Assembly: GCF_988243305.1 (NCBI RefSeq) | Contig: NZ_OZ547136.1 | Reading direction: 5' to 3' (one strand) | Length of the DNA stretch: 64,000 bases | Part shown: one piece after another, positions 1-64,000 of the stretch | Layout: the number at the start of each line of letters is the position of its first letter | Numbering within the stretch: the first letter of the stretch is position 1 | Made by a program: the position numbers and the translations under genes | The notes under the pieces: generated by a model | What the model was told of the DNA's origin: nothing | What the model saw: only the letters and a program-made list of their open reading frames with translations | Database searches by the model: none

Positions 1-188
1 ATTACGGTAAGGACCTGTGGAGTACTTATCAGACCATCCAGGAGAATATGCTGAAAGGCGGGATTTCCGGTCGCAGTGCAAAAGGAAAACGTATCCACAC
101 CCGTGCCATTCACAGCATCGACACCGATATTAAGCTCAACCGCGCATTGTGGGTAATGGCAGAAACGCTGCTGGAGAGCCTGCGCTGA
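1..188 (+). CDS. C-terminal fragment of an island protein (possibly DUF932 family); 5' end lies outside the window
   Basis: Open frame from window edge to TGA at 186-188; stop overlaps the ATG of the next ORF; position upstream of antirestriction gene as in CP4-type islands. Family assignment is from memory, not verified. Confidence 0.45.
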   Translation, partial: YGKDLWSTYQTIQENMLKGGISGRSAKGKRIHTRAIHSIDTDIKLNRALWVMAETLLESLR

Positions 189-433
189 TGCAGCATGTCC
201 CTGAAGGCGTGATTCAGGCACCAGAATCACCCGACGCCCCGGAGGCGCTGCCGGGGTGTCGTTCCATTTCTGATGATGACCTGTGCGCCTGGTGTACCCG
301 TCTGCTTTACCGTCCCGGAGAAATCAGTCTGTGCAGACTGAGTACAGGCAATGGCATCTGGCCATCCGTCTGTGACCGGAACGGTTACGCGTACGGCTGT
401 CCGGAATTTCAGCCGAATATCATTCATCCCTGA
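188..433 (+). CDS. Small cysteine-rich hypothetical protein (81 aa), possibly DUF905/YkfF-like
   Basis: ATG at 188 overlaps upstream stop (TGATG), suggesting translational coupling; 7 Cys in 81 aa; sits between DUF932-like and antirestriction genes. Confidence 0.45.
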   Translation: MQHVPEGVIQAPESPDAPEALPGCRSISDDDLCAWCTRLLYRPGEISLCRLSTGNGIWPSVCDRNGYAYGCPEFQPNIIHP

Positions 434-526
434 TATTACCGGGTCTCACGGTCAGTGATGAACGTGATGTTGCCAGCTCCCGACCTTTACTCCCTCTCAT
501 TTATTCACATTACAAGGATTTCATAC

Positions 527-1000
527 ATGAAAACATTGTCTCAGAACACCACCTCTTCGGCCTGTGCACCGGAGACTGGCCTGCAACAACTGGTTGCCAC
601 CATAGTCCCTGATGAACAGCGCATCAGCTTCTGGCCGCAGCATTTTGGCCTCATTCCACAGTGGGTGACCCTGGAGCCCCGTGTCTTCGGCTGGATGGAC
701 CGTCTGTGCGAAAACTACTGCGGTGGTATCTGGAATCTGTACACCCTGAACAACGGCGGGGCATTTATGGCCCCTGAACCGGATGACTATGATGACGAAA
801 CATGGGTACTGTTCAATGCCATGAACGGTAACCGCGCTGAAATGAGCCCGGAAGCCGCCGGCATTGCCGCCTGTCTGATGACGTACAGTCATCACGCCTG
901 CCGTACGGAGTGTTATGCCATGACGGTTCATTATTACCGTCTGCGGGATTACGCCCTGCAGCATCCGGAATGCAGCGCCATTATGCGCATTATTGACTGA
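527..1000 (+). CDS. Antirestriction protein, KlcA/ArdB family (YfjX/YafX-like)
   Basis: Translation MKTLSQNTTSSACAPETGLQQLVATIVPDEQRISFWPQHFG... matches my recollection of the K-12 prophage antirestriction paralogs; AAGGA RBS 9 nt upstream of ATG 527. Confidence 0.85.
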   Translation: MKTLSQNTTSSACAPETGLQQLVATIVPDEQRISFWPQHFGLIPQWVTLEPRVFGWMDRLCENYCGGIWNLYTLNNGGAFMAPEPDDYDDETWVLFNAMNGNRAEMSPEAAGIAACLMTYSHHACRTECYAMTVHYYRLRDYALQHPECSAIMRIID

Positions 1001-1015
1001 AAGGGGGCAGGAACA

Positions 1016-1492
1016 ATGCAACAGCTTTCCTTTCTGCCCGGAGAGATGACGCCCGGCGAGCGCAGTCTCATTCTGCGGGCCCTGAAAACCCTGGACCGCC
1101 ATCTTCATGAACCCGGCGTGGCCTTCACCTCCACCCGTGCGGCACGGGAATGGCTGATTCTGAACATGGCGGGACTGGAGCGTGAAGAGTTCCGGGTGCT
1201 GTATCTGAATAACCAGAATCAGCTGATTGCCGGTGAAACCCTCTTCACCGGCACCATCAACCGCACGGAAGTCCATCCCCGGGAAGTGATTAAACGCGCC
1301 CTGTATCACAATGCCGCAGCCGTGGTGCTGGCACACAATCACCCGTCCGGTGAAGTCACCCCCAGTAAGGCAGACCGCCTTATCACGGAACGTCTGGTAC
1401 AGGCACTGGGCCTGGTGGATATCCGGGTGCCGGACCATCTGATAGTCGGTGGCAGCCAGGTTTTCTCCTTTGCCGAACATGGTCTGCTTTAA
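1016..1492 (+). CDS. RadC-like JAB/MPN domain protein (YeeS/YkfG/YfjY family)
   Basis: 158-aa ORF with intact JAMM-type motif HNHPSGEVTPSKAD; conserved position after antirestriction gene. Confidence 0.9.
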   Translation: MQQLSFLPGEMTPGERSLILRALKTLDRHLHEPGVAFTSTRAAREWLILNMAGLEREEFRVLYLNNQNQLIAGETLFTGTINRTEVHPREVIKRALYHNAAAVVLAHNHPSGEVTPSKADRLITERLVQALGLVDIRVPDHLIVGGSQVFSFAEHGLL

Positions 1493-1554
1493 CCCGCCAC
1501 AACCACATCACACCTGTTTTCACTTTTATCTTCTGTCTTCAGAGGTATCCCATT

Positions 1555-1776
1555 ATGAAAATCATCACCCGTGGTGAAGCCATGCGTATTCACCAACAGC
1601 ATCCTGCATCCCGTCTTTTTCCGTTCTGTACCGGCAAATACCGCTGGCACGGCAGCACTGAAACGTATACCGGTCGTGAAGTGCAGGATATTCCCGGTGT
1701 GCTGGCCGTGTTTGCTGAACGCCGTAAGGACAGTTTTGGCCCGTATGTCCGGCTGATGAGCGTCACTCTGAACTGA
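1555..1776 (+). CDS. DUF987 protein (YeeT/YkfH/YpjJ-like)
   Basis: 73-aa translation MKIITRGEAMRIHQQHP...YVRLMSVTLN is near-identical to K-12 YeeT as I recall it. Confidence 0.85.
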   Translation: MKIITRGEAMRIHQQHPASRLFPFCTGKYRWHGSTETYTGREVQDIPGVLAVFAERRKDSFGPYVRLMSVTLN

Positions 1777-1794
1777 GTCAGTAAGGGCATTCTG

Positions 1795-2439
1795 ATGAGC
1801 AGAATTATCACCACCACCGTGTATACACTGCATGAGCTATCCTCCACCGCACAGGAAAAAGCCCGCGACTGGTACCGTCAGCATCATGCTGACAGCAACT
1901 GGTATGAAAACGTGTATGAGGACTTCAGGGAGGTCTGTGGCATTTTCGGAATTGACCTCCGCCAGCGCGTTTTCCGGCTCAGCAACGGCAGGTTTATGGA
2001 AGAGCCGTGCATCTGGTTCAGCGGATTCTGCAGTCAGGGGGACGGAGCCTGTTTTGAAGGGCGCTGGCACTGGCAGCCAGCGACACCCCGGAAAATCAGG
2101 GAATATGCCCCTCAGGACCGTGAGCTTCATCGTATCGCGGATGCCCTGCAGGCGGTACAGAAGCGTAACTTCTGGCAGTTACAGGCTGAAATCAGTCACC
2201 GGGGACGTTACTGCCATCCGTACAGCATGGATATCACCGTCACCCGGAACAGTCCGACTGGTCAGGCACTGACAGCCGATGCGGAAGCCGCTGTCAGCGA
2301 AGCCCTGCGCGACCTGGCCTTCTGGCTGTACCGCCAGCTGGAAAACGAGTACGACTGGCTGACCTCAGACGCCGCTGTAGATGAGGCCATTCACATCAAT
2401 GCATATACCTTCACCGAAGCCGGTCTCCACGCCGGCTGA
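1795..2439 (+). CDS. Hypothetical protein (214 aa), unknown function, inserted between DUF987 gene and cbeA
   Basis: Uninterrupted 645-nt ORF; ATG preceded by AAGGG; Trp/Cys-rich; no family recognised. The K-12 yeeT-cbeA type modules have no gene here. Confidence 0.55.
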   Translation: MSRIITTTVYTLHELSSTAQEKARDWYRQHHADSNWYENVYEDFREVCGIFGIDLRQRVFRLSNGRFMEEPCIWFSGFCSQGDGACFEGRWHWQPATPRKIREYAPQDRELHRIADALQAVQKRNFWQLQAEISHRGRYCHPYSMDITVTRNSPTGQALTADAEAAVSEALRDLAFWLYRQLENEYDWLTSDAAVDEAIHINAYTFTEAGLHAG

Positions 2440-2488
2440 CCTGTCATCGTTAAACTATCATTCACCAATTTTTTGTGAGGATTTGATC

Positions 2489-2866
2489 GTGTCAGACACA
2501 CTCCCCGGGACAACACTTCCCGACGACAATCACGACCGCCCCTGGTGGGGGCTGCCCTGCACCGTGACGCCCTGTTTCGGGGCACGTCTGGTGCAGGAGG
2601 GTAACCGGTTGCATTACCTTGCAGACCGCACCGGTATCAGAGGCCGGTTCAGCAATGCGGATGCATACCATCTGGACCAGGCTTTTCCACTGCTGATGAA
2701 ACAACTGGAACTCATGCTCACCAGCGGTGAACTGAATCCCCGCCATCAGCATACCGTCACGCTGTATGCGAAAGGGCTGACCTGCGAAGCTGATACCCTT
2801 GGCAGTTGTGGTTACGTTTATCTGGCTGTTTATCCGACACCGGCAGCACCCGCAATCACCGTATAA
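2489..2866 (+). CDS. cbeA: Type IV TA antitoxin CbeA (YeeU) homolog
   Basis: GTG start with GTGAGGA RBS; translation VSDTLPGTTLPDDNHDRPWWGLPCTVTPCFGARLVQEGNRLHYLADR... matches K-12 CbeA. Confidence 0.9.
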   Translation: MSDTLPGTTLPDDNHDRPWWGLPCTVTPCFGARLVQEGNRLHYLADRTGIRGRFSNADAYHLDQAFPLLMKQLELMLTSGELNPRHQHTVTLYAKGLTCEADTLGSCGYVYLAVYPTPAAPAITV

Positions 2867-2912
2867 CCCCGGATATCTCCCCTTTATCACCACCTGTTAC
2901 AGAGAACTTAAG

Positions 2913-3287
2913 ATGAATACATTACCCGACACTCACGTACGGGAGGCATCGGGCTGCCCGTCTCCCGTCACCATCTGGCAGACACTGCTCACCCGACTGC
3001 TGGACCAGCACTACGGCCTCACGCTGAATGACACACCGTTCGCTGATGAACGTGTGATTGAGCAGCATATTGAGGCAGGTATTTCACTGTGTGATGCGGT
3101 GAACTTTCTCGTGGAAAAATACGCGCTGGTGCGTACCGACCAGCCGGGATTCAGCGCCTGTACCCGCTCTCAGTTAATAAACAGCATCGATATCCTCCGG
3201 GCTCGCAGGGCGACCGGCCTGATGACCCGCGACAATTACAGAACGGTAAATAACATAACCCTGGGTAAGCATCCGGAGGCGAAATGA
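2913..3287 (+). CDS. cbtA: Type IV TA toxin CbtA (YeeV) homolog, cytoskeleton-targeting
   Basis: 124-aa translation; C-terminal ~100 aa (LLDQHYGLTLNDTPFADERVIEQHIEAGISLCDAVNFLVEKYALVR...) matches K-12 CbtA; N-terminus divergent. Confidence 0.9.
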   Translation: MNTLPDTHVREASGCPSPVTIWQTLLTRLLDQHYGLTLNDTPFADERVIEQHIEAGISLCDAVNFLVEKYALVRTDQPGFSACTRSQLINSIDILRARRATGLMTRDNYRTVNNITLGKHPEAK

Positions 3288-3775
3288 TGAAACTGGCCCT
3301 GACGCTGGAAGCCGACAGCGTTAACGTACAGGCACTGAACATGGGGCGCATTGTCGTTGACGTCGATGGTATTGAGCTTGCTGAACTGATTAACGTGGTC
3401 TGCGATAACGGTCACTCCCTTCGTGTTGTTGATGAATCTGACCGAGCCTCAACAGACTGCACGCCACCATTTGCTGCCCTGACCGGCATACGCTGCAGTA
3501 CCGCGCATATCACGGCAAAAGACAACGCCTGGCTGTACTCGCTGTCGCATCAGACGAATGACACCGGCGAATCAGAATGGATTCATTTTACAGGCAGCGG
3601 ATATCTGTTACGTACCGATGCGTGGTCATACCCGGTTCTGCGGCTTAAACGCCTGGGCCTGTCAAAAACGTTCCGCCGCCTGGTTGTCACACTCATCCGA
3701 CGTTATGGCGTCAGTCTCATTCATCTGGATGCCAGCGCTGAATGCCTGCCGGGTTTACCCACTTTCGACTGGTAA
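3284..3775 (+). CDS. DUF5983 protein (YeeW-like), overlaps cbtA stop
   Basis: ATG at 3284 overlaps cbtA stop (ATGATGA); 163-aa ORF in the conserved position after cbtA. Confidence 0.75.
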   Translation: MMKLALTLEADSVNVQALNMGRIVVDVDGIELAELINVVCDNGHSLRVVDESDRASTDCTPPFAALTGIRCSTAHITAKDNAWLYSLSHQTNDTGESEWIHFTGSGYLLRTDAWSYPVLRLKRLGLSKTFRRLVVTLIRRYGVSLIHLDASAECLPGLPTFDW

Positions 3776-3777
3776 CC

Positions 3778-3984
3778 ATGAACAACATGAAATCATTAAC
3801 CACGGAAACCGCACTGGATATTCTGATTGCGTGGCTGCAGGACAATATCGACTGCGAATCGGGAATTATCTTTGACAACGATGAGGATAAAACAGATTCG
3901 GCAGCACTGTTGCCCTGTATCGAACAGGCCAGGGAGGGTATCCGTACCCTGTGCCAACTGCAGCTTCTGCACCAGAACCGATGA
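3778..3984 (+). CDS. Small acidic hypothetical protein (68 aa), possibly DUF957-like
   Basis: ATG 2 nt after the previous stop; acidic DNDEDK stretch; family assignment from memory only. Confidence 0.5.
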   Translation: MNNMKSLTTETALDILIAWLQDNIDCESGIIFDNDEDKTDSAALLPCIEQAREGIRTLCQLQLLHQNR

Positions 3985-4073
3985 GTCTTACTCATTCACT
4001 CACCAGACTTCATTCCAATGACGTCAGCCTGAACAGGGCTGGCGTTTTCGTTTATAAACCAAAAGGAAAAACG

Positions 4074-4919
4074 ATGATGTCAGATATCACAATCTCCCGC
4101 CTGGAAGTGGTCAACGGACATACGGACATTATCTGCTCCACCTCAGTCAGCCACATTCTGGCTGTGCGAAAGACTACACTGCTGCAAATCGACACACTTA
4201 TCCGGCAACTGACTGAAATATCAGCAATGACAGAAAGTATTGGCGGTAAAACCGCACTGGACTGGGCCATGAAACAGGATTTTCGCTGCGGCTGCTGGCT
4301 CATGGATAAACCTGATACAGCAATGAAAGCTATCACCCGCAATCTCGATCGCGAAATCTGGCGTGACCTGATGCAATGCTCCGGGATGCTTTCCTTAATG
4401 GATGCACAGGCCCGTGATACATGGTACCGATCACTGGAGTACGATAATTTTCCGGAAATCAGTGAAGAGAATATTCTGAGTACGTTTGAGCAGCTACACC
4501 AGAATAAGGATGAAGTGTTTGAGCGAGGAGTGATCAACCTCTTCAGAGGGTTGAGCTGGAATTACAAAACCAATTGCCCCTGTAAATTTGGCAATAAAAT
4601 TATCGTCAACAATCTGGTGAGGTGGGACCGGTGGGGATTGCATCTTATCACCGGGCAACAGGCAGATAGACTTGCCGACCTGGAAAGAATGCTGCATCTG
4701 TTCAGCGGCAAACCGATCCCCGACAACAGGGAAAACATAACTATTCATCTGGACGAACATATCCGGTCTCTTCAGGGAAAAGAATGCTATGAAGATGAGA
4801 TGTTCATTATTAAATACTTTAAGAAGGGCTCTGCGCACATCACGTTCAGGAAGCCAGAACTGGTTGACAGACTGAATGATATTATCGCAAAACACTATCC
4901 TGATATGCTGGCAGTATAG
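4074..4919 (+). CDS. Hypothetical protein (281 aa), island cargo next to serX; possibly DUF4942-like
   Basis: AAGGAAAA RBS before ATG 4074; long ORF with lower GC than core; no catalytic motif recognised. Confidence 0.6.
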   Translation: MMSDITISRLEVVNGHTDIICSTSVSHILAVRKTTLLQIDTLIRQLTEISAMTESIGGKTALDWAMKQDFRCGCWLMDKPDTAMKAITRNLDREIWRDLMQCSGMLSLMDAQARDTWYRSLEYDNFPEISEENILSTFEQLHQNKDEVFERGVINLFRGLSWNYKTNCPCKFGNKIIVNNLVRWDRWGLHLITGQQADRLADLERMLHLFSGKPIPDNRENITIHLDEHIRSLQGKECYEDEMFIIKYFKKGSAHITFRKPELVDRLNDIIAKHYPDMLAV

Positions 4920-5026
4920 CTTTGCCAGTATGCTCAAAGATCGGAAATTGTCCGATAAGATATGATCGTGGGGCATATAAACCGGTTTCAGATGGCATAC
5001 CCGGTGGCATACTGTCTGGAAGGATA

Positions 5027-5060
5027 AATAAAAAAGCGCATGTTAAACAATAACATGCGC
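5027..5060 (-). terminator. Rho-independent terminator of serX
   Basis: Perfect 10-bp inverted repeat GCGCATGTTA/TAACATGCGC with 5-nt loop, followed on the minus strand by a T-tract, just downstream of the tRNA 3' end. Confidence 0.7.
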
Positions 5061-5068
5061 TTGTAATC

Positions 5069-5156
5069 TGGCGGTGAGGGGGGGATTCGAACCCCCGATA
5101 CGTTGCCGTATACACACTTTCCAGGCGTGCTCCTTCAGCCACTCGGACACCTCACC
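5069..5156 (-). tRNA. serX: tRNA-Ser (GGA), serX
   Basis: Reverse complement reads GGTGAGGTGTCCGAGTGGCTGAAGGAGCACGCCTGGAAAGTGTGTATACGGCAACGTATCGGGGGTTCGAATCCCCCCCTCACCGCCA: 88 nt, long variable arm, CCA end. Confidence 0.95.
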
Positions 5157-5350
5157 AAATTGTTGTTCCTGTCTTGCTGGAACGGGCGCTAATTTAGGGA
5201 AATCATGACCTGAGGTCAACAAACTTTTTTAAAAAATCGCGCGTTTATTCAAACTTCAATCAATATGCAGTTTTAATAAGCGAAATCTGCTTTTTTTGCC
5301 ACCGACCACGGATTTGTTATGCTGGTGGCTTTTGTAGATCATAACGATAA

Positions 5351-6328
<978 letters not shown>

Positions 6329-6382
6329 TAAAGCATCAGGTTTCCTGCTATCCTTGGCGGGAATTGAATACAGGAGAGAGTT

Positions 6383-7120
6383 ATGTATCCCGTCGACCTT
6401 CATATGCATACCGTTGCCAGCACGCATGCATATAGCACATTGAGTGATTACATTGCCCAGGCCAAACAAAAGGGCATTAAACTTTTTGCGATCACCGATC
6501 ATGGCCCGGATATGGAAGATGCGCCGCATCACTGGCACTTCATTAACATGCGTATCTGGCCGCGAGTGGTTGATGGGGTTGGGATCCTGCGCGGCATCGA
6601 AGCTAACATTAAAAATGTTGACGGTGAAATTGACTGCAGTGGCAAAATGTTTGATTCGCTGGATCTGATTATTGCCGGTTTTCATGAGCCGGTGTTTGCG
6701 CCGCATGACAAAGCGACCAATACGCAAGCGATGATCGCCACTATCGCCAGCGGCAATGTGCATATAATAAGCCATCCCGGAAATCCGAAATATGAAATAG
6801 ATGTTAAAGCCGTTGCTGAAGCAGCTGCGAAACATCAGGTGGCGCTGGAAATCAATAATTCCTCATTTTTACACTCACGTAAGGGCAGTGAAGACAATTG
6901 TCGTGCGGTAGCCGCAGCGGTACGTGACGCTGGAGGTTGGGTGGCATTAGGCTCGGATTCTCACACCGCGTTTACCATGGGTGAATTTGAAGAGTGTCTT
7001 AAAATCCTCGACGCGGTAGATTTTCCGCCAGAGCGCATTTTGAATGTTTCTCCGCGCCGCTTACTGAACTTCCTTGAATCTCGCGGTATGGCACCGATTG
7101 CGGAATTTGCAGACCTTTAA
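6383..7120 (+). CDS. ycdX: PHP-domain phosphatase YcdX
   Basis: 245 aa; N-terminal DLHMHT metal-binding motif. Confidence 0.93.
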
Positions 7121-7143
7121 TTACTAGTAATGGAAATATATTA

Positions 7144-7698
7144 ATGAACGAGTTTTCTATCCTCTGTCGTGTGCTGGGTTCGCTCTATTACCGCCAACCA
7201 CAAGATCCTTTACTGGTGCCGCTGTTTACCCTGATTCGTGAGGGGAAACTGGCTGCGAACTGGCCACTGGAGCAGGATGAGTTGCTGACACGTTTGCAGA
7301 AAAGCTGTGATATGACGCAAGTCTCTGCCGATTACAATGCGTTGTTTATCGGCGATGAATGTGCTGTGCCGCCATATCGTAGCGCATGGGTTGAGGGCGC
7401 GACGGAAGCGGAAGTGCGCGCTTTTCTTTCCGAACGGGGGATGCCATTAGCGGATACGCCAGCCGATCACATCGGCACATTGCTGCTCGCGGCTTCCTGG
7501 CTGGAAGATCAGTCAACGGAAGATGAGAGCGAAGCACTGGAAACACTGTTCAGTGAGTATCTGTTACCCTGGTGTGGTGCGTTCCTTGGTAAAGTGGAGG
7601 CCCATGCAACTACGCCTTTCTGGCGCACCATGGCACCGCTAACCCGCGATGCCATTAGTGCAATGTGGGACGAGCTGGAAGAAGATTCTGAAGAGTAA
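7144..7698 (+). CDS. ycdY: Chaperone YcdY (TorD family)
   Basis: 184-aa ORF; K-12 gene order. Confidence 0.9.
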   Translation: MNEFSILCRVLGSLYYRQPQDPLLVPLFTLIREGKLAANWPLEQDELLTRLQKSCDMTQVSADYNALFIGDECAVPPYRSAWVEGATEAEVRAFLSERGMPLADTPADHIGTLLLAASWLEDQSTEDESEALETLFSEYLLPWCGAFLGKVEAHATTPFWRTMAPLTRDAISAMWDELEEDSEE

Positions 7699-7799
7699 AT
7701 GTGATCTACGTCACTCATAACTGCAACAGATAATTTGTTGTTGCATAAAATGTGTGCTCGATCTCATTCATGGCCGCGTTTTCTGCTATCATGCGCGGC

Positions 7800-8291
7800 A
7801 TGAACATACTTCTCTCTATTGCAATCACAACAGGCATTCTCTCCGGTATCTGGGGATGGGTGGCTGTTTCCCTGGGCTTACTAAGCTGGGCGGGCTTCCT
7901 GGGCTGTACGGCCTACTTTGCCTGCCCGCAAGGTGGGCTGAAAGGGCTGGCGATCTCCGCTGCAACCCTGCTTAGTGGCGTGGTGTGGGCGATGGTCATT
8001 ATTTACGGTAGTGCACTGGCACCACATCTGGAAATTCTCGGTTATGTCATAACCGGTATTGTCGCGTTTCTGATGTGTATTCAGGCCAAACAGCTGCTGC
8101 TTTCATTTGTTCCGGGAACGTTTATAGGCGCATGCGCGACGTTTGCCGGGCAGGGTGACTGGAAACTGGTGTTACCTTCGCTGGGGCTCGGGTTGATATT
8201 TGGTTACGCAATGAAAAACAGCGGCCTGTGGCTGGCGGCGCGTAGTACGAAGACCGCTCACCGTGAGCAGCAAATCAAAAATAAAGCGTGA
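7800..8291 (+). CDS. ycdZ: Inner membrane protein YcdZ (DUF1097)
   Basis: Hydrophobic 163-aa protein from MNILLSIAITTG; ORF extends upstream but K-12-length start chosen. Confidence 0.85.
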   Translation: MNILLSIAITTGILSGIWGWVAVSLGLLSWAGFLGCTAYFACPQGGLKGLAISAATLLSGVVWAMVIIYGSALAPHLEILGYVITGIVAFLMCIQAKQLLLSFVPGTFIGACATFAGQGDWKLVLPSLGLGLIFGYAMKNSGLWLAARSTKTAHREQQIKNKA

Positions 8292-8355
8292 GGGGCACTC
8301 ACGCTTTCGCTTAAACAGTAAAATGCCGGATTATTAATTCCGGCATTTTTATCTA

Positions 8356-9189
8356 TCAGGATTCCGGTGGAACCGACATATGGCGGTATTTCACTAGAAT
8401 GTCATTCTGCCGTTCTGCTTTATTTTGCAAATCCCAAAGACCGCGGTCGATACCATCATTAATCAGGAAAATGACGCCTGTTTCGATAGCCGACATTAGG
8501 CACAGCATAACGGGTTCGTTCGAGGTGTAACCTACTTCCCCTTCCAGCAAGCGCTGGTAGTCAATAAAGCGGAAAACCCCGGCCTGAACTTCATAGGAAA
8601 GTATCGTCTTACTAGTGTTCACCGAGGAGAGGATCTCGCCGGTACTCACATTGACGACGCGCAGGTTCACGGCAATCTGATCAAGCTGGTATTGCGTGTC
8701 GGCACCGATCCCAAAATATCTTGCCCCAACCCCGCCCGATTTGACGTTGCTTTCATAACCGATAATTGAACCTTCAACCATGATATTTGCCGCCGTTAAA
8801 GACTGCAGCGGGATTCGGTTATTAATGGCAACCGTACCGTTTTCTTGTGCCGCACGAATAATCTTGCGCTCGTTAAGCAGGTTTTGTAAGCCCTGGCGCT
8901 CCAGCGGTATAAACCAGCGAGAATCTTTCAATGCCGTGACCAGCATTGCCGTGGCGCTTTGCGGAACAGCAGTGGAGAAGTTACTTGCCGGGTAGGGTTT
9001 AAATTGCCCGGTTTCGTCCTGAATGTTGTATACCGAAACAAAGATCTTACCCGTCGGCGCTGGCAGATGGGTCAAATCTTTGTAGCTCTGAGCACGAGGC
9101 ATTAATGTCGGTCTGGCGGCTTCTTTAGGCGGGGCGGTTAAGCATCCGCTCAGTAACATGACGGCAACCAAAAGAAATAAGCGCTGCAT
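8356..9189 (-). CDS. csgG: Curli secretion channel lipoprotein CsgG
   Basis: 277 aa; lipobox LLSGC. Confidence 0.95.
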   Translation of the reverse strand: MQRLFLLVAVMLLSGCLTAPPKEAARPTLMPRAQSYKDLTHLPAPTGKIFVSVYNIQDETGQFKPYPASNFSTAVPQSATAMLVTALKDSRWFIPLERQGLQNLLNERKIIRAAQENGTVAINNRIPLQSLTAANIMVEGSIIGYESNVKSGGVGARYFGIGADTQYQLDQIAVNLRVVNVSTGEILSSVNTSKTILSYEVQAGVFRFIDYQRLLEGEVGYTSNEPVMLCLMSAIETGVIFLINDGIDRGLWDLQNKAERQNDILVKYRHMSVPPES

Positions 9190-9215
9190 GATTATTTTCC
9201 TTACGAAGCTGGGGC

Positions 9216-9632
9216 TTAAAAATCGGTTGAGTTATTTTGTAAACCCGAAACCTGGATGGTCGAGGTTTGTCCGGTTTTACGATCTGTCACGTTCAACTGC
9301 AATTGACCATCGCGGTTAGCAATATCAACAATATAATCGTTGGTCACCATGCGGCCCGGTTTACCGGTATTAATATTCGACAGTAGCCCACCTAAAATTT
9401 GTGACTGGATGGCCTGAGTAAAGTTATCTAACGCTGAGGGTGTTTCAATACCATAGTCATCGTTATAGCTCGGATCTTTATACGAGTTTTGGGCCTGGGC
9501 GCTATTTAATAAAAAAGCGCCATTATTTGGGTTACCACCAAAGTTTGGATTACGGAACTGAAAAGTCATTGTTCCAGCCCAACTTAATGGCGAAATAAGC
9601 ATGAGTAGAACTACTGCATGTTTGACACGCAT
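9216..9632 (-). CDS. csgF: Curli assembly protein CsgF
   Basis: 138-aa ORF in csgDEFG operon order. Confidence 0.95.
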
Positions 9633-9656
9633 TGCAGCCTCCGAACAATTTTTTAT

Positions 9657-10046
9657 TTAGAATTCATCATGCGCCAAATCGCCCGTACTTAATAACGCCT
9701 GATTTATCTGGCGACGATTTAGTGCTTCTTCAGTTTGAATCAGTGCAAAGACGACAGTTTTTTCGAAGTCTCTTTTCAACGGGAATAAAAAAGTCTGGAA
9801 AATAACGTCCTGATTGACCGTTATAGTGATCCAGCTTCCCCATCGTGCACTGGGCCTTTCATTAATCGTTAAGTTACCCGTATAGTCACTTTCCCATTTA
9901 TCACTAAAGGCTCGGTAAAAATCATGGCCAATAGATGAAACAGTATGGTCAGTTAACAATCCCGGGACTTCTACCTCAACGGCGTGAAGATTCCCTGCGG
10001 CGAACAGAAATTCTGCCGCCACAATCCAGCGTAAATAACGTTTCAT
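9657..10046 (-). CDS. csgE: Curli secretion specificity factor CsgE
   Basis: 129-aa ORF. Confidence 0.95.
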
Positions 10047-10050
10047 GGCT

Positions 10051-10701
<651 letters not shown>

Positions 10702-11455
10702 GATGAAACCCCGCTTTTTTTATTGATCGCACACCTGACAGCTGCCTCTAAAATAGAAGCACCAGAAGTACTGACAGATGTTGCACTGCTGTGTGTAGTA
10801 ATAAATCAGCCCTAAATGGGTAAAATATAAAACTAATGGATTACATGTGATTTCAATCTAGCCATTACAAATCTTAAATCAAGTGTTAAACATGTAACTA
10901 AATGTAACTCGTTATATTAAAATGTTAATCTTAAGGTTTTGTTAAGTTTAGAAATGATAGAAAAGTTGTACATTTGGTTTTTATTGCACAATTTTAAAAA
11001 ATCATACAAATGGTGCTAACTTACTAATAATGCATATAAAAAATATTTCGGTGTAGTCCTTTCGTCATGTAAAACGTTGTTGTTTTTTCTTCACACCTCC
11101 GTGGACAATTTTTTACTGCAAAAAGACGAGGTTTGTCACGGCTTGTGCGCAAGACATATCGCAGCAATCAGCGACGGGCAAGAAGAATGGCTGTCTGGTG
11201 ATTTTTGATTGCGGAAAACGGAGATTTAAAAGAAAACAAAATATTTTTTTGCGTAGATAACAGCGTATTTACGTGGGTTTTAATACTTTGGTATGAACAA
11301 AAAAAGAAAAATACAACGCGCGGGTGAGTTATTAAAAATATTTCCGCAGACATACTTTCCATCGTAACGCAGCGTTAACAAAATACAGGTTGCGTTAACA
11401 ACCAAGTTGAAATGATTTAATTTCTTAAATGTACGACCAGGTCCAGGGTGACAAC
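10702..11455. promoter_or_regulatory. csgD-csgB divergent intergenic control region
   Basis: ~750-bp AT-rich non-coding stretch between divergent csgD and csgB starts; known multi-factor regulatory region. Confidence 0.8.
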
Positions 11456-11911
11456 ATGAAAAACAAATTGTTATTTATGATGTTAACAATACTGGGTGCG
11501 CCTGGGATTGCAGCCGCAGCAGGTTATGATTTAGCTAATTCAGAATATAACTTCGCGGTAAATGAATTGAGTAAGTCTTCATTTAATCAGGCAGCCATAA
11601 TTGGTCAAGCTGGGACTAATAATAGTGCTCAGTTACGGCAGGGAGGCTCAAAACTTTTGGCGGTTGTTGCGCAAGAAGGTAGTAGCAATCGGGCAAAGAT
11701 TGACCAGACAGGAGATTATAACCTTGCATATATTGATCAGGCGGGCAGTGCCAACGATGCCAGTATTTCGCAAGGTGCTTATGGTAATACTGCGATGATT
11801 ATCCAGAAAGGTTCTGGTAATAAAGCAAATATTACACAGTATGGTACTCAAAAAACGGCAATTGTAGTGCAGAGACAGTCGCAAATGGCAATTCGCGTGA
11901 CACAACGTTAA
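11456..11911 (+). CDS. csgB: Minor curlin (nucleator) CsgB
   Basis: 151 aa; signal peptide then imperfect Q/N/G-rich repeats. Confidence 0.95.
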   Translation: MKNKLLFMMLTILGAPGIAAAAGYDLANSEYNFAVNELSKSSFNQAAIIGQAGTNNSAQLRQGGSKLLAVVAQEGSSNRAKIDQTGDYNLAYIDQAGSANDASISQGAYGNTAMIIQKGSGNKANITQYGTQKTAIVVQRQSQMAIRVTQR

Positions 11912-11951
11912 TTACTATTCGACTTTTAAATCAATCCGATGGGGGTTTTAC

Positions 11952-12407
11952 ATGAAACTTTTAAAAGTAGCAGCAATTGCAGCAATCGTATTCTCCGGTA
12001 GCGCTCTGGCAGGTGTTGTTCCTCAGTACGGCGGCGGCGGTAACCACGGTGGTGGCGGTAATAATAGCGGCCCAAATTCAGAGCTGAACATTTACCAGTA
12101 CGGTGGCGGTAACTCTGCTCTTGCTCTGCAAGCTGACGCCCGTAACTCTGATCTGACCATTACCCAGCACGGCGGCGGTAACGGCGCAGATGTTGGCCAA
12201 GGTTCTGATGACAGCTCAATCGATCTGACTCAGCGTGGCTTCGGTAACAGCGCTACTCTTGATCAGTGGAATGGTAAAGATTCTACTATGACTGTTAAAC
12301 AGTTCGGTGGCGGTAACGGTGCTGCTGTTGACCAGACTGCATCTAACTCCAGCGTTAACGTCACTCAGGTTGGCTTTGGTAACAACGCGACCGCTCATCA
12401 GTACTAA
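11952..12407 (+). CDS. csgA: Major curlin subunit CsgA
   Basis: 151 aa; five S-x5-Q-x-G-x-G-N-x-A repeats. Confidence 0.95.
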   Translation: MKLLKVAAIAAIVFSGSALAGVVPQYGGGGNHGGGGNNSGPNSELNIYQYGGGNSALALQADARNSDLTITQHGGGNGADVGQGSDDSSIDLTQRGFGNSATLDQWNGKDSTMTVKQFGGGNGAAVDQTASNSSVNVTQVGFGNNATAHQY

Positions 12408-12426
12408 TACATCCTCTGTATTAAAG

Positions 12427-12453
12427 AAACAGGGCGCAAGCCCTGTTTTTTTT
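12427..12453 (+). terminator. Rho-independent terminator after csgA
   Basis: Hairpin AACAGGGCGCAAGCCCTGTT followed by T-tract. Confidence 0.75.
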
Positions 12454-12465
12454 CGGGAGAAGAAT

Positions 12466-12849
<384 letters not shown>

Positions 12850-12850
12850 G

Positions 12851-13230
<380 letters not shown>

Positions 13231-13324
13231 GTTTCTGAACAACTCACCTTGCTGAGCAGAAAAATGCGATTTAACCAAAAAGCCTGCTGTACACTTAAGA
13301 AACAAGAAGGTGTAAGGAGGCGTT

Positions 13325-13858
13325 ATGAAAACGCGTATTCATGTTGTGCAGGGTGATATTACCAAACTGGCCGTTGATGTGATTGTGAATGCGGCTAATC
13401 CGTCATTAATGGGAGGCGGCGGCGTCGATGGGGCCATTCATCGCGCAGCGGGTCCGGCGCTGCTGGATGCCTGTTTAAAAGTCAGGCAACAGCAGGGCGA
13501 TTGCCCTACGGGGCATGCCGTTATTACGCTTGCAGGCGATCTTCCCGCGAAAGCCGTAGTGCACACCGTCGGGCCAGTCTGGCGTGGTGGTGAACAAAAC
13601 GAAGACCAGCTTTTGCAGGATGCCTATCTCAATAGCCTACGACTGGTGGCGGCAAACAGCTATACGTCAGTGGCTTTTCCTGCAATTAGTACTGGGGTTT
13701 ATGGTTACCCTCGTGCGGCAGCGGCTGAAATCGCAGTAAAAACCGTTTCAGAATTTATTACCCGTCACGCTTTACCCGAACAGGTATACTTTGTCTGTTA
13801 TGATGAAGAAAACACCCACCTCTACGAAAGACTCCTTACCCAACAAGGAGATGAATGA
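13325..13858 (+). CDS. ymdB: O-acetyl-ADP-ribose deacetylase (macro domain) YmdB
   Basis: 177 aa; macro-domain motifs NAAN...GGGGV. Confidence 0.93.
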
Positions 13859-15281
13859 TTTGCCCCGGCTGGCGAGCGCGGTGCTGCCACTGTGTTCGCA
13901 ACATCCCGGTCAGTGTGGCCTTTTCCCTCTGGAGAAAAGTCTGGATGCGTTTGCCGCCCGGTATCGTCTGGCCGAAATGGCAGAGCATACGCTGGATGTT
14001 CAGTATTACATCTGGCAGGACGATATGTCGGGTCGGTTACTGTTTTCCGCCCTGTTAGCCGCAGCAAAGCGTGGCGTTCGCGTCCGTTTGTTGCTGGACG
14101 ACAACAATACACCCGGACTTGACGACATTTTACGCTTGCTTGACAGTCATCCCCGCATTGAAGTCCGGCTTTTTAATCCTTTCTCGTTTCGCTTGCTACG
14201 TCCGCTTGGTTATATCACCGACTTTTCCCGTCTCAATCGCCGTATGCACAATAAAAGTTTCACTGTTGATGGCGTGGTGACGCTGGTAGGGGGGCGAAAT
14301 ATTGGTGATGCCTATTTTGGTGCAGGGGAAGAGCCACTTTTTTCGGATTTAGATGTCATGGCAATAGGACCAGTTGTAGAGGACGTTGCCGATGATTTCG
14401 CCCGCTACTGGTATTGCAAATCGGTTTCACCCCTACAGCAGGTGCTGGATGTCCCGGAAGGTGAAATGGCGGATCGCATCGAGTTACCCGCCTCCTGGCA
14501 CAACGATGCCATGACGCATCGTTATTTACGCAAAATGGAATCCAGCCCGTTTATAAATCATCTGGTTGATGGAACGTTGCCGCTTATCTGGGCGAAAACA
14601 CGTTTATTAAGTGATGATCCGGCGAAAGGGGAAGGCAAGGCAAAACGGCATTCACTGTTACCGCAGCGCCTGTTCGATATCATGGGCTCACCCAGTGAAC
14701 GCATCGATATTATCTCTTCCTATTTTGTACCGACACGCGCAGGTGTGGCGCAACTCTTACGGATGGTGAGAAAAGGGGTAAAGATTGCGATCCTAACCAA
14801 TTCTCTTGCCGCTAACGATGTTGCTGTCGTCCATGCCGGATACGCGCGCTGGCGCAAAAAATTGCTCCGCTACGGCGTGGAATTATATGAACTCAAGCCG
14901 ACGCGTGAACAAAGTAGTACGTTACACGATCGCGGCATAACCGGTAATTCCGGTGCCAGCCTGCATGCTAAAACCTTTAGCATCGATGGTAAAACGGTGT
15001 TTATCGGCTCTTTCAATTTCGATCCGCGTTCGACATTGCTCAATACTGAAATGGGGTTCGTGATAGAGAGCGAAACGCTGGCACAGTTAATTGATAAACG
15101 CTTTATTCAGAGCCAGTATGATGCGGCCTGGCAGCTCCGTCTGGACAGGTGGGGACGGATCAACTGGGTTGATCGTCATGCAAAGAAAGAAATTGTTCTC
15201 AAAAAAGAACCCGCCACCAGTTTCTGGAAGCGGGTTATGGTCAGACTGGCATCGATATTGCCCGTGGAATGGTTATTGTAA
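13851..15281 (+). CDS. clsC: Cardiolipin synthase C (phospholipase D family)
   Basis: Start overlaps ymdB stop by 8 nt; two HxK(x)4D-type motifs ([16 protein letters not shown]). Confidence 0.9.
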
Positions 15282-15288
15282 ACGCGGC

Positions 15289-16446
15289 TTAACGGGCTGG
15301 TGCTTTATCGTTCTCACGCTTAACAACCGGTTTACCAGAGAACAAAAACTTCAGTAACGGGATGCGTAAATGAATTTCATACAGAATTATCGCAATCCCT
15401 ACTACGAATATCAGGCCACAGAGAAAACCAAGCCAGTTGGAGGTGATGTGCGGTGTAATGTATGCGCCGAAAAACAGCGTTAACGGATGGTGAACCAGAT
15501 AGATAAACAGCGATGCGTTAACAAAATAAGTCACCCGCGCTGACTGGAAGTTAAGCAAACGGTGGCCAAAGGAGAAGACCACATTCACCATCCACAGACC
15601 GAGGACCATGGTGATCACCGACTCGGTTTCGTACATCCAGGCATCGCCACTGCCATAGCGCTGGTTGAGTAAGTAAGCGACAAATGCCAATGCTGCTGCG
15701 AGGGTACAGCCACGAGACGGCGTGGTAAACAAGGCTTTAAGATGAGGGAAAATGAAAGCCAGTGCGCCGAGGATAAAAAACGGCAAATAAAATAGCGTTT
15801 GCATGACAATAAAATTGAACATGCCGTTACTCAGAATGGGCGGATACACAATAAAAATCGTTCTTCTTATTACCGCATAGCTGATGCCGAGGCACAAAAA
15901 AATCACCGATAGTTTTACCATCGAGAATTTTTTATTCGTTTTATCAGAATTTTCTAAATTATTTCTGATGCGCTTGAATATCCAGACGCACAGCGTCGTC
16001 ATGACCACTAACACCAATAAAAACCACAGGTGCGATATTAATTCCCAGGCCAACGTATTATATTTGTCATACAATGACAGTCCAGGCCAACTTTCCGCTT
16101 TCCCTTTGACGTATTGCAGCATAATAAATTGCGGCAATGTCAGTAGGGGGATGGCTGTTAACATCGGGATCCCTACACGTTCGACACGTACTTTCCACCA
16201 TTTTTTCAAGGGATAGCGTAAAAAAAGCATGTAGGAAAAGTACCCGGATATAACGAAAAATACCTGCATGCGGAACGAGTGGATGAAGTCATTAAAAAGG
16301 GTCAGCCATAATGACGGTTCGGCGCTATTCACATGCCATGTATGGCTCGAATAGATTAAAGAAATATGAAAAGGGATCCCTAACAACATCAGCCAGGCGC
16401 GGATGGAGTCGAGGAAATATTCACGTTGCGCGGGTACTGGATTCAT
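15289..16446 (-). CDS. opgC: OPG succinyltransferase OpgC (acyltransferase-3 family membrane protein)
   Basis: 385-aa polytopic membrane ORF. Confidence 0.92.
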
Positions 16447-16728
16447 ATATGGTTAACTAATCTCGGATTTTTCGTCTTATCCCTGTCGGGTTATGCCTTT
16501 AGGCTTGTTGCCATAGCGACACCGACCTGACCGCGCCAGGCGCAGGCTTCAAGGTTTTTATGCATAGCATCATCGCTACCACTAACCAGAATGGAAGCGT
16601 CTGTAAGACGGTTGATAAATAAATTTGCTGGCAAACCCTACACGAAGTCGATGCTTCTGTCTTTAGGAGAAGCACGGAAAGTGAAAACGGTTGCAATCAG
16701 GTGCTTAATCCATGAGCCAGCGTGCTGA

Positions 16729-20911
<4,183 letters not shown>

Positions 20912-20919
20912 AAACGTAG

Positions 20920-21015
20920 TTGCCTGATGCGCTACGCTTATCAGGCCTACATCGCTCCTGCAATGTGTTGATTTTGCAAGATTTTGTAGGTCGGATAAGG
21001 CGTTCACGCCACATC
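20920..21015. repeat. REP/BIME palindromic elements
   Basis: GCCTGATGCGCTACGCTTATCAGGCCTAC and GTAGGTCGGATAAGGCGTTCACGCC REP-like units downstream of opgH. Confidence 0.8.
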
Positions 21016-21039
21016 TGGCAAAAACAACGAGCCAATAAA

Positions 21040-21068
21040 AATACCGGCGTTATGCCGGTATTTTTTTA
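21040..21068 (+). terminator. Rho-independent terminator
   Basis: Hairpin TACCGGCGTTATGCCGGTA followed by T7. Confidence 0.7.
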
Positions 21069-21083
21069 CGGAAGAGGTATCAA

Positions 21084-21311
21084 ATGCGTTTAATTGTGGT
21101 GAGCATCATGGTGACCTTGCTGAGTGGCTGTGGCAGCATCATTAGCCGCACTATACCGGGGCAGGGGCATGGCAACCAATATTATCCCGGTGTGCAATGG
21201 GATGTGCGTGACTCCGCCTGGCGTTATGTCACAATCCTTGATCTGCCATTCTCCCTGGTTTTTGATACTTTACTGCTGCCGATCGACATTCATCATGGCC
21301 CGTATGAGTAA
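21084..21311 (+). CDS. yceK: Lipoprotein YceK
   Basis: 75 aa; lipobox LLSGC. Confidence 0.88.
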   Translation: MRLIVVSIMVTLLSGCGSIISRTIPGQGHGNQYYPGVQWDVRDSAWRYVTILDLPFSLVFDTLLLPIDIHHGPYE

Positions 21312-21686
21312 TTAACGTTCATCCCACTCATCAGCTGCTGCGCGTCCTTCCTCGGTATCCAGCGGTGGCTCAAGCTGAAATTCCCCCTCGCCCCATTCAT
21401 GTAATGTATTCTCTTCCTGCCACTCCTGGCGGATCTCTATCTCATCATAGTCGCCATCAAAGACACTTTGCGCGGCTTCACCGCTAAGCATAGGTAAACA
21501 TTCACCTTCTTCCCCTTCGTCGGCAAAAAACTCAACTTGCCACATGATGTCGCCGTCCTGCAAAACGTATTTTTGGGCATTGAACTGTTGCACATTCGCA
21601 TCTTCGGCGTCGATGCCGGGGTTGTCTGCAAGAAATTCTTCGCGTGCAGCGTCAATGGCTTCTTCAAGCGTTGCGTACATGGTCAT
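21312..21686 (-). CDS. msyB: Acidic protein MsyB
   Basis: 124-aa highly acidic ORF (MTMYATLEEAIDAAREEF...). Confidence 0.9.
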   Translation of the reverse strand: MTMYATLEEAIDAAREEFLADNPGIDAEDANVQQFNAQKYVLQDGDIMWQVEFFADEGEEGECLPMLSGEAAQSVFDGDYDEIEIRQEWQEENTLHEWGEGEFQLEPPLDTEEGRAAADEWDER

Positions 21687-21768
21687 CACGATTCTCCCTT
21701 TGAGTTGATGAGGTTTCAGGGAAAAGGATAGCTGATTCTCCGCTTTTACAAGTATGAAAGGCGAAAAA

Positions 21769-22995
21769 TCAGTTCGATACCTGGGGTATTCGACGACGAC
21801 GTAGACTGTTCCATGAATAGACTGCGTTGAATAACACTACGCCAGCGGTGACGAGAAATACCGCTCTGAAACCGTAGTTCGCTGAAATCGCGGCTCCCAT
21901 CAATGGTCCGGTAACGTTTCCAATATCACGAAACGACTGGTTATAGCTGAAGATACGCCCGGCGATTTGGTTGCTCGAGTTGTAAACCAACAGTGTCTGT
22001 ACGGCGGGGAGTAGTGCACCATCGGCGGCACCGAGCAAAAAACGTAAAATCCCAAGTTGTAATGGCGTCTGAACGTAAGACATTGGGATCAACAGCAGTA
22101 CAGAAAAGATCAGCGCCGTAATCAGGATCTTTTCGGGTCCGATTCGATCGCCAAGTTTGCCGAGTCGTGGTGCACTTAGCAGAGCCGCCACGCCTGGCAC
22201 CGAGGCGATCATGCCACTGATAAAGGCGACGTTACTGACGTTACCCGCCAGTTCGCGGACATACAGCGTCAGAATGGGGGCAATTGAGCCCGTTGCCACC
22301 TGGATGATTAACGTAGTGACAAACAGGCTGAGTACCAGTTTCGGGTTTTTAAGTGATGTCACCACTTCACGCATGTGCAGCATCTCTTTTTTGCTGACCG
22401 GCTGGAATTTTTCTCTGATGCAAAACAGGGTGACGAAAAAGCAGAGTATGAGCACACTGGCGGTAATAAAGAATACCGGACGTAAGCCGTAGCTATCGGC
22501 GAGCAGGCCGCCAGCCATTGGGCCGAGCAACGCACCACTAACGCCGCCTGTGGAGAGCGTACCCAGCGCCCAGCCGCTTTTATTACGCGGTACTTGTGTG
22601 GCGATAAGAGCATTAGCGTTGGGGACAAATCCGCCAAGTAACCCAAGAAGCGCCCGTAGGATCAAAAACTGCCAGATATTTTGTGCCAGCCCCATCAACA
22701 CCATCACGATGCCCATGCCGAGGGCAGAGCGTAATAGCATGAGTTTGCGGCCTTTACGGTCGGCGAGTCCACCCCAAAACGGTGAGGCGATGGCAGAAAA
22801 TAAAAATGTAATGCTGAAGACAATACCGGACCACATATTCAAGGCGGAGTGGCCCGTAACGCCAAGCTGCTCAACGTAGAGGGGTAAGAAGGGCATTACC
22901 AGGCTGAAGGCGGCACCCGTAAGAAAACAGCCTAGCCAGGCGACGATCAGGTTTCGTTTCCAGTTTATAGGGGTGTCATTTTCACAGGGTGACAT
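21769..22995 (-). CDS. mdtG: MFS multidrug efflux transporter MdtG
   Basis: 408-aa 12-TM MFS ORF. Confidence 0.93.
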
Positions 22996-23166
22996 AGCAA
23001 TCCGCTGTTGGTGCGCCAGGCGCGGTGAACATAAGAAGAAAAGATAAGCACACTAATTATGCGCCCGACTTCCAGGGGGCGCAATCCAGAGAGCTTTTAT
23101 CGCTAAATCAGGGGGATTTGCTGTGGTAATGCCGGATACCCTTCTGAAGCATCCGGCATGGGAGAT

Positions 23167-24087
23167 TTAATAGCGTGAAGGAACGCCTTCCGGGCGTGTT
23201 TTAAAGCGACGGTGTAACCACATATACTGCTCTGGTGCCATCATGATGCATTTTTCGACCACTTTGTTCATCCACGCGGCGGTGGTTTCGGCATCATCCA
23301 GCGGCGGAGAACACTCTGGCGGCAGCATAATCAACTGATACCCTTTGCCATCTGGCTTACGGCGTGGAACGAAGGGCACCAGACATGCGCCGGACATCCG
23401 TGCCAGCATCCAGGTTCCGGTCGTGGTCGCAGCCTGCTCAACGGCAAACAACGGGACGAAAACGCTTGAGCGCGGGCCGTAATCATGATCCGGTGCGTAC
23501 CAGACCACTTCGCCTTTTTTCAGGGCTTTAATCATGCCTTTTAAATCTTTGCGGTCGAGCATCGATTTATTTGAGCGCAAACGGCCCCAGGTTTGTAGCC
23601 AGTCAATCAGTGGATTATCGTTCGGGCGGTAAACGCCAATCCCCGGTTCCTGCATACCAAACTGCCGCGCACCAAGCTCCAGTGTCAGAAAATGGATGCC
23701 AACTAACAGGATGCCGCGTTTTTGCGCCTGCACGTCACGAATGTGTTCCATGCCGATCACTTCCGTCCAGCGGGCGATTCTGCGGTCCGGCCAGAACCAC
23801 GCCATGCCAGTTTCCATCAGTCCCATGCCAACGGATTCGAAATTCTTCACCACCATTTTACGGCGTTCTTGTTCGCTCATTTCCGGGAAGCACAGTTCCA
23901 GGTTGCGATGCACAATTTTTGCGCGTCGTTTCATAAAACGTAACGCCAGTTTTCCTAATCCACAACCGAGGCGGTAGATAACCGGGTAGGGCAATTGCAC
24001 GACTAACCAAAGTACGCCAATACCCAACCAGGTTAACCAATAACGCGGATGAAGCAGTGCGGTGGAGAACTTGGGTAGATTCGTCAT
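23167..24087 (-). CDS. lpxL: Lipid A lauroyl acyltransferase LpxL (HtrB)
   Basis: 306 aa from [17 protein letters not shown]. Confidence 0.93.
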
Positions 24088-24311
24088 ATCAATCCTGTTT
24101 TTCAACCTATACGGGCAATTGTATGTATTGTCGCATTTTTTCGCCCGCAACCAAAATTTGTGGCTGAAGACTGGGCGAAATTGCCGCGCTTGTAAATAAC
24201 AAATAATTTTTAATGCGCAAATGTAGCGTAAAATGTGTGGATGTTAATTATCGATAATTGCTATATCATGCCGCGGATTTTTACTTTCCCATCTCGCAGG
24301 AACCGTACACC

Positions 24312-25364
24312 ATGCCAGTGTTACACAACCGCATTTCCAACGACGCGTTAAAAGCCAAAATGTTGGCTGAGAGCGAACCGCGAACCACCATTTCGTTTTA
24401 TAAGTATTTCCACATCGCCGATCCTAAGGCGACCCGTGACGCTTTATATCAGCTGTTTACCGCGCTGAATGTTTTTGGGCGAGTGTATCTGGCGCATGAG
24501 GGTGTTAACGCGCAAATCAGCGTACCTGCGAGCAATGTTGAAACATTTCGCGCACAGCTCTATGCCTTCGACCCGGCTTTAGAGGGCTTACGCCTGAATA
24601 TCGCGTTGGATGATGACGGGAAATCCTTCTGGGTTCTGCGCATGAAGGTACGCGATCGCATTGTTGCCGACGGTATTGACGATCCTCACTTTGATGCCAG
24701 CAATGTGGGTGAGTATCTGCAAGCGGCGGAAGTGAACGCCATGCTTGACGATCCCGATGCATTGTTTATCGACATGCGTAACCACTATGAGTATGAAGTG
24801 GGGCACTTTGAAAACGCGCTGGAAATTCCGGCAGATACCTTCCGTGAGCAGCTGCCAAAAGCAGTCGAGATGATGCAGGCACATAAAGATAAAAAAATCG
24901 TTATGTACTGCACCGGTGGCATTCGTTGTGAAAAGGCCAGTGCCTGGATGAAACATAACGGATTCAATAAAGTCTGGCATATCGAGGGCGGAATTATTGA
25001 ATACGCCCGCAAGGCGCGCGAGCAGGGTTTACCGGTACGTTTTATTGGCAAAAATTTTGTTTTTGACGAGCGGATGGGCGAACGTATATCTGATGAGATT
25101 ATCGCGCATTGCCACCAGTGCGGTGCGCCGTGCGACAGCCATACCAACTGTAAAAATGATGGCTGCCACCTGCTGTTTATTCAGTGTCCAGTATGTGCGG
25201 AAAAATACAAAGGTTGTTGTAGTGAGATTTGCTGCGAAGAAAGCGCGTTACCGCCTGAAGAACAGCGACGCCGTCGGGCAGGACGTGAAAATGGCAATAA
25301 GATCTTTAATAAGTCTCGTGGACGTCTGAATACAACACTGGGCATTCCTGATCCAACAGAATAA
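24312..25364 (+). CDS. trhO: Rhodanese-domain tRNA uridine(34) hydroxylase TrhO (YceA)
   Basis: 350 aa from [11 protein letters not shown]; rhodanese active-site CTGGIRCEK. Confidence 0.9.
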
Positions 25365-25405
25365 ATATCATTGCCGGATGCGTGTCATCCGGCAACATTT
25401 CACTC

Positions 25406-25981
25406 TTACTTCTGCTGTACGCCTTCCACTGAAATAATCAGATCCACTTCCTGAGAAGCTGGACCTAAATCTGTTTTGATATTGAAGTCCTTGAGCTTAA
25501 TTTTGCCTTCGGCCTCGAAGCCTGCACGTTTACCACCCCACGGGTCGTCGCCTTGACCAATTAATTTCGCTTCCAGCGTGACGGGTTTGGTTACGCCATT
25601 CAGCGTCAGATCGCCGGTAATATCCAGTTCGTCACCGTCTTTCTTCACGCTGGTGGAGGTGAATGTTGCCTGTGGATATTTTGCGGTATTGAGGAAATCT
25701 GCACTGCGAAGATGTTTATCGCGTTCGGCGTGATTAGTATCGACGCTGGTGGTGTTAATTGTCACATTCACTTTATCGGCAGCTGGATTTTTTTCATCAA
25801 AGGTAAAAGTACCGTCGAAATCTTTAAAGGTGCCATATAACCAGCTATAGCCAAGATGCTGGATGCGGAAGTTAACAAAGGCGTGCTGACCTTCTTTGTC
25901 AATTTTGTAATCGGCGGCAACCGCTGAACCGGCAGAGAACATCAGGGAAGCGAAGGTTAAACCAAGCAGGCTTTTTTTCAT
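25406..25981 (-). CDS. yceI: Periplasmic YceI-family protein
   Basis: 191 aa with signal peptide. Confidence 0.92.
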
Positions 25982-25984
25982 TTT

Positions 25985-26551
25985 TTATACTCCATAGTCA
26001 GATGACGACTTTCCCAGCATGCGCTTCAGAGTGTCGTCTTTATCGATGAAATGATGCTTCAGGGCCATAAATCCATGCATAACGGACAGTACTACGACGC
26101 TCCACGCGAGCCAAAAATGCAGGGCACCGGCAAAGTCAGCCTGTGCGCCAGCGTCGGCGAGGGTCGCGGGGACGTCAAACCAGCCAAAAACGCTGATCGG
26201 TTTACCATCGGCAGTTGAGATCAGATAGCCGCTGATGCCGATGGCGAACAGCAATAAGTACAATGCGAGATGTCCAGCCTTTGCGCCAAGACGAGTCATG
26301 GGCGAATAACTCTGCAGCGGACCCGGCGGTGGAGATATGACGCGCCACAGAACGCGAATAACCAGCCCCATCATTAACAAAATGCCGATGCTTTTATGCA
26401 CTTCGGGTGCTTTGTGATACCAGCCATCGTAATAACTGAGCGTGACCATCCACAGACCTAAAGCAAACATGCCGTAGACAATAATTGCGCTTAGCCAATG
26501 TAAGGCCGCAGATATAACACCATAGCGTTCAGGGGTATTTGTGAATGACAT
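25985..26551 (-). CDS. yceJ: Cytochrome b561 homolog YceJ
   Basis: 188 aa from MSFTNTPERYG; membrane protein. Confidence 0.9.
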   Translation of the reverse strand: MSFTNTPERYGVISAALHWLSAIIVYGMFALGLWMVTLSYYDGWYHKAPEVHKSIGILLMMGLVIRVLWRVISPPPGPLQSYSPMTRLGAKAGHLALYLLLFAIGISGYLISTADGKPISVFGWFDVPATLADAGAQADFAGALHFWLAWSVVVLSVMHGFMALKHHFIDKDDTLKRMLGKSSSDYGV

Positions 26552-26811
26552 AAGTGCATCCAAAACGAATTTGCGAGAGAAAGAAAATGGCGTGTCGGAG
26601 AATGAAATGCAACACAAAAATAACAAATTGAATGATATTTATTTTTATTTCAATAATTTTGAATTAATAATGAAAGAATCTTCATAAGTTTAGTGGATTC
26701 AGCATTTGGAAGGTCTGGTGAGTGCTGTAGAGGCAGGAAGAATCTCATTCAATTTTTCACGCTAAATGAAAGGGAGATTAAATATTTGTCAGTTTATGTC
26801 AGTACAGAAAA

Positions 26812-26952
26812 CTAAAAATAAAACACATAGATCAGATCCATAATTGCCAACAATCCCCAGAGAAAAAGATAAAGCATCAGATGCTCGCGAATATTATTGA
26901 TGAGATAGTGCAACAGCCGACGCATTAAATACTCCTGTAAAAACGGCCTCAT
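26812..26952 (-). CDS. yceO: Small membrane protein YceO (46 aa)
   Basis: Read by hand on minus strand: [46 protein letters not shown]; below the 60-aa cutoff of the ORF track. Confidence 0.8.
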
Positions 26953-26972
26953 TCTGGAGGCCGTAATGATGA

Positions 26973-28091
26973 TTATTGGAAGCGGGAAAGCCTGAATGGC
27001 GTCAAATCAAAATCGCTTTTTTTTTCTTGCGCAAAATCGGCAGCTATTTCCCCTAAAACTGACGCAAATTTAAAACCGTGCCCACTCAGGCCGGTAATGA
27101 GCAGTGTATTATCGTGGCCGGGTAGGGTATCGATAATAAAATCTTCGTCAGGCGAATTATCATAGGTGCAGGCAGCGCCGTACAGGCAGCAACCGATACC
27201 CGGCAATACATTGCGCAAGAACGGGAAGGCTTCCGAACCATCGCTGACCACTTCCGCAAACGGAACACGTTCATCCGCTGAATGGATAACCTGGCCTCCG
27301 TTATGTTTGCCAATCTTCAACGCGTCGTTTTCTGCCGGAAAACCATAATATTGATCGCCATTGGGCAGTTCACCGGTAAACGCCGGGAATTTATTCTTCA
27401 CGCTATAGCGACCATCGGCCTGATACCAGGCAAATACTTTGCGTACGGGCTGGACAGGCAGCTCCGGGAGCAGGTCTTTTACCCATGTTCCCGCGCAGAC
27501 AATCGCTTTTTTCGCCTGATAATCACCGTCAGCCGTTTCAATAGTTACGCCATCATCGTCATGACGAATTGCGGTGACCGGGCAGTTGAACAGCTGCGCA
27601 CAGCCCGCTTCCTTCGCCAGTTGGATCCAGGTTTTAATCGCCAGTTCGCTGCGCAAAAAACCGGAATCAGTCTCAAATAAGCCGATGTAGTTGTCCGGGA
27701 CGCGTATTTCCGGCCAGCGGGTCATAATCCCTTGCGCATCGAGCTTTTCAACGTTGAGTTGCCATTGTTCGGCGCTGTGGGCGACGTTGGCGAGAAATGT
27801 GGAATCAGCCGGGCCAAGGTTAATGACGCCAGAGCGTACAAAAATGGGATCTTCTTCGTTGTGGTGGGAGAGTTCATCCCACAGCGTTTGCGCGCGAAGA
27901 ACCAGCGGGACATACTTTTCGCCTTCACCATAAGCATGGCGAATTAATCGCGTATCGCCGTGGTGGCTGCCGTGTTGATGTGGTGGCATATGGGCGTCGG
28001 TCATAAGCACGTTTAAACCGGCGTGGGTTGCATAATACCCGGCGGCAGCGCCTACGGAACCGCTGCCAATAATGATGAGATCGTATTTCAT
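26973..28091 (-). CDS. solA: N-methyl-L-tryptophan oxidase SolA
   Basis: 372 aa; N-terminal FAD motif IIGSGSVG. Confidence 0.93.
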
Positions 28092-28205
28092 TTTTTTCTC
28101 TCTGCTCTCATGGTTTAAGCAGAGTAATTAACTGAATGCAGATATACAACCCAGAAATGGTAAAGGCACCGGTGAGGTGCCTTTTGGGTGGATGGTCATG
28201 TCATG

Positions 28206-28460
28206 TTAATGACGCCGATACTCGTTTACCGGGAAATCACCGGATTCAATTTTGGCGATTCCTGCTTCTAATATCGAAATAAATTGTCTGGCAACATCAG
28301 TGGTTAACCAGAGCGTCTGACCAACTTCAGTCCCTTCCTGCTCGGACTTATTTGGGGTCTGGTAGTGCAAACGCAACATCAGCGCATCATAGCTATCAAC
28401 GGTGCTGATGTCCCACCCTACGAGCGGATGAGTCTGAATGACTTCATTATTTTTTTCCAT
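28206..28460 (-). CDS. bssS: Biofilm regulator BssS
   Basis: 84 aa from MEKNNEVIQTHPLVGW. Confidence 0.9.
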   Translation of the reverse strand: MEKNNEVIQTHPLVGWDISTVDSYDALMLRLHYQTPNKSEQEGTEVGQTLWLTTDVARQFISILEAGIAKIESGDFPVNEYRRH

Positions 28461-28749
28461 CATGGCCCCCTAATTCGTGTTACTAGACAACGTTATTCGA
28501 GGTTCAATGCGTTTTTATCTGAAGCAACTTCAGTATACCAATAAGTAAGGGTATTCACCGAATTTTTAAAGGGGGGAACAGATAAATTTTTGCTTTTAAG
28601 ATTTATATGAACAATAAAACAGCATGTCATTCATATTTTTTTAGCATATTGTGCAATTATTTTGAGGAAGTGTAGAAATTTTGTACTCGAAATTTGTAAG
28701 TAAAATAAAAAAGCCGGGGCGACCCGGCAAAAACAAAAATCACTGCATA

Positions 28750-28995
28750 TTATTCGCTGACAAACCAGTCATCGGCGCTTTCCCACGTTTCCTGGATAAT
28801 TTCGCTAATGCGCTGTTTATCTTCTTTTGTCGCGCCAATAACCGATAAATTATTCGCTGCGGCATAACGTACCGATACGTGGCCTTCATTATCAGGAAAC
28901 GCATACTGAATACGGCGGGAAAGTTCGCCAGCCAGGGCGTCAATAGCCCCAGCTGGCAATGGAGAAGTTTTCGCTATGGTGACTTCAATTCGCAT
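28750..28995 (-). CDS. dinI: DNA damage-inducible protein DinI
   Basis: 81 aa from MRIEVTIAKTSPLPAG; LexA box immediately upstream. Confidence 0.93.
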   Translation of the reverse strand: MRIEVTIAKTSPLPAGAIDALAGELSRRIQYAFPDNEGHVSVRYAAANNLSVIGATKEDKQRISEIIQETWESADDWFVSE

Positions 28996-29014
28996 AATAG
29001 CCCCCTGTTGAATA

Positions 29015-29034
29015 TACTGGTTATTTATACAGGT
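29015..29034 (-). promoter_or_regulatory. LexA (SOS) box of dinI
   Basis: Minus strand reads ACCTGTATAAATAACCAGTA (CTG-N10-CAG) about 20 nt upstream of the dinI start. Confidence 0.8.
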
Positions 29035-29068
29035 AAAATAACCTAATGACAACAGGAAGCTACGATTT

Positions 29069-30115
29069 TTATTGTTTAACGGACCAGCGTACCGTTTCTC
29101 CGGCGAGGAATGGCACCAGCGTGTCATCAGTCAGTGCGATGCTTTCAGCAACCTGTTGCTCTTCACGTACCAGTTCGATGAATGTGTCGTTGACCGGCAA
29201 GCCATAGAACTGCGGGCCGTTTACAGAACAGAATGCTTCAAAGTGCTGCAGAGCATTCATCTCTTCAAAGACGGTAGCGTAACTGCCCAGCGCGGTTGGG
29301 GCATTGAAGCAGCCCGCGCAGCCGCAGCTACTCTCTTTGCGATGACGTGCATGCGGCGCAGAATCCGTACCGAGGAATACGCGATTAAAACCGCTGGCGA
29401 CTAGTTCACGCAATGCCTGTTGGTGAATATTGCGTTTGAGGATGGGTAGACAATACAGATGTGGACGCACGCCACCAACCAGCATATGGTTGCGGTTAAA
29501 CATCAGATGCTGCGGAGTGATGGTGGCAGCCAGCCGTTCATTTCCGTTACGGACATAGTCGGCAGCATCTTTGGTGGTGATGTGCTCAAAAACGACTTTC
29601 AGCGCAGTCAGGCGCTGGCGCAGCGGTTCCATCACGCTTTCAATAAAGCGCGCTTCACGATCAAAAATGTCGATATCTGCATGTGTCACTTCACCATGCA
29701 CCAGTAACGGCATACCGATTTTTTCCATGCGCTCAAGTACCGGCATGATTGCGTCAACTGACGTCACGCCGTGACTGGAGTTAGTGGTTGCGTTTGCCGG
29801 GTAAAGTTTGGCAGCGGTGAACACGCCTTCGTTAAATCCACGCTCAAGCTCATTAGGGTCTAGTGAATCTGTCAAATAACAGGTCATCAGCGGGGTGAAA
29901 TCGTGCCCGGCAGGTACGGCGTCAAGAATACGCTGGCGATAAGCCACGGCAGCCTCAACGGTGGTCACGGGCGGAGCCAGATTGGGCATTACGATAGCCC
30001 GTCCATAAATTTCGCTGGTATACGGCACGACAGTTTTTAACATGTCGCCATCGCGGAGGTGAAGGTGCCAGTCGTCTGGGCGGCGGATCTTTAATACCTG
30101 GGATGGTGCAGTCAT
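29069..30115 (-). CDS. pyrC: Dihydroorotase PyrC
   Basis: 348 aa; N-terminal [10 protein letters not shown] metal-binding motif. Confidence 0.95.
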
Positions 30116-30220
30116 TAATCTCTATGCTCCGGCTGAAGGGATGTTTTTGCCGGACACAAAGGATAAGCGGAAACGTTTTCCTTTGCACGAAAAATAAAGG
30201 GCGCGAATGCGCCCTCGTGA

Positions 30221-30781
30221 TTAATCAGTAAACGGAATGACAATTTCGCCTGGCTTCACTTCAATGCCTTTCGCCAGTTTCTTCGCCATTGCTTCGCCCT
30301 GGCTGCCATCTTCGCGCAGGACGTAAGCAGGTTGCTGGTTAAAGTAATTGCGTAATGCCTGGTTCAGATAGGGAAGCAACGTTTGCATCACCGTTTGCAT
30401 TTTTTCCGGTTGTACCGTCGCATCGACCACTTCCATCTCTTTCAGGAAGATCGCGCCTTTTTCTTTATCAAACACGGGCAGCGCTTTCAGCTTCAGTTTC
30501 ATGGTCGCTTTCTGGCTACCGAACAGGGAGTTCATGTCCAGATTGGCGTCTCCGGTTAGGGTAACCTTATTCGGCTCTTCGCGACCAATTTGGCTGGTCA
30601 GGTTTGTCAGAACAATATGGGCATCAGCCACGCCGGGTAAACCGATATCTTTTGAGAAATTATTATGTTTCGCAAGCGACTGGTTAATTTCTTGTTCGGT
30701 GATGGTGTATTGGGTGAGTTGATTACAGCCAACGAGCAGGCCACTGACGATCAATGCAGCGGCAAATAAAAACTTGTTCAT
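30221..30781 (-). CDS. yceB: Lipoprotein YceB
   Basis: 186 aa from MNKFLFAAALIVSGLLVGC (lipobox). Confidence 0.88.
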   Translation of the reverse strand: MNKFLFAAALIVSGLLVGCNQLTQYTITEQEINQSLAKHNNFSKDIGLPGVADAHIVLTNLTSQIGREEPNKVTLTGDANLDMNSLFGSQKATMKLKLKALPVFDKEKGAIFLKEMEVVDATVQPEKMQTVMQTLLPYLNQALRNYFNQQPAYVLREDGSQGEAMAKKLAKGIEVKPGEIVIPFTD

Positions 30782-30914
30782 GGTAGTCCTCGACATGAAA
30801 TCTGCGTCAATATCCTGACACAACGCAGCATGTGTCACCAGCGATAAACGCGCCAGCAGAAAAAACTGAAAACGGCGGCAACCCGCGAATACAGGCTGCC
30901 GCGGCGGGTCAGGA

Positions 30915-31562
30915 TTAAATCGCCATTGATGATAACAAATTGATTTGTGTCTGTTTCGCCATATTATCGCGGTAATCAGCAACGCGGCTTGGCCAGTTGA
31001 TTCCGGCTACTAGCGTCAGATTACGCAGGAGCGGAAATAGCTGAATATCATCTTCCGAAAGTTCGCCATTCACGGCGTTCGGTTTGACGATCAGTTTGTC
31101 CAGCGCACGTAAATCATCGCTGATATTCTTAATCAGACCGTCAGAGTGGGCCAGCAGGTCGGCAAAATTACCCGCGCTGGCCTCTTTCTTTTCGACGAAA
31201 TATTTGCGCGCGGCAGGAGTAGAAAACTCATCAAATGCCGATTTGGCAAAACGCGGCAACAGCAGTTTGTTGGCGTAGCCATTGACCTTGCGCAACCACT
31301 CTTCAATGGCAGGGGAACGTTTGCCGGTCAGTAACGGTTTGCCGTCGAGTTTATCGACATAGTGAACGATGTCCATGCTTTCTGGCATATAGCGGCTGTC
31401 ATCTTTTTGCAGAATGGGAACCTGTTTTTGACCGACCATCCGGGTGGGTGTTTCTGCGTCGTCGTTGAGCAGAACATGTAATTCGACGGGGATATTTTTC
31501 AGGCCGAAAATCATGCGGGCTTTGAGGCAGTAAGGGCAGTGATCGTAAATGTATAGCTTCAC
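30915..31562 (-). CDS. grxB: Glutaredoxin 2
   Basis: 215 aa; active site CPYC near N-terminus. Confidence 0.95.
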   Translation of the reverse strand: MKLYIYDHCPYCLKARMIFGLKNIPVELHVLLNDDAETPTRMVGQKQVPILQKDDSRYMPESMDIVHYVDKLDGKPLLTGKRSPAIEEWLRKVNGYANKLLLPRFAKSAFDEFSTPAARKYFVEKKEASAGNFADLLAHSDGLIKNISDDLRALDKLIVKPNAVNGELSEDDIQLFPLLRNLTLVAGINWPSRVADYRDNMAKQTQINLLSSMAI

Positions 31563-31625
31563 GTGACTCCTCCATTTGGCTGTCAGTTCACTTTCAGTAT
31601 GGAGGAGTCAGGGGGGAGTATCAAA

Positions 31626-32834
31626 TCAGGCGTCGCGTTCCAGCAAACGACGCGCGGCGCGTTTCTGGCTAAACTGCCAACCCAGCGCAAGGAAAGTGAA
31701 GATGCCAATAATGCCCAGCATCATCCACGGAAGCTCTGGCTGGTGCGCCGATTTGCCCAGGTCAAACAGCCAGCCGCCACCGATATAACCAATAGCGCCG
31801 CCAATCGCCAGACCCAGACGGCTAAACCCCATATAGCTGCCGCGAGCTCTTGCGTCTGCCAGCGAAGCACTTAAGGTTTCACGCGCAGGCTCGGCAATGA
31901 TCGACCCGATATAAAACAGACAAATTAGGGTGAAAAGTTGTTGCAAGCCGCTGACCATGCCCACTGGCATCATGCTTAATGACATTATCAACAGCCCAGC
32001 CATTAACCGGTGTTCCAGACGAAAATGCTTTTCACTCCAGCGGGCGATAGGGTAGAGCAACGTTAACGACAGACACGCTTCAATGGCATACATCCATTTA
32101 ACGGCAGAGGGCGCGCCCGCCACGTCGTTGACCATAATTGGCAGCATCAGCATCACTTGTACAGCCAGCATGTAGTAACCCGCCAGCGTCAGGACATAGG
32201 TGACAAAACGTTTGTCACGCATCACGCGGGTCATGCCTTCGCGAACGGGCGTGCGTACAGTGGAGAGTTTCCATGCCGGTAACAACCACGCATTGAACGC
32301 TGCACACAGCACAAACAAAACTGCCCCTGTGGCGCAGACCAGGCGAAAGTCGTATTGCAACAGCCAGCTCCCCAACAATGCGCCAATGACCGCACCGGCA
32401 CTGTCCTGCATCATCAACAGCGAGAAAAAACGACCACGCTGTTGTGGACGGATTAGTTTCACCACCAGCGCCGAACGCGGCGGATCAAACAACGTGCCGC
32501 CGAGTCCCGAGAGCAGGCATGAAAACCACAGTAGCCACGGTTCGTGGGCGATACCCATTGTGGCGAATCCGGCGGCACGCATCAGCATACCGGTAACAAT
32601 CATCGGTTTGGCACCAAAGCGGTCGGCAATTGCGCCGCCGAAAATACCCAGACCTTGCTGAATAAACTGGCGTAGACCGAGGGCAATACCGACCATGACG
32701 GCGGCCCAGCCCATTTGATCAACGAAGCGGATAGAGATCAGCGGGAAGACAACAAAGAACCCCAGCACGACCAGCATATTATCGATGAGCAGGAAATATT
32801 TACCCAGGTTCCTGGCCTGCGACACGCGGGACAT
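31626..32834 (-). CDS. mdtH: MFS transporter MdtH
   Basis: 402 aa from [14 protein letters not shown]. Confidence 0.92.
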
Positions 32835-33069
32835 TTCCCCTCCCGGGAAATAAAAGATGAGCACTTTCTATTCTGCATTGCCGCTAAGACTTTTCCCATC
32901 ATTTCGGGGACAATATTTTTTTATCAAAACGTCGCTTTGATAGAGAGTTTTTATCAAATATGTGAATAATGCAGAAAATGGCATTCTGGACTTTTCACAG
33001 GGTCTGGTTGCGCAGGTATAGTAATACTTACAGCGTATTAAAGACGTTACGGGAAGGAGTAGGTATAGA

Positions 33070-34312
<1,243 letters not shown>

Positions 34313-34313
34313 A

Positions 34314-35237
34314 GTGAAAAAATTACGTATCGGCGTAGTGGGGTTAGGCGGCATCGCGCAAAAGGCGTGGTTACCGGTGCTGGCGGCAGCGTCTGACTGG
34401 ACGTTACAAGGTGCGTGGTCGCCTACGCGCGCGAAAGCCTTGCCAATTTGTGACAGCTGGCGCATTCCTTATGCCGATTCGTTATCCAGCCTTGCCGCCA
34501 GTTGCGATGCGGTTTTTGTGCATTCCAGCACCGCCAGCCACTTTGACGTGGTCAGTACGTTACTCAATGCGGGGGTACATGTCTGTGTCGATAAACCGCT
34601 GGCAGAAAATCTGCGCGATGCTGAACGGCTGGTGGAACTTGCGGCACGGAAAAAACTGACGTTGATGGTCGGTTTTAACCGTCGTTTCGCACCACTCTAC
34701 GGTGAGTTAAAAACGCAACTCGCCACCGCAGCCTCGCTAAGAATGGATAAACATCGTAGCAATAGCGTCGGGCCACACGATCTTTATTTCACGTTGCTGG
34801 ATGATTATCTGCATGTGGTGGATACCGCGCTGTGGTTGTCGGGCGGTAAAGCCTCTCTGGATGGCGGTACGCTACTGACTAATGACGCTGGCGAAATGCT
34901 GTTTGCCGAGCACCATTTTTCGGCCGGTCCTTTGCAGATCACCACCTGTATGCATCGCCGTGCCGGAAGCCAGCGTGAAACCGTGCAGGCCGTGACTGAC
35001 GGTGCGCTCATCGACATTACGGATATGCGCGAATGGCGTGAGGAGCGCGGGCAGGGCGTAGTGCATAAACCGATTCCTGGTTGGCAGAGTACGCTTGAGC
35101 AACGTGGATTTGTCGGCTGTGCGCGGCACTTCATTGAATGTGTGCAAAATCAGACAGTTCCGCAAACCGCCGGCGAACAGGCAGTGCTGGCGCAACGTAT
35201 CGTTGACAAGATCTGGCGCGATGCGATGAGTGAATAA
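34314..35237 (+). CDS. mviM: Gfo/Idh/MocA-family oxidoreductase MviM (YceM)
   Basis: GTG start 2 nt after yceH stop; Rossmann motif GVVGLGGIA. Confidence 0.88.
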   Translation: MKKLRIGVVGLGGIAQKAWLPVLAAASDWTLQGAWSPTRAKALPICDSWRIPYADSLSSLAASCDAVFVHSSTASHFDVVSTLLNAGVHVCVDKPLAENLRDAERLVELAARKKLTLMVGFNRRFAPLYGELKTQLATAASLRMDKHRSNSVGPHDLYFTLLDDYLHVVDTALWLSGGKASLDGGTLLTNDAGEMLFAEHHFSAGPLQITTCMHRRAGSQRETVQAVTDGALIDITDMREWREERGQGVVHKPIPGWQSTLEQRGFVGCARHFIECVQNQTVPQTAGEQAVLAQRIVDKIWRDAMSE

Positions 35238-35259
35238 ACCCTGTAACATCTGGCGGTAG

Positions 35260-36882
<1,623 letters not shown>

Positions 36883-36890
36883 CAATGTAT

Positions 36891-36913
36891 TCCGGCCTGC
36901 AGTGCAGGCCGGA
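36891..36913. terminator. Hairpin between convergent murJ and flgN (putative terminator)
   Basis: TCCGGCCTGCAGTGCAGGCCGGA palindrome; no clean T-tract. Confidence 0.5.
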
Positions 36914-36921
36914 GATAATCT

Positions 36922-37338
36922 TCAGATCGAAATCTTTTTACTGCCGCGATGGGTTGTTGAGGTCTGACCGTTCGCTCCATATAGCGTCGGTTCCTGATGC
37001 GGTTTCAACATTTCCAGCGCCTGTTGATTGCGCTCAATCTGTCCTTCCAGTAACCAGCCGTTATGTTGATTCATTTGGCGTAGTTGCTGCGTTTTCACAG
37101 TAATTGCCTGCCAGCGTTGACTAATATCAACGCTATTTGCTGTATTGGGTTCTTTCCTGCGTAATTGTTCGAGGTAATCCAGCGTCGCCAGCAGAGAGCT
37201 TTTTTGTTCTGTAATCCATTGCAACTGGCTGCCGTTGATCTGCCCCATAGAGAGATGTTGCTGCTCTTGATCCATTACCGTTTTGAGATCGTTAAGCACA
37301 GCGGACATCTGGTCGAGGATCTCTGCAAGACGTGTCAT
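36922..37338 (-). CDS. flgN: Flagellar export chaperone FlgN
   Basis: 138-aa ORF. Confidence 0.95.
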   Translation of the reverse strand: MTRLAEILDQMSAVLNDLKTVMDQEQQHLSMGQINGSQLQWITEQKSSLLATLDYLEQLRRKEPNTANSVDISQRWQAITVKTQQLRQMNQHNGWLLEGQIERNQQALEMLKPHQEPTLYGANGQTSTTHRGSKKISI

Positions 37339-37342
37339 ACGA

Positions 37343-37636
37343 TCAGTTACTCTGCAAGTCTTGCTGAGCTTCGTTGATCAGCGCATCGGCAATTTTGCCT
37401 GTGTCCATTTTTAGTTCACCGTTACGAATCGCCAGTTTTAACGCTTCGACACGTTCAAGATTGATATCACTGCTGCCGGGTTGCATCAGTTTTGCTTGCG
37501 CGTCGCTTAACGTCACACTGGTGCTGGTGGAGGCGGTTGTTTTTGCCGCCCGGGTGTTCGTTACCGGCGCGTCAGTGGTTTCGCGCGGTTGAACGGTGCT
37601 TACGGGCTTCAGAGGCGAAGTGCGATCAATACTCAT
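37343..37636 (-). CDS. flgM: Anti-sigma-28 factor FlgM
   Basis: 97-aa ORF. Confidence 0.95.
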
Positions 37637-37679
37637 GGTTTATTCCTCATTGAGGGCGCTTTTATCATGTGTTGCTTAT

Positions 37680-37708
37680 TTATCGGCAAGGGACGGGTAA
37701 TCTTTAAC
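37680..37708 (-). promoter_or_regulatory. Sigma-28 (FliA) class 3 promoter for flgMN
   Basis: Minus strand reads TAAAGATT-N11-GCCGATAA versus consensus TAAAGTTT-N11-GCCGATAA. Confidence 0.75.
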
Positions 37709-37711
37709 AGC

Positions 37712-38371
37712 TTACAGGTTTATAAGAATATTCCCATCTGCATCAACAACGCCGCTGACCACCTGTCCCGATACCATGCGCACCCGCGCATTCTGTGCGA
37801 CGGCAGCATTGTTCAGCGCCTGACCTTCTGCGTTGGCGCTAAACCCATCACCGCTGGCGATCACGTTGACGCGTTGTCCCGCTTTTACCCGCCATGCCTG
37901 GCGAAACTGGGTTAACTGGATAGGTTGATCGGGTGATAGATCGCGCAGGCTAACGGCATCAACAAGTTGATTGATATCCAGCACCGTACGCGGTGGCAAG
38001 GTGTCCAGCCGTCCGCGTTTCAGTTTGACATTGCCAGCTTCCAGCTTTCCTCCCCGCACAATGGGCATTGCGGCAACCACATAATTTCCTGTGGCCTGCA
38101 CATTAACCTGTAAATATCGTTTGTCGTTACCGCAGCGTGCCAACACATTCACATTGCCCCACAGGCGGGAATTATTGCTCATCGAAAGCAATGGCTGCTC
38201 GCACGGCGGTAGTAGATTGGGCGCTGTACGAATAGAAACACGAACCTCATCACTTACCCCCGCGAGCTGGGCGCTAAAAAAGGTGTGCAATTGCGATGTG
38301 AGATTGCTCGCCGCACTTAACGGACTGAACAGTATCGCGATGATCGCCACGCTACGTTTTATTGCCAGCAT
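37712..38371 (-). CDS. flgA: Flagellar P-ring assembly chaperone FlgA
   Basis: 219 aa with signal peptide. Confidence 0.95.
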   Translation of the reverse strand: MLAIKRSVAIIAILFSPLSAASNLTSQLHTFFSAQLAGVSDEVRVSIRTAPNLLPPCEQPLLSMSNNSRLWGNVNVLARCGNDKRYLQVNVQATGNYVVAAMPIVRGGKLEAGNVKLKRGRLDTLPPRTVLDINQLVDAVSLRDLSPDQPIQLTQFRQAWRVKAGQRVNVIASGDGFSANAEGQALNNAAVAQNARVRMVSGQVVSGVVDADGNILINL

Positions 38372-38525
38372 TTTCGCCCCCTGCCATTTCTACAACGTGA
38401 ATTGTACCTGTCCGCAATGACCATCAACGGCATAAATAGCGACCCATTTTGCGTTTATTCCGCCGATAACGCGCGCGTAAAGGCATTTAAGCTGATGGCA
38501 GAATTTTGATACCTGCGGAGGAGAT
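38372..38525. promoter_or_regulatory. flgA-flgB divergent promoter region (class 2, FlhDC-dependent in K-12)
   Basis: 154-bp gap between divergent flgA and flgB starts; binding sites not mapped here. Confidence 0.6.
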
Positions 38526-38942
38526 ATGCTCGATAAGCTCGACGCCGCCTTACGTTTTCAACAAGAGGCGCTCAATCTGCGCGCCCAGCGTCAGGAAGTG
38601 CTGGCAGCAAACATCGCCAATGCCGATACCCCTGGTTATCAGGCGCGCGATATCGATTTTGCCAGTGAACTTAAAAAAGTCATGCAACGTGGACGGGATG
38701 CAACCAGTGTGGTTGCACTGACGATGACCTCAACGCAACACATTCCGGCGCAGGCGCTGACGCCTCCTACCGCAGAACTGCAATACCGTATTCCGGACCA
38801 GCCTTCGCTTGACGGTAATACCGTCGATATGGATCGCGAACGCACCCAGTTTGCCGATAACAGCCTGCAATACCAGATGAGCCTTAGCGCGTTGAGCGGG
38901 CAAATCAAAGGCATGATGAACGTTTTACAGAGCGGAAATTAA
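38526..38942 (+). CDS. flgB: Flagellar proximal rod protein FlgB
   Basis: 138-aa ORF. Confidence 0.95.
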
Positions 38943-38945
38943 CGG

Positions 38946-39350
38946 ATGGCACTGCTGAATATTTTTGATATCGCCGGGTCGGCGTTAACTGCCCAGTCCC
39001 AGCGTCTGAACGTGGCGGCCAGTAATCTGGCGAATGCTGATAGCGTGACCGGTCCCGATGGACAGCCATATCGGGCAAAACAGGTGGTATTCCAGGTTAA
39101 CGCTGCACCAGGTGCTGCGACAGGCGGCGTAAAGGTTGCCGATGTTATAGAAAGTCAGGCCCCGGACAAACTGGTTTATGAACCGGGTAATCCGCTGGCG
39201 GATGCAAAGGGCTACGTGAAAATGCCAAACGTTGATGTCGTCGGAGAGATGGTTAACACCATGTCGGCGTCACGCAGCTATCAGGCCAATGTTGAAGTGC
39301 TCAACACGGTGAAAAGCATGATGCTGAAAACCCTTACGCTCGGTCAATAA
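38946..39350 (+). CDS. flgC: Flagellar proximal rod protein FlgC
   Basis: 134-aa ORF. Confidence 0.95.
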
Positions 39351-39361
39351 AGGAGAAAACT

Positions 39362-40057
39362 ATGTCCATTGCGGTAACCACCACCGATCCGACAAATACC
39401 GGCGTCAGCACCACCAGTAGTAGTTCGCTCACGGGCAGCAACGCCGCAGATTTACAAAGCAGTTTTCTGACTTTGTTGGTGGCGCAGCTGAAAAACCAGG
39501 ACCCGACCAATCCAATGGAAAACAACGAGCTGACGTCGCAATTGGCTCAAATCAGCACGGTCAGCGGGATTGAAAAACTCAATACCACGCTCGGATCTAT
39601 TTCCGGACAGATTGATAACAGCCAGTCGTTACAGGCCAGTAACCTGATCGGTCACGGCGTGATGATCCCCGGCACCACTGTTCTTGCGGGAACCGGCAGT
39701 GAAGAAGGGGCTGTGACCACGACCACGCCGTTTGGTGTTGAGCTGCAACAGGCGGCAGACAAAGTTACGGCCACCATCACCGATAAAAATGGCGCGGTTG
39801 TCCGTACCATTGATATTGGTGAACTGACCGCCGGAGTCCACAGTTTCACCTGGGACGGTACGTTGACTGACGGCACCACTGCGCCGAACGGTTCTTACAA
39901 CGTAGCGATTAGCGCCAGTAACGGTGGTACACAACTGGTTGCCCAGCCGCTGCAGTTTGCTCTGGTGCAGGGTGTGATCCGCGGCAACAACGGTAATACG
40001 CTGGATCTCGGCACTTACGGCACCACCACCCTCGACGAAGTACGGCAGATAATTTAA
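39362..40057 (+). CDS. flgD: Flagellar hook cap protein FlgD
   Basis: 231-aa ORF. Confidence 0.95.
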   Translation: MSIAVTTTDPTNTGVSTTSSSSLTGSNAADLQSSFLTLLVAQLKNQDPTNPMENNELTSQLAQISTVSGIEKLNTTLGSISGQIDNSQSLQASNLIGHGVMIPGTTVLAGTGSEEGAVTTTTPFGVELQQAADKVTATITDKNGAVVRTIDIGELTAGVHSFTWDGTLTDGTTAPNGSYNVAISASNGGTQLVAQPLQFALVQGVIRGNNGNTLDLGTYGTTTLDEVRQII

Positions 40058-40081
40058 GCCTTCACATTTCAGGAGTCAGTC

Positions 40082-41287
40082 ATGGCCTTTTCTCAAGCGG
40101 TTAGCGGATTAAACGCTGCCGCCACCAACCTCGATGTTATTGGCAACAATATCGCCAACTCCGCCACCTACGGCTTTAAATCAGGCACGGCCTCTTTTGC
40201 CGATATGTTTGCCGGTTCGAAAGTGGGACTGGGGGTAAAAGTTGCCGGTATCACCCAGGACTTTACCGATGGCACGACTACCAACACCGGGCGAGGTCTG
40301 GACGTTGCTATCAGCCAGAACGGTTTTTTCCGTCTGGTAGACAGCAACGGTTCGGTGTTCTACAGCCGTAACGGACAATTTAAGCTGGATGAAAACCGTA
40401 ACCTGGTGAATATGCAAGGTTTACAGCTGACGGGTTACCCGGCAACCGGTACGCCGCCGACTATTCAGCAAGGGGCGAATCCGACCAATATTTCGATTCC
40501 GAATACCCTGATGGCAGCGAAAACTACCACCACGGCGTCGATGCAGATCAACCTGAATTCCAGTGATCCGCTTCCCTCTGTTAACGCATTTGATGCCAGC
40601 AATGCGGATAGCTATAACAAAAAAGGTTCGGTGACTGTTTTCGATAGTCAGGGTAATGCTCATGACATGAGCGTCTACTTTGTGAAGACCGGGGATAATA
40701 ACTGGCAGGTCTACACCCAGGATAGTAGTGATCCAAACAGCATTGCGAAGACAGCGACAACACTGGTGTTTAATGCCAATGGCGTTCTGACCTCAGATCC
40801 AACAGCGAATATTTCCACTGGCGCAATTAACGGCGCAGATCCCGCCACGTTTAGCCTGAGTTTCCTCAACTCCATGCAGCAAAATACCGGTGCTAACAAC
40901 ATTGTGGCAACCACCCAGAACGGCTACAAACCGGGCGATCTGGTGAGTTATCAAATCAATGATGACGGTACGGTTGTCGGCAACTATTCCAACGAACAAA
41001 CCCAACTGCTGGGGCAGATTGTACTGGCGAACTTTGCCAACAACGAAGGTCTGGCATCCGAAGGCGACAACGTCTGGTCCGCTACGCAATCTTCTGGCGT
41101 GGCGCTGTTAGGGACAGCCGGGACGGGCAACTTTGGCACCCTGACCAACGGTGCGCTGGAAGCGTCCAACGTCGATCTCAGTAAAGAACTGGTCAATATG
41201 ATCGTTGCTCAGCGTAACTATCAGTCTAACGCCCAGACCATCAAAACCCAGGACCAGATCCTCAACACGCTGGTTAACTTACGCTAA
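40082..41287 (+). CDS. flgE: Flagellar hook protein FlgE
   Basis: 401-aa ORF. Confidence 0.95.
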   Translation: MAFSQAVSGLNAAATNLDVIGNNIANSATYGFKSGTASFADMFAGSKVGLGVKVAGITQDFTDGTTTNTGRGLDVAISQNGFFRLVDSNGSVFYSRNGQFKLDENRNLVNMQGLQLTGYPATGTPPTIQQGANPTNISIPNTLMAAKTTTTASMQINLNSSDPLPSVNAFDASNADSYNKKGSVTVFDSQGNAHDMSVYFVKTGDNNWQVYTQDSSDPNSIAKTATTLVFNANGVLTSDPTANISTGAINGADPATFSLSFLNSMQQNTGANNIVATTQNGYKPGDLVSYQINDDGTVVGNYSNEQTQLLGQIVLANFANNEGLASEGDNVWSATQSSGVALLGTAGTGNFGTLTNGALEASNVDLSKELVNMIVAQRNYQSNAQTIKTQDQILNTLVNLR

Positions 41288-41306
41288 TCGCTGACGGGAT
41301 AGCTCA

Positions 41307-42062
41307 ATGGATCACGCAATTTATACCGCGATGGGAGCAGCCAGCCAGACGTTGAATCAACAGGCGGTAACCGCCAGTAATCTGGCCAATGCCTCTACGC
41401 CCGGTTTTCGCGCGCAGTTAAACGCCTTGCGCGCAGTGCCGGTGGAAGGGCTTTCACTGCCCACGCGCACGCTGGTAACGGCGTCAACGCCGGGTGCAGA
41501 CATGACGCCCGGCAAGATGGATTACACCTCGCGCCCGCTGGACGTTGCGTTGCAGCAGGATGGCTGGCTGGCCGTGCAGACCGCTGACGGCAGCGAAGGG
41601 TATACGCGTAATGGCAGCATTCAGGTTGATCCCACCGGGCAACTGACAATTCAGGGACATCCGGTGATAGGCGAGGCTGGGCCAATTGCTGTGCCGGAAG
41701 GGGCGGAAATCACTATTGCTGCCGATGGCACAATCTCGGTGCTCAATCCGGGCGATCCGGCAAATACGGTTGCGCCAGTGGGGCGTCTGAAGCTGGTGAA
41801 AGCCACGGGCAGCGAAGTGCAGCGCGGTGACGACGGCATTTTTCGTTTAAGCGCGGAAAGCCAGGCCACGCGTGGGCCGGTACTGCAGGCAGATCCAACC
41901 TTGCGTGTGATGTCTGGAGTTCTGGAAGGCAGTAACGTCAATGCCGTTGCGGCAATGAGCGACATGATTGCCAGCGCGCGGCGTTTTGAAATGCAGATGA
42001 AGGTGATCAGCAGCGTCGATGATAACGCAGGCCGTGCCAACCAACTGCTGTCGATGAGTTAA
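41307..42062 (+). CDS. flgF: Flagellar rod protein FlgF
   Basis: 251-aa ORF. Confidence 0.95.
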   Translation: MDHAIYTAMGAASQTLNQQAVTASNLANASTPGFRAQLNALRAVPVEGLSLPTRTLVTASTPGADMTPGKMDYTSRPLDVALQQDGWLAVQTADGSEGYTRNGSIQVDPTGQLTIQGHPVIGEAGPIAVPEGAEITIAADGTISVLNPGDPANTVAPVGRLKLVKATGSEVQRGDDGIFRLSAESQATRGPVLQADPTLRVMSGVLEGSNVNAVAAMSDMIASARRFEMQMKVISSVDDNAGRANQLLSMS

Positions 42063-42180
42063 TTAAACGATTGATGACATTGCAATAAAAGCGCGCGGAC
42101 TATTCTCTCGCCCATTTTGGGAGAGGTTAGGGTGAGGGGAAATGCGCACCGCCGCGTGCTTCTGCTCTGCTTGTCACTAA

Positions 42181-42981
<801 letters not shown>

Positions 42982-43033
42982 GGCATAACCGGTGGCAGAT
43001 TCACCGGTTTACTGATTTTTGAAGATGATAGCC

Positions 43034-43732
43034 ATGCAAAAAAACGCTGCGCATACTTATGCCATTTCCAGCTTGTTGGTGCTTTCACTAACCGGCTGCG
43101 CCTGGATACCCTCCACGCCGCTGGTACAGGGGGCGACCAGTGCACAACCGGTTCCCGGTCCGACGCCCGTCGCCAACGGTTCTATTTTCCAGTCTGCTCA
43201 GCCGATTAACTATGGCTATCAACCGCTGTTTGAAGATCGTCGACCACGCAATATTGGCGATACGCTGACCATCGTGTTGCAGGAGAACGTCAGCGCCAGC
43301 AAAAGCTCCTCTGCGAATGCCAGCCGTGACGGTAAATCTAATTTTGGCTTTGATACTGTGCCGCGCTATTTGCAGGGGCTGTTTGGTAACGCTCGTGCCG
43401 ATGTCGAAGCCTCCGGTGGTAACACGTTCAACGGAAAAGGCGGGGCCAATGCCAGCAATACCTTTAGCGGCACGTTGACGGTGACGGTTGACCAGGTACT
43501 GGTTAACGGCAACCTGCATGTGGTGGGTGAAAAACAGATTGCCATTAATCAGGGTACCGAATTTATTCGCTTCTCTGGTGTAGTTAATCCACGCACTATC
43601 AGCGGCAGCAATACCGTACCGTCTACTCAGGTGGCGGATGCGCGCATTGAATACGTAGGCAATGGCTACATTAACGAAGCGCAAAATATGGGCTGGTTGC
43701 AGCGTTTCTTCCTCAACCTGTCACCAATGTAA
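43034..43732 (+). CDS. flgH: Flagellar L-ring lipoprotein FlgH
   Basis: 232 aa from [22 protein letters not shown] (lipobox). Confidence 0.93.
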
Positions 43733-43743
43733 GTGAGGCTGTG

Positions 43744-44841
43744 GTGATTAAATTTCTCTCTGCATTAATTCTTTTACTGGTTACCACGGCGGCTCAGGCT
43801 GAGCGTATTCGCGATCTCACCAGTGTTCAGGGGGTAAGGCAAAACTCACTGATTGGCTATGGCCTGGTGGTGGGGCTGGATGGAACTGGTGACCAGACAA
43901 CCCAGACGCCGTTTACCACACAAACGCTTAATAACATGCTCTCACAGCTGGGAATTACCGTTCCGACGGGCACCAATATGCAGCTAAAAAACGTCGCTGC
44001 GGTAATGGTGACGGCGTCACTTCCGCCGTTTGGACGCCAGGGGCAAACCATCGATGTGGTGGTATCTTCCATGGGTAATGCCAAAAGCTTGCGTGGCGGT
44101 ACGTTGTTGATGACACCGCTTAAGGGCGTTGACAGTCAGGTGTATGCGCTGGCGCAGGGCAATATTCTGGTTGGCGGCGCAGGAGCCTCCGCTGGCGGTA
44201 GCAGTGTTCAGGTGAACCAACTGAACGGTGGACGGATCACCAATGGTGCGGTTATTGAACGTGAATTGCCCAGCCAGTTTGGCGTCGGGAATACCCTTAA
44301 TTTGCAACTTAACGACGAAGATTTCAGCATGGCGCAGCAAATCGCTGACACCATCAACCGCGTGCGTGGATATGGCAGCGCCACCGCGTTAGATGCGCGG
44401 ACTATTCAGGTGCGCGTACCAAGTGGCAACAGTTCCCAGGTCCGTTTCCTTGCCGATATCCAGAATATGCAGGTTAATGTTACCCCGCAGGACGCTAAAG
44501 TAGTGATTAACTCGCGCACCGGTTCGGTGGTGATGAATCGCGAAGTGACCCTCGACAGCTGCGCGGTAGCGCAGGGAAATCTTTCAGTAACAGTTAATCG
44601 CCAGGCCAATGTCAGCCAGCCAGATACACCGTTTGGTGGTGGGCAGACTGTGGTTACTCCACAAACGCAGATCGATTTACGCCAGAGCGGCGGTTCGCTG
44701 CAAAGCGTACGTTCCAGCGCCAGCCTCAATAACGTGGTGCGTGCGCTCAATGCGCTGGGCGCTACGCCGATGGATCTGATGTCCATACTGCAATCAATGC
44801 AAAGTGCGGGATGTCTGCGGGCAAAACTGGAAATCATCTGA
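43744..44841 (+). CDS. flgI: Flagellar P-ring protein FlgI
   Basis: 365 aa; GTG start. Confidence 0.93.
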
Positions 44842-45782
44842 TGATCAGCGACAGCAAACTACTGGCAAGTGCGGCCTGGGATGCACAATCGCTCAACGAA
44901 CTTAAGGCGAAAGCGGGCGAAGATCCGGCGGCAAATATCCGTCCGGTGGCCCGCCAGGTGGAAGGGATGTTCGTGCAGATGATGTTGAAAAGCATGCGCG
45001 ACGCTTTACCAAAAGATGGCCTGTTCAGCAGCGAGCACACTCGCCTGTATACCAGTATGTATGACCAGCAGATTGCTCAACAGATGACGGCGGGCAAAGG
45101 TCTGGGGCTGGCAGAGATGATGGTTAAACAGATGACGCCAGAACAACCATTGCCAGAGGAGTCCACGCCAGCAGCACCGATGAAATTCCCGCTCGAAACC
45201 GTGGTGCGTTATCAAAATCAGACGCTTTCGCAGCTGGTGCAAAAGGCCGTACCACGTAACTACGATGATTCGCTGCCGGGTGACAGTAAAGCATTCCTCG
45301 CGCAACTCTCGCTGCCAGCCCAACTGGCAAGCCAGCAAAGTGGTGTGCCACATCATTTGATCCTCGCTCAGGCGGCGCTGGAATCTGGCTGGGGACAACG
45401 GCAAATCCGCCGTGAAAACGGCGAGCCGAGCTATAACCTGTTTGGCGTCAAAGCCTCTGGCAACTGGAAAGGGCCAGTCACTGAAATCACCACGACTGAA
45501 TATGAAAATGGCGAAGCGAAGAAAGTAAAAGCGAAGTTTCGGGTCTACAGCTCGTATCTGGAAGCATTGTCGGATTACGTTGGGCTGTTAACGCGTAACC
45601 CGCGCTACGCCGCCGTGACGACCGCCGCGAGTGCGGAGCAGGGGGCGCAGGCCCTACAGGACGCGGGCTATGCCACCGATCCTCACTATGCCCGCAAACT
45701 CACCAACATGATTCAGCAGATGAAATCGATAAGCGACAAGGTGAGCAAAACCTACAGCATGAACATTGATAATCTGTTCTGA
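44841..45782 (+). CDS. flgJ: Flagellar rod assembly protein / peptidoglycan hydrolase FlgJ
   Basis: 313 aa; ATG overlaps flgI stop by 1 nt. Confidence 0.93.
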   Translation: MISDSKLLASAAWDAQSLNELKAKAGEDPAANIRPVARQVEGMFVQMMLKSMRDALPKDGLFSSEHTRLYTSMYDQQIAQQMTAGKGLGLAEMMVKQMTPEQPLPEESTPAAPMKFPLETVVRYQNQTLSQLVQKAVPRNYDDSLPGDSKAFLAQLSLPAQLASQQSGVPHHLILAQAALESGWGQRQIRRENGEPSYNLFGVKASGNWKGPVTEITTTEYENGEAKKVKAKFRVYSSYLEALSDYVGLLTRNPRYAAVTTAASAEQGAQALQDAGYATDPHYARKLTNMIQQMKSISDKVSKTYSMNIDNLF

Positions 45783-45787
45783 ATAAC

Positions 45788-45814
45788 TCAAGTCCGGCGG
45801 GTCGCTGCCGATAA
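45788..45814 (+). promoter_or_regulatory. Sigma-28 class 3 promoter for flgKL
   Basis: TCAAGTCC-N11-GCCGATAA about 35 nt upstream of flgK start; perfect -10 element, weaker -35. Confidence 0.65.
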
Positions 45815-45847
45815 TACTCTGTAATTGAAGGCTTATAAGGAACCTCC

Positions 45848-47491
45848 ATGTCCAGCTTGATCAATAACGCCATGAGCGGACTGAACGCGGCCCAGGCGGC
45901 GTTAAATACGGCAAGTAATAATATCTCCAGCTATAACGTTGCCGGATATACCCGCCAAACCACTATTATGACGCAGGCCAATAGCACGTTGGGCGCTGGC
46001 GGCTGGGTTGGCAATGGCGTCTACGTTTCTGGTGTGCAGCGTGAGTATGATGCGTTTATTACCAACCAGTTACGTGCGGCGCAGACGCAAAGTAGCGGCC
46101 TGACTGCCCGCTATGAGCAGATGTCGAAAATCGACAATATGCTCTCCACCAGTACCTCTTCGCTGGCAATACAGATGCAGGATTTCTTCACCAGCCTGCA
46201 AACGCTGGTGAGTAACGCGGAAGACCCGGCAGCGCGCCAGGCGCTGATTGGGAAATCAGAAGGGTTGGTGAATCAGTTTAAAACCACCGATCAATATCTG
46301 CGCGACCAGGACAAACAGGTCAATATCGCGATAGGTGCCAGCGTTGATCAGATCAACAATTACGCTAAACAAATCGCCAGCCTGAACGATCAAATCTCCC
46401 GCCTGACAGGCGTGGGGGCAGGGGCGTCACCTAACAATCTGCTGGATCAACGCGATCAACTGGTGAGCGAATTAAACCAGATTGTTGGCGTAGAAGTCAG
46501 CGTTCAGGATGGTGGCACTTATAATATCACGATGGCCAATGGCTACTCACTGGTTCAGGGAAGTACGGCGCGGCAACTTGCGGCAGTTCCTTCCAGCGCC
46601 GACCCTTCTCGTACGACTGTCGCTTATGTTGATGGGACGGCAGGCAATATTGAGATCCCGGAGAAATTACTGAATTCCGGGTCACTGGGCGGCATTCTGA
46701 CATTCCGTTCTCAGGATCTTGACCAGACGCGTAATACGCTTGGACAACTGGCGCTGGCATTTGCCGAGGCTTTCAACACCCAACACAAAGCCGGATTTGA
46801 TGCTAACGGCGATGCTGGTGAAGATTTCTTTGCTATCGGTAAGCCCGCGGTTCTGCAAAACACGAAAAACAAAGGTGACGTTGCGATCGGTGCAACGGTA
46901 ACTGATGCCTCCGCGGTACTGGCGACAGATTACAAAATCTCGTTCGATAATAATCAGTGGCAGGTCACCCGCCTTGCCAGTAATACCACTTTTACGGTGA
47001 CGCCGGATGCCAACGGTAAAGTGGCATTTGATGGTCTGGAGTTGACGTTAACAGGAACGCCTGCCGTTAACGACAGCTTCACACTGAAACCGGTAAGTGA
47101 CGCCATCGTCAACATGGATGTATTAATCACCGACGAAGCGAAAATCGCCATGGCGAGCGCAGAAGATGCGGGTGATAGCGACAACCGCAACGGTCAGGCC
47201 CTGCTCGATCTGCAAAGCAACAGTAAAACGGTGGGCGGTGCGAAATCCTTTAACGACGCTTATGCCTCGTTAGTGAGTGATATCGGTAATAAAACCGCGA
47301 CGTTGAAAACCAGTAGCACCACGCAAGGTAATGTGGTGACGCAGCTTTCCAATCAGCAGCAGTCGATTTCCGGTGTCAATCTCGATGAGGAGTACGGAAA
47401 TCTGCAACGTTTTCAGCAGTATTACCTCGCGAATGCGCAGGTTCTGCAGACGGCAAACGCGATTTTTGATGCGCTGATTAACATTCGCTAA
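45848..47491 (+). CDS. flgK: Flagellar hook-associated protein 1 FlgK
   Basis: 547-aa ORF. Confidence 0.95.
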   Translation: MSSLINNAMSGLNAAQAALNTASNNISSYNVAGYTRQTTIMTQANSTLGAGGWVGNGVYVSGVQREYDAFITNQLRAAQTQSSGLTARYEQMSKIDNMLSTSTSSLAIQMQDFFTSLQTLVSNAEDPAARQALIGKSEGLVNQFKTTDQYLRDQDKQVNIAIGASVDQINNYAKQIASLNDQISRLTGVGAGASPNNLLDQRDQLVSELNQIVGVEVSVQDGGTYNITMANGYSLVQGSTARQLAAVPSSADPSRTTVAYVDGTAGNIEIPEKLLNSGSLGGILTFRSQDLDQTRNTLGQLALAFAEAFNTQHKAGFDANGDAGEDFFAIGKPAVLQNTKNKGDVAIGATVTDASAVLATDYKISFDNNQWQVTRLASNTTFTVTPDANGKVAFDGLELTLTGTPAVNDSFTLKPVSDAIVNMDVLITDEAKIAMASAEDAGDSDNRNGQALLDLQSNSKTVGGAKSFNDAYASLVSDIGNKTATLKTSSTTQGNVVTQLSNQQQSISGVNLDEEYGNLQRFQQYYLANAQVLQTANAIFDALINIR

Positions 47492-47502
47492 GGGGAGATA
47501 AA

Positions 47503-48456
47503 ATGCGTTTCAGTACCCAGATGATGTACCAGCAAAACATGCGCGGCATCACCAATTCTCAGGCAGAATGGATGAAGTACGGCGAACAGATGTCGACGGG
47601 TAAGCGAGTCGTTAACCCTTCAGATGATCCCATTGCTGCATCACAAGCTGTTGTTCTCTCCCAGGCACAGGCGCAAAACAGCCAGTACACGCTGGCGCGT
47701 ACTTTCGCCACTCAAAAAGTGTCACTGGAAGAGAGTGTACTTAGCCAGGTCACCACCGCTATCCAGAATGCTCAGGAAAAAATTGTCTACGCCAGCAATG
47801 GCACCTTGAGTGACGATGACCGGGCCTCGCTGGCTACGGATATTCAGGGGCTTCGTGACCAGTTGCTGAATCTGGCGAACACCACTGATGGTAACGGGCG
47901 CTACATTTTTGCCGGTTATAAAACAGAAACTGCGCCGTTTAGTGAGGCAGACGGCGAATATGTTGGCGGAGCAGAAAGTATTAAACAACAGGTCGATGCT
48001 TCGCGTTCGATGGTGATAGGGCACACGGGTGACAAAATTTTCGACAGTATTACCAGCAACGCGGTAGCGGAACCAGACGGTAGCGCTTCTGAAACCAATC
48101 TTTTTGCCATGCTGGATAGCGCCATCGCAGCCCTGAAAACGCCGGTCGCGGATAGCGAAGCGGATAAAGAAACCGCCGCTGCGGCACTGGATAAAACCAA
48201 CCGCGGACTGAAAAACTCGCTGAACAATGTGCTGACTGTTCGCGCGGAATTAGGCACGCAGCTGAACGAACTGGAGTCGCTGGATTCATTAGGTAGCGAT
48301 CGCGCTTTAGGGCAAACGCAGCAGATGAGCGATCTGGTTGATGTGGACTGGAATGCAACTATTTCATCTTACATCATGCAGCAAACGGCATTGCAGGCAT
48401 CGTATAAAGCATTTACCGATATGCAGGGATTGTCGCTCTTCCAGCTCAACAAATAA
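47503..48456 (+). CDS. flgL: Flagellar hook-associated protein 3 FlgL
   Basis: 317-aa ORF. Confidence 0.95.
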   Translation: MRFSTQMMYQQNMRGITNSQAEWMKYGEQMSTGKRVVNPSDDPIAASQAVVLSQAQAQNSQYTLARTFATQKVSLEESVLSQVTTAIQNAQEKIVYASNGTLSDDDRASLATDIQGLRDQLLNLANTTDGNGRYIFAGYKTETAPFSEADGEYVGGAESIKQQVDASRSMVIGHTGDKIFDSITSNAVAEPDGSASETNLFAMLDSAIAALKTPVADSEADKETAAAALDKTNRGLKNSLNNVLTVRAELGTQLNELESLDSLGSDRALGQTQQMSDLVDVDWNATISSYIMQQTALQASYKAFTDMQGLSLFQLNK

Positions 48457-48496
48457 TTTCGCTTTAAAACATATCATGAAACTGGGTATGTTTTGT

Positions 48497-48533
48497 CTGC
48501 CCGCTCTGGGATCGCCGGGGCGGGCATTTTTTT
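48497..48533 (+). terminator. Rho-independent terminator after flgL
   Basis: GC-rich hairpin GCCCGC...GCGGGC followed by T7. Confidence 0.7.
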
Positions 48534-48602
48534 GCCTATTTTGTATTGTTGGTTAGCAAGGATGCCATTCGATGAATTTTAATATGTTGATTCAAAGATG
48601 AA

Positions 48603-48630
48603 ATAAAAAAGCCCTGGCAGTTACCAGGGC
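48603..48630 (-). terminator. Rho-independent terminator after rne
   Basis: Hairpin GCCCTGGCAGTTACCAGGGC followed on the minus strand by a T-tract. Confidence 0.75.
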
Positions 48631-48650
48631 TTGATTGCTTTAGCTAATTA

Positions 48651-51600
48651 TTACTCAACAGGTTGCGGACGCGCAGGAGCGGCAGAGGCATGATGCGTTG
48701 CCGTATGACCACCTGCGGCACCTTTGCCTTCGAAAGCAAAAGTAGGGCGCTGCCAGTCACTGTGACGCGGTGCCTCCGGAACATATTCCGGTGCCGGAGC
48801 GCGTGTCATTGGCGCGGTAGCGTGGTTATGCTCAACGGTGACCTCAGGTTTAACCGCGGCTACCGTTTCAACTTCTGCTGCGACTTCAGCGACGACTGGC
48901 GCGGCAGGTTGAGCAACAACTTCAGGTTCAGCAACCACAACCTCAGCAGTTTCGGCAACTTCTTCAATATCAGCCGTCTCTTCCTGCGGTTCAACCACCG
49001 GTTCTGCGTGTTCTGCAACTTCCTGGGCTACGGCAACATCAGACTCGGTAATCACCTGCGGCTGTTCAGTTACCGCGGCGGCAATCACTTCAGGATGCGT
49101 AGTTTCAACCACTTCAGGTTGCGGTTCGGCAACCTGAACGGGGGCTTCTACAACTTCAGCCACTTCTTCAACAACCGGTGCGCTAACAACAGGTTCGACA
49201 GCGGCGGCGACAGGGACCTCAGTCACCATCGGCTGCACTTGTACTTCTTCCTGTTCGCGCTGCTCTTCGACCTGTACATCTTGCGGACGTACAATTGGAT
49301 AGCGGATCCAGACTTTGCCAGAGGCCAGTTCCGGAGATGCGCACGCTACGGTCAAAGGCATTGGCGATTGGGTTGGATAACGCTCGTCACGATAGCGACG
49401 ACGACGCTGACCACTCACGCGCAGGTGACGAGGCGAGCGGCGAGAACGACGCGGCATGCCACCGTTGTCACGGTTATCGGCATTGTTCTCTTCTTGCTGT
49501 TCTGGTGCAGCTTGCGCTACGACTGGCAGCGGGACTTTCACCAGTTCTGTGCGTGGAGCTGGCGCTTCCTGAACAATTGGTTCGGCAGCGACAGTTTCTT
49601 CAACCACCGGTGCGACTACCGCCTCTTCGGCTACGCTTTGCTCGTAACGCACTTTCTGATTGAGCTGACGCTGTTTACGACGCGGCTGAACCGGACGTAC
49701 ACGTTCTTCCTGTTCAGTTTCCTGAACAGATTGCTCTTCAACATTCAGCGCCTTCGCTTCTTGTTGCGCCTGACGTTTATCATCGTTACGGCGGCGGCTA
49801 CGTTCACGACGCGGCGCTTGCTGCTCGTCGGTGGTACGTGCTTTTTCCGTTACCTCAGCCTGCTGACGGCTCTCACGCGTCTCGGCAGTCTGCTGCTGTG
49901 CCTGGCGACGATTACGACGGTTTTCTTCGCGATTATCGCTGCCTTCAGTACGTTCACTACGGGTGTCGCGGCGCTCATTACGGTCACGGCGGTTGTTCTG
50001 ACGAGGCTTGCGACGATCCTGTTGACGTTCCGGTTTCGCTTCTGCTTTCGGTGCTGGTTGCTCGGCCGGTTTGGTTTCTTCACCACCGATGAACAGCGCT
50101 TTCAGTGCGCCGAAGAAGCGGCTCAACAACCCTGGTTGTGCAGGAGATGCTGGTGTTGCCGTTGCAGCTTTAGGTGCTGGGGCTACAACAGGCGCGGCAG
50201 GTTCAGCTGGGGTTGGAGCTGGCGGCACATCCGGCATGGCAAAGGTTGCCAGCGCAGGTTGTTCAGGACGCTTACGTTCAGCGAACTCTTCTTCAGACGG
50301 CAGCGCCATCGCTTCTTCATGCAGCTTCGGCAGCATGTAGCTTAAGGTTGGAGTTTCTTCCCCTTTACGCACGCGCAGCACATGGTAGTGCGGGGTTTCC
50401 ATCTGATCGTTTGGCACAATCACACAGCGCACGCCGTCCTGACGAGTTTCAATCGCATTCACTGCAGAACGTTTTTCATTCAGCAGGTAAGACGCGATTG
50501 GCACAGGAACAATGGCGTGAACTTCCTGAGTGTTCTCTTTCAGCGCTTCTTCTTCGATCAGACGCAGAATAGAGAGCGACAACGATTCGTTGTCACGCAC
50601 GGTACCGGTACCGGAGCAGCGCGGGCAGACGTGATGGCTGGATTCACCCAGTGATGGGCTCAGACGCTGACGGGACATTTCCAGCAGGCCAAAGCGAGAA
50701 ATATGGCTGATTTGAATACGCGCCCGGTCCTGACGCACCGCTTCACGCAGACGGTTTTCTACCGCACGCTGGTGGCGTACTGGCGTCATGTCGATGAAGT
50801 CGATAACAATCAGGCCGCCGAGGTCACGCAGGCGCAGCTGACGAGCAATCTCATCGGCAGCTTCGAGGTTGGTGTTAAACGCGGTTTCTTCGATATCGCC
50901 GCCGCGGGTCGCGCGTGCGGAGTTGATGTCGATGGCGGTTAACGCTTCGGTGCTGTCGATAACAATGGAACCACCGGATGGCAGACGAACTTCACGCTGG
51001 AAGGCGGACTCAATCTGTGACTCGATCTGGTAGTGGCTGAACAGCGGGATCTCGCCGGTGTACAGTTTGATTTTGCTGCTGAAATCCGGGCGACCTAATG
51101 CAGCGATATGCTGGCGTGCCAGTTCGAGCACTTTCGGGTTATCGATAAGGATTTCGCCGATGTCCTGACGTAAGTAATCGCGGAATGCGCGAACGATTAC
51201 GTTGCTCTCCTGATGAATCAGGAACGGAGCTGGGCGGCTTTCAGCGGCTTTTTTGATGGCTTCCCAGTGTTTCAGACGGAAGCTTAAATCCCATTGCAGC
51301 GCCTCAGCAGATTTGCCGACGCCAGCGGTGCGCACGATAAGCCCCATGCCTTCCGGCAGTTCAAGGCTCGCCAGTGCTTCTTTTAATTCGGTACGGTCGT
51401 CGCCTTCGATACGACGAGAAATGCCACCCGCGCGCGGGTTGTTCGGCATCAGAACCAGATAGCTACCCGCCAGACTGATAAAGGTGGTTAATGCCGCGCC
51501 TTTGTTGCCGCGCTCTTCTTTATCGATCTGAACAATGACTTCCTGACCTTCACGCAACACATCTTTAATGTTGGGACGACCATGAGCACTGTAGTTAGCA

Positions 51601-51836
51601 GGGAAATATTCGCGGGCAATTTCTTTTAGTGGGAGGAAACCGTGACGTTCAGCGCCGTAATCAACAAAAGCAGCTTCCAGACTCGGTTCAATGCGGGTGA
51701 TTTTACCTTTGTAGATGTTTGCCTTTTTCTGCTCGTGCCCTGGACTTTCGATATCCAGGTCATACAGACGCTGCCCATCTACAAGGGCAACGCGCAACTC
51801 TTCCTGCTGAGTTGCGTTGATTAACATTCTTTTCAT
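48651..51836 (-). CDS. rne: Ribonuclease E
   Basis: 1061 aa; [32 protein letters not shown]-terminus; Arg/Pro/Glu/Ala-rich low-complexity C-terminal half. Confidence 0.96.
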
Positions 51837-52197
51837 CGTAACTTACTCATTATTCTTACATTGACGACTAAGCTGCGGGCAAAGTAACGCCTTTCCGGGT
51901 GTGAACCGATGGCCTCGTGTCTAGTCGCGTCGCCAACCTCACGGTTATCGTCAGCTCAAAGAGGCGCAGAGTGTCGGTTGCCCGTTTTTCATGCGGAAAA
52001 ACAGCGCAATTATCAAAGAAACAGACTGGGTATTACTCTCCAGAAATATTTCCATCTACCGGTAAGGACTGCAACCCGCAGCCCGCTAACTGCCTGAAAG
52101 ATCAATACGTCTTACGCCATTGCTGCGTGGATGATCGGTCGGGCAAAATGGGTTATTCCGTAAAATTTCTTGTTTTAACAAGGATGGACACGGAAAC
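51837..52197 (-). promoter_or_regulatory. rne 5' untranslated leader (autoregulatory in K-12)
   Basis: Long non-coding region upstream of rne start, divergent from rluC; extent taken from K-12 knowledge and is approximate. Confidence 0.6.
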
Positions 52198-52408
52198 GGC
52201 CTCATTATTCCACTGCAAGCCTTGTTATAGCAAGATGACTTTTACCATTTATCACCCGCTTACTCACAGTTTTTTCACTTCTTGCTGGTGATTGGTTTAA
52301 TAACCATCAATAAAGTGATCACGTAGTGAAGTAATAAGGTGCAAAACTAAATATAAGCATAGAAAAATGAGTGGCGCGAATCCTGTTGGCTAATTAGAAT
52401 CGCCCACC

Positions 52409-64000: not shown

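What the first reader, a model, noticed from the sequence alone, without database searches (positions are those of the whole stretch)
11456..12407. Internal amyloid repeat architecture in csgB and csgA
Both genes contain five imperfect tandem repeats of about 66 nt encoding the S-x5-Q-x-G-x-G-N-x-A-x3-Q curlin units. The DNA-level periodicity is visible in the GGCGGCGGTAAC-type recurrences.
Basis: partly seen in the sequence, partly recalled or inferred. Interest (0 to 1): 0.2.

Follow-up and report, generated by a model that had tools for sequence, protein, structure and literature searches.

The report
Known curli repeats in csgB/csgA
These are the ordinary E. coli curli fibre genes csgB and csgA, whose five-fold internal repeats are real but are a long-known protein feature, clearly visible in the DNA only for csgA.

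Summary
Window 11456-11911 is csgB and 11952-12407 is csgA. Both match the NCBIfam equivalog models full length, sit in the csgDEFG/csgBAC layout, and are 99.9% identical to E. coli 042.

Each protein has five tandem curlin units and an unbroken ladder of ten Gln residues. Periodicity is far above chance (0 of 2000 codon shuffles reach it).

- The motif S-x5-Q-x-G-x-G-N-x-A-x3-Q fits 5 of 5 CsgA units and 0 of 5 CsgB units. CsgB R1-R4 fit only Q-x-G-x2-N-x-A-x3-Q, and R5 is degenerate.
- GGCGGCGGTAAC-type recurrences occur only in csgA, and two of the five lie in N22, upstream of the repeats.
- csgA units alternate 69/66 nt. csgB is exactly 66 nt, with an equally strong 33-nt half-period.
- TRF finds nothing, and a windowed dot-plot is clear for csgA but not for csgB.
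- With the protein held fixed, the DNA shows no excess periodicity. This is an old protein repeat, not a DNA tandem repeat.

The architecture is already known. The one item worth a note is that csgA is a local hotspot of synonymous divergence (dS 0.25 against K-12, versus 0.02 for csgB).

The parts
11456..11911 (+). csgB CDS (curli minor subunit / nucleator), 151 aa plus stop
   Evidence: ORF. NCBIfam NF007506 equivalog matches 1-151 of 151, 270 bits. Annotated csgB in E. coli 042 and K-12.
11588..11653 (+). CsgB R1, aa 45-66, QAAIIGQAGTNNSAQLRQGGSK (66 nt)
   Evidence: Unit score z=4.8, 0 of 5000 shuffles. Model strands at aa 45-52 and 57-62.
11654..11719 (+). CsgB R2, aa 67-88, LLAVVAQEGSSNRAKIDQTGDY (66 nt)
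   Evidence: Unit score z=5.6, 0 of 5000 shuffles. Model strands at aa 67-74 and 79-84.
11720..11785 (+). CsgB R3, aa 89-110, NLAYIDQAGSANDASISQGAYG (66 nt)
   Evidence: Unit score z=5.7, 0 of 5000 shuffles. Model strands at aa 90-96 and 101-106.
11786..11851 (+). CsgB R4, aa 111-132, NTAMIIQKGSGNKANITQYGTQ (66 nt)
   Evidence: Unit score z=6.3, 0 of 5000 shuffles. Model strands at aa 111-118 and 122-128.
11852..11908 (+). CsgB R5, aa 133-151, KTAIVVQRQSQMAIRVTQR (57 nt). Degenerate unit: no Gly or Asn in arc 1, and K and M in place of the leading Asn of the two half-motifs.
   Evidence: Weakest unit, z=3.4, 4 of 5000 shuffles. It keeps both ladder Gln residues (Q139, Q150). Model strands at aa 133-140 and 144-150. 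The degeneracy of EcCsgB R5 is described in PMC10192328.
11952..12407 (+). csgA CDS (curli major subunit), 151 aa plus stop
   Evidence: ORF. NCBIfam NF007470 equivalog matches 1-151, 239 bits. PDB 8ENQ chain aligns over aa 21-151.
12012..12077 (+). CsgA N22 segment, aa 21-42, GVVPQYGGGGNHGGGGNNSGPN. Gly-rich and only weakly repeat-like (a degenerate 'R0'). It holds two of the five GGYGGYGGTAAY matches and the (GGC)3GGT tract at 12030-12041.
   Evidence: pattern positions. family D4: 12019-12037 resembles the R1 start, spacing 72; z=2.8, 24 of 5000 shuffles. Described as a degenerate repeat in PMC10192328. PDB 6L7C is a 22-residue CsgA chain matching aa 21-42.
12078..12146 (+). CsgA R1, aa 43-65, SELNIYQYGGGNSALALQADARN (69 nt)
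   Evidence: Strict motif hit. Unit score z=5.5.
12147..12212 (+). CsgA R2, aa 66-87, SDLTITQHGGGNGADVGQGSDD (66 nt)
   Evidence: Strict motif hit. Unit score z=6.3.
12213..12281 (+). CsgA R3, aa 88-110, SSIDLTQRGFGNSATLDQWNGKD (69 nt)
   Evidence: Strict motif hit. Unit score z=6.9.
12282..12347 (+). CsgA R4, aa 111-132, STMTVKQFGGGNGAAVDQTASN (66 nt)
   Evidence: Strict motif hit. Unit score z=6.5.
12348..12404 (+). CsgA R5, aa 133-151, SSVNVTQVGFGNNATAHQY (57 nt)
   Evidence: Strict motif hit. Unit score z=5.8.
12423..12452 (+). Hairpin followed by a U-tract, between csgA and csgC. Terminator-like; context only.
   Evidence: RNA fold -23.4 kcal/mol, z=-4.86, 0 of 200 shuffles fold as well. 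Not flagged by the pattern scan.
12466..12798 (+). csgC (curli assembly chaperone); context only
   Evidence: Pfam Tafi-CsgC 180 bits. NCBIfam CsgC equivalog 171 bits.

Best explanation
The two genes encode the E. coli curli subunits: CsgB, the minor subunit and nucleator, and CsgA, the major fibre subunit.

Architecture. After a signal peptide and an N-terminal segment, each protein consists of five tandem curlin repeats of 19-23 residues. Each repeat is two 7-residue strand motifs (motif a and motif b, pattern N/S-x-hydrophobic-x-hydrophobic-x-Q) joined by short Gly/Asn arcs. One repeat therefore forms one strand-arc-strand rung. The five rungs stack into a beta-solenoid whose core is zipped by ladders of Gln and of Asn/Ser.

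How it works (established knowledge, not tested here). Subunits dock head-to-tail through their terminal repeats to build the amyloid fibre. CsgB, which has a compatible fold but a degenerate, charged R5, templates CsgA at the cell surface.

Source of the DNA periodicity. The 66/69-nt period is simply the codon-level shadow of this ancient protein repeat. The units have diverged to 28-70% nucleotide identity and show no sign of recent duplication, slippage or gene conversion.

Shown here: gene identity, unit boundaries, motif occupancy, significance of the periodicity, absence of excess DNA-level similarity, and purifying selection on motif positions. Inferred from the literature: the solenoid fold, nucleation and fibre assembly.
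For: - Identity: NCBIfam CsgB and CsgA equivalogs match full length above cutoff. Pfam Curlin_rpt scores 86 and 97 bits against a cutoff of 20.7. The csgDEFG/csgBAC layout is present. The segment is found in 5382 of 5426 complete E. coli genomes.
- Periodicity: protein lag 22 z=8.6 and lag 11 z=8.6 in CsgB. Lags 45, 23 and 22 give z=9.8, 6.3 and 5.5 in CsgA. No shuffle reaches these values.
- Gln ladder: CsgB has Gln at 51, 62..., 150, exactly 11 apart. CsgA has Gln at 49, 60, 72, 83, 94, 105, 117, 128, 139, 150.
- Protein-level origin: when synonymous codons are permuted and the protein kept, observed DNA autocorrelation sits inside the null. csgB lag 66 gives z=0.6. csgA lag 135 gives z=0.5, and lag 69 gives z=1.9 (100 of 3000 permutations).
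- Selection: among five csgA allele classes up to 9% apart, 44 of 49 variable codons are synonymous. The 4 replacements fall at unit positions 2, 19 and 23 and never at motif or core-facing positions. No allele has gained or lost a unit. dN/dS is 0.076.
- Structure: a single-sequence AlphaFold2 model of mature CsgB has ten strands, two per unit, at the predicted boundaries. The 8ENQ chain aligns to CsgA aa 21-151 with five differences, two of which are the engineered A63C and V140C.
- Literature: five imperfect repeats of 19-23 aa (PMC11414021). Motif a / arc / motif b beta-arch, EcCsgA with Ser in place of Asn in motif a, and EcCsgB predicted as a matching solenoid with Q, K and M at degenerate positions (PMC10192328). 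These are exactly the residues seen here in QAAIIGQ, KTAIVVQ and MAIRVTQ.
Against: - Nothing contradicts the identification.
- The CsgB model has only moderate confidence (mean pLDDT 68.7, no alignment).
- Foldseek against the PDB gave no hit with E <= 0.001. 8ENQ ranked 11th at E=0.3.
- The 8ENQ fibre model's subunit connectivity is disputed (PMC12345197).
- Amyloid formation and nucleation cannot be tested from sequence.
Confidence: 0.96

Rival explanations
1. The periodicity is a true DNA-level tandem repeat: a recent duplication, or a slippage- or conversion-prone minisatellite whose unit number can vary. On this view it is not merely an old protein repeat.
For: - csgA shows clear dot-plot diagonals (270 dots against 29 expected) and a recurring GGYGGYGGTAAY string.
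- csgA lag 69 is marginally above the synonymous-permutation null (z=1.9, 100 of 3000).
- One real length polymorphism exists: a GGC codon in the (GGC)n tract.
Against: - TRF finds no array even at score 30.
- Unit nucleotide identities are only 28-70%.
- With the protein fixed, no lag in csgB, and neither lag 66 nor lag 135 in csgA, exceeds the synonymous-permutation null.
- Five allele classes up to 9% diverged all keep five units of unchanged length. The only indel is in N22, outside the units.
Confidence: 0.02
2. The apparent repeats are a by-product of biased composition (Gly, Asn, Gln, Ser and Ala-rich low-complexity sequence) and not a genuine period.
For: - Both proteins are rich in G, N, Q, S and A (translations).
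- The csgB windowed dot-plot total (36) is within the range of codon shuffles (max 42).
Against: - Shuffles that keep composition exactly never reach the observed autocorrelation: 0 of 2000 for DNA and 0 of 1000 for protein, in both genes.
- Ten Gln residues fall at exact 11-residue spacing in CsgB.
- Every unit aligns to the others far better than its own shuffles do.
Confidence: 0.01
3. The fundamental repeat is the 11-residue (33-nt) half-unit, giving ten copies per protein, not the 22-23-residue unit with five copies. On this view 'five repeats of 66 nt' is the wrong period, at least for csgB.
For: - In CsgB, lag 11 (z=8.57) is as strong as lag 22 (z=8.62), and DNA lag 33 (z=6.4) exceeds lag 66 (z=5.8).
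- 23 of the 36 csgB dot-plot dots lie on the 33 diagonal and none on 66.
- CsgB motif a and motif b are nearly the same in R3 and R4: NLAYIDQ / NDASISQ and NTAMIIQ / NKANITQ.
Against: - The two arcs differ and alternate. Q-x-G-x-x-N follows motif a, and a 4-5 residue X-G-X-X(-X) loop follows motif b. The single-residue insertions in CsgA occur only in the second arc.
- In CsgA, lag 11 is weak (z=3.3), and motif a (S-x-bulky-x-bulky-x-Q) differs systematically from motif b (N-x-A-x-small-x-Q).
- One full rung of the solenoid needs both strands.
Confidence: 0.25

Closest known systems
E. coli K-12 CsgA (b1042) and the curlin repeat family (Pfam PF07012, NCBIfam NF007470)
   Same: - Same length (151 aa) and same N22 segment.
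- Same five units R1-R5, each with S-x5-Q-x-G-x-G-N-x-A-x3-Q.
- Same locus position.
   Different: - 30 of 456 nucleotides differ, of which 24 are single synonymous changes.
- Three residues differ: T61A, N110D and E112T. All are at arc or outward-facing positions.
- This allele class matches E. coli 042 and occurs at >=99% identity in 768 of 5382 genomes.
E. coli K-12 CsgB (b1041), NCBIfam NF007506
   Same: Identical protein. There are 2 synonymous differences in 456 nt. Five units at an exact 22-residue period, with a degenerate R5.
   Different: Nothing of substance. Relative to CsgA it lacks the leading Ser and the second Gly of the motif, and its motif a and motif b are nearly the same, which gives the 11-residue half-period.
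Pontibacter korlensis CsgA homologue R15.5 (PDB 8C50), the cryo-EM curli beta-solenoid
   Same: It is detected by sequence from both proteins, at E=2.6e-31 from CsgB and 1.8e-12 from CsgA. It shares the motif a / arc / motif b curlin repeat (PMC10192328).
   Different: - 15.5 repeats instead of 5.
- 'Centrosymmetric' class, with motif a approximately equal to motif b.
- EcCsgA is in the non-centrosymmetric class. By the half-repeat stacks seen here, EcCsgB looks closer to centrosymmetric than EcCsgA does (my reading, not a statement found in the paper).

Membership tests
CsgA, curli major subunit (NCBIfam NF007470 equivalog) | Full-length match above the curated cutoff | tested here: met
   239 bits against a cutoff of 160, residues 1-151 on model positions 1-150 of 150.
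CsgA, curli major subunit | Five tandem units carrying S-x5-Q-x-G-x-G-N-x-A-x3-Q (published more loosely as Ser-X5-Gln-X4-Asn-X5-Gln) | tested here: met
   Five of five strict matches, starting at aa 43, 66, 88, 111 and 133. Consensus as quoted in PMC11414021.
CsgB, curli minor subunit (NCBIfam NF007506 equivalog) | Full-length match above the curated cutoff | tested here: met
   270 bits against a cutoff of 165, residues 1-151 of 151.
   Zero of five strict matches. The relaxed Q-x-G-x2-N-x-A-x3-Q fits R1-R4, plus one out-of-register hit at aa 84. R5 fits neither. This motif defines CsgA, not CsgB, so CsgB membership is unaffected.
Curlin repeat proteins (Pfam PF07012; Sleutel et al. 2023 definition) | Pfam Curlin_rpt above the gathering score | tested here: met
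   CsgB 86.3 bits and CsgA 97.5 bits, against a cutoff of 20.7.
Curlin repeat proteins | Q-x10-Q kernel; motifs a and b of form N(S)-x-hydrophobic-x-hydrophobic-x-Q, about 11 residues apart; repeat length about 23 +/- 5 residues | tested here: met
   All ten half-units in each protein end in Gln. The first position is S (motif a) or N (motif b) in 10 of 10 CsgA half-units, and N in 6 of 10 CsgB half-units (Q, L, K and M in the other four). Unit lengths are 22-23 aa, with R5 at 19. Definition from PMC10192328.
Curlin repeat proteins | Genomic context: divergent csgDEFG and csgBA(C) operons | tested here: met
   csgG, F, E and D lie on the minus strand at 8356-10701, and csgB, A and C on the plus strand at 11456-12798.
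Curlin repeat proteins | Beta-solenoid fold with one strand-arc-strand rung per repeat | tested here: inconclusive
   The CsgB single-sequence AF2 model shows ten strands, two per unit, but mean pLDDT is only 68.7. Foldseek against the PDB gave no hit at E <= 0.001. The top hits were beta-solenoid proteins, with 8ENQ at rank 11 and E=0.3. CsgA aligns by sequence to 8ENQ over aa 21-151, but the subunit arrangement in that model is disputed.
Curlin repeat proteins | Forms amyloid fibres; CsgB nucleates CsgA on the cell surface | not testable with these tools
   Needs Congo red or ThT assays and interbacterial complementation. Taken from the literature.
DNA tandem repeat (minisatellite / VNTR) | Head-to-tail DNA copies similar enough to be detected as an array | tested here: not met
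   TRF gave 0 rows at minimum score 30. Unit nucleotide identity is 28-70%.
DNA tandem repeat (minisatellite / VNTR) | DNA similarity between units beyond what the encoded protein imposes | tested here: not met
   Under the synonymous-codon permutation null, z ranges from -1.2 to 0.7 at all lags tested, except csgA lag 69 (z=1.9, 100 of 3000).
DNA tandem repeat (minisatellite / VNTR) | Copy-number variation of the unit among strains | tested here: not met
   Five allele classes all have five units. The only length change is one GGC codon in N22. Only five alleles were read, so rare variants are not excluded.

The most novel reading that the evidence does not exclude
The repeat architecture itself offers nothing new. 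The least ordinary reading left open concerns csgA as a population-genetic outlier in E. coli. Several deep allele lineages, 7-9% apart at the nucleotide level, encode almost the same protein, right next to a nearly invariant csgB. The novel reading is that this reflects something beyond ordinary recombination history. Candidates are long-term maintenance of allele classes, import from divergent Escherichia lineages, or selection on surface-exposed arc residues such as positions 61, 110, 112 and 134.
Probability: 0.12. Interest if true: 0.35.

Novelty: already known. Interest (0 to 1): 0.06.

Why it matters
It matters little as a discovery. The five curlin repeats of CsgA and CsgB are the textbook example of a functional bacterial amyloid and have been dissected genetically, biochemically and structurally.

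The check is useful mainly as calibration:
- A protein-level repeat can be highly significant and still be invisible to DNA tandem-repeat finders.
- The CsgA consensus should not be transferred to CsgB.
- The DNA signal differs between the two genes: 69/66 alternation in csgA, and a 33-nt half-period in csgB.

The incidental finding is that csgA has about ten-fold higher synonymous divergence than csgB while keeping every motif residue. It is a neat natural demonstration of purifying selection on the amyloid core and could be worth a short population-genetic follow-up.

Tried and rejected
- **Tandem Repeats Finder** on 11400-12450 at minimum score 30 gave nothing. The units are too diverged.
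- **First family scans** failed because my csgC start was off by one base. They were repeated correctly.
- **Promoter/terminator pattern scan** of 10700-12950: promoter-like sites were no more frequent than in shuffles (6 against 5.3). The scan missed the obvious hairpin after csgA, which I then confirmed by folding.
- **Foldseek** of the CsgB model against the PDB gave no significant match, so I do not use it as support.
- **135-nt 'two-unit super-period'** in csgA (strongest lag). I considered an ancestral two-unit duplication and rejected it as the main cause. Lag 135 is the only lag that keeps all units in register, given the 69/66 alternation. In-register identity of adjacent units (68, 51, 54 and 51%) is no lower on average than that of alternate units (39, 70 and 61%). 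R2~R4 and R3~R5 are nevertheless the most similar non-adjacent pairs.
- **Repeat-driven mutation** as the cause of csgA's high divergence is unlikely. The flanking spacers (about 5%) and ymdA (4.5%) are also elevated, while the equally repetitive csgB is not.
- **Antisense ORFs** inside the genes (11648-11905 minus strand, 85 aa; 12216-12398 minus strand, 60 aa) have no supporting evidence and were not pursued.
- **Two literature searches** for csgA allelic diversity found nothing relevant in the held library.
- **One malformed literature query**.
Full report
**What is at the coordinates.** The interval 11456-12407 holds two 151-codon ORFs on the plus strand, 11456-11911 and 11952-12407, separated by 40 nt. 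The first matches the NCBIfam equivalog for the curli minor subunit CsgB over its full length (270 bits, cutoff 165). The second matches the CsgA equivalog (239 bits, cutoff 160). Both match Pfam Curlin_rpt. Upstream on the minus strand lie csgD, E, F and G (8356-10701). Downstream are csgC (12466-12798; Pfam Tafi-CsgC and the CsgC equivalog), ymdA, ymdB and clsC. The 952-nt interval is 99.9% identical to E. coli 042 and is found in 5382 of 5426 complete E. coli genomes, where RefSeq annotates csgB and csgA under it.

**Is the periodicity real?** Yes, in both genes.
- In the mature regions, DNA autocorrelation peaks at lags 33, 66, 132 and 99 in csgB (z = 6.4, 5.8, 4.8, 3.8 against codon shuffles).
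- In csgA it peaks at lags 135 and 69 (z = 6.5, 5.6).
- None of 2000 shuffles reaches the observed maximum in either gene.
- At the protein level the peaks are lags 22 and 11 (both z = 8.6) for CsgB, and lags 45, 23 and 22 (z = 9.8, 6.3, 5.5) for CsgA. None of 1000 residue shuffles reaches them.
- Each of the ten units aligns to the other nine far better than its own shuffles do: 0 of 5000 for nine units, and 4 of 5000 for the weakest, CsgB R5.

**Anatomy.** The CsgA units are:

| Unit | Residues | Window | Length |
|---|---|---|---|
| R1 | aa 43-65 | 12078-12146 | 69 nt |
| R2 | aa 66-87 | 12147-12212 | 66 nt |
| R3 | aa 88-110 | 12213-12281 | 69 nt |
| R4 | aa 111-132 | 12282-12347 | 66 nt |
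| R5 | aa 133-151 | 12348-12404 | 57 nt |

In the same register, the CsgB units are aa 45-66, 67-88, 89-110, 111-132 and 133-151. These map to 11588-11653, 11654-11719, 11720-11785, 11786-11851 and 11852-11908, that is four units of 66 nt and one of 57.

Each protein carries ten Gln residues in a ladder. In CsgB they are exactly 11 residues apart (51 to 150). In CsgA the spacing is 11 except for two 12-residue steps after R1 and R3. Stacking the 7-mers that end at each ladder Gln gives:
- CsgA: SELNIYQ / NSALALQ, SDLTITQ / NGADVGQ, SSIDLTQ / NSATLDQ, STMTVKQ / NGAAVDQ, SSVNVTQ / NNATAHQ.
- CsgB: QAAIIGQ / NSAQLRQ, LLAVVAQ / NRAKIDQ, NLAYIDQ / NDASISQ, NTAMIIQ / NKANITQ, KTAIVVQ / MAIRVTQ.

This is the motif a / arc / motif b organisation published for curlin repeats. 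It includes the published remarks that EcCsgA has Ser for Asn in motif a, and that EcCsgB has Q, K and M at degenerate first positions in R1 and R5 (PMC10192328).

1. The motif S-x5-Q-x-G-x-G-N-x-A-x3-Q matches all five CsgA units but none of the CsgB units. CsgB R1-R4 satisfy only Q-x-G-x2-N-x-A-x3-Q, and R5 satisfies neither.
2. GGYGGYGGTAAY occurs five times in csgA and never in csgB. Two of the five are in N22, before the repeats. R3 and R5 carry GGCTTYGGTAAC.
3. The period is not uniformly 66 nt in csgA. In csgB the 33-nt half-period is at least as strong as 66 nt, because CsgB motif a and motif b are almost the same sequence.
4. At the DNA level the repeat is faint:
   - TRF finds nothing.
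   - The repeat finder recovers periodic families only in csgA.
   - Unit nucleotide identities are 39-70% in csgA and 28-53% in csgB.
   - For csgB the dot-plot is not above the best shuffle (36 against a maximum of 42). Its dots lie on the 33 diagonal, with none on 66.

**DNA repeat or protein repeat?** I permuted synonymous codons among positions encoding the same amino acid, which keeps the protein and the codon usage unchanged. Observed autocorrelation then falls inside the null at every relevant lag. csgB gives z = 0.0 at lag 33 and z = 0.6 at lag 66. csgA gives z = 0.5 at lag 135, and z = 1.9 at lag 69 (100 of 3000 permutations). So the DNA periodicity is fully accounted for by the amino-acid repeat. 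There is no trace of recent duplication or inter-unit gene conversion.

The strong 135-nt lag in csgA is mostly a register effect of the 69/66 alternation. Adjacent in-register units are on average as similar as alternate ones.

**Natural variation as a test of constraint.** I read five csgA allele classes: the window, K-12, 09-02E, O157:H7 2149 and S56. They differ by up to 9% in nucleotides.
- 44 of the 49 variable codons are synonymous.
- The four replacements sit at unit positions R1-19, R3-23, R4-2 and R5-2. None is at the S/Q/G/G/N/A/Q motif positions or at the core-facing positions 1, 3, 5, 7, 12, 14, 16 and 18.
- The only length change is one GGC codon in the (GGC)n tract of N22.
- All five alleles keep five units.
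- dN/dS between the window and K-12 is 0.076.

**Structure.** A single-sequence AlphaFold2 model of mature CsgB (mean pLDDT 68.7, pTM 0.62) has ten strands. In protein numbering they are at 45-52, 57-62, 67-74, 79-84, 90-96, 101-106, 111-118, 122-128, 133-140 and 144-150. That is two per unit, beginning exactly at my R1.

Foldseek against the PDB returned no significant hit. The top of the list is beta-solenoid proteins, with 8ENQ CsgA at rank 11 and E = 0.3. I count the fold test as inconclusive.

By sequence, CsgA aa 21-151 aligns to the 8ENQ chain with five differences, two of them the engineered A63C and V140C. Both proteins also hit the Pontibacter curlin 8C50. The subunit arrangement in 8ENQ is contested by Sleutel and Remaut (PMC12345197). 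The solenoid monomer itself is not contested.

**Mechanism.** Each repeat forms a strand-arc-strand rung. The rungs stack into a beta-solenoid with Gln and Asn/Ser ladders and a small hydrophobic core. Subunits add head-to-tail. CsgB has a compatible fold and a degenerate R5, and nucleates CsgA at the CsgG-CsgF complex (PMC10192328). CsgA R2-R4 carry gatekeeper residues that slow nucleation (PMC11414021). These steps are taken from the literature. Shown here is that this sequence has every sequence feature those steps depend on.

**Comparison and novelty.** This is E. coli CsgB (protein identical to K-12) and a common CsgA allele (T61A, N110D and E112T relative to K-12). The repeat architecture is already known in full, so interest is low.

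**Noticed in passing.** csgA is the most diverged of 22 features in an 18-kb comparison with K-12.
- It differs at 6.6% of nucleotides, with dS of 0.25.
- csgB differs at 0.44%, with dS of 0.02.
- The other 18 genes compared, csgB among them, have dS of 0.014-0.115.
- Across complete genomes, csgB is >=99% identical to the window in 5234 of 5368. csgA is that close in only 768 of 5382, and 3637 fall in the 90-95% band.
- The flanking spacers and ymdA are also elevated. This points to a regional history, meaning recombination or old allele lineages, not a repeat-driven process.
- I found no description of this in two searches of the held library, which does not mean it is unreported.

Noticed in passing
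window 11952-12407 (csgA), compared with 11456-11911 (csgB): csgA is a synonymous-divergence hotspot. Against K-12 it has 30 of 456 differences, dS 0.25 and dN/dS 0.08. csgB has 2 of 456 and dS 0.02, and the 18 other genes compared have dS of 0.014-0.115. Across complete E. coli genomes, csgB is >=99% identical in 5234 of 5368, while csgA is that close in only 768 of 5382, with 3637 at 90-95%. At least four or five deep allele classes encode nearly the same protein.
   Followed up: partly
window 12030-12041, (GGC)3GGT in the N22 part of csgA; L003 and L004: Some E. coli lineages (strain 09-02E, O157:H7 2149) carry one extra GGC codon here, giving a 152-aa CsgA with GGGGG in place of GGGG. It is the only length polymorphism seen among the five alleles, and it lies outside the five repeats.
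   Followed up: yes
window 12423-12452, plus strand: A strong hairpin followed by a U-tract sits between csgA and csgC (-23.4 kcal/mol, z=-4.9). It looks like an intrinsic terminator, which would make csgC expression depend on read-through. The consensus terminator scan did not flag it.
   Followed up: partly
window 10757-10848, minus strand: An Rfam ES056 sRNA match (116.6 bits, gathering score 43) lies immediately upstream of the csgD start codon (10701). The 'sRNA' family therefore corresponds to the csgD 5' untranslated region.
   Followed up: no
window 12919-13230 (ymdA): ymdA is the second most diverged gene in the neighbourhood against K-12, at 4.5% of nucleotides. It has the highest dN of those compared (0.029, dN/dS 0.26).
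   Followed up: no
L006 (E. coli EC96, NZ_CP060748.1), locus 1322-1620: This genome has lost csgB and most of csgA. Only the last ~130 nt of csgA remain, annotated as a pseudogene, about 170 nt from csgD. It is a natural curli-subunit deletion. About 44 of 5426 genomes have no csgBA match at all.
   Followed up: partly
E. coli genome search results: Five csgB/csgA matches lie on records classed as plasmids, and a few genomes have two places. This is unexpected for a chromosomal locus. I did not inspect them.
   Followed up: no
window 13791-13860 (start of clsC, overlapping the end of ymdB): The annotated clsC start differs between records. K-12 starts at the position equivalent to window 13860. 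E. coli 042 RefSeq starts about 60 nt upstream (equivalent to window 13800), overlapping ymdB. The longest ORF starts at TTG 13791.
   Followed up: no
window 51861-52197 (-), 54058-54226 (+), 30116-30165 (-), 20943-20985 (-), 5072-5156 (-): Other Rfam gathering-level hits in the window are the rne 5' UTR element, SraB sRNA, the PyrC leader, ES036 (CssrF) sRNA, and a tRNA corresponding to K-12 serX. All are expected for this E. coli region.
   Followed up: no

Follow-up and report, generated by a model that had tools for sequence, protein, structure and literature searches.

Short stop-start overlaps between genes on one strand have been shown experimentally in Escherichia coli to couple translation by termination-reinitiation, and this coupling declines sharply within approximately 20 to 40 nt (Huber et al., 2019, 2023; PMC6728339, PMC10666635). 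Genome-wide, 707 of 2,987 same-strand E. coli pairs (24%) are spaced between -8 and +6 nt, the commonest distances being -4, -1, and -8 (PMC10666635). Start codons other than ATG are likewise part of the normal repertoire, ATG, GTG, and TTG accounting for 81.8, 13.8, and 4.35% of starts (approximately 18% non-ATG) in 34 well-annotated bacterial genomes (bioRxiv 063800). Here we analyzed a stretch of 64,000 nt (contig NZ_OZ547136.1 of assembly GCF_988243305.1), hereafter called the window, for which an earlier reading of the sequence (the original prediction) had described frequent stop-start overlaps and non-ATG starts, consistent with translational coupling in operons. These overlaps and starts are real, ordinary, and already documented features of E. 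coli operons. At the ymdB/clsC boundary, comparison across Enterobacteriaceae argues for a start of clsC well inside ymdB.

Gene content and start codons of the window

The window is E. coli chromosome, with segments 99.3 to 99.9% identical to complete E. coli genomes, and its gene order is that of K-12 from ghrA (b1033) through holB (b1099). We mapped K-12 and PGAP gene models onto it by BLAST, and all 75 full-length transferred models had intact ORFs. The K-12-like part contains ghrA, the csg genes, ymdB-clsC, opgGH, the flg genes, rne, plsX with the fab genes, and mltG-tmk-holB. It is preceded by an island adjoining serX, tRNA-Ser(GGA), which carries DUF932, an antirestriction gene, yeeS/yeeT-like genes, cbeA/cbtA, DUF5983, DUF957, and DUF4942. 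The DUF932 gene is truncated by the window edge.

Every sequence string listed in the original prediction was found at its position, and the features are compiled in Table 1. Six of the seven overlaps that it described (1, 4, 8, 1, 11, and 4 nt, the ymdB/clsC boundary being the exception) agree with the K-12 RefSeq models, the models of two PGAP-annotated genomes, or both, as do the five non-ATG starts that it gave (GTG for cbeA, mviM (yceM), flgI, and fabF; TTG for plsX). The complete set of non-ATG starts comprises GTG for cbeA, grxB, yceM, flgI, yceQ, and fabF and TTG for plsX and, according to the K-12 model, clsC, all in frame with their ORF. Of these, grxB and yceQ had been overlooked. 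For flgI, which opens with two consecutive GTG codons, both K-12 and PGAP choose the second one at 43744 (365 aa). In the plsX ORF, no start codon precedes the TTG at 55090, and this is the sole canonical start that includes residues 4 to 11, which align with residues 3 to 10 of Bacillus subtilis PlsX and with TIGR00182 from position 3 on; we place the plsX start there because homology to these N-terminal residues requires the TTG.

Neither class of feature is enriched. Overlaps were observed in 6 of the 62 same-strand adjacent pairs of the window (-1, -4, -8, -1, -11, and -4 nt) and six more pairs were spaced +1 to +4 nt. A spacing of -8 to +6 nt was counted for 12 of 62 pairs (19%). Start codons were distributed as 68 ATG, 6 GTG, and 2 TTG, or 8 non-ATG starts out of 76 (10.5%). 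Tight spacing and non-ATG starts in the window are at or slightly below background, and the word "frequent" does not apply to either (19 vs. 24% of pairs and 10.5 vs. approximately 18% of starts). As originally stated, the finding carries little weight, being one of textbook operon features at background frequency.

Table 1. Overlaps, non-ATG starts, and ymdB/clsC junction elements in the window (positions in nt of the window).
Feature	Position	Strand	Sequence or model	Upstream motif	Source or support
DUF932 stop / ATG of 81-aa hypothetical ORF	186-190	+	TGATG, 1-nt overlap	weak	PGAP models, strain 190693
cbeA start	2489-2491	+	GTG, 125 aa	GAGGA ahead of start	PGAP models
cbtA stop / DUF5983 start	3284-3287	+	ATGA, 4-nt overlap	GGAGG, spacing 5 nt	
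Distal clsC start pair (13800/13803) inside ymdB	13800-13805	+	ATGATG, from YmdB codons TAT GAT GAA		
clsC start, 493 aa	13800	+	ATG, 59-nt overlap with ymdB		PGAP; at least 1000 contigs
YmdB Leu-Thr codons, in RLLTQ	13835-13840	+	CTT ACC		Leu is CTT/CTC in 18 of 18 overlapping taxa
Shine-Dalgarno-like motif inside ymdB	13845-13850	+	AAGGAG		
ymdB stop (TGA, 13856-13858) / in-frame clsC ATG	13851-13858	+	ATGAATGA, 8 nt, 476-aa model		
clsC start, 476 aa	13851	+	ATG, 8-nt overlap with ymdB		original prediction; 72 contigs
clsC start, 473 aa	13860-13862	+	TTG, 1-nt gap after ymdB stop		K-12 RefSeq, curated
opgG stop / opgH start	18368-18375	+	ATGAATAA, 8-nt overlap	none nearby	INRI-seq supports opgH start
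grxB start	31560-31562	-	GTG		transferred model; absent from original prediction
yceH stop / yceM (mviM) start	34310-34316	+	TAA-A-GTG, 1-nt gap, GTG at 34314		INRI-seq
flgI start	43741-43746	+	GTGGTG (43741, 43744)	GAGG, 5 nt ahead of second GTG	INRI-seq peak
flgI stop / flgJ start	44839-44843	+	TGATG, 1-nt overlap	weak	INRI-seq peak, 4 of 5 replicates
yceQ start	51971-51973	+	GTG		K-12 model; absent from original prediction
plsX start	55090-55092	+	TTG		homology with B. subtilis PlsX
fabF start	59408-59410	+	GTG	GGAGG, 6 nt ahead	INRI-seq and Ribo-RET
mltG stop / tmk start	62593-62603	+	ATGCGCAGTAA, 11-nt overlap	TAAGGA, spacing 6 nt	INRI-seq and Ribo-RET support tmk start
tmk stop / holB start	63231-63234	+	ATGA, 4-nt overlap	AAGGAG, spacing 8 nt	no start-site peak

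Published start sites and translational coupling

Start-site profiling, which the original prediction had proposed as a check, has already been published for most of these genes. We relied on INRI-seq Table S2, which reports five cell-free replicates together with the in vivo Ribo-RET peaks of Meydan et al. (2019); the INRI-seq template consists of isolated mRNA fragments, so that translation of the upstream gene is absent (PMC9825163). According to this table, the ATG of tmk and the GTG of fabF have peaks in both data sets (Ribo-RET value of 276 for fabF), and an INRI-seq peak with no Ribo-RET peak is recorded for the ATG of opgH, the ATG of flgJ (4 of 5 replicates), and the GTG of yceM and of flgI (PMC9825163). 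The same table has an INRI-seq peak for grxB, none for yceQ, and neither type of peak for clsC (TTG), holB (ATG), plsX (TTG), and mltG (ATG), an absent INRI-seq peak being weak evidence since a large share of the annotated starts examined in it are peakless (PMC9825163). The cbeA gene is not present in K-12 at this locus. The opgH start is also found in TRAINSPOTTER Table S1, and clsC, yceM, flgI, flgJ, plsX, and fabF are not among the entries listed of that table (PMC13245402). Neither ymdB nor clsC is mentioned in the main text on Ribo-RET. Profiling thus bears out the starts of opgH, flgJ, tmk, yceM, flgI, and fabF, and provides no peak for those of clsC, holB, and plsX.

Twelve same-strand pairs in the window have a downstream start that falls within approximately -11 to +6 nt of the upstream stop. 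From spacing that is too short for a terminator and a promoter, and from the known operons opgGH, flgB-J, and the fab cluster, we infer that the overlapping pairs are co-transcribed. The E. coli pairs for which coupling was tested experimentally all lie outside this window (PMC6728339, PMC10666635), and it is by extension from them that, at the six ordinary overlaps, a ribosome ending the upstream gene may re-initiate at the adjacent start. Alternatively, judging again from other pairs, translation of the upstream gene may unmask a Shine-Dalgarno motif buried in its coding sequence and allow fresh initiation. Coupling is not obligatory for opgH, flgJ, and tmk, because all three initiate on isolated fragments in INRI-seq. 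The absence of a peak at clsC and holB fits a dependence on upstream translation, as weak evidence. Coupling as originally proposed stands insofar as the layout is that of E. coli pairs for which it has been shown; what falls away is the claim of frequency and, probably, the 8-nt ymdB/clsC boundary.

Start models at the ymdB/clsC junction

Three incompatible clsC start models circulate in public databases (Table 1). The Shine-Dalgarno-like motif at 13845-13850 directly adjoins ATG 13851 (0 nt) and precedes TTG 13860 by 9 nt; in a predicted 6-bp hairpin, its partner is CUCCUU at 13832-13837. The clsC construct used for INRI-seq included ATG 13851 and TTG 13860 and excluded ATG 13800; according to the table, TTG 13860 received zero reads and ATG 13851 was not called as a peak (PMC9825163). 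N-terminal evidence for the 493-aa model was not found in the literature, and no ClsC-specific NCBIfam model scored above cut-off.

We compared the junction in 27 Enterobacteriaceae taxa. No proximal clsC start is conserved among them. ATG 13851, which arises incidentally where YmdB encodes Asp-Glu as GAT GAA, is conserved in E. coli, Escherichia fergusonii, and Escherichia albertii, is ACG in Citrobacter sedlakii, and is absent elsewhere. At the site of TTG 13860, four Citrobacter species have ATG and E. albertii has TTA; in the latter, AAGGCG also replaces the AAGGAG motif and clsC is still intact. One of these four Citrobacter species, Citrobacter werkmanii, has clsC-frame stops further upstream, and its two genes overlap cleanly at ATGA. 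Cedecea and Buttiauxella have a GTG or TTG one base past a shorter ymdB, and Dryocola has a GTG. From the distal ATG(s) to the conserved ClsC motif TRLxRA, there is no ATG, GTG, or TTG in Salmonella, Lelliottia, Leclercia, Superficieibacter, Enterobacter ENT03, and Cronobacter, and the only such codon in Atlantibacter and in an isolate labelled "C. freundii" M-21 is a mid-overlap TTG (approximately 32-nt overlap). ClsC orthologues in the genera compared are mostly annotated with 493 to 495 aa. Erwiniaceae, in which ymdB is missing upstream, have a ClsC that begins 13 to 16 codons before TRLxRA with good Shine-Dalgarno motifs. The arrangement AAGGAG-ATG-N6-TTG at the ymdB stop was found in E. 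coli and E. fergusonii.

Codon choice in the clsC frame inside ymdB

Synonymous codons were resampled with the YmdB protein held fixed in 21 taxa. Over the upstream 130 ymdB codons, 95 clsC-frame stops were observed for 103 expected (summed over the 21 taxa). The last approximately 22 codons contained 3 stops vs. 17.4 expected, all three in C. werkmanii, and the 20 taxa remaining when this species is set aside had 0 vs. 14 expected. Codon choice holds the clsC frame inside ymdB open beyond neutral expectation, with a signature that rests essentially on one site, the Leu before Thr at 13835-13837, from which the resampling signal originates. At this position, CTT and CTC leave the clsC frame open, and CTG, CTA, TTA, and TTG create TGA or TAA at 13836-13838. 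As a control on the same phylogeny, we examined the 45 alignment columns (7 in ymdB and 38 in clsC) in which every one of the 18 overlapping taxa has Leu. Restriction to CTT/CTC was observed in a single one of them, at 13835-13837 (12 CTT and 6 CTC), the other 44 using three to six codons. Yokenella, a single taxon that serves as a natural control, has ymdB and clsC 129 nt apart, and here the site reads TTA ACT, the stop-creating choice.

Other candidate signals proved uninformative or were rejected. Given the YmdB sequence, an in-frame distal ATG would be likely to occur by chance (P of 0.8 to 0.97), and it is uninformative as evidence for a long clsC. The length of the open frame was also dropped as evidence, stops in the clsC frame occurring about once per 25 to 30 ymdB codons so that 22 open codons are unremarkable; that test gave way to the resampling and Leu-column analyses above. 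A hairpin sequestering the Shine-Dalgarno motif was considered as the cause of the Leu restriction and discarded, its pairing partner being unconserved in genera that are still restricted.

Position of the clsC start

The restricted Leu codon lies upstream of both ATG 13851 and TTG 13860, and therefore translation in the clsC frame most likely starts further upstream, at 13800/13803. The frame would be read from this ATG pair inside ymdB with an out-of-frame overlap of 59 or 56 nt. Several observations stand against such a long clsC: ATG 13800 is preceded by no Shine-Dalgarno motif, the overlap peptide is poorly conserved, and the curated K-12 reference takes TTG 13860. This last position has a case of its own, in which ribosomes terminating on ymdB would re-initiate at the TTG, AAGGAG would hold the ribosome, and the open frame upstream would be a relic. 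Termination-reinitiation would be open to the proximal TTG and closed to a start located 59 nt inside ymdB. The TTG lacks independent initiation in vitro, which is the expected behavior of a coupled start. The motif is at a workable spacing, translation of ymdB would open the predicted CUCCUU/AAGGAG hairpin, and the stop-N-start layout recurs with ATG in the four Citrobacter species, GTG or TTG in Cedecea and Buttiauxella, and GTG in Dryocola. Moreover, C. werkmanii combines an ATG (as ATGA) at this very site with upstream in-frame stops, so proximal starts do evolve and work. However, the codon is TTA in E. albertii, where the motif is degraded too, about ten genera including Salmonella are without a canonical start at or beside the ymdB stop, the hairpin is unconserved in other genera, and a start located downstream leaves the CTT/CTC restriction at 13835-13837 unexplained. 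Taken together, we regard re-initiation at TTG 13860 as rather unlikely to be the main route to ClsC, although the proximal AAGGAG-ATG-N6-TTG of E. coli and E. fergusonii may serve as a secondary, coupled clsC start.

The codon restriction also bears on ATG 13851, the start given in the original prediction, from which a 476-aa protein would be made across the 8-nt overlap. This codon is in frame, it is shared by the three Escherichia species, the 476-aa form has been deposited, and 8 nt ranks third among E. coli overlap lengths. Yet AAGGAG abuts it with no spacing, the ATG is a by-product of YmdB codons that is absent outside Escherichia, no INRI-seq peak was called although the construct contains it, and it departs from both the K-12 and PGAP models while leaving the upstream restriction unaccounted for. 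On these comparative data, clsC probably has its main start elsewhere than at ATG 13851, the 8-nt overlap was probably mis-called, and a 476-aa ClsC appears improbable. A still different possibility is that ClsC is made as a YmdB-ClsC fusion by programmed +1 ribosomal frameshifting near the ymdB stop, in the manner of prfB. The prfB +1 frameshift site consists of a Shine-Dalgarno-like element, a slippery CUU, and an in-frame UGA, and obeys a re-pairing rule. At the junction studied here, clsC occupies the +1 frame relative to ymdB, AAGGAG lies 2 nt ahead of the final sense codon and UGA, a canonical junction start is missing in many genera, and fused ORFs of 651 to 653 aa occur in public data. 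These Macro+PLD ORFs were rejected as natural fusions, being frameshift alleles with 1-nt deletions far upstream inside ymdB (at approximately 13694 of the window and at position 639 of the Salmonella locus). Programmed frameshifting itself was rejected as well for want of a slippery codon and of conservation across genera, and we consider it extremely unlikely: GAA-UGA in E. coli, GCC-UGA in Salmonella, and GCA-UAA in Enterobacter bar +1 re-pairing, the Shine-Dalgarno-like motif is unconserved, and a shift at the stop would leave a constraint 20 nt upstream unexplained. It is likely, in our judgment, that the window is a normal stretch of E. coli with ordinary overlaps of the coupled type and that clsC probably starts at 13800/13803 inside ymdB.

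YmdB and the ClsC boost

The product of ymdB is reportedly not required for the ClsC boost, going by the title of a 2024 study by Sawasato and Bogdanov. Where a 2021 review deals with this boost in clones carrying ymdB, its mechanism is given as unknown (PMC8027125), and reviews, in their treatment of the pair, present YmdB as a partner protein of ClsC (PMC8027125, PMC7156725, PMC4966929). If the start or N-terminus of clsC lies inside ymdB, the boost would have a simple explanation in cis, which we offer as a lead. We tentatively suggest, at somewhat less than even chances, that the first approximately 20 residues of ClsC are encoded in the 3' end of ymdB (+1 frame, ATG 13800/13803) and that the boost by ymdB is a cis effect. 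If so, "clsC alone" clones based on the K-12 TTG model would be missing both the native start and the N-terminus, part of ClsC would be removed in constructs and knock-outs that follow this model, and deletions or insertions in ymdB would take away the clsC start. It would also bear on the literature in which YmdB is treated as a protein partner of ClsC (PMC7156725, PMC8027125). The curated K-12 clsC model (TTG, 473 aa) is contradicted by the codon-choice signature in 18 Enterobacteriaceae taxa.

Comparison with known systems

Strain K-12 MG1655 (NC_000913.3, b1033-b1099) shares 93 to 100% DNA identity per gene with the window, and the starts and stops of opgG/H, flgI/J, mltG/tmk, tmk/holB, yceM, flgI, plsX, and fabF are identical. 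K-12 differs by the absence of the serX-adjacent cbtA/cbeA island that the window carries, and by a clsC model that begins at TTG with a 1-nt gap, vs. the ATG of the original prediction. The PGAP model of clsC (WP_001548398.1-type, 493 aa) begins at ATG 13800, the same start as our comparative analysis favors, and is the majority public form, with 493 to 495 aa in Salmonella, Citrobacter, Leclercia, Lelliottia, and Cronobacter, although it is a computational call in conflict with the curated K-12 model. The prfB site resembles the end of ymdB in having an AAGGAG just upstream of an in-frame UGA and a downstream gene in the +1 frame, but the ymdB/clsC junction has neither the slippery codon nor conservation across genera. 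Compared with the coupled pairs of Huber et al. (2019, 2023; PMC6728339, PMC10666635), the window differs in that opgH is without a nearby Shine-Dalgarno motif yet initiates in vitro, and in that three overlapping starts initiate without upstream translation. Otherwise, its pairs are likewise same-strand operon genes overlapping by 1, 4, 8, or 11 nt, the Shine-Dalgarno motifs of DUF5983, tmk, and holB are inside the upstream gene, and the overlap rate is the same as that of E. coli genome-wide.

Start of clsC in Related Genomes

The junction of ymdB and clsC was compared across other Enterobacteriaceae genomes. In Lelliottia, Leclercia, Superficieibacter, Enterobacter, Salmonella, Cronobacter, and Atlantibacter, the clsC-frame codon located one base past the ymdB stop is ACG or ACA, encoding the Thr of the conserved TRLxRA (TRL) motif of ClsC. 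No canonical clsC start was found at or adjoining the ymdB stop in the junctions compared (loci L012, L014, L017, L018, L024, L086, L088, and L089; junction approximately 60 nt upstream of this motif). Therefore, only the distal ATG inside ymdB fits as the start in these loci or, for L024 and L089, a TTG in the middle of the overlap. Yokenella regensburgei (locus L090, 229-2382) has 129 nt between the two genes and no overlap, and its ClsC has a separate start (MTITISESEPF...) 21 codons ahead of the TRL motif. This locus served as a natural control when we analyzed whether synonymous codon choice in ymdB keeps the clsC frame open within the overlap.

ORFs of 651 to 653 aa linking a Macro domain to ClsC also occur in public assemblies. 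They correspond to 1-nt deletions within ymdB (E. coli loci L093 and L094, Salmonella-like locus L092), after which the frameshifted YmdB continues into the clsC frame. The deletion is at position ~13694 of the window in the E. coli allele, which was present in at least 20 samples, and at locus position 639 in the Salmonella-like allele. The E. coli allele also carries an A to T change at 13738 that abolishes a clsC-frame stop (13737-13739).

Closely Spaced Pairs and Alternative Starts

Three same-strand gene pairs in the window have a stop-to-start gap of only 1-2 nt, namely yceH/yceM, pabC/mltG, and, with the K-12 gene model, ymdB/clsC. These pairs are compatible with translational coupling, which they fit equally well as the overlapping pairs; they were missing from the list in the original prediction.

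Cell-free E. coli start-site maps (INRI-seq, Table S3) report an in vitro initiation peak in five of five replicates at a GTG approximately 16 nt upstream of tmk (PMC9825163). In the window, this GTG (62577-62579) lies inside mltG, 16 nt ahead of the tmk ATG, in frame with the last nine codons of mltG and out of frame with tmk. For mltG itself, the same table has a GTG peak at +9 in two replicates, and the annotated ATG has no INRI-seq peak (PMC9825163). The annotated flgJ start is preceded, at a distance of 30 nt, by a further in-frame ATG (44811-44813); this ATG would yield a 323-aa FlgJ and an overlap of 31 nt, with the TIGR02541 profile starting at residue 22 of this form. Both the references and INRI-seq place the flgJ start at ATG 44841.

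Genomic Context

Coordinates of features in the window (Rfam matches are those above the gathering score)
Feature	Position	Strand	Detail
CP4-like island	1-5156		
tRNA-Ser(GGA)	5069-5156	-	
ES056 sRNA	10757-10848	-	Rfam; upstream of csgD
csgA	11952-12407		
ymdB/clsC, K-12 model	13856-13862		TGA-T-TTG
ES036 (CssrF) sRNA	20943-20985	-	Rfam
PyrC leader	30116-30165	-	Rfam
yceH/yceM	34310-34316		TAA-A-GTG
rne 5' UTR element	51861-52197	-	Rfam
SraB sRNA	54058-54226	+	Rfam
pabC/mltG	61576-61583		TAG-TC-ATG

The CP4-like island adjoining tRNA-Ser(GGA) carries DUF932, an antirestriction gene, a JAB/yeeS gene, DUF987/yeeT, the toxin-antitoxin pair cbeA-cbtA, DUF5983, DUF957, and DUF4942. The island shares 99.8-99.9% identity with NU14, UM146, and APEC O18, which are extraintestinal strains. 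The best matches for the rest of the window are other strains (99.3-99.5%). Hence, the window as a whole has no match in any single complete RefSeq genome. In this region, all five Rfam elements are expected. Compared with K-12, csgA is only 93.4% identical, while its neighbours reach 96-99.6%. Greater divergence is also seen in ymdA (95.5%) and in flgE (95.7%), which is one codon shorter.

Follow-up and report, generated by a model that had tools for sequence, protein, structure and literature searches.

Two REP sites after opgH and between rluC and yceF are known E. coli elements, a BIME-1 with a predicted IHF site and a short-linker REP pair

REP and BIME elements, an enterobacterial repeat family described since 1984, are built from imperfect palindromes of 30-40 nt that can fold into stable stem-loops. 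The units typically carry a GTAG tag at the stem base and an internal stem mismatch, and are dispersed in many copies over intergenic DNA, mostly 3' of genes. In the window analyzed here, that is the whole stretch of 64,000 nucleotides (64 kb) to which all positions refer, REP units occupy two extragenic sites, both 3' of genes. Where the opgGH operon ends, site 1 separates the stop codon of opgH from the start of yceK, which is encoded on the same strand. Site 2 separates the stop codons of the convergent genes rluC and yceF. RefSeq annotation under the matches names the genes flanking site 1 as mdoH (opgH) and yceK and those flanking site 2 as rluC and yceF, in agreement with the open reading frames in names and orientations. 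The original prediction had placed REP units at convergent or operon-end positions, after opgH (20920-21015) and between rluC and yceF (53398-53472). Both placements hold: the units of site 1 are real and lie at 20921-21020, the predicted range stopping 5 nt before the second stem ends, and the range proposed for the equally real site 2 is that of the K-12 element REP101 after conversion of coordinates. Site 1 and its surroundings comprise the following features.

20909-20911, stop codon (TAA) of opgH
20921-21020, site 1, after the opgH stop, a complete BIME-1 (= RIP = RIB)
20921-20950, plus strand, short 30-nt Z1-type REP (TGCCTGATGCGCTACGCTTATCAGGCCTAC), the plus-strand 3' end of which is CTAC
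20951-20985, 35-nt L linker between the Z1 REP and the Y REP
20943-20985, minus strand, match to Rfam RF02751 (ES036/CssrF 'sRNA'), comprising the L linker and the GTAGGCC start of the Z1 REP
20961-20973, minus strand, predicted IHF site AATCAACACATTG, an exact match to the consensus WATCAANNNNTTR inside the L linker
20986-21020, plus strand, Y-type REP (GTAGGTCGGATAAGGCGTTCACGCCACATCTGGCA) with 5' GTAG, an 11-bp stem, an AA/AC internal mismatch and a UUCA loop
21037-21067, plus strand, intrinsic terminator with stem AAAAATACCGGC / GCCGGTATTTTT, a 12-bp perfect inverted repeat (21037-21065) with a T-run to 21067
21084, ATG of yceK

The Z1 REP, an exact match to CTTATCAGGCCTAC, has a stem that begins at 20922, 10 nt past the opgH stop, and its hairpin (-13.9 kcal/mol, z = -3.5 against shuffles) shows only a one-base asymmetry per side. 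The Y REP folds at -15.0 kcal/mol (z = -3.4 against shuffles) and aligns with the Y hairpin of Rfam naRNA4. Both units carry the GTAG/CTAC tag; they are inverted, with their GTAG ends toward the linker and without tandem repetition, and in RNA they are able to pair with each other across the linker (-41.9 kcal/mol). Downstream of them, the hairpin at 21037-21067 (-18.2 kcal/mol, z = -4.5) combines a GC-rich stem with a U-tract, as expected of an intrinsic terminator, and the A-tract upstream of it would enable it to act in both directions. This terminator was shown by folding, as a simple terminator scan missed it on the plus strand because its A and T tracts pair mutually. The scan gave a minus-strand site at 21048-21031 instead. 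Since all of site 1 precedes this canonical intrinsic terminator, it is part of the opgGH 3' UTR.

A BIME-1 consists of one z1 and one y REP, present in single copy and joined by a long conserved L linker, often with an IHF site (PMC3333891, Ton-Hoang et al.). Site 1 shares with this class (also called RIP or RIB) the inverted z1 and y units in single copy, the L linker with an IHF consensus and the location at the 3' end of a transcription unit. Judged by its sequence, it is a BIME-1 in every testable respect, its IHF site being a predicted one. The linker agrees at 27 of 35 positions with the family consensus AAGGTTTCTGCAATATATTGAATTTGCAcGATTTT, which was derived from 69 linkers of 35 nt at other loci and in other species among the matches listed, and 35 nt is also the modal linker length (71 of 131 elements among the matches listed). 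The predicted IHF site is one of seven exact consensus matches in the 64 kb. Across the family, conservation of the IHF core is visible only with the relaxed core TCAAN4TTR, which occurs in the same orientation in 72 of the 91 linkers of 34-36 nt among the matches listed; the strict consensus is scarce (3 of 129 family linkers among the matches listed). None of the differences between site 1 and the BIME-1/RIP class is structural. Its linker reads AATCAA, in line with the strict IHF consensus, where most family linkers read ATTCAA, and compared with K-12, its Y REP shows a U-G pair and a changed bulge.

Site 2 is organized differently, with a much shorter linker.

53366-53368, stop codon of rluC
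53397-53474, site 2, between convergent rluC and yceF, one inverted REP pair with a 13-nt linker
53397-53431, plus strand, left REP (GTTGGCCTGATAAGGCGTTTACGCCGCATCAGGCC), 35 nt, with a degenerate GTTG tag, an AA/GC stem mismatch and a UUUA loop
53432-53444, linker CGCCAGCACCGAT(T), which aligns with the linker of naRNA4 (the Y-linker-Z2 unit of REP325)
53445-53474, plus strand, right REP, a short, nearly perfect palindrome, GCCGGATGCG-ACGTAAC-CGCATCCGGC
53480-53482, minus strand, stop codon of yceF

The element takes up most of the 111-nt spacer. Its nearest REP lies 23-31 nt from the rluC stop, and on the minus strand the stem of the right REP begins 8 nt past the yceF stop. The left REP is the more stable hairpin (-24.7 kcal/mol, z = -5.6 against shuffles); the right REP, with GCCGGATGCGACGTAACCGCATCCGGC at 53445-53471, forms a perfect 11-bp stem (-20.9 kcal/mol, z = -5.0 against shuffles), and its near-perfect palindrome makes its orientation ambiguous. 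The GTAG tag reads GTTG in the left REP and is missing from the right one. The REP hairpins are the sole strong structures in the spacer (-51.9 kcal/mol on the plus strand, -54.3 on the minus strand), and a scan of both strands of the rluC-yceF spacer returned neither a U-tract terminator-like nor a promoter-like site. At both sites, all four REP stems lack a downstream T-run, unlike a Rho-independent terminator, in which a GC-rich hairpin leads straight into a U-tract.

Compared with Rfam naRNA4 (RF02564) and the BIME-2 of REP325, the site 2 pair (53400-53472) aligns over the full 77-position model of hairpin, short linker and hairpin, but its 54.9 bits fall under the gathering score of 59.5. 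It further differs in being a single unit with no tandem array, in its shortened right REP, which is without a bulge, and in its left REP, which joins a Z-like stem (T/A) to a Y-like loop. From sequence, site 2 would be classed as a single BIME-2-like pair with a short linker and atypical REP subtypes. Elements of the BIME-2 class consist of y and z2 REPs with a short S linker, mostly in tandem arrays, and are gyrase targets. Gyrase favors this class, and its cleavage falls on y REPs more frequently than on z2 REPs (PMC6379681).

Membership of the REP family was assessed with motif and covariance-model searches, both of which matched the REP consensus (GCCKGATGCG...CTTATCMGGCCTAC). The tail motif CTTATCMGGCCTAC, allowing at most two mismatches, occurs four times in the window against 0.37 expected (about 10-fold), a count that 0 of 100 shuffles reached, and three of the four matches fall inside the two sites. 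Zero-mismatch matches to the head motif GCCKGATGCGRCG occur only at site 2, on the minus strand of the left REP and in the right REP; allowing two mismatches, this motif shows no enrichment across the 64 kb (14 against 8.2 expected). Folding energies of the four REPs range from -13.9 to -24.7 kcal/mol (z = -3.4 to -5.6 against dinucleotide shuffles), and both 35-nt units, the Y REP of site 1 and the left REP of site 2, have an internal stem mismatch.

The covariance model (R1) was built from 61 Y-type REPs and run without filters over all 64 kb, where the four units of the two sites were the only matches with E < 0.01. Two of the four, including the Y REP of site 1 (54.4 bits), had served as seeds, so their recovery is built in. 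The remaining two had not: the Z1 REP of site 1 scored 33.9 bits (E = 8e-8; 20919-20950, minus strand) and the right REP of site 2 scored 17 bits (E = 0.0085; 53443-53471). Within the 61 Y REPs, 98.1% of cells are paired and three pairs are changed on both sides. Pair 6-33 has C-G in 48 copies and U-A in 5. The covariation score across the copies was reached by 0 of 500 shuffles, to be read with the caveat that the 5' arm is partly fixed by the search pattern used for collecting the copies.

Similar sequences abound in the species. A 271-nt query spanning site 1 and its surroundings (megablast) found 117,095 places, with a median of 17 per genome, and matched 5,425 of the 5,426 complete E. coli genomes, and an 81-nt query with site 2 (blastn) found 84,309 places in about 5,425 E. 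coli genomes, with a median of 11, both medians being lower bounds. Beyond the species, a scan of one genome per species for the Z1-linker-Y pattern (Z1-tail, 25-45 nt, Y-head) yielded at least 120 stretches, with E. albertii, Pseudocitrobacter, Kosakonia and E. coli among the matches listed; among these (120 loci), no opgH-yceK or rluC-yceF orthologue of other species was present. The expectation that the units would agree with a REP consensus was thus borne out by tail motif, head motif and covariance model, and their description as ordinary intergenic E. coli repeats is matched by 11-17 places per genome (medians) in about 5,425 of 5,426 complete genomes.

Two other identities were weighed against this evidence. 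Were the sites chance palindromes or plain intrinsic terminators outside the REP family, the unenriched two-mismatch head motif would come as no surprise, and GC-rich hairpins are frequent at gene ends. However, the tail-motif enrichment, the tens of thousands of similar places in E. coli genomes and the family-level matches to naRNA4 and to the covariance model refute such an identity, and the four REP stems, all without a U-tract, do not resemble plain terminators either; we see virtually no chance that it is correct. For site 1, the RF02751 match, whose 45.7 bits exceed the gathering score of 37.6, could indicate a minus-strand small regulatory RNA of the ES036/CssrF family. Yet among 14 unrelated BIME-1 loci scanned, counted as three genera (E. 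albertii, Pseudocitrobacter, E. coli), this 43-nt model also recognizes seven linkers, as well as those of both orthologous loci (K-12, clone D i2). The site 1 linker scoring above the gathering threshold therefore likens it to a family that in effect models BIME-1 linkers in general, not a specific gene. In addition, no promoter-like site was found near 20943-20985, a minus-strand terminator hairpin lies directly upstream of the match, and a literature search on ES036/CssrF returned no relevant paper. A small RNA gene at site 1 is thus very improbable, and the ES036 match should not be annotated as a gene.

Comparison with K-12, which had been proposed alongside the consensus search, confirmed that both sites are already known REP/BIME elements, present in K-12 at the same loci: the two spacers are orthologous and 97% identical, with the elements in place. 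Site 2 is the orthologue of REP101, which the supplement of Harris et al. (2026, bioRxiv 10.64898/2026.03.23.713779) lists at 1145929-1146003, convergent, yceF/rluC; the flanking genes are the same and the coordinates are equal after conversion. Its left REP is identical in K-12, one substitution lies within the REP pair and one in the 5 nt before the yceF stop, and position 53463, G here and A in K-12, restores a base pair in the stem of the right REP. At site 1, the Z1 REP is identical in K-12, whereas 7 of 70 nt are substituted in the L linker plus Y REP, with 1.0-2.2% for comparison in opgH, yceK, msyB, mdtG and lpxL. Two of the differences lie inside the IHF site and fall on N positions, the Y REP tag is GTAG here (restored) and GTGG in K-12, and the stem-region differences in the Y REP, a G-C pair changed to G-U and an altered bulge, keep the pairing. 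The site 1 substitutions are structurally mild.

Both elements are retained at these loci in more than 99% of 5,426 E. coli genomes, and lesions at site 2 occur in individual strains. In O157:H7 strain 2149, the left REP is without 11 bp of its left arm, and in strain Z142-1 an IS3-family element with a 3-bp GCC duplication sits in the linker. The latter is consistent with literature on REPs as IS targets (PMC1525189).

The two sites are not the only REP-like sequences in the window. Weak covariance-model matches at 23126-23160 (E = 0.046) and 25370-25396 (E = 0.065) correspond to K-12 REP98 (lpxL/mdtG) and REP99 (yceA/yceI), respectively, and are minimal REP-like hairpins. K-12 also has REP100, a degenerate BIME-1, in its flgF-flgG spacer; the corresponding spacer here (42063-42199) has unrelated sequence instead. 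This REP100-less flgF-flgG allele is found in 1,943 of 5,408 genomes, and the remainder match the flgG flank only. The names REP98, REP99, REP100 and REP101 are taken from the same bioRxiv supplement, the K-12 RefSeq record consulted having no repeat_region features. The original prediction was accordingly right about the REP/BIME identity and about both sites being real, and incomplete in two respects: it did not separate the two BIME classes, a BIME-1 with an IHF site and a short-linker pair, and the REP98 and REP99 equivalents also lie in the window.

As a discovery this is small; its worth lies in correct annotation. What is refined relative to the known elements are the site classes, the predicted IHF site, the nature of the ES036 match, the proximity to stop codons, the presence of REP98 and REP99 and the absence of REP100. 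In practice, site 1 is to be labeled a BIME-1 (RIP) with a putative IHF site, upstream of the true opgGH terminator, and site 2 a REP101 equivalent, the sole 3'-end structure open to the convergent genes rluC and yceF.

Taken together, the two sites are very probably ordinary members of the REP/BIME family at their K-12 positions, a single BIME-1 at site 1 and a short-linker pair at site 2, with a putative role at mRNA 3' ends. Their likely mode of action is drawn from published work on other REPs. Once transcribed, the REP units would fold into stable stem-loops at mRNA 3' ends, which may block 3'-to-5' exonucleases and pause RNA polymerase, leading to partial, Rho-assisted termination; at site 2, the hairpins could act on both convergent transcripts, and at site 1 the double-stranded DNA would offer a putative docking site for IHF. 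In support of such a role, REP325 is reported to be both a partly Rho-dependent terminator and an mRNA stabilizer (Harris et al. 2026), and REPs between convergent genes correlate with raised expression of both (bioRxiv 10.64898/2026.03.23.713779). In the supplement of this preprint, the left REP of REP101 (K-12 hairpin 1145926-1145969) appears with bidirectional terminators known from earlier work, and a Rho site mapped in vitro is given at 1146050-1146083, 47 nt past REP101. Against it, the same study reports no general half-life difference for REP-terminated mRNAs, as well as fragments of two to four hairpins without Rho dependence (bioRxiv 10.64898/2026.03.23.713779). The strong terminator hairpin downstream of site 1 would by itself protect the 3' end, so the RNA role of the BIME may be redundant there.

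Both elements were probably spread by a REP-associated tyrosine transposase; for TnpA(REP), movement of REPs has been demonstrated in vitro (PMC3333891). They resemble the REPIN/RAYT system in having two inverted REPs and a spacer. TnpA(REP) depends on GTAG tags and a stem mismatch (PMC3333891). Site 1 retains these features; site 2 does not, its GTAG tag being lost (GTTG or nothing). No transposase gene is present in the 64-kb window.

This origin invites the view that the elements are selfish or neutral relics of the transposase, residing in insertion-tolerant 3' ends of genes without notable local function. Besides the in vitro mobility, several natural variants speak for it: the site 1 linker and Y REP have changed more than the neighboring genes, site 2 has suffered the O157:H7 deletion and the Z142-1 insertion, and the flgF-flgG RIP of K-12 has been replaced by unrelated DNA here and in over a third of the genomes compared. 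Substitutions, deletion and insertion alike argue for weak constraint. Set against this are the retention of both elements at the same loci in nearly all genomes, the site 1 substitutions, which spare the stems (G-U pair, bulge) and hit N positions of the IHF site, the compensatory changes across REP copies, and the listing of REP101 as a bidirectional terminator. As a full account we consider relics possible though improbable; they are compatible with the preferred reading of the sites as REP/BIME members acting at 3' ends and do not exclude it. The other functional proposal concerns translation. According to Liang, Rudd and Deutscher (2015, as summarized in PMC12306157), ribosomes stall and translation drops where a REP follows the stop codon within 15 nt. 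A hairpin this close could likewise stall the terminating ribosome and lower the output of opgH and yceF, where the REP stems begin 10 and 8 nt past the respective stops. The argument for such a brake is positional. Neither gene was found in the searchable RepRanger and Ton-Hoang supplements, and rluC, at its greater distance from the REP, would be unaffected. Moreover, about 11% of REPs in RepRanger, and 260 of 496 in an earlier study, lie this close to a stop (PMC12306157), so the stop-proximal class is far from rare and yields no specific prediction for opgH or yceF. A brake of this kind is unlikely, and the bolder proposal that the stop-proximal hairpins of opgH and yceF serve as gene-specific translation-termination brakes and mRNA 3'-end markers at once is more doubtful still.

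If that combined role were true, natural variants would tune OpgH and YceF output across E. coli lineages while leaving promoters and coding sequences untouched, the candidates being the clustered substitutions seen here, the 11-bp deletion of O157:H7 and the IS element of Z142-1. More generally, the strain differences would fit current proposals that REPs add to regulatory diversity.

The BIME-1 downstream of opgH differs from its K-12 counterpart by a cluster of substitutions: positions 20951-21020, comprising the L linker and the Y REP, carry seven changes in 70 nt (10%), while divergence in the flanks of this stretch amounts to 1.0-2.2% and the adjoining Z1 REP shows no difference from K-12. 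Five of the seven substitutions are particular to the lineage of the window, as judged by comparison with clone D i2. The cluster could stem from gene conversion by another BIME-1 copy or, alternatively, from local hypermutability. Within the last opgH codons, ACCGGATGCGGCT (20890-20902) resembles a REP head, agreeing at 11 of 13 positions, and is repeated in direct orientation where the Z1 REP begins; the naRNA4 model gave a weak match at 20880-20947. This sequence could reflect chance or be the remnant of an older REP taken into the 3′ end of opgH.

On the other side of the BIME-1, only 16 nt separate the T-run of the opgGH intrinsic terminator from the yceK start codon (21067-21084), and a search of 20700-21400 for a sigma-70-like promoter found none. 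In a K-12 RNA-seq table, the mean count was 12,031 for opgH versus 275 for yceK, neither normalized for length (bioRxiv 10.64898/2026.03.23.713779). Expression of yceK may depend on read-through of the opgGH terminator or on an unusual promoter.

Between the convergent genes rluC and yceF, the REP pair has been altered in two other E. coli strains. The orthologue of 53369-53479 in O157:H7 strain 2149 bears an 11-bp deletion through which the left REP has lost its left arm; in strain Z142-1, an IS3-family element lies within the REP-REP linker, flanked by a GCC target duplication.

Comparison with K-12 also revealed a replaced repeat in the flgF-flgG spacer (42063-42199). At this position, K-12 carries REP100, a degenerate Z1-linker-Y BIME-1, whereas the window holds about 100 nt of unrelated DNA, including CTCTCGCCCATTTTGGGAGAGGTTAGGGTGAGGGG, that resembles a BoxC-type repeat. 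The same spacer allele occurs in 1,943 of 5,408 E. coli genomes, O157 and O111 among them; in the remaining genomes, the match to the spacer query was confined to the flgG flank.

Two minor hairpins were picked up by the covariance model built from Y-type REPs:

23131-23157, mdtG-lpxL spacer: GCCGGATACCCTTCTGAAGCATCCGGC, a minimal REP-like hairpin with GTAAT in front of it; weak match (E = 0.046); counterpart of K-12 REP98
25370-25396, yceA-yceI spacer: short hairpin GCCGGATGCGTGTCATCCGGC; E = 0.065; counterpart of K-12 REP99

According to the supplement to bioRxiv 10.64898/2026.03.23.713779, an in vitro Rho site lies 13 nt from K-12 REP98, and K-12 REP99, located between convergent genes, is in the list of bidirectional terminators.

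Rfam matches above the gathering score within the window further comprised:

5072-5156, minus strand: tRNA
10757-10848, minus strand: ES056 sRNA
30116-30165, minus strand: PyrC leader
51861-52197, minus strand: rne 5′ UTR element
54058-54226, plus strand: SraB sRNA

SraB starts directly past the yceF start, as it does in K-12.

E. coli BIME-1 has been described as single-copy (PMC3333891). The matches listed by the Z1-linker-Y pattern scan include tandem arrays of three to four units in E. albertii (L008, 6975-7478), Pseudocitrobacter (L054, 8823-9105) and Kosakonia (L059, 2553-2835), the E. albertii array having a 147-nt period and L-like linkers. A 262-nt contig (L056) filed under Desulfosporosinus sp. 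OT, a Firmicute, also holds a BIME-1 of the typical enterobacterial form, its L linker being canonical; the contig is probably a contaminant of that assembly.

Follow-up and report, generated by a model that had tools for sequence, protein, structure and literature searches.

Several small single-pass membrane proteins of Escherichia coli, among them MgrB, MgtS, AcrZ and CydX, modulate larger membrane proteins. YceO is like them in its size of 30–50 aa, its one predicted transmembrane helix, its low abundance and its stress-linked phenotype, and they serve here as a working analogy of mechanism, with neither family membership nor sequence kinship claimed. In K-12 the gene is recorded as b1058, lies between solA and yceJ, and has been classed as encoding an acid-stress small protein (PMC12997748, PMC8765455). 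Two further described systems bear on the present analysis: the ribosomal protein bL32, encoded by rpmF (b1089; PF01783, TIGR01031), and the Rho-independent terminator.

The window analyzed here is the whole 64,000-nt stretch of contig NZ_OZ547136.1. An earlier note, made from its letters, placed yceO (46 aa, minus strand) and rpmF (57 aa, plus strand) in it, held that a 60-aa cutoff hides both from the ORF track, and suggested that other small ORFs in intergenic gaps could be hidden in the same way. We find that both genes are present, that yceO quite likely starts downstream of the position given in the K-12 record, and that the segment between the two starts belongs in part to a probable solA terminator.

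Results

Two known genes below a 60-aa cutoff

With the cutoff lowered to 20 aa, the ORF listing contains an intact ATG-start ORF of 46 aa on the minus strand (26812..26952) and another of 57 aa on the plus strand (54836..55009). A frameshift or internal stop, which the earlier note had named as grounds for giving up either reading, was looked for in both frames, and none was found. Both ORFs are shorter than 60 aa and are therefore omitted from a 60-aa ORF track, as had been claimed. Positions 5065..64000 of the window are collinear with E. coli K-12 MG1655 1097561..1156531 at ∼98.4% identity, and each of the 64 K-12 protein-coding genes contained entirely in the aligned span corresponds to an intact window ORF. 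Mapping of the K-12 annotation to the window places yceO (b1058, 46 aa) and rpmF (b1089, 57 aa) exactly on the two ORFs, bearing out the coordinates and lengths first read for them; across the span the curated K-12 record has no other protein shorter than 60 aa. PGAP annotation of the closest strains contains no further CDS below 60 aa, and annotation of the island at window positions 1..5068 added none. The yceO locus was found in 5424 of 5426 complete E. coli genomes, and the rpmF region was likewise found in 5424 of the 5426, with at least 99% identity in every one of these. Both ORFs represent previously known E. coli genes, yceO and rpmF. Features of the window are collected in Table 1.

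Table 1. Coordinates of features in the 64,000-nt window, with the evidence for each.
Feature	Position	Strand	Evidence
yceO conserved CDS, 37 codons plus stop	26812..26925	-	PGAP 'YceO family protein', Pfam, homologues, dN/dS
9-codon N-terminal extension (MRPFLQEYL) of the K-12 46-aa form	26926..26952	-	Outside Pfam profile
ATG1 (upstream), K-12 1119447	26952..26950	-	
ATG2 (downstream), K-12 1119420	26925..26923	-	
yceO Shine-Dalgarno CAGGAG, 6 nt upstream of ATG2	26932..26937	-	Duplex with 16S 3′ end, -6.9 kcal/mol
Hairpin ACGGCCUC-CAGAAU-GAGGCCGU, then UUUUUA	26938..26964	-	Folding, -14.1 kcal/mol alone
rpmF, 50S ribosomal protein bL32, 57 aa plus stop	54836..55009	+	ORF, Pfam, TIGR01031, PDB, RefSeq annotation
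rpmF Shine-Dalgarno GAGGAG, 8 nt before ATG	54822..54827	+	Duplex energy, -8.8 kcal/mol
Unannotated SD-passing ORF, 12 aa	42142..42180	+	RBS-scored scan
Unannotated SD-passing ORF, 13 aa	28507..28548	+	RBS-scored scan
Unannotated SD-passing ORF, 26 aa	26607..26687	+	RBS-scored scan
SD-passing ORF with nested starts, 15 and 13 aa	23123/23129..23170	+	RBS-scored scan
rne 5′ UTR element	51861..52197	-	Rfam gathering score
SraB sRNA	54058..54226	+	Rfam gathering score
ES056 sRNA, just upstream of csgD	10757..10848	-	Rfam gathering score
PyrC leader	30116..30165	-	Rfam gathering score
ES036/CssrF sRNA	20943..20985	-	Rfam gathering score
FlgO sRNA	48456..48533		K-12 annotation

The RNA features listed in Table 1 (Rfam matches and FlgO) are likewise invisible to an ORF track. 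Window positions 1..5068 have no K-12 counterpart and adjoin the tRNA-Ser gene serX (5069..5156); they form one end of an island that carries a CP4-type module (DUF932, antirestriction protein, JAB/YeeS-like, DUF987, CbeA/CbtA toxin-antitoxin, DUF5983, DUF957 and DUF4942) and are 100% identical to the uropathogenic strain NU14. Elsewhere, the flgF–flgG intergenic segment (42079..42171) is shorter than K-12 1134575..1134701 and does not align to it, and flgE (40082..41287) encodes 401 aa versus 402 aa in K-12.

rpmF encodes bL32

Identification of the plus-strand gene is unambiguous: it encodes bL32, which is a structural protein of the 50S subunit. Its product scores 73.9 bits against Pfam Ribosomal_L32p (PF01783; cutoff 21.3) and 65.2 bits against the TIGR01031 equivalog (cutoff 22.6), and all 57 of its residues align to the 57-residue bL32 chain in 416 PDB entries (E = 3.7e-34). 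The gene order yceD-rpmF-plsX-fabH, part of the cluster yceD-rpmF-plsX-fabHDG, was confirmed in the window. In identity, length and operon context the gene is the same as the known rpmF, and no difference was found. The protein contains no cysteines and so belongs to the zinc-free form of bL32, a division established for the family. Between the stop codon of yceD and the Shine-Dalgarno (SD) sequence of rpmF there is a short GC-rich inverted repeat (TCCCCG ... CGGGGA, 54792..54809).

Other candidate small ORFs occur at chance frequency

The earlier note had proposed a six-frame scan with ribosome-binding-site (RBS) scoring. We scanned all starts giving 10–59 aa with no more than 15% overlap with mapped genes, and scored them by pairing with the 16S 3′ end. 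The scan recovers rpmF and the 37-aa start of yceO described below; these and five other starts (12–26 aa), two of which share one ORF, are the 7 of 238 start/ORF combinations that pass. In the 37 intergenic gaps (6213 nt) the number passing is 5, against 5.1 ± 2.5 expected from 200 shuffles. The total is thus at chance, and the RBS-scored scan has no discriminating power here. Since an ORF with an SD-like site arises at chance frequency, the evidence that yceO and rpmF are genes comes from homology and conservation and not from the ORFs themselves.

It is improbable that the intergenic gaps of the window hide further functional genes below 60 aa. Three unannotated ORFs, and a fourth with nested starts, do pass the SD filter, but their count equals the shuffle expectation and none is annotated in the curated K-12 record or by PGAP. 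Conservation was assessed for the candidates inside the 4-kb loci. The start and frame of the 26-aa ORF are not conserved, and this candidate was rejected: K-12 and the E. marmotae-type genomes have TTG in place of its ATG, E. albertii has a 6-nt deletion, and the ORF is lost in Citrobacter. Around the 13-aa ORF at 28507 the DNA of E. coli and that of E. albertii are 100% identical, but this conservation belongs to a ∼600-nt block that takes in the whole of bssS and does not single out the ORF; because the surrounding block has no substitutions, it is uninformative. The suggestion of additional hidden small ORFs therefore finds no support in the counts or in existing annotation.

The block itself (28060..28660) comprises the bssS CDS (28206..28460, minus strand) and ∼200 nt upstream, and shows 97–100% DNA identity across the window, an E. 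marmotae-type genome (L005) and E. albertii (L006), with bssS synonymous sites essentially unchanged; flanking solA, yceO and dinI show 80–93% identity in the same comparison. This pattern suggests either strong RNA-level constraint or recent interspecies exchange. dinI is present in the window (28750..28995), as in K-12. In ST2747, the strain whose DNA matches the yceO locus best, only 92 bp separate bssS and pyrC and dinI is not annotated (L001:22062-22153). A complete E. marmotae-type genome was sought in the E. coli collection and none was found; every record was 80–90% identical to L005.

yceO is conserved in protein sequence and position

The 46-aa product of yceO matches Pfam DUF2770 (PF10968) with 79.1 bits (cutoff 25; E = 2.4e-22), and positions 1–36 of the 36-position profile cover residues 10–45. 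A word-indexed search of 5.8 billion proteins returned 98 YceO clusters, nearly all named Escherichia or Shigella, and an exhaustive profile HMM search of 1.84 billion representatives returned 59 matches; by cluster name, the distant members come from Klebsiella, Citrobacter, Cedecea, Enterobacter, Dryocola and Edaphovirga. Across 15 diverse YceO sequences from several genera, N11, R13 and W23 do not vary, and N10 and D30 reach at least 90% conservation. The NCBIfam scan with YceO found no family, the PDB sequence search no relative, and a literature search for DUF2770 no paper mentioning the family name. In comparisons of E. coli, E. marmotae-type genomes and E. albertii, dN/dS is 0.08–0.13 and dS 0.45–0.97 (Nei-Gojobori), values that for this small gene rest on low counts, 5–7 non-synonymous versus 8–13 synonymous differences. 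Judged by this pattern of substitution, yceO is a real gene whose protein is under purifying selection within Escherichia.

The gene lies immediately 3′ of solA, on the same strand, in the window, K-12, ST2747, E. marmotae-type genomes, E. albertii, Klebsiella, Citrobacter and Cedecea; Edaphovirga departs from this order, with a GerE regulator gene standing between the two. In E. albertii and Klebsiella, yceO is present but yceJ-yceI are missing there (between yceO and trhO; L006:2115-2326, L011:1600-1614), so the conserved linkage is to solA, and a dependence of yceO on the downstream yceJ-yceI was rejected on the same grounds. The trhO call in Klebsiella overlaps the 3′ end of yceO by 15 nt.

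That yceO is a chance reading frame in a non-coding solA-yceJ spacer is hardly credible. Such ORF-plus-SD combinations occur at chance frequency in the intergenic DNA of the window, and native YceO in the wild type is below detection by mass spectrometry (MS) (PMC12529367), but a dN/dS of ∼0.1 with saturating synonymous change, a family with three invariant residues in several enterobacterial genera, and the kept synteny all speak for a coding function. Moreover, a chromosomal YceO-SPA fusion is visible by immunoblot, at a very low level, and the chromosomal level has been estimated as at least 10,000-fold below that obtained from pBAD with 0.002% arabinose (PMC12529367). The pattern of conservation effectively refutes a chance frame.

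In two metagenome contigs (L009:1660-1773 and L010:944-1057) the yceO allele equals that of E. coli from solA to about codon 18 and then diverges sharply, with many synonymous changes, 73% amino acid identity overall and unrelated DNA downstream. This looks like a recombination breakpoint within the gene.

A hairpin between solA and yceO

Downstream of solA, the minus strand of the window reads solA TAA, 8 nt, ACGGCCTC-CAGAAT-GAGGCCGT, TTTTA, CAGGAG, TATTTA, ATG. The inverted repeat begins 8 nt after the solA stop codon (26973..26975) and forms a hairpin that has an 8-bp stem (6 GC pairs) and a 6-nt loop and is followed by five consecutive U; the hairpin also folds in its sequence context. An equivalent GC-rich hairpin is found in the same place in E. 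marmotae-type genomes, E. albertii, Klebsiella, Citrobacter and Cedecea, with folding energies of -14 to -17 kcal/mol; that of Klebsiella is without a clear U-tract. A GC-rich stem-loop directly followed by a U-tract and lying 3′ of a stop codon is the terminator pattern, and the hairpin is likely to be an intrinsic terminator or attenuator of solA.

We recognized the hairpin by reading and folding the sequence and not with a pattern scanner. A scan of 26500..27300 for promoter and terminator patterns called no terminator and no sigma-70-like minus-strand promoter for yceO; the hairpin was probably missed because the maximal stem takes the first U and leaves only 4 of the 5 required. Published 3′-end mapping supplements (PMC7815308) list an internal solA 3′ end only and none at K-12 11192xx-11194xx, for which low solA expression or incomplete lists may account. 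The yceO-leader hairpin shares the 8-bp GC-rich stem, 6-nt loop and five U with Rho-independent terminators and differs from them in that the SD sequence of a conserved gene follows within 8 nt, making the hairpin part of the yceO leader.

The yceO start codon

The K-12 reference start of yceO disagrees with the NCBI pipeline and Pfam, both of which are already at 37 aa. The K-12 and window genes are the same gene in the same place, with 251 nt around the ORF matching except for 3 bases 3′ of the stop, and the difference between them is one of annotation only (46 aa in K-12 versus 37 aa according to PGAP, Pfam and homologues). Two in-frame starts come into question, designated ATG1 (upstream) and ATG2 (downstream) in Table 1. 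ATG2 equals Met10 of the 46-aa form, the position at which the DUF2770 profile and the homologues begin, and in all RefSeq genomes that we inspected PGAP annotates the 37-aa yceO. In other genera the homologues measure 36–41 aa, mostly 37–38 aa, and align from ATG2. Read from there, the protein fits the DUF2770 pattern (∼36–38 aa; an M-R-R or M-I/Q-R start; NN-[IV]-R; L-W ... D), and the 9-residue extension of the 46-aa reading falls outside the family. Longer YceO entries occur occasionally in databases; they either continue out of solA or have N-terminal additions of unrelated sequence, a common sign of gene-caller artefacts.

Signals for translation initiation point in the same direction. 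Pairing with the 16S 3′ end amounts to -6.9 kcal/mol for ATG2 versus -1.7 kcal/mol for ATG1, which has no SD sequence and covers, in the solA hairpin, the final two bases of the loop and the first of the 3′ arm. The CAGGAG sequence is conserved in E. marmotae-type genomes, E. albertii and Citrobacter. In three E. marmotae-type loci (L005, L007 and L008) one extra T lies between the SD sequence and ATG2; the 37-codon ORF is intact, and ATG1 is out of frame because of the 1-nt insertion. No upstream in-frame ATG or GTG was found in Klebsiella, Citrobacter, Cedecea or Edaphovirga, and TTGs, non-conserved, occur only in Klebsiella and Cedecea. Based on these comparisons, we consider it quite likely that yceO starts 27 nt later than in the 46-aa record, at the ATG at 26925, and encodes 37 aa. 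The earlier reading thus holds for the identity of the gene, which K-12 b1058 and Pfam confirm, and not for its extent, for which Pfam, PGAP and the homologues favor the shorter form. Computed average masses are ∼4719 Da for the 37-mer and ∼5897 Da for the 46-mer, formylation excluded.

It is unlikely that native E. coli YceO is the 46-aa protein starting at 26952, whether alone or beside the 37-aa form. ATG1 is in frame and invariant among the E. coli strains sampled and E. albertii, but terminator arm, U-tract and SD sequence, which these 27 nt make up, account for the invariance equally well. The K-12 reference record starts at ATG1; against this stand the weak pairing of a start codon buried in a -14 kcal/mol hairpin, an extension that four other genera lack and that a frameshift disrupts in E. 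marmotae-type genomes, and the agreement of Pfam and PGAP in leaving it out. A pBAD-borne 46-aa ORF gives protein detectable by MS, including its N-terminal peptide (PMC12529367), a result that is uninformative on the native start because the RBS is that of the vector and the ORF on the plasmid is the 46-aa form. The supplement of Stringer et al. was searched for a yceO start site and has no yceO entry. With translation starting at ATG2, positions 26926..26952 are probably non-coding and would consist of the 3′ arm and U-tract of the solA terminator followed by the SD sequence and spacer, that is, the yceO leader.

Source of yceO mRNA

Between the stem and the SD sequence lie 8 nt, and a single nucleotide separates the latter from the U-tract. 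From this short distance we infer that yceO mRNA must include the hairpin. The arrangement of solA, hairpin, SD sequence and yceO is common to Klebsiella, Citrobacter and Cedecea, where a GC-rich hairpin and a purine-rich SD sequence also precede the gene. With the hairpin in the leader and no sigma-70-like promoter found, read-through from solA is the simplest source of yceO mRNA. Under this model yceO mRNA would arise mainly by read-through of solA transcription past the terminator, and such an origin would keep YceO very scarce and explain its very low protein level. Judging from this layout, we give an even chance to the proposal that solA read-through is the main source and holds YceO at this low level.

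Predicted structure and function of YceO

AlphaFold models the 37-aa YceO as a single continuous helix over residues 2–36 (pLDDT 94.9). The N-terminal 15 residues are basic or polar (3 Arg, 1 Glu and 1 His), and the C-terminal 22 residues (16–37) are hydrophobic, with a mean Kyte-Doolittle hydropathy of +2.05. From these features we infer that YceO is a very small single-helix protein of the DUF2770 family, with a predicted location in the inner membrane. By the positive-inside rule its N-terminus would be cytoplasmic, and the helix would span the inner membrane to the C-terminus. By analogy with other small membrane proteins of E. coli, the most likely role of YceO is to bind a larger membrane protein and modulate it, and the conserved NN-x-R motif, W23 and the intramembrane D30 may form its contact surface.

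Discussion

As the best explanation of the locus as a whole, we regard it as very likely that the window carries the known genes yceO and rpmF, with a YceO that is quite likely 37 aa long, has an even chance of being expressed mainly by read-through and would modulate a membrane protein. The discovery value of the two genes is little, because both are in every reference annotation. Their case does illustrate that a 60-aa ORF cutoff drops real genes, two annotated ones in 64 kb, which can be fully recovered by homology. One refinement emerges: yceO most likely occupies 26812..26925 and encodes 37 aa, with 26926..26952 serving as solA terminator and yceO leader.

If the 37-mer is the native protein, MS assays that rely on the 11-residue N-terminal peptide, as in PMC12529367, would never detect YceO, and expression constructs for the 46-aa form would carry nine non-native residues. 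A stronger version of the proposal, to which we give slightly less than an even chance on the basis of the layout, is that the K-12 start of yceO is wrong and that the 37-mer is made only from transcripts that read through the terminator. yceO would then be a conserved 'terminator-gated' gene, the level of its product being set by the efficiency of the terminator.

Follow-up and report, generated by a model that had tools for sequence, protein, structure and literature searches.

The 20-mer ACCTGTATAAATAACCAGTA at 29015–29034 on the minus strand of the analysed DNA (64,000 nucleotides, hereafter the window) is, with a probability of about 97%, the LexA operator of chromosomal dinI; the call is made from the sequence, and the binding of LexA is taken from the literature. 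The box is identical to the published dinI motif (PMC3009722), scores 21.15 bits with a LexA matrix and is present at all 80 orthologous loci. It is a classical SOS operator that was already known, and its confirmation adds nothing new beyond the accuracy of the call. The operator, together with the predicted dinI promoter, is also framed by a long-range inverted repeat; this stem around the promoter is a lead, not a result, and could matter modestly.

The dinI box, its gene and its specificity

On the plus strand, the letters of 29015–29034 are TACTGGTTATTTATACAGGT, the reverse complement of ACCTGTATAAATAACCAGTA. The core of the box consists of CTG (29017–29019) and CAG (29030–29032), separated by the 10-nt spacer GTTATTTATA, which is purely A/T. 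The gap between the dinI ATG (28995–28993) and the 20-mer is 19 nt (28996–29014), and that to the CTG-N10-CAG core is 21 nt. An earlier note on this DNA had reported a CTG-N10-CAG palindrome about 20 nt upstream of the dinI start codon, and both the motif (29017–29032) and the distance proved right. Its description of the box as canonical holds for the core motif only: as a whole, the box departs from the 20-nt consensus TACTGTATATATATACAGTA at five positions, and its palindrome is imperfect, five of ten half-site positions being symmetric. Because of these five mismatches, a search of the whole window for TACTGTATATATATACAGTA with up to three mismatches returned zero sites. At the sequence level, the box nevertheless displays the core, the score and the conservation of an E. 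coli-type LexA box, and its overlap with the dinI promoter is predicted.

The gene behind the box (28750–28995, minus strand) encodes an 81-residue protein (MRIEVTIAKT...DDWFVSE) and is annotated as dinI in E. coli genomes. Its product matches the Pfam family DinI (PF06183) with 101.4 bits (cut-off 24.2; E = 3.4e-29), the NCBIfam equivalog for DNA damage-inducible protein I (NF007893) with 176.5 bits (cut-off 111) over residues 1–81 of 81, and the solved DinI structure (PDB 1GHH) over residues 1–81 (E = 2.5e-49). A 125-residue open reading frame at 28750–29127 on the same strand, starting inside the end of pyrC, is an in-frame mechanical upstream extension of dinI and no separate gene. The Shine-Dalgarno sequence of dinI, AGGGGG, lies at 29001–29006 (minus strand), as read from the sequence. 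On the 3' side of the gene, a terminator scan located an intrinsic terminator at 28703–28728 (minus strand), with a GCCGGG/CCCGGC stem (28728–28713) followed by a T-run.

Upstream of dinI on the minus strand lies pyrC (dihydroorotase; 29069–30115), assigned from the open reading frame list and E. coli gene order. By coordinates, its stop codon is 73 nt from the dinI ATG and 34 nt from the LexA box, and the terminator scan found zero intrinsic terminators between the pyrC stop and dinI. Downstream of dinI, bssS occupies 28206–28463 (minus strand), and the best-matching E. coli genome has the same gene order, yceI-yceJ-yceO-solA-bssS-dinI-pyrC-yceB-grxB-mdtH. Six Rfam matches in the window exceed the gathering score: the PyrC leader (30116–30165, minus strand), the rne 5' UTR element (51861–52197, minus strand), the SraB sRNA (54058–54226, plus strand), the ES056 sRNA (10757–10848, minus strand), the ES036 (CssrF) sRNA (20943–20985, minus strand) and tRNA-Ser(GGA) (5069–5156, minus strand). 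This is the set expected for the E. coli serX-csg-opg-dinI-flg-rne region.

The bare CTG-N10-CAG pattern has little specificity: the window contains 30 matches, compared with 14 ± 3.6 in dinucleotide-preserving shuffles. Its count was therefore dropped as a test of significance, and a matrix was used instead. The excess probably stems from how common CTG and CAG are as codons, rather than from LexA, and the match at 29017–29032 is the only one of the 30 with an all-A/T spacer. The matrix, a symmetric position weight matrix (PWM), was built from 17 E. coli LexA motifs, all those listed in Table 4 of PMC3009722 except dinI. With this matrix the dinI box reaches its 21.15 bits and a heterology-index-like value of 6.8, within the 13.7–28.3 bits spanned by the 17 reference sites. 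The runner-up in the window, at 16435–16454, has 11.2 bits, under the weakest reference site. In a null of 200 first-order Markov randomizations of the window, which preserve dinucleotide frequencies, 0 of 12.8 million positions attained at least 21.15 bits, and the maximum was 19.3. The PWM scan that the earlier note had proposed as a test was thus passed clearly (21.15 bits versus 11.2 for the next best site), and its reading of the motif as the SOS box of dinI is borne out by identity to the published motif, by the identity of the gene, by conservation and by published regulation.

Conservation in Escherichia, other enterobacteria and phages

An 86-nt segment spanning the pyrC-dinI intergenic region (28990–29075) has matches in 5424 of 5426 complete E. 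coli genomes; identity is at least 99% in 3739 of these 5424, and 100% among the matches listed. A longer, 501-nt segment (28650–29150) is at most 99.6% identical to any of the 5426 genomes and 95–99% identical to most. The source strain therefore seems to lie slightly off the common lineages, in a less-sampled Escherichia or Shigella lineage. In one complete E. coli ST2747 genome (NZ_CP007394.1, 2946–3037), a clean deletion of ~490 bp, equivalent to approximately 28545–29031 of the window, has removed dinI and most of the LexA box. The bssS upstream region is thereby fused directly to ...GGTAAAATAACC, close behind the 3' end of pyrC, and the annotation of this genome leaves 92 nt between bssS and pyrC.

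Orthologous loci were scanned in one genome per species, giving 80 loci from ~25 enterobacterial genera, among them Escherichia, Citrobacter, Salmonella, Enterobacter, Lelliottia, Kosakonia, Kluyvera, Buttiauxella, Atlantibacter, Cedecea and Trabulsiella. In all 80, pyrC lies upstream of dinI on the same strand and a LexA box is present; in 78 it scores 19.4 bits or more and lies no further than 130 nt from the ATG. In 65 of the 80, exactly 19 nt separate the box from the ATG, and in 76 the distance is 18–21 nt. The two exceptions to the 130-nt range are Buttiauxella gaviniae and B. brennerae, in which the box, GACTGTATAAATATCCAGTA, is found further upstream, ahead of an insertion of ~125 nt. 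This insertion lies between the box and the Shine-Dalgarno sequence, contains a long hairpin of its own and leaves the box and both arms of the surrounding stem in place; it may resemble an enterobacterial repeat of the ERIC/IRU type. In Trabulsiella guamensis and T. odontotermitis, the distance from box to ATG is 60–62 nt because ~45 nt have been inserted after the 3' arm, and the stem around the box is kept.

A MAFFT alignment of 77 intergenic regions shows which elements are invariant or nearly so: the TTG of the putative -35 element, CTGTATAAA, the CAG of the box, and the GGGGG run of the ribosome-binding site. The columns CTGTATA..A belong to this set as well, and the distance from TTG to TATAAA is free of gaps.

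The box also accompanies dinI outside the chromosomal context. The phage set comprised 78 phage-borne DinI paralogs from IMG/VR (~50% protein identity) with 56 distinct upstream sequences. A box was detected in 74 of the 78 (21.5–29.5 bits), ending 14–22 nt before the ATG, with a gap of exactly 19 nt in 49 cases. In control windows of 120 nt from the same phage loci, 0.6% reach 15 bits.

Predicted promoter geometry and a surrounding inverted repeat

Read on the minus strand, the intergenic region runs from the pyrC stop to the dinI start as TAA AAATCGTAGCTTCCTG TTGTCA TTAGGTTATTTTACCTG TATAAA TAACCAGTATATTCAAC AGGGGG CTATT ATG. This arrangement offers a predicted -35 element, TTGTCA (29047–29052, minus strand), 17 nt upstream of a predicted -10 element, TATAAA (29024–29029, minus strand), which lies inside the LexA box. 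From the geometry of the two hexamers, dinI transcription is predicted to start 6–7 nt after the -10 element, at 29017–29018 (minus strand), in the 3' half of the box. The conserved spacing of TTG, 17 nt and TATAAA puts both the -10 element and the predicted start inside the box, which would then span approximately -17 to +4. A generic sigma-70 scan found no minus-strand promoter and missed these elements, because TATAAA lacks the T required by the scan at hexamer position 6; its two plus-strand hits were disregarded as chance level (2 found, 1.3 expected). From the sequence we infer the -35 and -10 elements and the start, and hence repression by a block to RNA polymerase, with the alignment and the transcription start mapped in Klebsiella as support.

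Under this mechanism, a LexA dimer on the two CTG/CAG half-sites would cover the -10 element (29024–29029) and the predicted start (~29017–29018), and bound LexA would shut RNA polymerase out of the dinI promoter. On DNA damage, RecA filaments stimulate the self-cleavage of LexA, which leaves the operator empty and allows dinI to be transcribed; the DinI protein then acts on RecA filaments and so modulates the SOS response.

Two other explanations of the box have to be weighed. It could be a chance CTG-N10-CAG palindrome in AT-rich intergenic DNA with no regulatory role, given that the pattern is common in the window (the 30 matches described above) and that a partly palindromic look is frequent in AT-rich promoter DNA. 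However, the 20-mer stands 10 bits above the rest of the window and above every null position, the box recurs at an equal distance from the ATG in 80 of 80 orthologs and 74 of 78 phage paralogs, and lexA-dependent induction of dinI has been published. We give a chance origin practically no credence, as it is refuted by the matrix score, the orthologs and the phage paralogs, which have no pyrC upstream. That the box begins 34 nt past the pyrC stop, on the same strand and with no terminator detected between them, would instead suit a site that serves mainly as a LexA roadblock to RNA polymerase arriving from pyrC and is no promoter-occluding operator. Against this stand the conserved -35/-10 pair that overlaps the box, and the finding in Klebsiella that ~50 bp upstream of the mapped start are needed for dinI mRNA from a plasmid clone, a promoterless version giving none (PMC10907235). 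Moreover, phage-borne dinI genes in unrelated contexts keep an equal distance between box and ATG, which ties the box to dinI's own promoter. A pure roadblock is therefore very unlikely and was rejected because phage paralogs without pyrC upstream have kept the box, although a roadblock could be a side effect of LexA binding. The reading as a promoter-occluding operator is the one retained here, and none of the results spoke against binding by LexA.

The operator and promoter sit within a 13-nt inverted repeat whose arms are 39 nt apart at the DNA level. Its 5' arm (UAGCUUCCUGUUG in RNA; 29050–29062, minus strand) lies close behind the pyrC stop and shares the TTG with the predicted -35 element, and its 3' arm (CAACAGGGGGCUA in RNA; 28998–29010, minus strand) contains the dinI Shine-Dalgarno sequence. 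The loop of this long-range stem holds the LexA box, the -10 element and the predicted start. An inner 8-bp inverted repeat, GGTTATTT / AAATAACC (29019–29043, minus strand, with arms at 29019–29026 and 29036–29043), has one arm inside the box. For a minus-strand RNA that runs from the pyrC end into dinI, the predicted minimum free energy (MFE) structure has a 14-bp stem (-38 kcal/mol for 126 nt; z = -3.6 versus shuffles). The predicted unpaired probability of the Shine-Dalgarno sequence is 0.001 in this read-through RNA versus 0.34 in a transcript from 29018.

These observations raise a further reading, which would add to the LexA reading and not replace it: the operator and promoter may lie in the loop of a conserved hairpin of pyrC read-through RNA that stops or 3'-stabilizes the pyrC mRNA and/or hides the dinI ribosome-binding site. 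In that case, transcripts initiated inside the loop under LexA control would be the sole source of DinI. We regard this as possible and hold it tentatively, with the odds somewhat against it. It would suit the empty terminator scan between pyrC and dinI, the 13-nt repeat in the DNA, the 14-bp MFE stem with its z-score and the contrast in Shine-Dalgarno accessibility. It is also consistent with the orthologs: almost all of the 79 distinct orthologous intergenic regions form the pairing GCCCCCUGU / ACAGGGGGC in their MFE folds, and 79% of cells in the MAFFT alignment are paired versus 28–56% when the partners are slid by 1–3 columns. The pairing energy is -20.7 kcal/mol when the 5' and 3' flanks come from one species, compared with -19.5 for cross-species combinations and -10.4 for shuffled 3' flanks; 0 of 5000 permutations reached the same-species energy, in a test that ignores phylogenetic relatedness, which weakens its bearing on the hairpin. 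The 5' arm varies chiefly by C-to-U changes, so that G-U pairs are kept in the sense RNA only. One distant relative (locus L130) has the compensated arms GCCUCUG / CGGAGGC followed by UUUUUU, and is the only locus with UUUUUU after the stem. Finally, the stem is absent from phage-borne dinI paralogs, which have no pyrC upstream (-12.9 versus -11.3 kcal/mol when shuffled).

Other results speak against the hairpin. Among the nine core pairs, substitutions hit one partner and never both; two-sided changes occur in three outer pairs alone, and about half of the rows leave these three unpaired. Because the core changes are one-sided, pair counts on the named stem were not accepted as proof of an RNA structure. 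Each arm may be conserved separately: the 5' arm could be maintained for the -35 region, and the 3' arm for the Shine-Dalgarno sequence. The only structure that RNAalifold predicted from the 77-sequence alignment was a trivial one of two pairs, and the long-range stem was missing from it. Set against an intrinsic terminator (a GC-rich hairpin with a short loop and an immediate U-run), the stem does not qualify: it encloses 39 nt, and the tract UAUUAUG that follows is a poor U-run. The Trabulsiella loci keep the stem with the Shine-Dalgarno sequence moved 45 nt downstream, which misfits pure masking of the ribosome-binding site. The open literature searched yielded no description of a pyrC-dinI stem, a pyrC terminator or pyrC-dinI read-through, and the Term-seq and Rend-seq data searched yielded no relevant 3' end or expression data, their one 3' end inside pyrC being unrelated. 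On balance, the specific model in which pyrC read-through RNA with both arms folds and thereby terminates and/or hides the dinI ribosome-binding site, with LexA-controlled transcripts that lack the 5' arm being translated, appears rather doubtful.

Should the stem insulate dinI from pyrC read-through, it would account for two features of the locus: an SOS gene under tight repression and with strong induction lies 73 nt downstream of a housekeeping gene, with zero terminators detected between them, and the pyrC-dinI order is kept in all 80 enterobacterial species representatives.

Comparison with known systems

The closest counterpart is the dinI SOS box of E. coli K-12 (ACCTGTATAAATAACCAGTA). 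The E. coli dinI LexA motif is listed in Table 4 of PMC3009722, and the 20-mer together with its flanking 25-mer, TTACCTGTATAAATAACCAGTATAT, is identical to it; the neighbours pyrC and bssS are shared, and there is no detectable difference at the operator. In E. coli, dinI is induced 49-fold by AZT, with a 39-fold dependence on lexA/LexA cleavage, and its box has a heterology index of 4.8 (PMC11228462), lower values of this index being closer to the LexA consensus.

In Salmonella, the dinI box lies 19 bp from the ATG and has a heterology index of 4.0, and the gene is induced 22.8-fold by nalidixic acid (PMC8072944). The chromosomal gene and the dinI genes of the prophages Gifsy-1, -2 and -3 each have one strong box 19 bp from the ATG (PMC8072944), the same spacing as in the window. 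The Salmonella and phage boxes are closer to the consensus (23–29 bits here; heterology index of ~4–5 in PMC8072944), whereas the E. coli box has 21 bits because of its ACC start and the CC before CAG.

The dinI-DinR locus of Klebsiella pneumoniae (PMC10907235) resembles that of the window in that the box overlaps the dinI start, and it shows LexA binding by ChIP and induction by DNA damage; mitomycin C lowers the LexA occupancy of its promoter, and transcription was mapped to start within the box. Only Klebsiella has an extra stretch before the terminator, which forms the base-pairing part of the DinR sRNA (PMC10907235). In the window, 21 nt separate the dinI stop (28750–28752) from the terminator stem (from 28728), so no counterpart of this stretch is expected. 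A DinR-like sRNA in the 3' end of dinI was accordingly dropped as a candidate, the published pairing stretch being Klebsiella-specific and only ~20 nt being available in the window.

For the inverted repeat, the nearest analogue is fold-back inhibition of the IS10/Tn10 transposase mRNA, in which transcripts entering from outside fold and hide the ribosome-binding site. The likeness would lie in a 5' arm that is present in read-through RNA only and pairs with the Shine-Dalgarno sequence, with transcripts from the gene's own promoter starting downstream of that arm. Unlike in IS10, the upstream transcription would come from the housekeeping gene pyrC, and the loop holds a complete repressor-controlled promoter; the arrangement is known here from sequence and predicted folds. 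If the hairpin acts in this way, DinI synthesis would be strictly SOS-dependent despite constant pyrC transcription 73 nt upstream, and the locus would be a chromosomal counterpart of IS10 fold-back.

Follow-up and report, generated by a model that had tools for sequence, protein, structure and literature searches.

FliA promoters of the flgMN and flgKL operons lie within class 2 read-through transcription in an Escherichia coli flagellar region

The flgMN and flgKL operons in the 64,000-nucleotide stretch of DNA analysed here (the window) are each preceded by a promoter for RNA polymerase carrying FliA (sigma-28), and each of these promoters is internal to read-through transcription from a class 2 operon, a reading to which we assign a probability of about 0.97. 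The motifs, their positions, the match statistics and the conservation were observed directly, and FliA occupancy and FliA-dependent expression come from papers on the identical K-12 sequence; the exact transcription starts, and promoter activity in the window's own strain, are what we infer. Both promoters are already known, as part of the textbook flagellar cascade and as RegulonDB entries.

Position and sequence of the two promoters

The region matches E. coli chromosomes at 100% identity and is annotated there as flgN-flgM-flgA / flgB, and the gene order of the window (murJ, flgNMA, flgBCDEFGHIJ, flgKL, flgO, rne) is that of K-12. Both promoter 28-mers and both entire intergenic gaps match K-12 base for base, and the K-12 promoters flgMp (RegulonDB ECK120009891) and flgKp (ECK120009892) agree with those of the window in 28-mer, gap, gene order and spacing to the start codon. 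The promoters are thus without difference from K-12, whereas the window's strain differs elsewhere, in the flgF-flgG spacer and in scattered coding substitutions. This spacer (42063-42198, 136 nt) could be aligned neither with the 171-nt spacer of K-12 (REP-like palindromes) nor with that of a divergent Escherichia; a weak sigma-28 holoenzyme SELEX peak (6.7) lies in the K-12 flgF/flgG spacer.

Matches to Rfam in the window that exceed the gathering score include the rne 5' UTR element (51861-52197, minus strand), the SraB small RNA (54058-54226, plus strand) and, all on the minus strand, the PyrC leader (30116-30165), ES056 (10757-10848), ES036 (CssrF; 20943-20985) and a tRNA (5072-5156). Across the E. 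coli collection, the flg region is missing from one or two of 5426 genomes, and its match lies on a plasmid-labelled replicon in five records.

At flgM the minus strand of the window reads gctgtTAAAGATTacccgtcccttGCCGATAAataagcaacacatg...ATG. The initial annotation, made from the sequence alone, had placed a near-consensus sigma-28 motif on this strand in the flgA-flgM gap, and such a motif is indeed present: TAAAGATT-N11-GCCGATAA runs from 37706 to 37680, entirely inside the 75-nt gap. Its -35 element TAAAGATT (37699-37706) can be read directly and has one mismatch to TAAAGTTT, its spacer ACCCGTCCCTT (37688-37698) is 11 nt long, and its -10 element GCCGATAA (37680-37687) is the exact consensus. 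The range originally given, 37680-37708, is right at its start and two bases too long at its end, the exact motif stopping at 37706. Compared with TAAAGTTT-N11-GCCGATAA, the site agrees at 15 of 16 positions, the only mismatch being an A for T at position 6 of the -35. Five nucleotides separate the flgA stop codon TAA (37714-37712) from the -35, and 43 nt lie between the end of the -10 and the flgM ATG at 37636, such that the site is intergenic and faces the gene. The class 3 start is predicted at 37672-37673 on the minus strand, 7-8 nt past the -10, which would give a leader of 36-37 nt.

Downstream of this site on the minus strand lie flgM (37343-37636), encoding the 97-aa anti-sigma-28 factor and identified from its open reading frame and from how identical or nearly identical E. 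coli records are annotated, and flgN (36922-37338), encoding the FlgK/FlgL export chaperone, co-transcribed with flgM and likewise identified from open reading frame and annotation. Upstream lies flgA (37712-38371, minus strand; open reading frame), from which the FlhDC-dependent class 2 flgAMN transcript crosses the promoter into flgM. Most Escherichia loci have 43 nt between the -10 and the flgM ATG, and one labelled Escherichia sp. has 60 nt; among the related loci (L003-L082), most other genera have about 59-66 nt here and a few Buttiauxella loci 43-45 nt. These distances indicate that the Escherichia flgM class 3 leader would be about 17 nt shorter than that of most relatives. The small RNAs OmrA and OmrB are known to target this leader.

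At flgK the plus strand of the window reads TGAataacTCAAGTCCggcgggtcgctGCCGATAAtactctgtaattg...ATG, and the motif TCAAGTCC-N11-GCCGATAA occupies 45788-45814 inside the 65-nt flgJ-flgK gap. The perfect -10 element claimed by the initial annotation at 45807-45814 on the plus strand is borne out, the sequence there being exactly GCCGATAA (for which GCCTTTAA is an example of a point-mutated version). The -35 element TCAAGTCC (45788-45795), read directly, has three mismatches to TAAAGTTT, with a C at positions 2, 7 and 8, and is followed by the 11-nt spacer GGCGGGTCGCT (45796-45806), such that the site agrees with TAAAGTTT-N11-GCCGATAA at 13 of 16 positions. As at flgM, the site is intergenic and faces the gene: 5 nt separate the flgJ stop codon (45780-45782) from the -35, and 33 nt separate the end of the -10 from the flgK ATG at 45848. 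The class 3 start is predicted at 45821 on the plus strand, 7 nt past the -10, with a 27-nt leader.

The plus-strand genes around this promoter are flgJ (44811-45782; open reading frame), with which the class 2 flgB operon ends and past which its transcript continues into flgKL; flgK (45848-47491), encoding hook-filament junction protein 1 and identified from its open reading frame, the K-12 annotation and an alignment of the junction; and flgL (47503-48456), encoding hook-filament junction protein 2 and identified from open reading frame and K-12 annotation. The flgKL transcript is predicted to end at 48456-48533 on the plus strand, the position of K-12 FlgO in the flgL 3' UTR together with an intrinsic terminator. 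FlgO, a sigma-28-dependent small RNA that is released by processing of the flgL mRNA's 3' UTR (PMC10578931), was placed by local offset from K-12 flgO (L001 12987-13064), and its strong terminator, at 48498-48526, supplies its 3' end and is built from a G+C-rich stem of 12 pairs with a T run behind it. Another hairpin, which is bidirectional, occupies 48609-48632 in the flgL-rne interval.

Match statistics and conservation

We built a 28-column scoring matrix from 23 published FliA ChIP-seq sites scoring above 4, leaving out flgMN and flgKL. These ChIP-seq-verified training sites score from 9.1 to 28.7 bits, and both promoters fall inside this range: a matrix scan for FliA promoters, the check that had been proposed along with the motifs, recovered flgMN at 27.5 bits (per-position p 1.5e-11) and flgKL at 16.2 bits, with 14.8 bits in its -10 half and 2.6 bits in its -35 half. 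The best scores in 200 Markov-shuffled windows had a mean of 14.4 (sd 1.7) and a maximum of 19.7, and the flgMN match is beyond chance. Matches scoring at least as high as flgKL are expected by chance about 0.19 times per 64-kb window on both strands, and by score alone flgKL is indistinguishable from chance across the window; inside the 65-nt gap and on the correct strand, the expected number of matches of its strength is about 1e-4.

A search for the consensus TAAAGTTT-N11-GCCGATAA with up to three mismatches returned three sites in the window, with 0.55 expected by chance: flgMN (one mismatch), flgKL (three) and one within flgD (three). The flgD site (39760-39787, plus strand; CAAAGTTACGGCCACCATCACCGATAAA), which is the same in K-12 and absent among the 52 published FliA ChIP-seq sites, scores 17.8 bits. 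An equal score is reached by TACAGAATTGTCGCATAATGCCGTTAAC at 61357-61384 on the minus strand, antisense within a 269-aa open reading frame (60769-61578). Both sites outscore flgKL, and neither is known to have a ChIP-seq peak.

The -10 sequence GCCGATAA itself occurs 11 times in the window, compared with 2.1 expected from dinucleotide shuffles. We rejected a biological meaning for this excess: three occurrences are the intergenic flg sites, and seven of the eight others are in phase with codons that E. coli uses often, reading GCC-GAT-AAx or, as complement, xTT-ATC-GGC. The excess is therefore attributed to codon usage, which dinucleotide shuffles do not model. The third intergenic occurrence, at 38462-38469 on the plus strand, lies in the divergent flgA-flgB region, 57 nt before the flgB ATG. 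It was rejected as a third FliA promoter, its -35 half scoring -0.8 bits and the whole site 11.3 bits, and a FliA promoter upstream of flgB was likewise rejected because flgB expression stays at 0.0018 of wild type in an flhD deletion supplied with FliA. Since flgB is not rescued by FliA, we regard this sequence as part of a class 2 promoter region.

We scanned species-representative genomes for FlgM, which gave 80 loci from 17 named Enterobacteriaceae genera with at most 10 kb of flank each, enough to include both promoters; the flgM search took the best matrix match within 160 nt upstream, at the 79 loci with enough upstream DNA. A FliA-type site precedes flgM at all 79 (19.9-28.2 bits) and flgK at 64 of 65 loci (11.4-25.1 bits), the exception being a metagenome-assembled genome. 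By comparison, when 21,640 control windows, each 130 nt long, were drawn from the same loci, only 0.9% reached at least 14 bits, and those were mostly these two promoters themselves.

Conservation follows the promoter elements. Before flgM, TAAAG and TGCCGAT (the T adjoins the -10) are invariant across the 79 loci and the spacer is always 11 nt; information content per column is 1.80 bits for the -35 and 1.70 bits for the -10, compared with 0.96 for the spacer and 0.8-0.9 for the flanks. The corresponding values before flgK are 1.67 for the -35, 0.53 for the spacer, which is of fixed length and nearly random, 1.77 for the -10 and about 0.7 for the flanks. The flgM -35 takes the form TAAAGATT, TAAAGAAT or TAAAGGTT in related loci and never that of the full consensus TAAAGTTT. 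Among distinct related sequences, the flgK -10 is GCCGATAA in 41, GCCGATAC in 10 and GTCGATAA in 6, and the first six bases of the flgK -35, TCAAGT (45788-45793 in the window), with a C at position 2 where the consensus has an A, are found in 56 of the 57 distinct sequences, which come from 17 named genera. Also conserved are the C just before this -35 and the T just before GCCGATAA.

At closer range, the promoter regions of a divergent Escherichia (88% identity) carry substitutions only outside the -35 and -10, in the spacer and flanks. Among E. coli genomes, the 40-mer reaching from just before the -35 to the start site is identical in 5207 of 5425 for flgM and in 4946 of 5424 for flgK. The -35 begins 4-7 nt past the upstream stop codon in most loci (a few meaningless negative distances, produced by the frame-picking heuristic, were ignored). 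Coding constraint was ruled out as the cause of -35 conservation, since in most loci the element begins after this stop codon.

FliA occupancy, expression and dual class 2/3 control

The 28-mers of the window are, verbatim, the flgMN and flgKL entries of the table of 52 FliA ChIP-seq sites published for K-12 by Fitzgerald et al. 2014 (PMC4183435, Table 2), where TAAAGATTACCCGTCCCTTGCCGATAAA (flgMN) has a score of 48 and TCAAGTCCGGCGGGTCGCTGCCGATAAT (flgKL) a score of 47; ChIP-qPCR at flgMp gave an enrichment of about 22-fold (PMC4183435). Genomic SELEX with the sigma-28 holoenzyme gave peaks of 15.0 in the flgA/flgM spacer and 27.2 in the flgJ/flgK spacer (PMC5493296). The description of the flgKL -35 as the weaker of the two is thus correct with respect to the consensus, from which it departs at three positions, but does not carry over to binding, with nearly equal ChIP-seq scores and the higher SELEX peak at flgKL.

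Transcription starts given for K-12 agree with these positions. The RegulonDB starts of flgMp (1129388) and flgKp (1137574), listed in coordinates of an older genome version (PMC4183435, Table S3), correspond through their capital A and capital G to window positions 37673 and 45821, respectively. Both lie 7 nt past the -10, as predicted for sigma-28, and both are inferred positions: RegulonDB assigns them the single evidence code 'human inference of promoter position', and they are therefore not mapped starts. Romilly et al. 2020 built a flgM::gfp fusion with flgM from +1 to +105, joined after codon 23, from which our arithmetic gives a 36-nt leader and a start at 37672, 8 nt past the -10. Neither position was found, in either genome version, in the searchable portion of the Cappable-seq (PMC4782308) and SMRT-Cappable-seq (PMC6131387) data.

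Published expression data separate the contributions of FliA and FlhDC. Relative to wild type, qRT-PCR gave flgK values of 0.21 in a fliA deletion, 0.003 in an flhD deletion and 1.44 in an flhD deletion with plasmid-borne fliA, and the corresponding flgM values were 0.23, 0.016 and 3.37 (PMC4183435, Table S2). The restoration of both genes by plasmid-borne fliA in the flhD deletion indicates that FliA is sufficient for their expression. In the same experiments FliA failed to rescue flgA (0.012) or flgB (0.0018) in the flhD deletion (PMC4183435, Table S2), and the FliA-dependent starts must therefore lie downstream of flgA and of flgB. A microarray study of a fliA deletion likewise found flgM down 6.9-fold and flgK down 5.5-fold (PMC1935009). 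Furthermore, among lacZ fusions to all 52 FliA sites, FliA-dependent activity was reported for 15 of the 20 intergenic sites, and flgM and flgK are not among the intergenic failures that are named; the same study describes the well-characterised flagellar FliA promoters, fliL excepted, as conserved in sequence (preprint 10.1101/188474).

FliA is not the only source of flgMN and flgKL transcripts. The FlhDC-dependent class 2 flgAMN transcript includes flgMN as well, and read-through from flgB reaches flgKL; an RT-PCR product spanning flgJ-flgK in K-12 is FlhD-dependent (PMC4183435). We found no terminator-like site on the transcribed strand of either the flgA-flgM gap (minus) or the flgJ-flgK gap (plus). 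With the preceding gene in an FlhDC-activated class 2 operon and no terminator in between, flgMN and flgKL each have two transcript sources and, because upstream class 2 transcription reads through into them, are dual class 2/3 operons. The original statement that both fit class 3 regulation is accordingly accurate as to the FliA promoters and incomplete as to the operons, which retain about 20% of their mRNA without fliA and receive read-through.

Transcription of flgMN and flgKL solely by FliA holoenzyme, that is, a strict class 3 assignment, is very improbable. Both operons are among the 'commonly accepted' class 3 operons and both have strong FliA ChIP-seq peaks, but 21-23% of flgK and flgM mRNA remains in the fliA deletion, compared with 0.004 for fliC (PMC4183435, Table S2). 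In K-12 RNA-seq of a fliA deletion, moreover, flgM fell from 451 to 318 and flgK from 318 to 138, changes that were not significant (PMC4183435). The residual mRNA and these non-significant changes fit dual control, and much of flgM and flgK expression may, under those RNA-seq conditions, come by the class 2 route. Together with the product across flgJ-flgK, the known class 2 status of flgAMN and the lack of a terminator in either gap, these data show that neither operon depends on FliA only; for K-12 the strict assignment is already refuted by the residual expression without fliA and by the flgJ-flgK read-through product.

Even less probable is that the gaps hold sigma-70 promoters which drive the downstream genes instead of FliA, with the GATAAT inside GCCGATAAT serving as the -10. 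This hexamer, at 45810-45815, does match five of the six bases of TATAAT, but a scan of the transcribed strand of both gaps found no sigma-70 hexamer pair, and the collapse of flgK and flgM expression in the flhD deletion, which FliA alone reverses, indicates that there is no promoter independent of both FlhDC and FliA. Finally, that one or both motifs are chance matches with no promoter function, which would be likelier for flgKL given its three -35 mismatches, its unexceptional score across the window and the two higher-scoring sites without a reported ChIP-seq peak, has a negligible probability and is already refuted by the recurrence of the flgK site at the same place in related loci despite its randomised spacer, by the small number of matches expected in the flgJ-flgK gap, and by the published binding at flgKL and FliA rescue of flgK.

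In the best-supported picture, the two FliA promoters, each internal to class 2 read-through, operate as follows. During early assembly, flgMN and flgKL receive class 2 transcription that began at the promoters of flgA and flgB. On completion of the hook-basal body, FlgM is exported and FliA thereby freed, and the FliA holoenzyme binds the -35 and -10 elements, 11 nt apart, with predicted initiation 7-8 nt past the -10. The flgMN promoter constitutes a negative feedback, because FliA makes more of its own inhibitor, and the flgKL promoter yields both the proteins of the hook-filament junction and FlgO.

Related sigma-28 systems and the flgKL -35 element

The class 3 promoters of flgMN and flgKL in Salmonella enterica were reportedly described by Gillen and Hughes in 1993, by Kutsukake and Ide in 1995 and by Wozniak et al. 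in 2010. The arrangement is the same as in the window, with a FliA promoter just past the flgA or flgJ stop codon that overlaps the class 2 operon. Salmonella loci have TAAAGATT-N11-GCCGATGA before flgM and TCAAGTCC-N11-GCCGATAA before flgK; they differ in their spacer sequences, in a flgM -10 that ends in GA, and in the distance from the flgM -10 to the ATG (59 nt, compared with 43 nt in Escherichia).

Both promoters of the window share with the enterobacterial sigma-28 consensus TAAAGTTT-N11-GCCGATAA (Ide, Ikebe and Kutsukake 1999) the same two blocks, the 11-nt spacing and the long -10. The tar site has exactly this consensus (PMC4183435, Table 2) and is FliA-only, its RNA-seq value falling from 251 to 0 in the fliA deletion, whereas flgMN and flgKL are dual class 2/3. 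Closer in their regulation are fliAZY, fliDST and fliLMNOPQR, which combine FliA occupancy with FlhDC-dependent transcription and show little RNA-seq effect of the fliA deletion. The two promoters of those operons, however, overlap or adjoin at one site, whereas the class 2 promoters serving flgMN and flgKL lie further upstream, by one gene (flgA) for flgMN and by nine (flgB to flgJ) for flgKL, and dual control is exerted via read-through.

For these two known promoters the value as a discovery is small, and they serve rather as a calibration case in which both were located to the base from sequence alone. The flgKL promoter illustrates that a site no better than chance by score can still be fully functional and that, for alternative-sigma promoters, position and conservation are more informative than nearness to the consensus.

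The -35 patterns of flgM and flgK, as they appear in the alignments of related loci, suggest selection for particular sub-consensus elements. For flgKL in particular, the non-coding TCAAGT is kept although the spacer, like the 4-7 nt that lead from the flgJ stop codon to the -35, is close to random, and we tentatively consider it possible, though somewhat doubtful, that its sub-consensus -35 is held by selection rather than being a product of decay. To our knowledge, and short of a dedicated search, no paper has made this point of a conserved sub-consensus flgKL -35, which is a small and testable one on promoter tuning. If it is true, the strength or timing of flgKL expression would be tuned by a fixed sub-consensus -35 or, alternatively, the position of the flgK -35 would serve some additional purpose, for example as a signal within the flgJ-flgK read-through mRNA.

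Follow-up and report, generated by a model that had tools for sequence, protein, structure and literature searches.

The strand opposite the 3' half of rne, the gene encoding ribonuclease E, is free of stop codons for 560 codons in the E. coli DNA investigated here, a stretch of 64,000 nucleotides from contig NZ_OZ547136.1 (RefSeq assembly GCF_988243305.1) that is referred to below as the window. The question raised by this locus is whether the open frame represents a gene embedded antisense to rne or a by-product of the sequence that it opposes. From the analyses described here, the 560-codon plus-strand ORF is judged, with a probability of about 0.93, to be a non-coding frame -1 "shadow" of rne, a by-product of its tail, and it is probably not translated into a functional protein.

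The features of rne and its immediate surroundings are as follows.
48651..51836, minus strand: rne, ribonuclease E, 1061 amino acids (ORF listing; Pfam S1, RNase_E_G, RNase_E_G_Thio and PNPase_C)
51861..52197, minus strand: rne5 autoregulatory 5' UTR element (Rfam RF00040, 260 bits, E = 1.3e-81)
48654..50342, minus strand: rne codons 499-1061, the Leu/Ser-poor disordered C-terminal scaffold half, without TTA, CTA or TCA (codon counts)
49287..49370, minus strand: enolase-binding microdomain, residues 823-850 (matches the RNase E peptides of PDB 3h8a and 5ohg)
48663..48773, minus strand: PNPase-binding microdomain, residues 1022-1058 (Pfam PF12111 PNPase_C, 62.8 bits; PDB 3gcm and 9qh0)
48609..48632, minus strand: terminator-like hairpin of rne, with a T-run on the minus strand only

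The N-terminal half of the protein comprises an S1 domain (PF00575, 48.7 bits), the RNase E/G catalytic domain (PF10150, 330.4 bits) and a thioredoxin-like small domain (PF20833, 108.5 bits), all with Pfam scores above the curated cut-offs. The C-terminal half is the scaffold of the RNA degradosome, a natively disordered region with short microdomains that bind the membrane, RNA, RhlB, enolase and PNPase. No difference from this known scaffold is seen here, and both the enolase site (residues 823-850) and the PNPase site (about residues 1021-1061) were recovered by sequence match, the PDB peptides 3h8a/5ohg matching residues 813-850 and the peptides 3gcm/9qh0 matching residues 1004-1061. The gene order, flgK-flgL / rne / rluC, is the same as in K-12. 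The rne tail is 99.9% identical to that of strain 2012C-4221 and 97.0% identical to that of K-12, and rne is annotated in 5425 of 5426 E. coli genomes. Judged by its sequence, the allele in the window is an ordinary E. coli variant, and the protein encoded by the sense strand is the canonical RNase E of this species. In an Rfam search of positions 47500-53000 at a permissive threshold, the only matches beyond rne5 were two at chance level, both in the flgL-rne spacer.

The coordinates and length originally given for the antisense ORF proved to be exact.
48663..50345, plus strand: 560-codon antisense ORF with a TTG start, codon-aligned with rne and judged to be non-coding (ORF listing)
48645..48647, plus strand: in-frame TAA in the 3' flank of rne, the upstream limit of the open stretch
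50343..50345, plus strand: TAA that ends the antisense ORF, the complement of rne Leu498 TTA

Between the bounding TAA codons, at 48645-47 and 50343-45, 565 codons are open. The ORF lies in frame -1 with respect to rne, its start being 12 nt from the rne stop codon (48663-48651; modulo 3 = 0). Because the ORF is codon-aligned with rne, antisense stops are possible only opposite the sense codons TTA and CTA (Leu) or TCA (Ser). There are 11 such codons in rne, and every one is positioned at or before codon 498. Codons 499-1061 include 15 leucines and 20 serines (35/563), none of which is encoded by TTA, CTA or TCA. The other phantom ORFs that had been noted in this region are indeed present (78-132 aa), but they are not special, a similar number being found in the N-terminal half of rne.

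The description of the tail as rich in Arg, Pro, Glu and Ala is accurate: residues 530-1061 contain 15.0% Ala, 14.1% Glu, 12.6% Val, 11.1% Pro, 10.2% Arg and 8.5% Gln, such that Val and Gln are also high. For 563 codons, 14.3 antisense stops would be expected in an average gene and 5.0 given the Leu/Ser content of the tail; the observed number is zero. At window-average codon frequencies the probability of 563 open codons is 5e-7, and the next-longest antisense-open run among the 54 genes of the window is 210 codons. With the amino acid sequence of rne held fixed, the probability of zero stops is 0.006 with window-wide codon usage, 0.02 with that of the rne N-terminal half and 0.057 with that of rne itself, and the median expected antisense-open run is 240-300 codons versus the 563 observed. 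In the E. coli lineage, the length of the ORF is largely, albeit not fully, accounted for by sense amino acid and codon usage, and the complete lack of stops in the E. coli tail needs codon choice or chance besides composition. The original attribution to biased composition holds insofar as composition lowers the number of expected stops, but the cause is more specific, namely a codon-aligned frame opposite a Leu/Ser-poor tail, and approximately five stops are still predicted. GC-richness was considered as a cause and rejected: GC3 is 0.45 in the tail, lower than the 0.57 of the N-terminal half, and A3 is higher in the tail, where A-ending codons occupy 17% of the four-fold sites versus 10% in the N-terminal half.

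The tail, in which Ala, Glu, Val, Pro, Arg and Gln predominate and Leu and Ser are scarce, offers few places for an antisense stop, because only 15 Leu and 20 Ser are found in 563 codons. Well-adapted codons (CTG, TCT, AGC) are also favoured by rne, and in most E. coli TTA, CTA and TCA are absent from these 35 positions. The mechanism by which frame -1 antisense ORFs arise has been described by Mir et al. 2012 (PMC3454372) and by Moshensky & Alexeevski 2019 (bioRxiv 10.1101/724807); the former cites Merino 1994 and Silke 1997 for it.

The ORF is interrupted in E. albertii and in every other member of the Enterobacterales sampled. The matching rne region contains 5 antisense stops in E. albertii, 3 in Citrobacter, 5, 6 and 2 in Enterobacter, 6 in Superficieibacter and 11 in Klebsiella. 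These are located at scattered, mostly lineage-specific positions, and their numbers are close to that predicted by composition alone (about 5). When evolution over the E. coli to E. albertii distance was simulated under selection on the sense frame alone, 6 stops (range 3-10) were gained versus the 5 observed. When the longest antisense-open run was compared with a per-species null for 80 rne loci, the median P was 0.70, and 2.5% of the species fell below 0.05. Across these 80 species, the run length is fully accounted for by the null, with no excess. The run length follows GC content and codon bias, and in Pseudomonas it extends over the entire gene (1055-1099 codons).

Within E. coli the frame is also variable. 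An alignment of the rne C-terminal region across strains, proposed with the original prediction as a check, revealed both antisense stop polymorphism and in-frame indels. In 3 of 20 distinct E. coli alleles, a Leu codon has changed synonymously to one that places a stop in the antisense frame (TTA571 twice, CTA581 once), and the full ORF is kept in the other 17. The three variants trim only the C-terminal 70-80 codons of the ORF.
50124..50126, minus strand: Leu571 TTG; E. coli MS1685, E. coli ETEC1748 and E. albertii have TTA here, giving an antisense stop
50094..50096, minus strand: Leu581 CTG, which is CTA in E. coli isolate K12a (NZ_OZ259269.1), giving an antisense stop

A search with the E. 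albertii tail as query, aimed at the 13 "E. coli" records of greatest divergence, placed all 5425 records in a single identity band and so did not single these out.

The indel polymorphism that had been anticipated between strains takes the form of a 609-nt and a 12-nt deletion, both in-frame, which remove 203 and 4 codons, respectively, from the rne tail. The relevant repeats are given below.
49599..49610, minus strand: 12-nt direct repeat CCGGTGGTTGAA (PVVE, codons 743-746), bounding the 609-nt deletion of strain GN4738 on the left
48990..49001, minus strand: second perfect copy of CCGGTGGTTGAA (codons 946-949), at the right end of the 609-nt GN4738 deletion
48873..48896, minus strand: imperfect tandem GTCGTCGCTGAA / GTCGCAGCAGAA (VVAE VAAE, codons 981-988)
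49079..49134, no strand assigned: weak 24-nt tandem repeat, 2.3 copies, 70% matches (TRF)
50012..50035, no strand assigned: weak 12-nt x 2 tandem array (TRF)

One unit of the GTCGTCGCTGAA / GTCGCAGCAGAA tandem is missing in strains 20AR0192 and SMS-3-5, in which rne encodes 1057 residues. Short repeats are thus located at the junctions of the observed in-frame indels, and slippage or recombination between them may have produced these differences between strains. The enolase-binding site is absent from one rne allele. The claim that the region is repetitive at the DNA level stands with respect to short dispersed direct repeats, which are enriched (62 repeated 9-mer pairs in the tail, compared with 24.1 ± 7.2 in codon-shuffled sequence, z = 5.3, and with 15 in the N-terminal half), but not with respect to strong tandem arrays. 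A tandem-repeat explanation was rejected, since TRF detected only the two weak arrays in the C-terminal half.

The synonymous sites of rne give no indication of constraint in the tail, for which sense dS is not below that of the N-terminal half either within E. coli (0.076-0.098 versus 0.077-0.096) or against E. albertii (0.58 versus 0.41). The dN/dS ratio of the C-terminal half is 0.09-0.13 in the sense frame and 0.5-0.9 in the antisense frame. In an OLGenie-style conditional test against E. albertii, dNN/dNS was 0.36 and dSN/dSS was 0.71, both less than 1, and the former value is below that of a crude BLOSUM-weighted simulation of sense-only selection (P ≤ 0.003). Ratios below 1 were rejected as a sign of antisense coding. 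Indeed, the flanking-gene controls gave 0.56 and 1.03, which are not significantly different from the tail (Fisher P = 0.16 and 0.24), and a pair of Photorhabdus RNase E tails, in which the antisense frame is filled with 17-18 stops, gave similar conditional ratios of 0.45 and 0.61. The under-prediction of the simulation for dNN/dNS is treated as a limitation of the model rather than as a signal.

The start signals of the ORF are poor.
48675..48695, plus strand: the only Shine-Dalgarno-like motif near the 5' end of the ORF, AGGAG at 48675-79, followed after 10 nt by an in-frame ATG at 48690 and then by a second ATG at 48693
48498..48526, plus strand: terminator-like hairpin of flgL, made up of a 12-bp stem and a T-run and located upstream of the antisense ORF

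No Shine-Dalgarno sequence lies at a usable spacing from the TTG at 48663, and the AGGAG motif is the complement of the rne Ala-Pro codons GCT CCT. In a consensus scan, which is weak evidence either way, nothing resembling a promoter was detected from the flgL terminator up to the ORF. The CAI-like score of the ORF, 0.629, lies at the bottom of the range for the genes of the window (0.627-0.789) and below the median of 0.686 for the aligned-antisense frames of other genes. Codon usage and ribosome-binding-site scoring, the other checks proposed at the outset, thus both gave poor values. The translation is aberrant in composition (14.5% Arg, 13.2% Phe, 12.5% Leu, 4.6% Cys and 0.4% Lys) and has no match in Pfam, and none of three start variants of the ORF was present in an exact look-up among about 15 billion proteins. 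Homologous protein calls are few, and all derive from contigs in which frameshift errors or an N gap interrupt rne. In public protein collections these calls are grouped into clusters with 268, 23 and 1 members, and one entry, named "ribonuclease E, partial", is a chimera that passes from the sense to the antisense frame. The openness that is not conserved, the segregating stop variants, the undiminished sense dS, the poor start signals and codon adaptation, and the lack of a family match all bear out the original view of the ORF as spurious.

It could be argued that all or part of the ORF is a young, E. coli-specific overlapping gene that is translated from a transcript arising by flgKL read-through or at a weak promoter located between flgL and rne, similar to embedded antisense genes reported in EHEC such as pop opposite ompA. 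With the protein sequence held fixed, a complete lack of stops lies in the tail of the distribution (P of 0.006-0.057), and 17 of the 20 sampled alleles retain the full ORF; set against this are the 5 stops in the sister species E. albertii, the 2-11 stops in other enterics, and the stop polymorphism and the 4- and 203-codon deletions within E. coli. The conditional dNN/dNS of 0.36 is below the simple simulation, but the conditional ratios resemble those of the non-coding controls and sense dS is not reduced. AGGAG does lie 10 nt before the ATG at 48690, yet the flgL terminator is positioned upstream with no promoter-like site between it and the ORF, and both the composition (13% Phe, 14.5% Arg, 4.6% Cys, 0.4% Lys) and the codon adaptation are poor. 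Although reports from E. coli and Pseudomonas describe the translation of antisense ORFs that span hundreds of nucleotides (PMC7103648, PMC8850804), "Ribonuclease E" is missing from the parent-gene lists in the searchable supplements of a survey of E. coli antisense overlapping genes (bioRxiv 10.1101/2020.11.18.388249). A young gene is, accordingly, highly improbable. It would be most surprising if, in E. coli sensu stricto, part of the ORF, the candidate being that from the AGGAG-preceded ATG at 48690, were translated at a low level from flgKL read-through. If so, it would be a very young overlapping gene, restricted to this lineage, in which maintenance of the open frame is just starting, and no embedded antisense gene known in E. 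coli would be longer.

Another explanation places the cause in the sense gene, for whose benefit the TTA, CTA and TCA codons would be kept out of the tail by selection, the open antisense frame being a side effect of that selection and not of chance. Such selection might act against rare Leu/Ser codons that are decoded slowly, rne being essential and well expressed, or against A/U-rich motifs in its mRNA. The codon adaptation of rne is the best in the window, with CAI-like scores of 0.80 for the N-terminal half and 0.77 for the tail (otherwise the maximum is 0.789), but that same N-terminal half tolerates 11 such codons. Frame -1 ORFs are ascribed to the codon bias of highly expressed genes by Silke 1997 and Mir 2012 (PMC3454372), and the same point is made by Moshensky & Alexeevski (bioRxiv 10.1101/724807). 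Relatives in which rne is equally essential nevertheless carry 2-11 such codons in the tail, A-ending codons in general are not avoided there, and E. coli is polymorphic for synonymous TTA and CTA variants. We regard selection of this type as very unlikely.

As a non-coding shadow of rne, the ORF shares with the frame -1 ORFs of Merino et al. 1994, Silke 1997 and Mir et al. 2012 (PMC3454372) a codon-aligned frame, stops only opposite TTA, CTA or TCA, and a well-expressed sense gene; its length, like theirs, is explained by sense codon and amino acid usage, albeit largely rather than fully. It differs from them in that it is driven mainly by amino acid composition rather than by codon bias alone and is confined to the low-complexity half of the gene. 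Antisense ORFs of >1800 bp opposite dnaK, which formerly bore the annotation "NAD-specific glutamate dehydrogenase" (Pfam PF10712; bioRxiv 10.1101/724807), are similar in being very long and antiparallel to a housekeeping gene, in displaying Ka/Ks evidence of selection on the sense frame only, and in sometimes being entered in databases as protein. Whereas the dnaK ORF recurs in many genomes (282 cases) and gained a Pfam family (bioRxiv 10.1101/724807), that opposite rne is present at full length only in E. coli, with no family and a handful of fragmentary database calls. The pop/ompA gene pair of EHEC (PMC7103648) and olg1 and olg2 of Pseudomonas (PMC8850804) also involve a long ORF embedded wholly antisense to an annotated gene, but these have Ribo-seq, promoter and phenotype evidence together with reported purifying selection, whereas the comparative tests for the rne ORF were negative.

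The antisense ORF is a real but ordinary finding, a known kind of artefact. It provides a caution for annotation, in that gene callers emit it only where rne is broken by sequencing or assembly errors or by scaffold gaps, and a worked example in which a Leu/Ser-poor disordered region, and not codon bias or GC content alone, leads to an exceptionally long frame -1 ORF. It also demonstrates the need for a cross-species null before "stop-codon avoidance" is claimed. The repeat-mediated in-frame indels are of some biological interest, but for rne itself and not for the antisense ORF; the rne allele without the enolase-binding site suggests natural variation in the composition of the degradosome.

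The gene encoding ribonuclease E, rne, is located in the gene order flgK-flgL / rne / rluC, which is the E. coli arrangement. The features of the region are as follows.

flgK-flgL, plus strand, beside rne
48651-51836, minus strand, rne, 1061 amino acid residues
48663-50345, plus strand, antisense ORF of 560 codons with a TTG start
51861-52197, rne5 5' UTR element
rluC, plus strand, beside rne

The domains identified with Pfam in the rne product are S1, RNase E/G, and thioredoxin-like, together with a C-terminal PNPase-binding motif. The 3' half of the gene is 99.9% identical to that of E. coli 2012C-4221 and 97.0% identical to that of K-12, and the region is present and annotated as rne in 5425 of 5426 complete E. 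coli genomes. The catalytic half (codons 1-498, 50343-51836, minus strand) is extremely conserved, the 11 compared E. coli alleles being identical in amino acid sequence, with ∼1 difference relative to E. albertii (dN/dS of 0.002 despite a dS of 0.08-0.41). The C-terminal tail, codons 499-1061, evolves faster, with 12-16 differences from K-12-like alleles within E. coli. The terminators of flgL (48498-48526) and rne (48609-48632) form a convergent pair, and the rne hairpin is so palindromic that each strand was flagged, with a T-run only on the minus (rne) side. In certain E. coli lineages, SMS-3-5 among them, the flgL-rne spacer (48457-48650) carries an inserted toxin-antitoxin pair, a GNAT-family acetyltransferase toxin with an antitoxin of the DUF1778/TacA type, that is missing from the window and from K-12. 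The flgK annotation of E. coli EC444 (NZ_CM128674.1) is that of a pseudogene interrupted by an internal stop.

The coordinates of the antisense ORF in the original prediction were exact according to the ORF listing, and the entire stop-free stretch extends for 565 codons between TAA triplets at 48645 and 50343. The ORF is codon-aligned with rne, the 12-nt distance between its start and the stop codon of rne being divisible by three. In this frame an antisense stop can occur only opposite a sense TTA, CTA, or TCA codon. There are 11 such codons in rne, all at or before codon 498, and the stop of the antisense ORF is the complement of the TTA of Leu 498. The biased composition that had been proposed is indeed observed. 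The tail is rich in Ala, Glu, Val, Pro, Arg, and Gln, and contains only 15 leucines and 20 serines, encoded by CTG, TTG, CTC, TCT, AGC, AGT, and TCG. At window-average codon frequencies, 14.3 antisense stops are expected in 563 codons (probability of none, 5e-7), a value that drops to 5.0 given the actual Leu/Ser content of the tail; the formula applied here is the Leu/Ser formula that Moshensky and Alexeevski (2019, bioRxiv 10.1101/724807) use for such ORFs. When synonymous codons were resampled on the real rne protein with three codon tables, the median longest open run was 240-300 codons, and runs of at least 563 codons arose with probabilities of 0.006 (window codon usage), 0.023 (rne N-terminal usage), and 0.057 (rne's own usage). 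On the basis of these values, composition accounts for most of the openness, and the remainder is a modest tail event. In the other genes of the window the longest aligned antisense run does not exceed 210 codons. GC content was rejected as the cause, since GC3 falls from 0.57 in the N-terminal half to 0.45 in the tail. Several other phantom ORFs of 78-132 residues do overlap the tail, as had been suggested, but the N-terminal half holds about as many.

Across 80 rne loci, from Enterobacterales to Betaproteobacteria, comparison of the longest aligned antisense run with a per-species null revealed no excess openness (median P of 0.70; P < 0.05 in 2.5% of species). The tail contains 5 antisense stops in E. 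albertii, 3 in Citrobacter, 5, 6, and 2 in Enterobacter, 6 in Superficieibacter, and 11 in Klebsiella, in agreement with the expectation of about 5. The codons at which these stops fall are scattered and for the most part specific to one lineage; of the five E. albertii stops, four are derived. A simulation under sense-only selection to the E. coli-E. albertii distance gained 6 stops (range 3-10) versus the 5 observed. In high-GC species (Pseudomonas and a betaproteobacterial MAG) the codon-aligned frame contains no antisense stop over the whole of rne, 1040-1099 codons, a length nearly twice that of the E. coli case and fully expected from codon usage bias.

Within E. coli, the antisense frame is stopped by a synonymous leucine change in 3 of 20 distinct tail alleles: codon 571 is TTA instead of TTG in MS1685 and ETEC1748, and codon 581 is CTA instead of CTG in isolate K12a. 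An antisense protein under constraint would be expected to lower sense dS, because sense third positions are antisense first positions. Sense dS is not lower in the tail, either within E. coli (0.076-0.098 versus 0.077-0.096 in the N-terminal half) or relative to E. albertii (0.58 versus 0.41). For the tail, dN/dS is 0.09-0.13 in the sense frame and 0.5-0.9 in the antisense reading. OLGenie-style conditional ratios (dNN/dNS = 0.36, dSN/dSS = 0.71) might naively be taken as antisense constraint, but controls with stop-ridden antisense frames behave similarly. Flanking genes gave 0.56 and 1.03 (not significantly different from the tail; Fisher P = 0.16 and 0.24), and a pair of RNase E tails from Photorhabdus, with 17-18 stops in the antisense frame, gave 0.45 and 0.61. 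CAA/CAG and CCT/CCG exchanges dominate the SS class; in the NS class, changes at the first sense position predominate, chiefly Ala/Thr and Val/Ile. A crude simulation reproduced dSN/dSS (P of about 0.13) but failed for dNN/dNS (P ≤ 0.003), a mismatch regarded as a limit of the model and the sole loose end.

With respect to gene-like features, the TTG start has no spaced SD sequence, only an immediately adjacent AGG. The ATG at 48690 is preceded, 10 nt upstream, by an AGGAG that is complementary to the Ala-Pro codons GCT CCT. The flgL terminator stands upstream of the ORF, and a consensus scan between the two revealed no promoter-like site. The codon-usage check was in keeping with a spurious frame: the CAI-like score, 0.629, is at the bottom of the range for the window's genes (0.627-0.789) and below the median of other genes' antisense frames (0.686). 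The composition (R 14.5, F 13.2, L 12.5, C 4.6, W 3.0, and K 0.4%) mirrors the Glu, Ala, Val, Pro, and Gln codons of the tail, and Pfam gave no match.

Three start variants of the exact ORF were looked up among about 15 billion proteins and none was present, and a homology search of 5.8 billion clusters returned five. P0001 (416 residues, 268 members) derives from a scaffold with 100 Ns inside rne. P0002 (391 residues) derives from an assembly of 4.6 Mb with 11 indel errors in rne and with most of the neighboring genes fragmented; P0003 is another such fragment. P0005 (39% identity) presumably represents the corresponding ORF in a different species. P0004, named "ribonuclease E, partial" at NCBI and 760 residues long, is encoded by contig LVRK01000076.1 (GCA_001621075.1), 4001-6282, where rne nucleotides 1-1728 are followed by the reverse complement of nucleotides 2218-1652 to the contig end. 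Because of this foldback, translation begun in the sense frame continues in the open antisense one, giving a chimera of RNase E residues 1 to about 602 and about 160 antisense-frame residues. At the junction (corresponding to 50109-50121 and 49619-49631 on the plus strand of the window) two blastn alignments overlap by 13 nt, of which only about 8-9 nt are truly shared (TCTTCGGC). The foldback probably arose as an assembly artefact and escaped notice for lack of stops in the antisense frame. Judging from the sources with indel errors, Ns, or a foldback, the antisense ORF is called only where rne itself is damaged.

The tail had also been described as repetitive at the DNA level. Short dispersed direct repeats are enriched: the tail has 62 pairs of repeated 9-mers, compared with 24.1 in codon-shuffled versions (z = 5.3) and with 15 in the N-terminal half. 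Tandem repeats are minimal, and tandem repetitiveness was rejected. The indel polymorphism anticipated between strains was found, all of it in frame. In E. coli GN4738 (NZ_CM177114.1), a urinary isolate, codons 743-945 (609 nt; within 48990-49610, minus strand) are deleted exactly between two perfect 12-nt copies of CCGGTGGTTGAA at 49599-49610 and 48990-49001. The resulting RNase E of 858 residues lacks the enolase-binding microdomain, residues 823-850 (PDB 3h8a/5ohg), and the allele may represent either natural variation of the degradosome or a collapsed assembly. Strains 20AR0192 and SMS-3-5 have lost one unit of the imperfect tandem GTCGTCGCTGAA / GTCGCAGCAGAA, and the E. albertii tail differs by two insertions, one of 27 nt with GCTCAACYT on its flanks and one of 3 nt, and by a deletion of 6 nt. 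Such indels are present but not common, since 38 of 40 evenly spaced E. coli records have the reference length.

According to Merino (1994) and Silke (1997), as relayed by Mir et al. (2012, PMC3454372), long -1 ORFs follow sense codon usage, especially in highly expressed genes. By Ka/Ks, such ORFs, including those of >1.8 kb opposite dnaK that gave rise to Pfam PF10712, are not under negative selection (bioRxiv 10.1101/724807). Where genuine embedded antisense genes have been claimed in E. coli and Pseudomonas (PMC7103648, PMC8850804), the claims are based on evidence of expression and selection, which the rne ORF lacks. The E. coli antisense survey did not list "ribonuclease E" as a parent gene in its searchable supplements, a weak negative given that the files are possibly incomplete. 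Expression of some part of the antisense ORF, as a very young product restricted to E. coli, is highly improbable. The original interpretation of the ORF as spurious is supported, with the refinement that the codon-aligned frame geometry and the paucity of Leu and Ser are the actual mechanism by which the frame remains open. The antisense ORF is of the classical frame -1 shadow kind (PMC3454372), a phenomenon already known in kind.

Follow-up and report, generated by a model that had tools for sequence, protein, structure and literature searches.

The DNA between the divergent rne and rluC genes of E. coli is very probably the control region of rne, and yceQ, the open reading frame annotated within it, is very probably a chance antisense frame and not a gene. 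Our own analysis contributes the match to the rne5 RNA family, covariation in the leader, the geometry of the promoters and the failure of the coding tests, while feedback control by RNase E, binding of DnaA, the leaderless state of rluC mRNA and the lack of yceQ translation are taken from the literature. The region is already known as the rne leader and promoter, and yceQ is already recognised in the literature as an annotation artefact. It is nevertheless still carried as a protein in the K-12 reference and counted as 'essential' by the Keio and PEC lists, and the annotation has misled both lists of essential genes and designs for genome recoding. The comparative tests reported here provide independent, sequence-based support for dropping yceQ as a coding gene and relabelling the DNA as rne leader/promoter; they teach nothing new about the regulation of RNase E.

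The arrangement that we propose is as follows. Transcription of rne from promoter P1, on the minus strand, would begin at 52197 and produce a structured 5' UTR of 361 nt, rne5, and binding of RNase E to a stem-loop of this UTR would speed the decay of rne mRNA and so exert feedback control. Upstream of P1 there would be a double box bound by DnaA, followed by further conserved DNA, and rluC would be transcribed from a promoter abutting its ATG to give a leaderless mRNA. The plus-strand yceQ frame would be open by chance, antisense to DNA held constant for reasons of RNA structure and promoter function. Such constancy of the rne leader/promoter would explain why the frame looks 'conserved' in Escherichia and Salmonella, and the reported essentiality of yceQ would result from damage to the rne promoter/leader.

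The window, by which we mean the whole 64,000-nt stretch of DNA that was analysed, is from E. coli. Its 801-bp segment 51700-52500 is 100% identical to the DNA of several complete genomes/strains and shows at least 99% identity in 5412 of the 5425 matching genomes. On this segment, the RefSeq (PGAP) records listed for identical E. coli DNA contain only the two flanking genes:

48651-51836, minus strand: rne coding sequence (RNase E, 1061 aa), from the ORF list and the RefSeq annotation of identical E. coli DNA.
52409-53368, plus strand: rluC coding sequence (23S rRNA pseudouridine synthase, 319 aa), from the ORF list and RefSeq annotation.

The genes are divergent and the gap between their start codons, 51837-52408, measures 572 bp. 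A preliminary description of this DNA had given a gap of about 570 bp, which agrees with the measured length; of the limits that it placed on the gap (51837-52400) the left one is correct, while the right one falls 8 bp short of the rluC ATG. We collected 80 loci, one per Enterobacterales species, by means of the RNase E N-terminus, and found rne and rluC to be divergent neighbours in every one of the 80. The length of the gap is strikingly constant, being 546-579 bp in most of the 80 species although the most distant of them are only 53-65% identical, and the exceptions, with gaps of ∼690-720 bp, are due to insertion of a repeat (described below). As a separate observation, the small RNA SraB (RF00077) was seen downstream of rluC/yceF in Citrobacter loci (L008:148-315 and L023:1-153), as annotated in K-12.

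The larger part of the gap is accounted for by the leader of rne, within which one hairpin stands out by its conservation:

51837-52197, minus strand: rne 5' UTR, the 361-nt leader of the P1 transcript, from the Rfam match, covariation and the length given in the literature.
52090-52146, minus strand: most conserved hairpin of the leader, with the core ACGCAGCAAUGGCGUAAGACGU, from Rfam helices 3-6 and conservation.

A scan with the Rfam models (cmscan) returned a single match, to RF00040 (rne5), running from 52197 to 51861 on the minus strand. The match scored 260.1 bits (E 4.6e-82), the gathering score being 180, covered model positions 1-333 of 333 and ended 24 nt before the rne ATG (51836) on the same strand. 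Among 20 further related loci, 18 reached or exceeded the gathering threshold for rne5, and in 18 the match had the same position upstream of rne. The 5' UTR of rne has a published length of 361 nt (PMC10989929), which a transcription start at 52197 reproduces. When compared with rne5 as known from RF00040 (Jain & Belasco 1995; Diwa et al. 2000), the leader examined here has the same position, strand, length of 361 nt, conserved hairpins and long-range helix, and we found no difference, the present leader being the type example, that is, the E. coli sequence itself.

We used a set of 31 Enterobacterales leaders for the analysis of covariation. When the Rfam structure was counted on these leaders 90.6% of cells were paired, as against 33-43% when the partners were slid by 1-3 columns, and changes on both sides of a pair occurred at 26 pairs (117 cells) as against 11-19 pairs (22-42 cells) in the slid controls. 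None of 500 shuffles attained the observed values for pairing and covariation. RNAalifold, applied to the 31 leaders, independently found the main helices, namely the hairpin with the core ACGCAGCAAUGGCGUAAGACGU, a long-range helix between GCGGGCUGCGG and its partner CCCGCAGC, and the 3' hairpins, with compensatory changes at 13 pairs. The minimum-free-energy fold of the leader, at -103 kcal/mol, was not more stable than those of shuffled sequences (z = -0.66), so that the evidence for structure comes from covariation and the Rfam match and not from thermodynamics. The preliminary description had proposed RNA structure prediction as a check on the leader; the full-length rne5 match and the covariation across the 31 leaders bear the leader out.

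Pairing in Rfam helices 3-6 amounts to 89-100%, both partners having changed at column pairs 67:101 and 68:100, and positions 52107-52126 show 99% identity over 81 sequences. We regard the hairpin at 52090-52146 as hp2, the stem-loop that serves as RNase E sensor (Diwa et al. 2000). RNase E reportedly binds a stem-loop of this UTR and accelerates the decay of its own mRNA, so producing feedback (Jain & Belasco 1995; Diwa et al. 2000; Schuck et al. 2009). Literature on RNase E-dependent feedback on rne mRNA decay is also cited in PMC10989929.

Beyond the start of the leader, towards rluC, the gap contains the following features:

52204-52233, minus strand: rne P1 promoter, from the promoter scan and conservation, with its start at 52197.
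52249-52268, plus strand: double DnaA box TTATCACCC-gc-TTACTCACA, at -52 to -71 from the rne P1 start and matching the published site.
52347-52380, no strand assigned: conserved block AAATATAAGCATAGAAAAATGAGTGGCGCG, with conservation of 0.79-0.97 in sequences at least 70% identical to E. coli.
52395-52400, plus strand: -10-like hexamer TAGAAT, 8 nt before the rluC ATG (52409), contained in TATTTAGAATCGC.

P1 was the sole sigma-70-like site that the promoter scan found in the gap. It is composed of a -35 element TTGCTA (52233-52228), an 18-nt spacer and a TG-extended -10 element AATAAT (52209-52204), the latter ending 7 nt before 52197, to which position 1 of the Rfam model aligns. The -10 and -35 blocks, together with the adjacent block 52227-52246, are nearly invariant in the Enterobacterales. 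The double DnaA box was found by ChIP-seq to be bound by DnaA, and was entered as '(yceQ) rne' (PMC11317965); its conservation is 0.81-0.94 in sequences at least 70% identical to E. coli and drops to 0.54-0.64 when all 81 sequences are taken.

Next to the boxes, the profile of the 81 sequences shows a poorly conserved stretch at 52277-52346. Between this stretch and the rluC -10 lies the block 52347-52380, in which GTGGCGC is nearly invariant across the Enterobacterales. The block may represent upstream rne promoters, the -35/UP (upstream promoter) region of rluC or a protein-binding site. A 555-bp region upstream of rne is stated in PMC8361080 to carry promoters P1-P4. We also considered a sigma-54 reading of the conserved TGGCGC (52372-52377) and rejected it, there being no conserved TTGC at the required spacing.

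The TAGAAT hexamer before rluC fell below the two-hexamer rule of our promoter scan. The motif that contains it, TATTTAGAATCGC, is nearly invariant across the Enterobacterales, with its arrangement conserved, and we found no Shine-Dalgarno sequence before the rluC ATG. This position of the hexamer, with no Shine-Dalgarno sequence, is consistent with a leaderless rluC mRNA, and rluC has been placed among the 'known leaderless genes' (PMC8794815). With its mRNA leaderless, the promoter of rluC would be confined to the last ∼40 bp of the gap, and nearly the whole of the gap would serve rne. The rluC promoter would moreover be located downstream of yceQ and directed away from it, and therefore could not transcribe it.

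The frame that has been annotated as yceQ occurs in two versions:

51917-52291, plus strand: longest ORF of the frame, 124 codons with a GTG start, from the ORF list.
51971-52291, plus strand: yceQ as annotated in K-12 (b1085), 106 codons with a GTG start, here classed as a spurious ORF; mapped from NC_000913.3.

In K-12 MG1655 yceQ (b1085, 'DUF2655 domain-containing protein YceQ') occupies 1144502-1144822 and specifies 106 aa, which places it at 51971-52291 of the window. The preliminary description had equated the 124-aa ORF with K-12 yceQ. Frame and stop are indeed those of K-12 b1085, a gene annotated in Salmonella as well, but the annotated gene consists of only the last 106 codons, from an internal GTG, and the frame as first reported is 18 codons longer. 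Salmonella has a 1-nt indel at 51923, and the 18-codon extension is therefore not conserved. The same description had put the frame wholly within the control DNA of rne, and this holds: 51917-52197 is antisense to the rne 5' UTR, and 52198-52291 comprises P1 and the DnaA boxes.

Several features of the frame could be taken to indicate that yceQ is a real young protein, restricted to Escherichia and Salmonella, encoded antisense to the rne leader and perhaps condition-specific. The ORF is longer than those in 99% of shuffles, a 124-codon ORF being present in 1.0%, and one of at least 106 codons in 3.8%, of 5000 dinucleotide-preserving shuffles of the gap; an ORF of such length is unusual for one region and is expected several times genome-wide. 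An SD-like GAGG, read from the sequence, precedes the GTG at 51971 by 6 nt. From the same start, 82 codons are open in every Salmonella record examined, S. bongori included, and over this core S. enterica and S. bongori show 78% amino-acid identity with E. coli. Finally, long open frames, of 133-188 codons, exist in a few other genera (Kosakonia, Phytobacter and Edwardsiella) by way of paired +1/-1 indels. We weighed these features against a series of coding tests, among them a projection of the E. coli frame onto the alignment of 81 sequences.

The yceQ frame proved to be intact only in Escherichia, the other genera having 2-18 indels, almost all of them in non-multiples of 3, as well as premature stops. 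Homologous predicted proteins were found only in the Enterobacteriaceae, and their lengths are erratic, with 48-139 aa in E. coli/Shigella, 82 aa in Salmonella and 68-156 aa in the remainder. In 50 of the 80 species there is a stop at 52217, the position at which the Salmonella ORF closes after 82 codons, from which the 106-codon form looks like a derived and recent extension in Escherichia.

Heterozygosity at the three codon positions was 0.135/0.101/0.150 for yceQ, compared with 0.066/0.030/0.409 for rluC and 0.019/0.007/0.285 for rne; thus, in the same species as were used for the rluC and rne controls, the yceQ frame shows no excess of variation at third positions. The Nei-Gojobori pN/pS of yceQ was 1.06 in the comparison with Citrobacter sp. 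R56, and 0.60-0.67 in those with S. enterica and S. bongori. These values lie inside the range of out-of-frame controls (0.62-0.77 and 1.8-1.9), whereas the real genes gave 0.003-0.010 (rne) and 0.11-0.13 (rluC). The 'synonymous' divergence of yceQ was 0.012 from E. albertii, where the flanking genes have 0.33-0.41, and 0.15-0.17 from Salmonella, where they have 0.53-0.71. Since it is so far below that of the flanking genes, the constraint is on the nucleotides and not on a protein.

We also counted the sites at which any species had gained a stop, a count that is independent of indels, and obtained 43 in the yceQ frame compared with 40 and 43 in the other two frames. This three-frame count therefore detected no selection against in-frame stops in yceQ. 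It bears directly on the open frames of Kosakonia, Phytobacter and Edwardsiella, which had suggested that the ORF is maintained, a suggestion that we set aside as there is no excess protection from stops. The long frames of these genera, like the SD-like GAGG and the length of the ORF, fit an ancestral chance ORF kept in DNA that can hardly change, and all three are outweighed by this frame-neutral result.

As a reference for codon usage we took 208 segments of real genes, of 106 codons each, from the 64-kb sequence. The score of yceQ, -0.14 bits per codon, is lower than any of the 208 (the lowest of which is -0.02) and near the average for antisense frames (-0.10). With its codon usage below every real-gene segment and 8 Cys among 106 residues, the frame does have the odd composition that had been remarked on previously. 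When both versions of the ORF were scanned against Pfam-A and NCBIfam there was no match at E <= 1, and the label 'DUF2655' persists only in older record names. Nor did the promoter scan reveal a promoter-like site on the plus strand upstream of or inside the ORF. The doubt expressed in the preliminary description about a yceQ protein is thus supported: the frame failed every coding test that we ran, and the analysis of conservation and pN/pS found no selection on the frame.

Published experiments lead in the same direction, and Price 2016, Goodall 2018 and Rousset 2018 have already argued that yceQ is not a protein or not essential. Price et al. 2016 recorded 0 ribosome-profiling reads for YceQ in three conditions and viable transposon insertions in yceQ, their verdict being that it 'does not encode a protein'. 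According to TraDIS data (Price et al. 2016; Goodall et al. 2018), yceQ tolerates only those insertions whose orientation allows them to drive rne. Attempts to recode three yceQ serine codons synonymously in the genome did not succeed (PMC7614783), which a later paper put down to the neighbouring essential gene's 5' UTR. We infer that the three recoded codons of PMC7614783 are the TCG/TCA codons at 51974, 51989 and 52013, whose spacing is 15 and 24 nt compared with the reported 14 and 24, and two of which lie in rne5 helices. In this respect yceQ resembles other spurious 'essential' ORFs overlapping control regions of essential genes, such as yaaY at a different locus: both are hypothetical ORFs located within the 5' UTR of an essential neighbour, and in both cases synonymous recoding harms the regulation of the neighbour.

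Taken with pN/pS values like those of other frames, the lack of codon periodicity, equal stop gain, non-coding codon usage and a plus strand devoid of promoter-like sites, the zero ribosome-profiling count makes a young, Escherichia/Salmonella-restricted protein very improbable. The finding that transposon insertions are viable and yet recoding that preserves the protein is not tolerated tells against it as well. A narrower form of the idea, that the 82-codon core (51971-52216) is a newly born small protein, antisense to the RNase E leader and translated at a low level or under an untried condition, seems to us very improbable; if it were true, one stretch of DNA would specify a regulatory RNA and a protein at once.

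The plus strand across yceQ could alternatively act without being translated, through a non-coding antisense transcript that would pair with the rne leader and adjust the synthesis of RNase E in the manner of an excludon. Its complementarity to the leader is complete over 281 nt, and ExcludonFinder includes rne-yceQ among its divergent excludons. However, this call follows directly from the overlap of the rne 5' UTR with an annotated 'gene' on the opposite strand, and we take it to be a mere consequence of that ORF annotation. The plus strand has no promoter-like site, and the rluC promoter, downstream of yceQ, fires away from it. In the CRISPRi study of Rousset et al. 2018 a fitness defect was seen only with guides on the template strand of yceQ, which block rne transcription, and none with guides on the coding strand. 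We therefore give an antisense RNA very little credence, and retain a control region of rne crossed by a chance frame as the explanation of the gap.

Natural insertions were also encountered in the gap. In seven species, belonging to Pseudocitrobacter, Klebsiella, Citrobacter, Pluralibacter and Kluyvera (L004, L005, L009, L013, L021, L023 and L032), an imperfect palindrome of 108-128 nt is inserted in the rne leader at the same site, after the equivalent of 52055, in the unpaired linker between CCGGUAG and AUGGAA. Erwinia persicina (L046) has the palindrome at a different site, after the equivalent of 52160. The palindrome folds as a long hairpin of -24 to -57 kcal/mol, and the leaders that contain it keep a full-length rne5 match. 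It is a dispersed intergenic repeat, with a median of 5 and a maximum of 11 matching places per E. coli genome. The core of the repeat resembles the ERIC/IRU consensus; our literature search yielded no paper that connects ERIC with rne.

Two E. coli strains carry insertion sequences in the gap. In strain SLDY13 an IS1A has entered the conserved block upstream of rluC, at 52350-52358, with duplication of 9 bp. In the O121 strain 201805972 an ISEc11 is inserted at 52272-52274, in the last six codons of yceQ and ∼75 nt upstream of the rne P1 start. Both insertions spare P1, the DnaA boxes and the leader.
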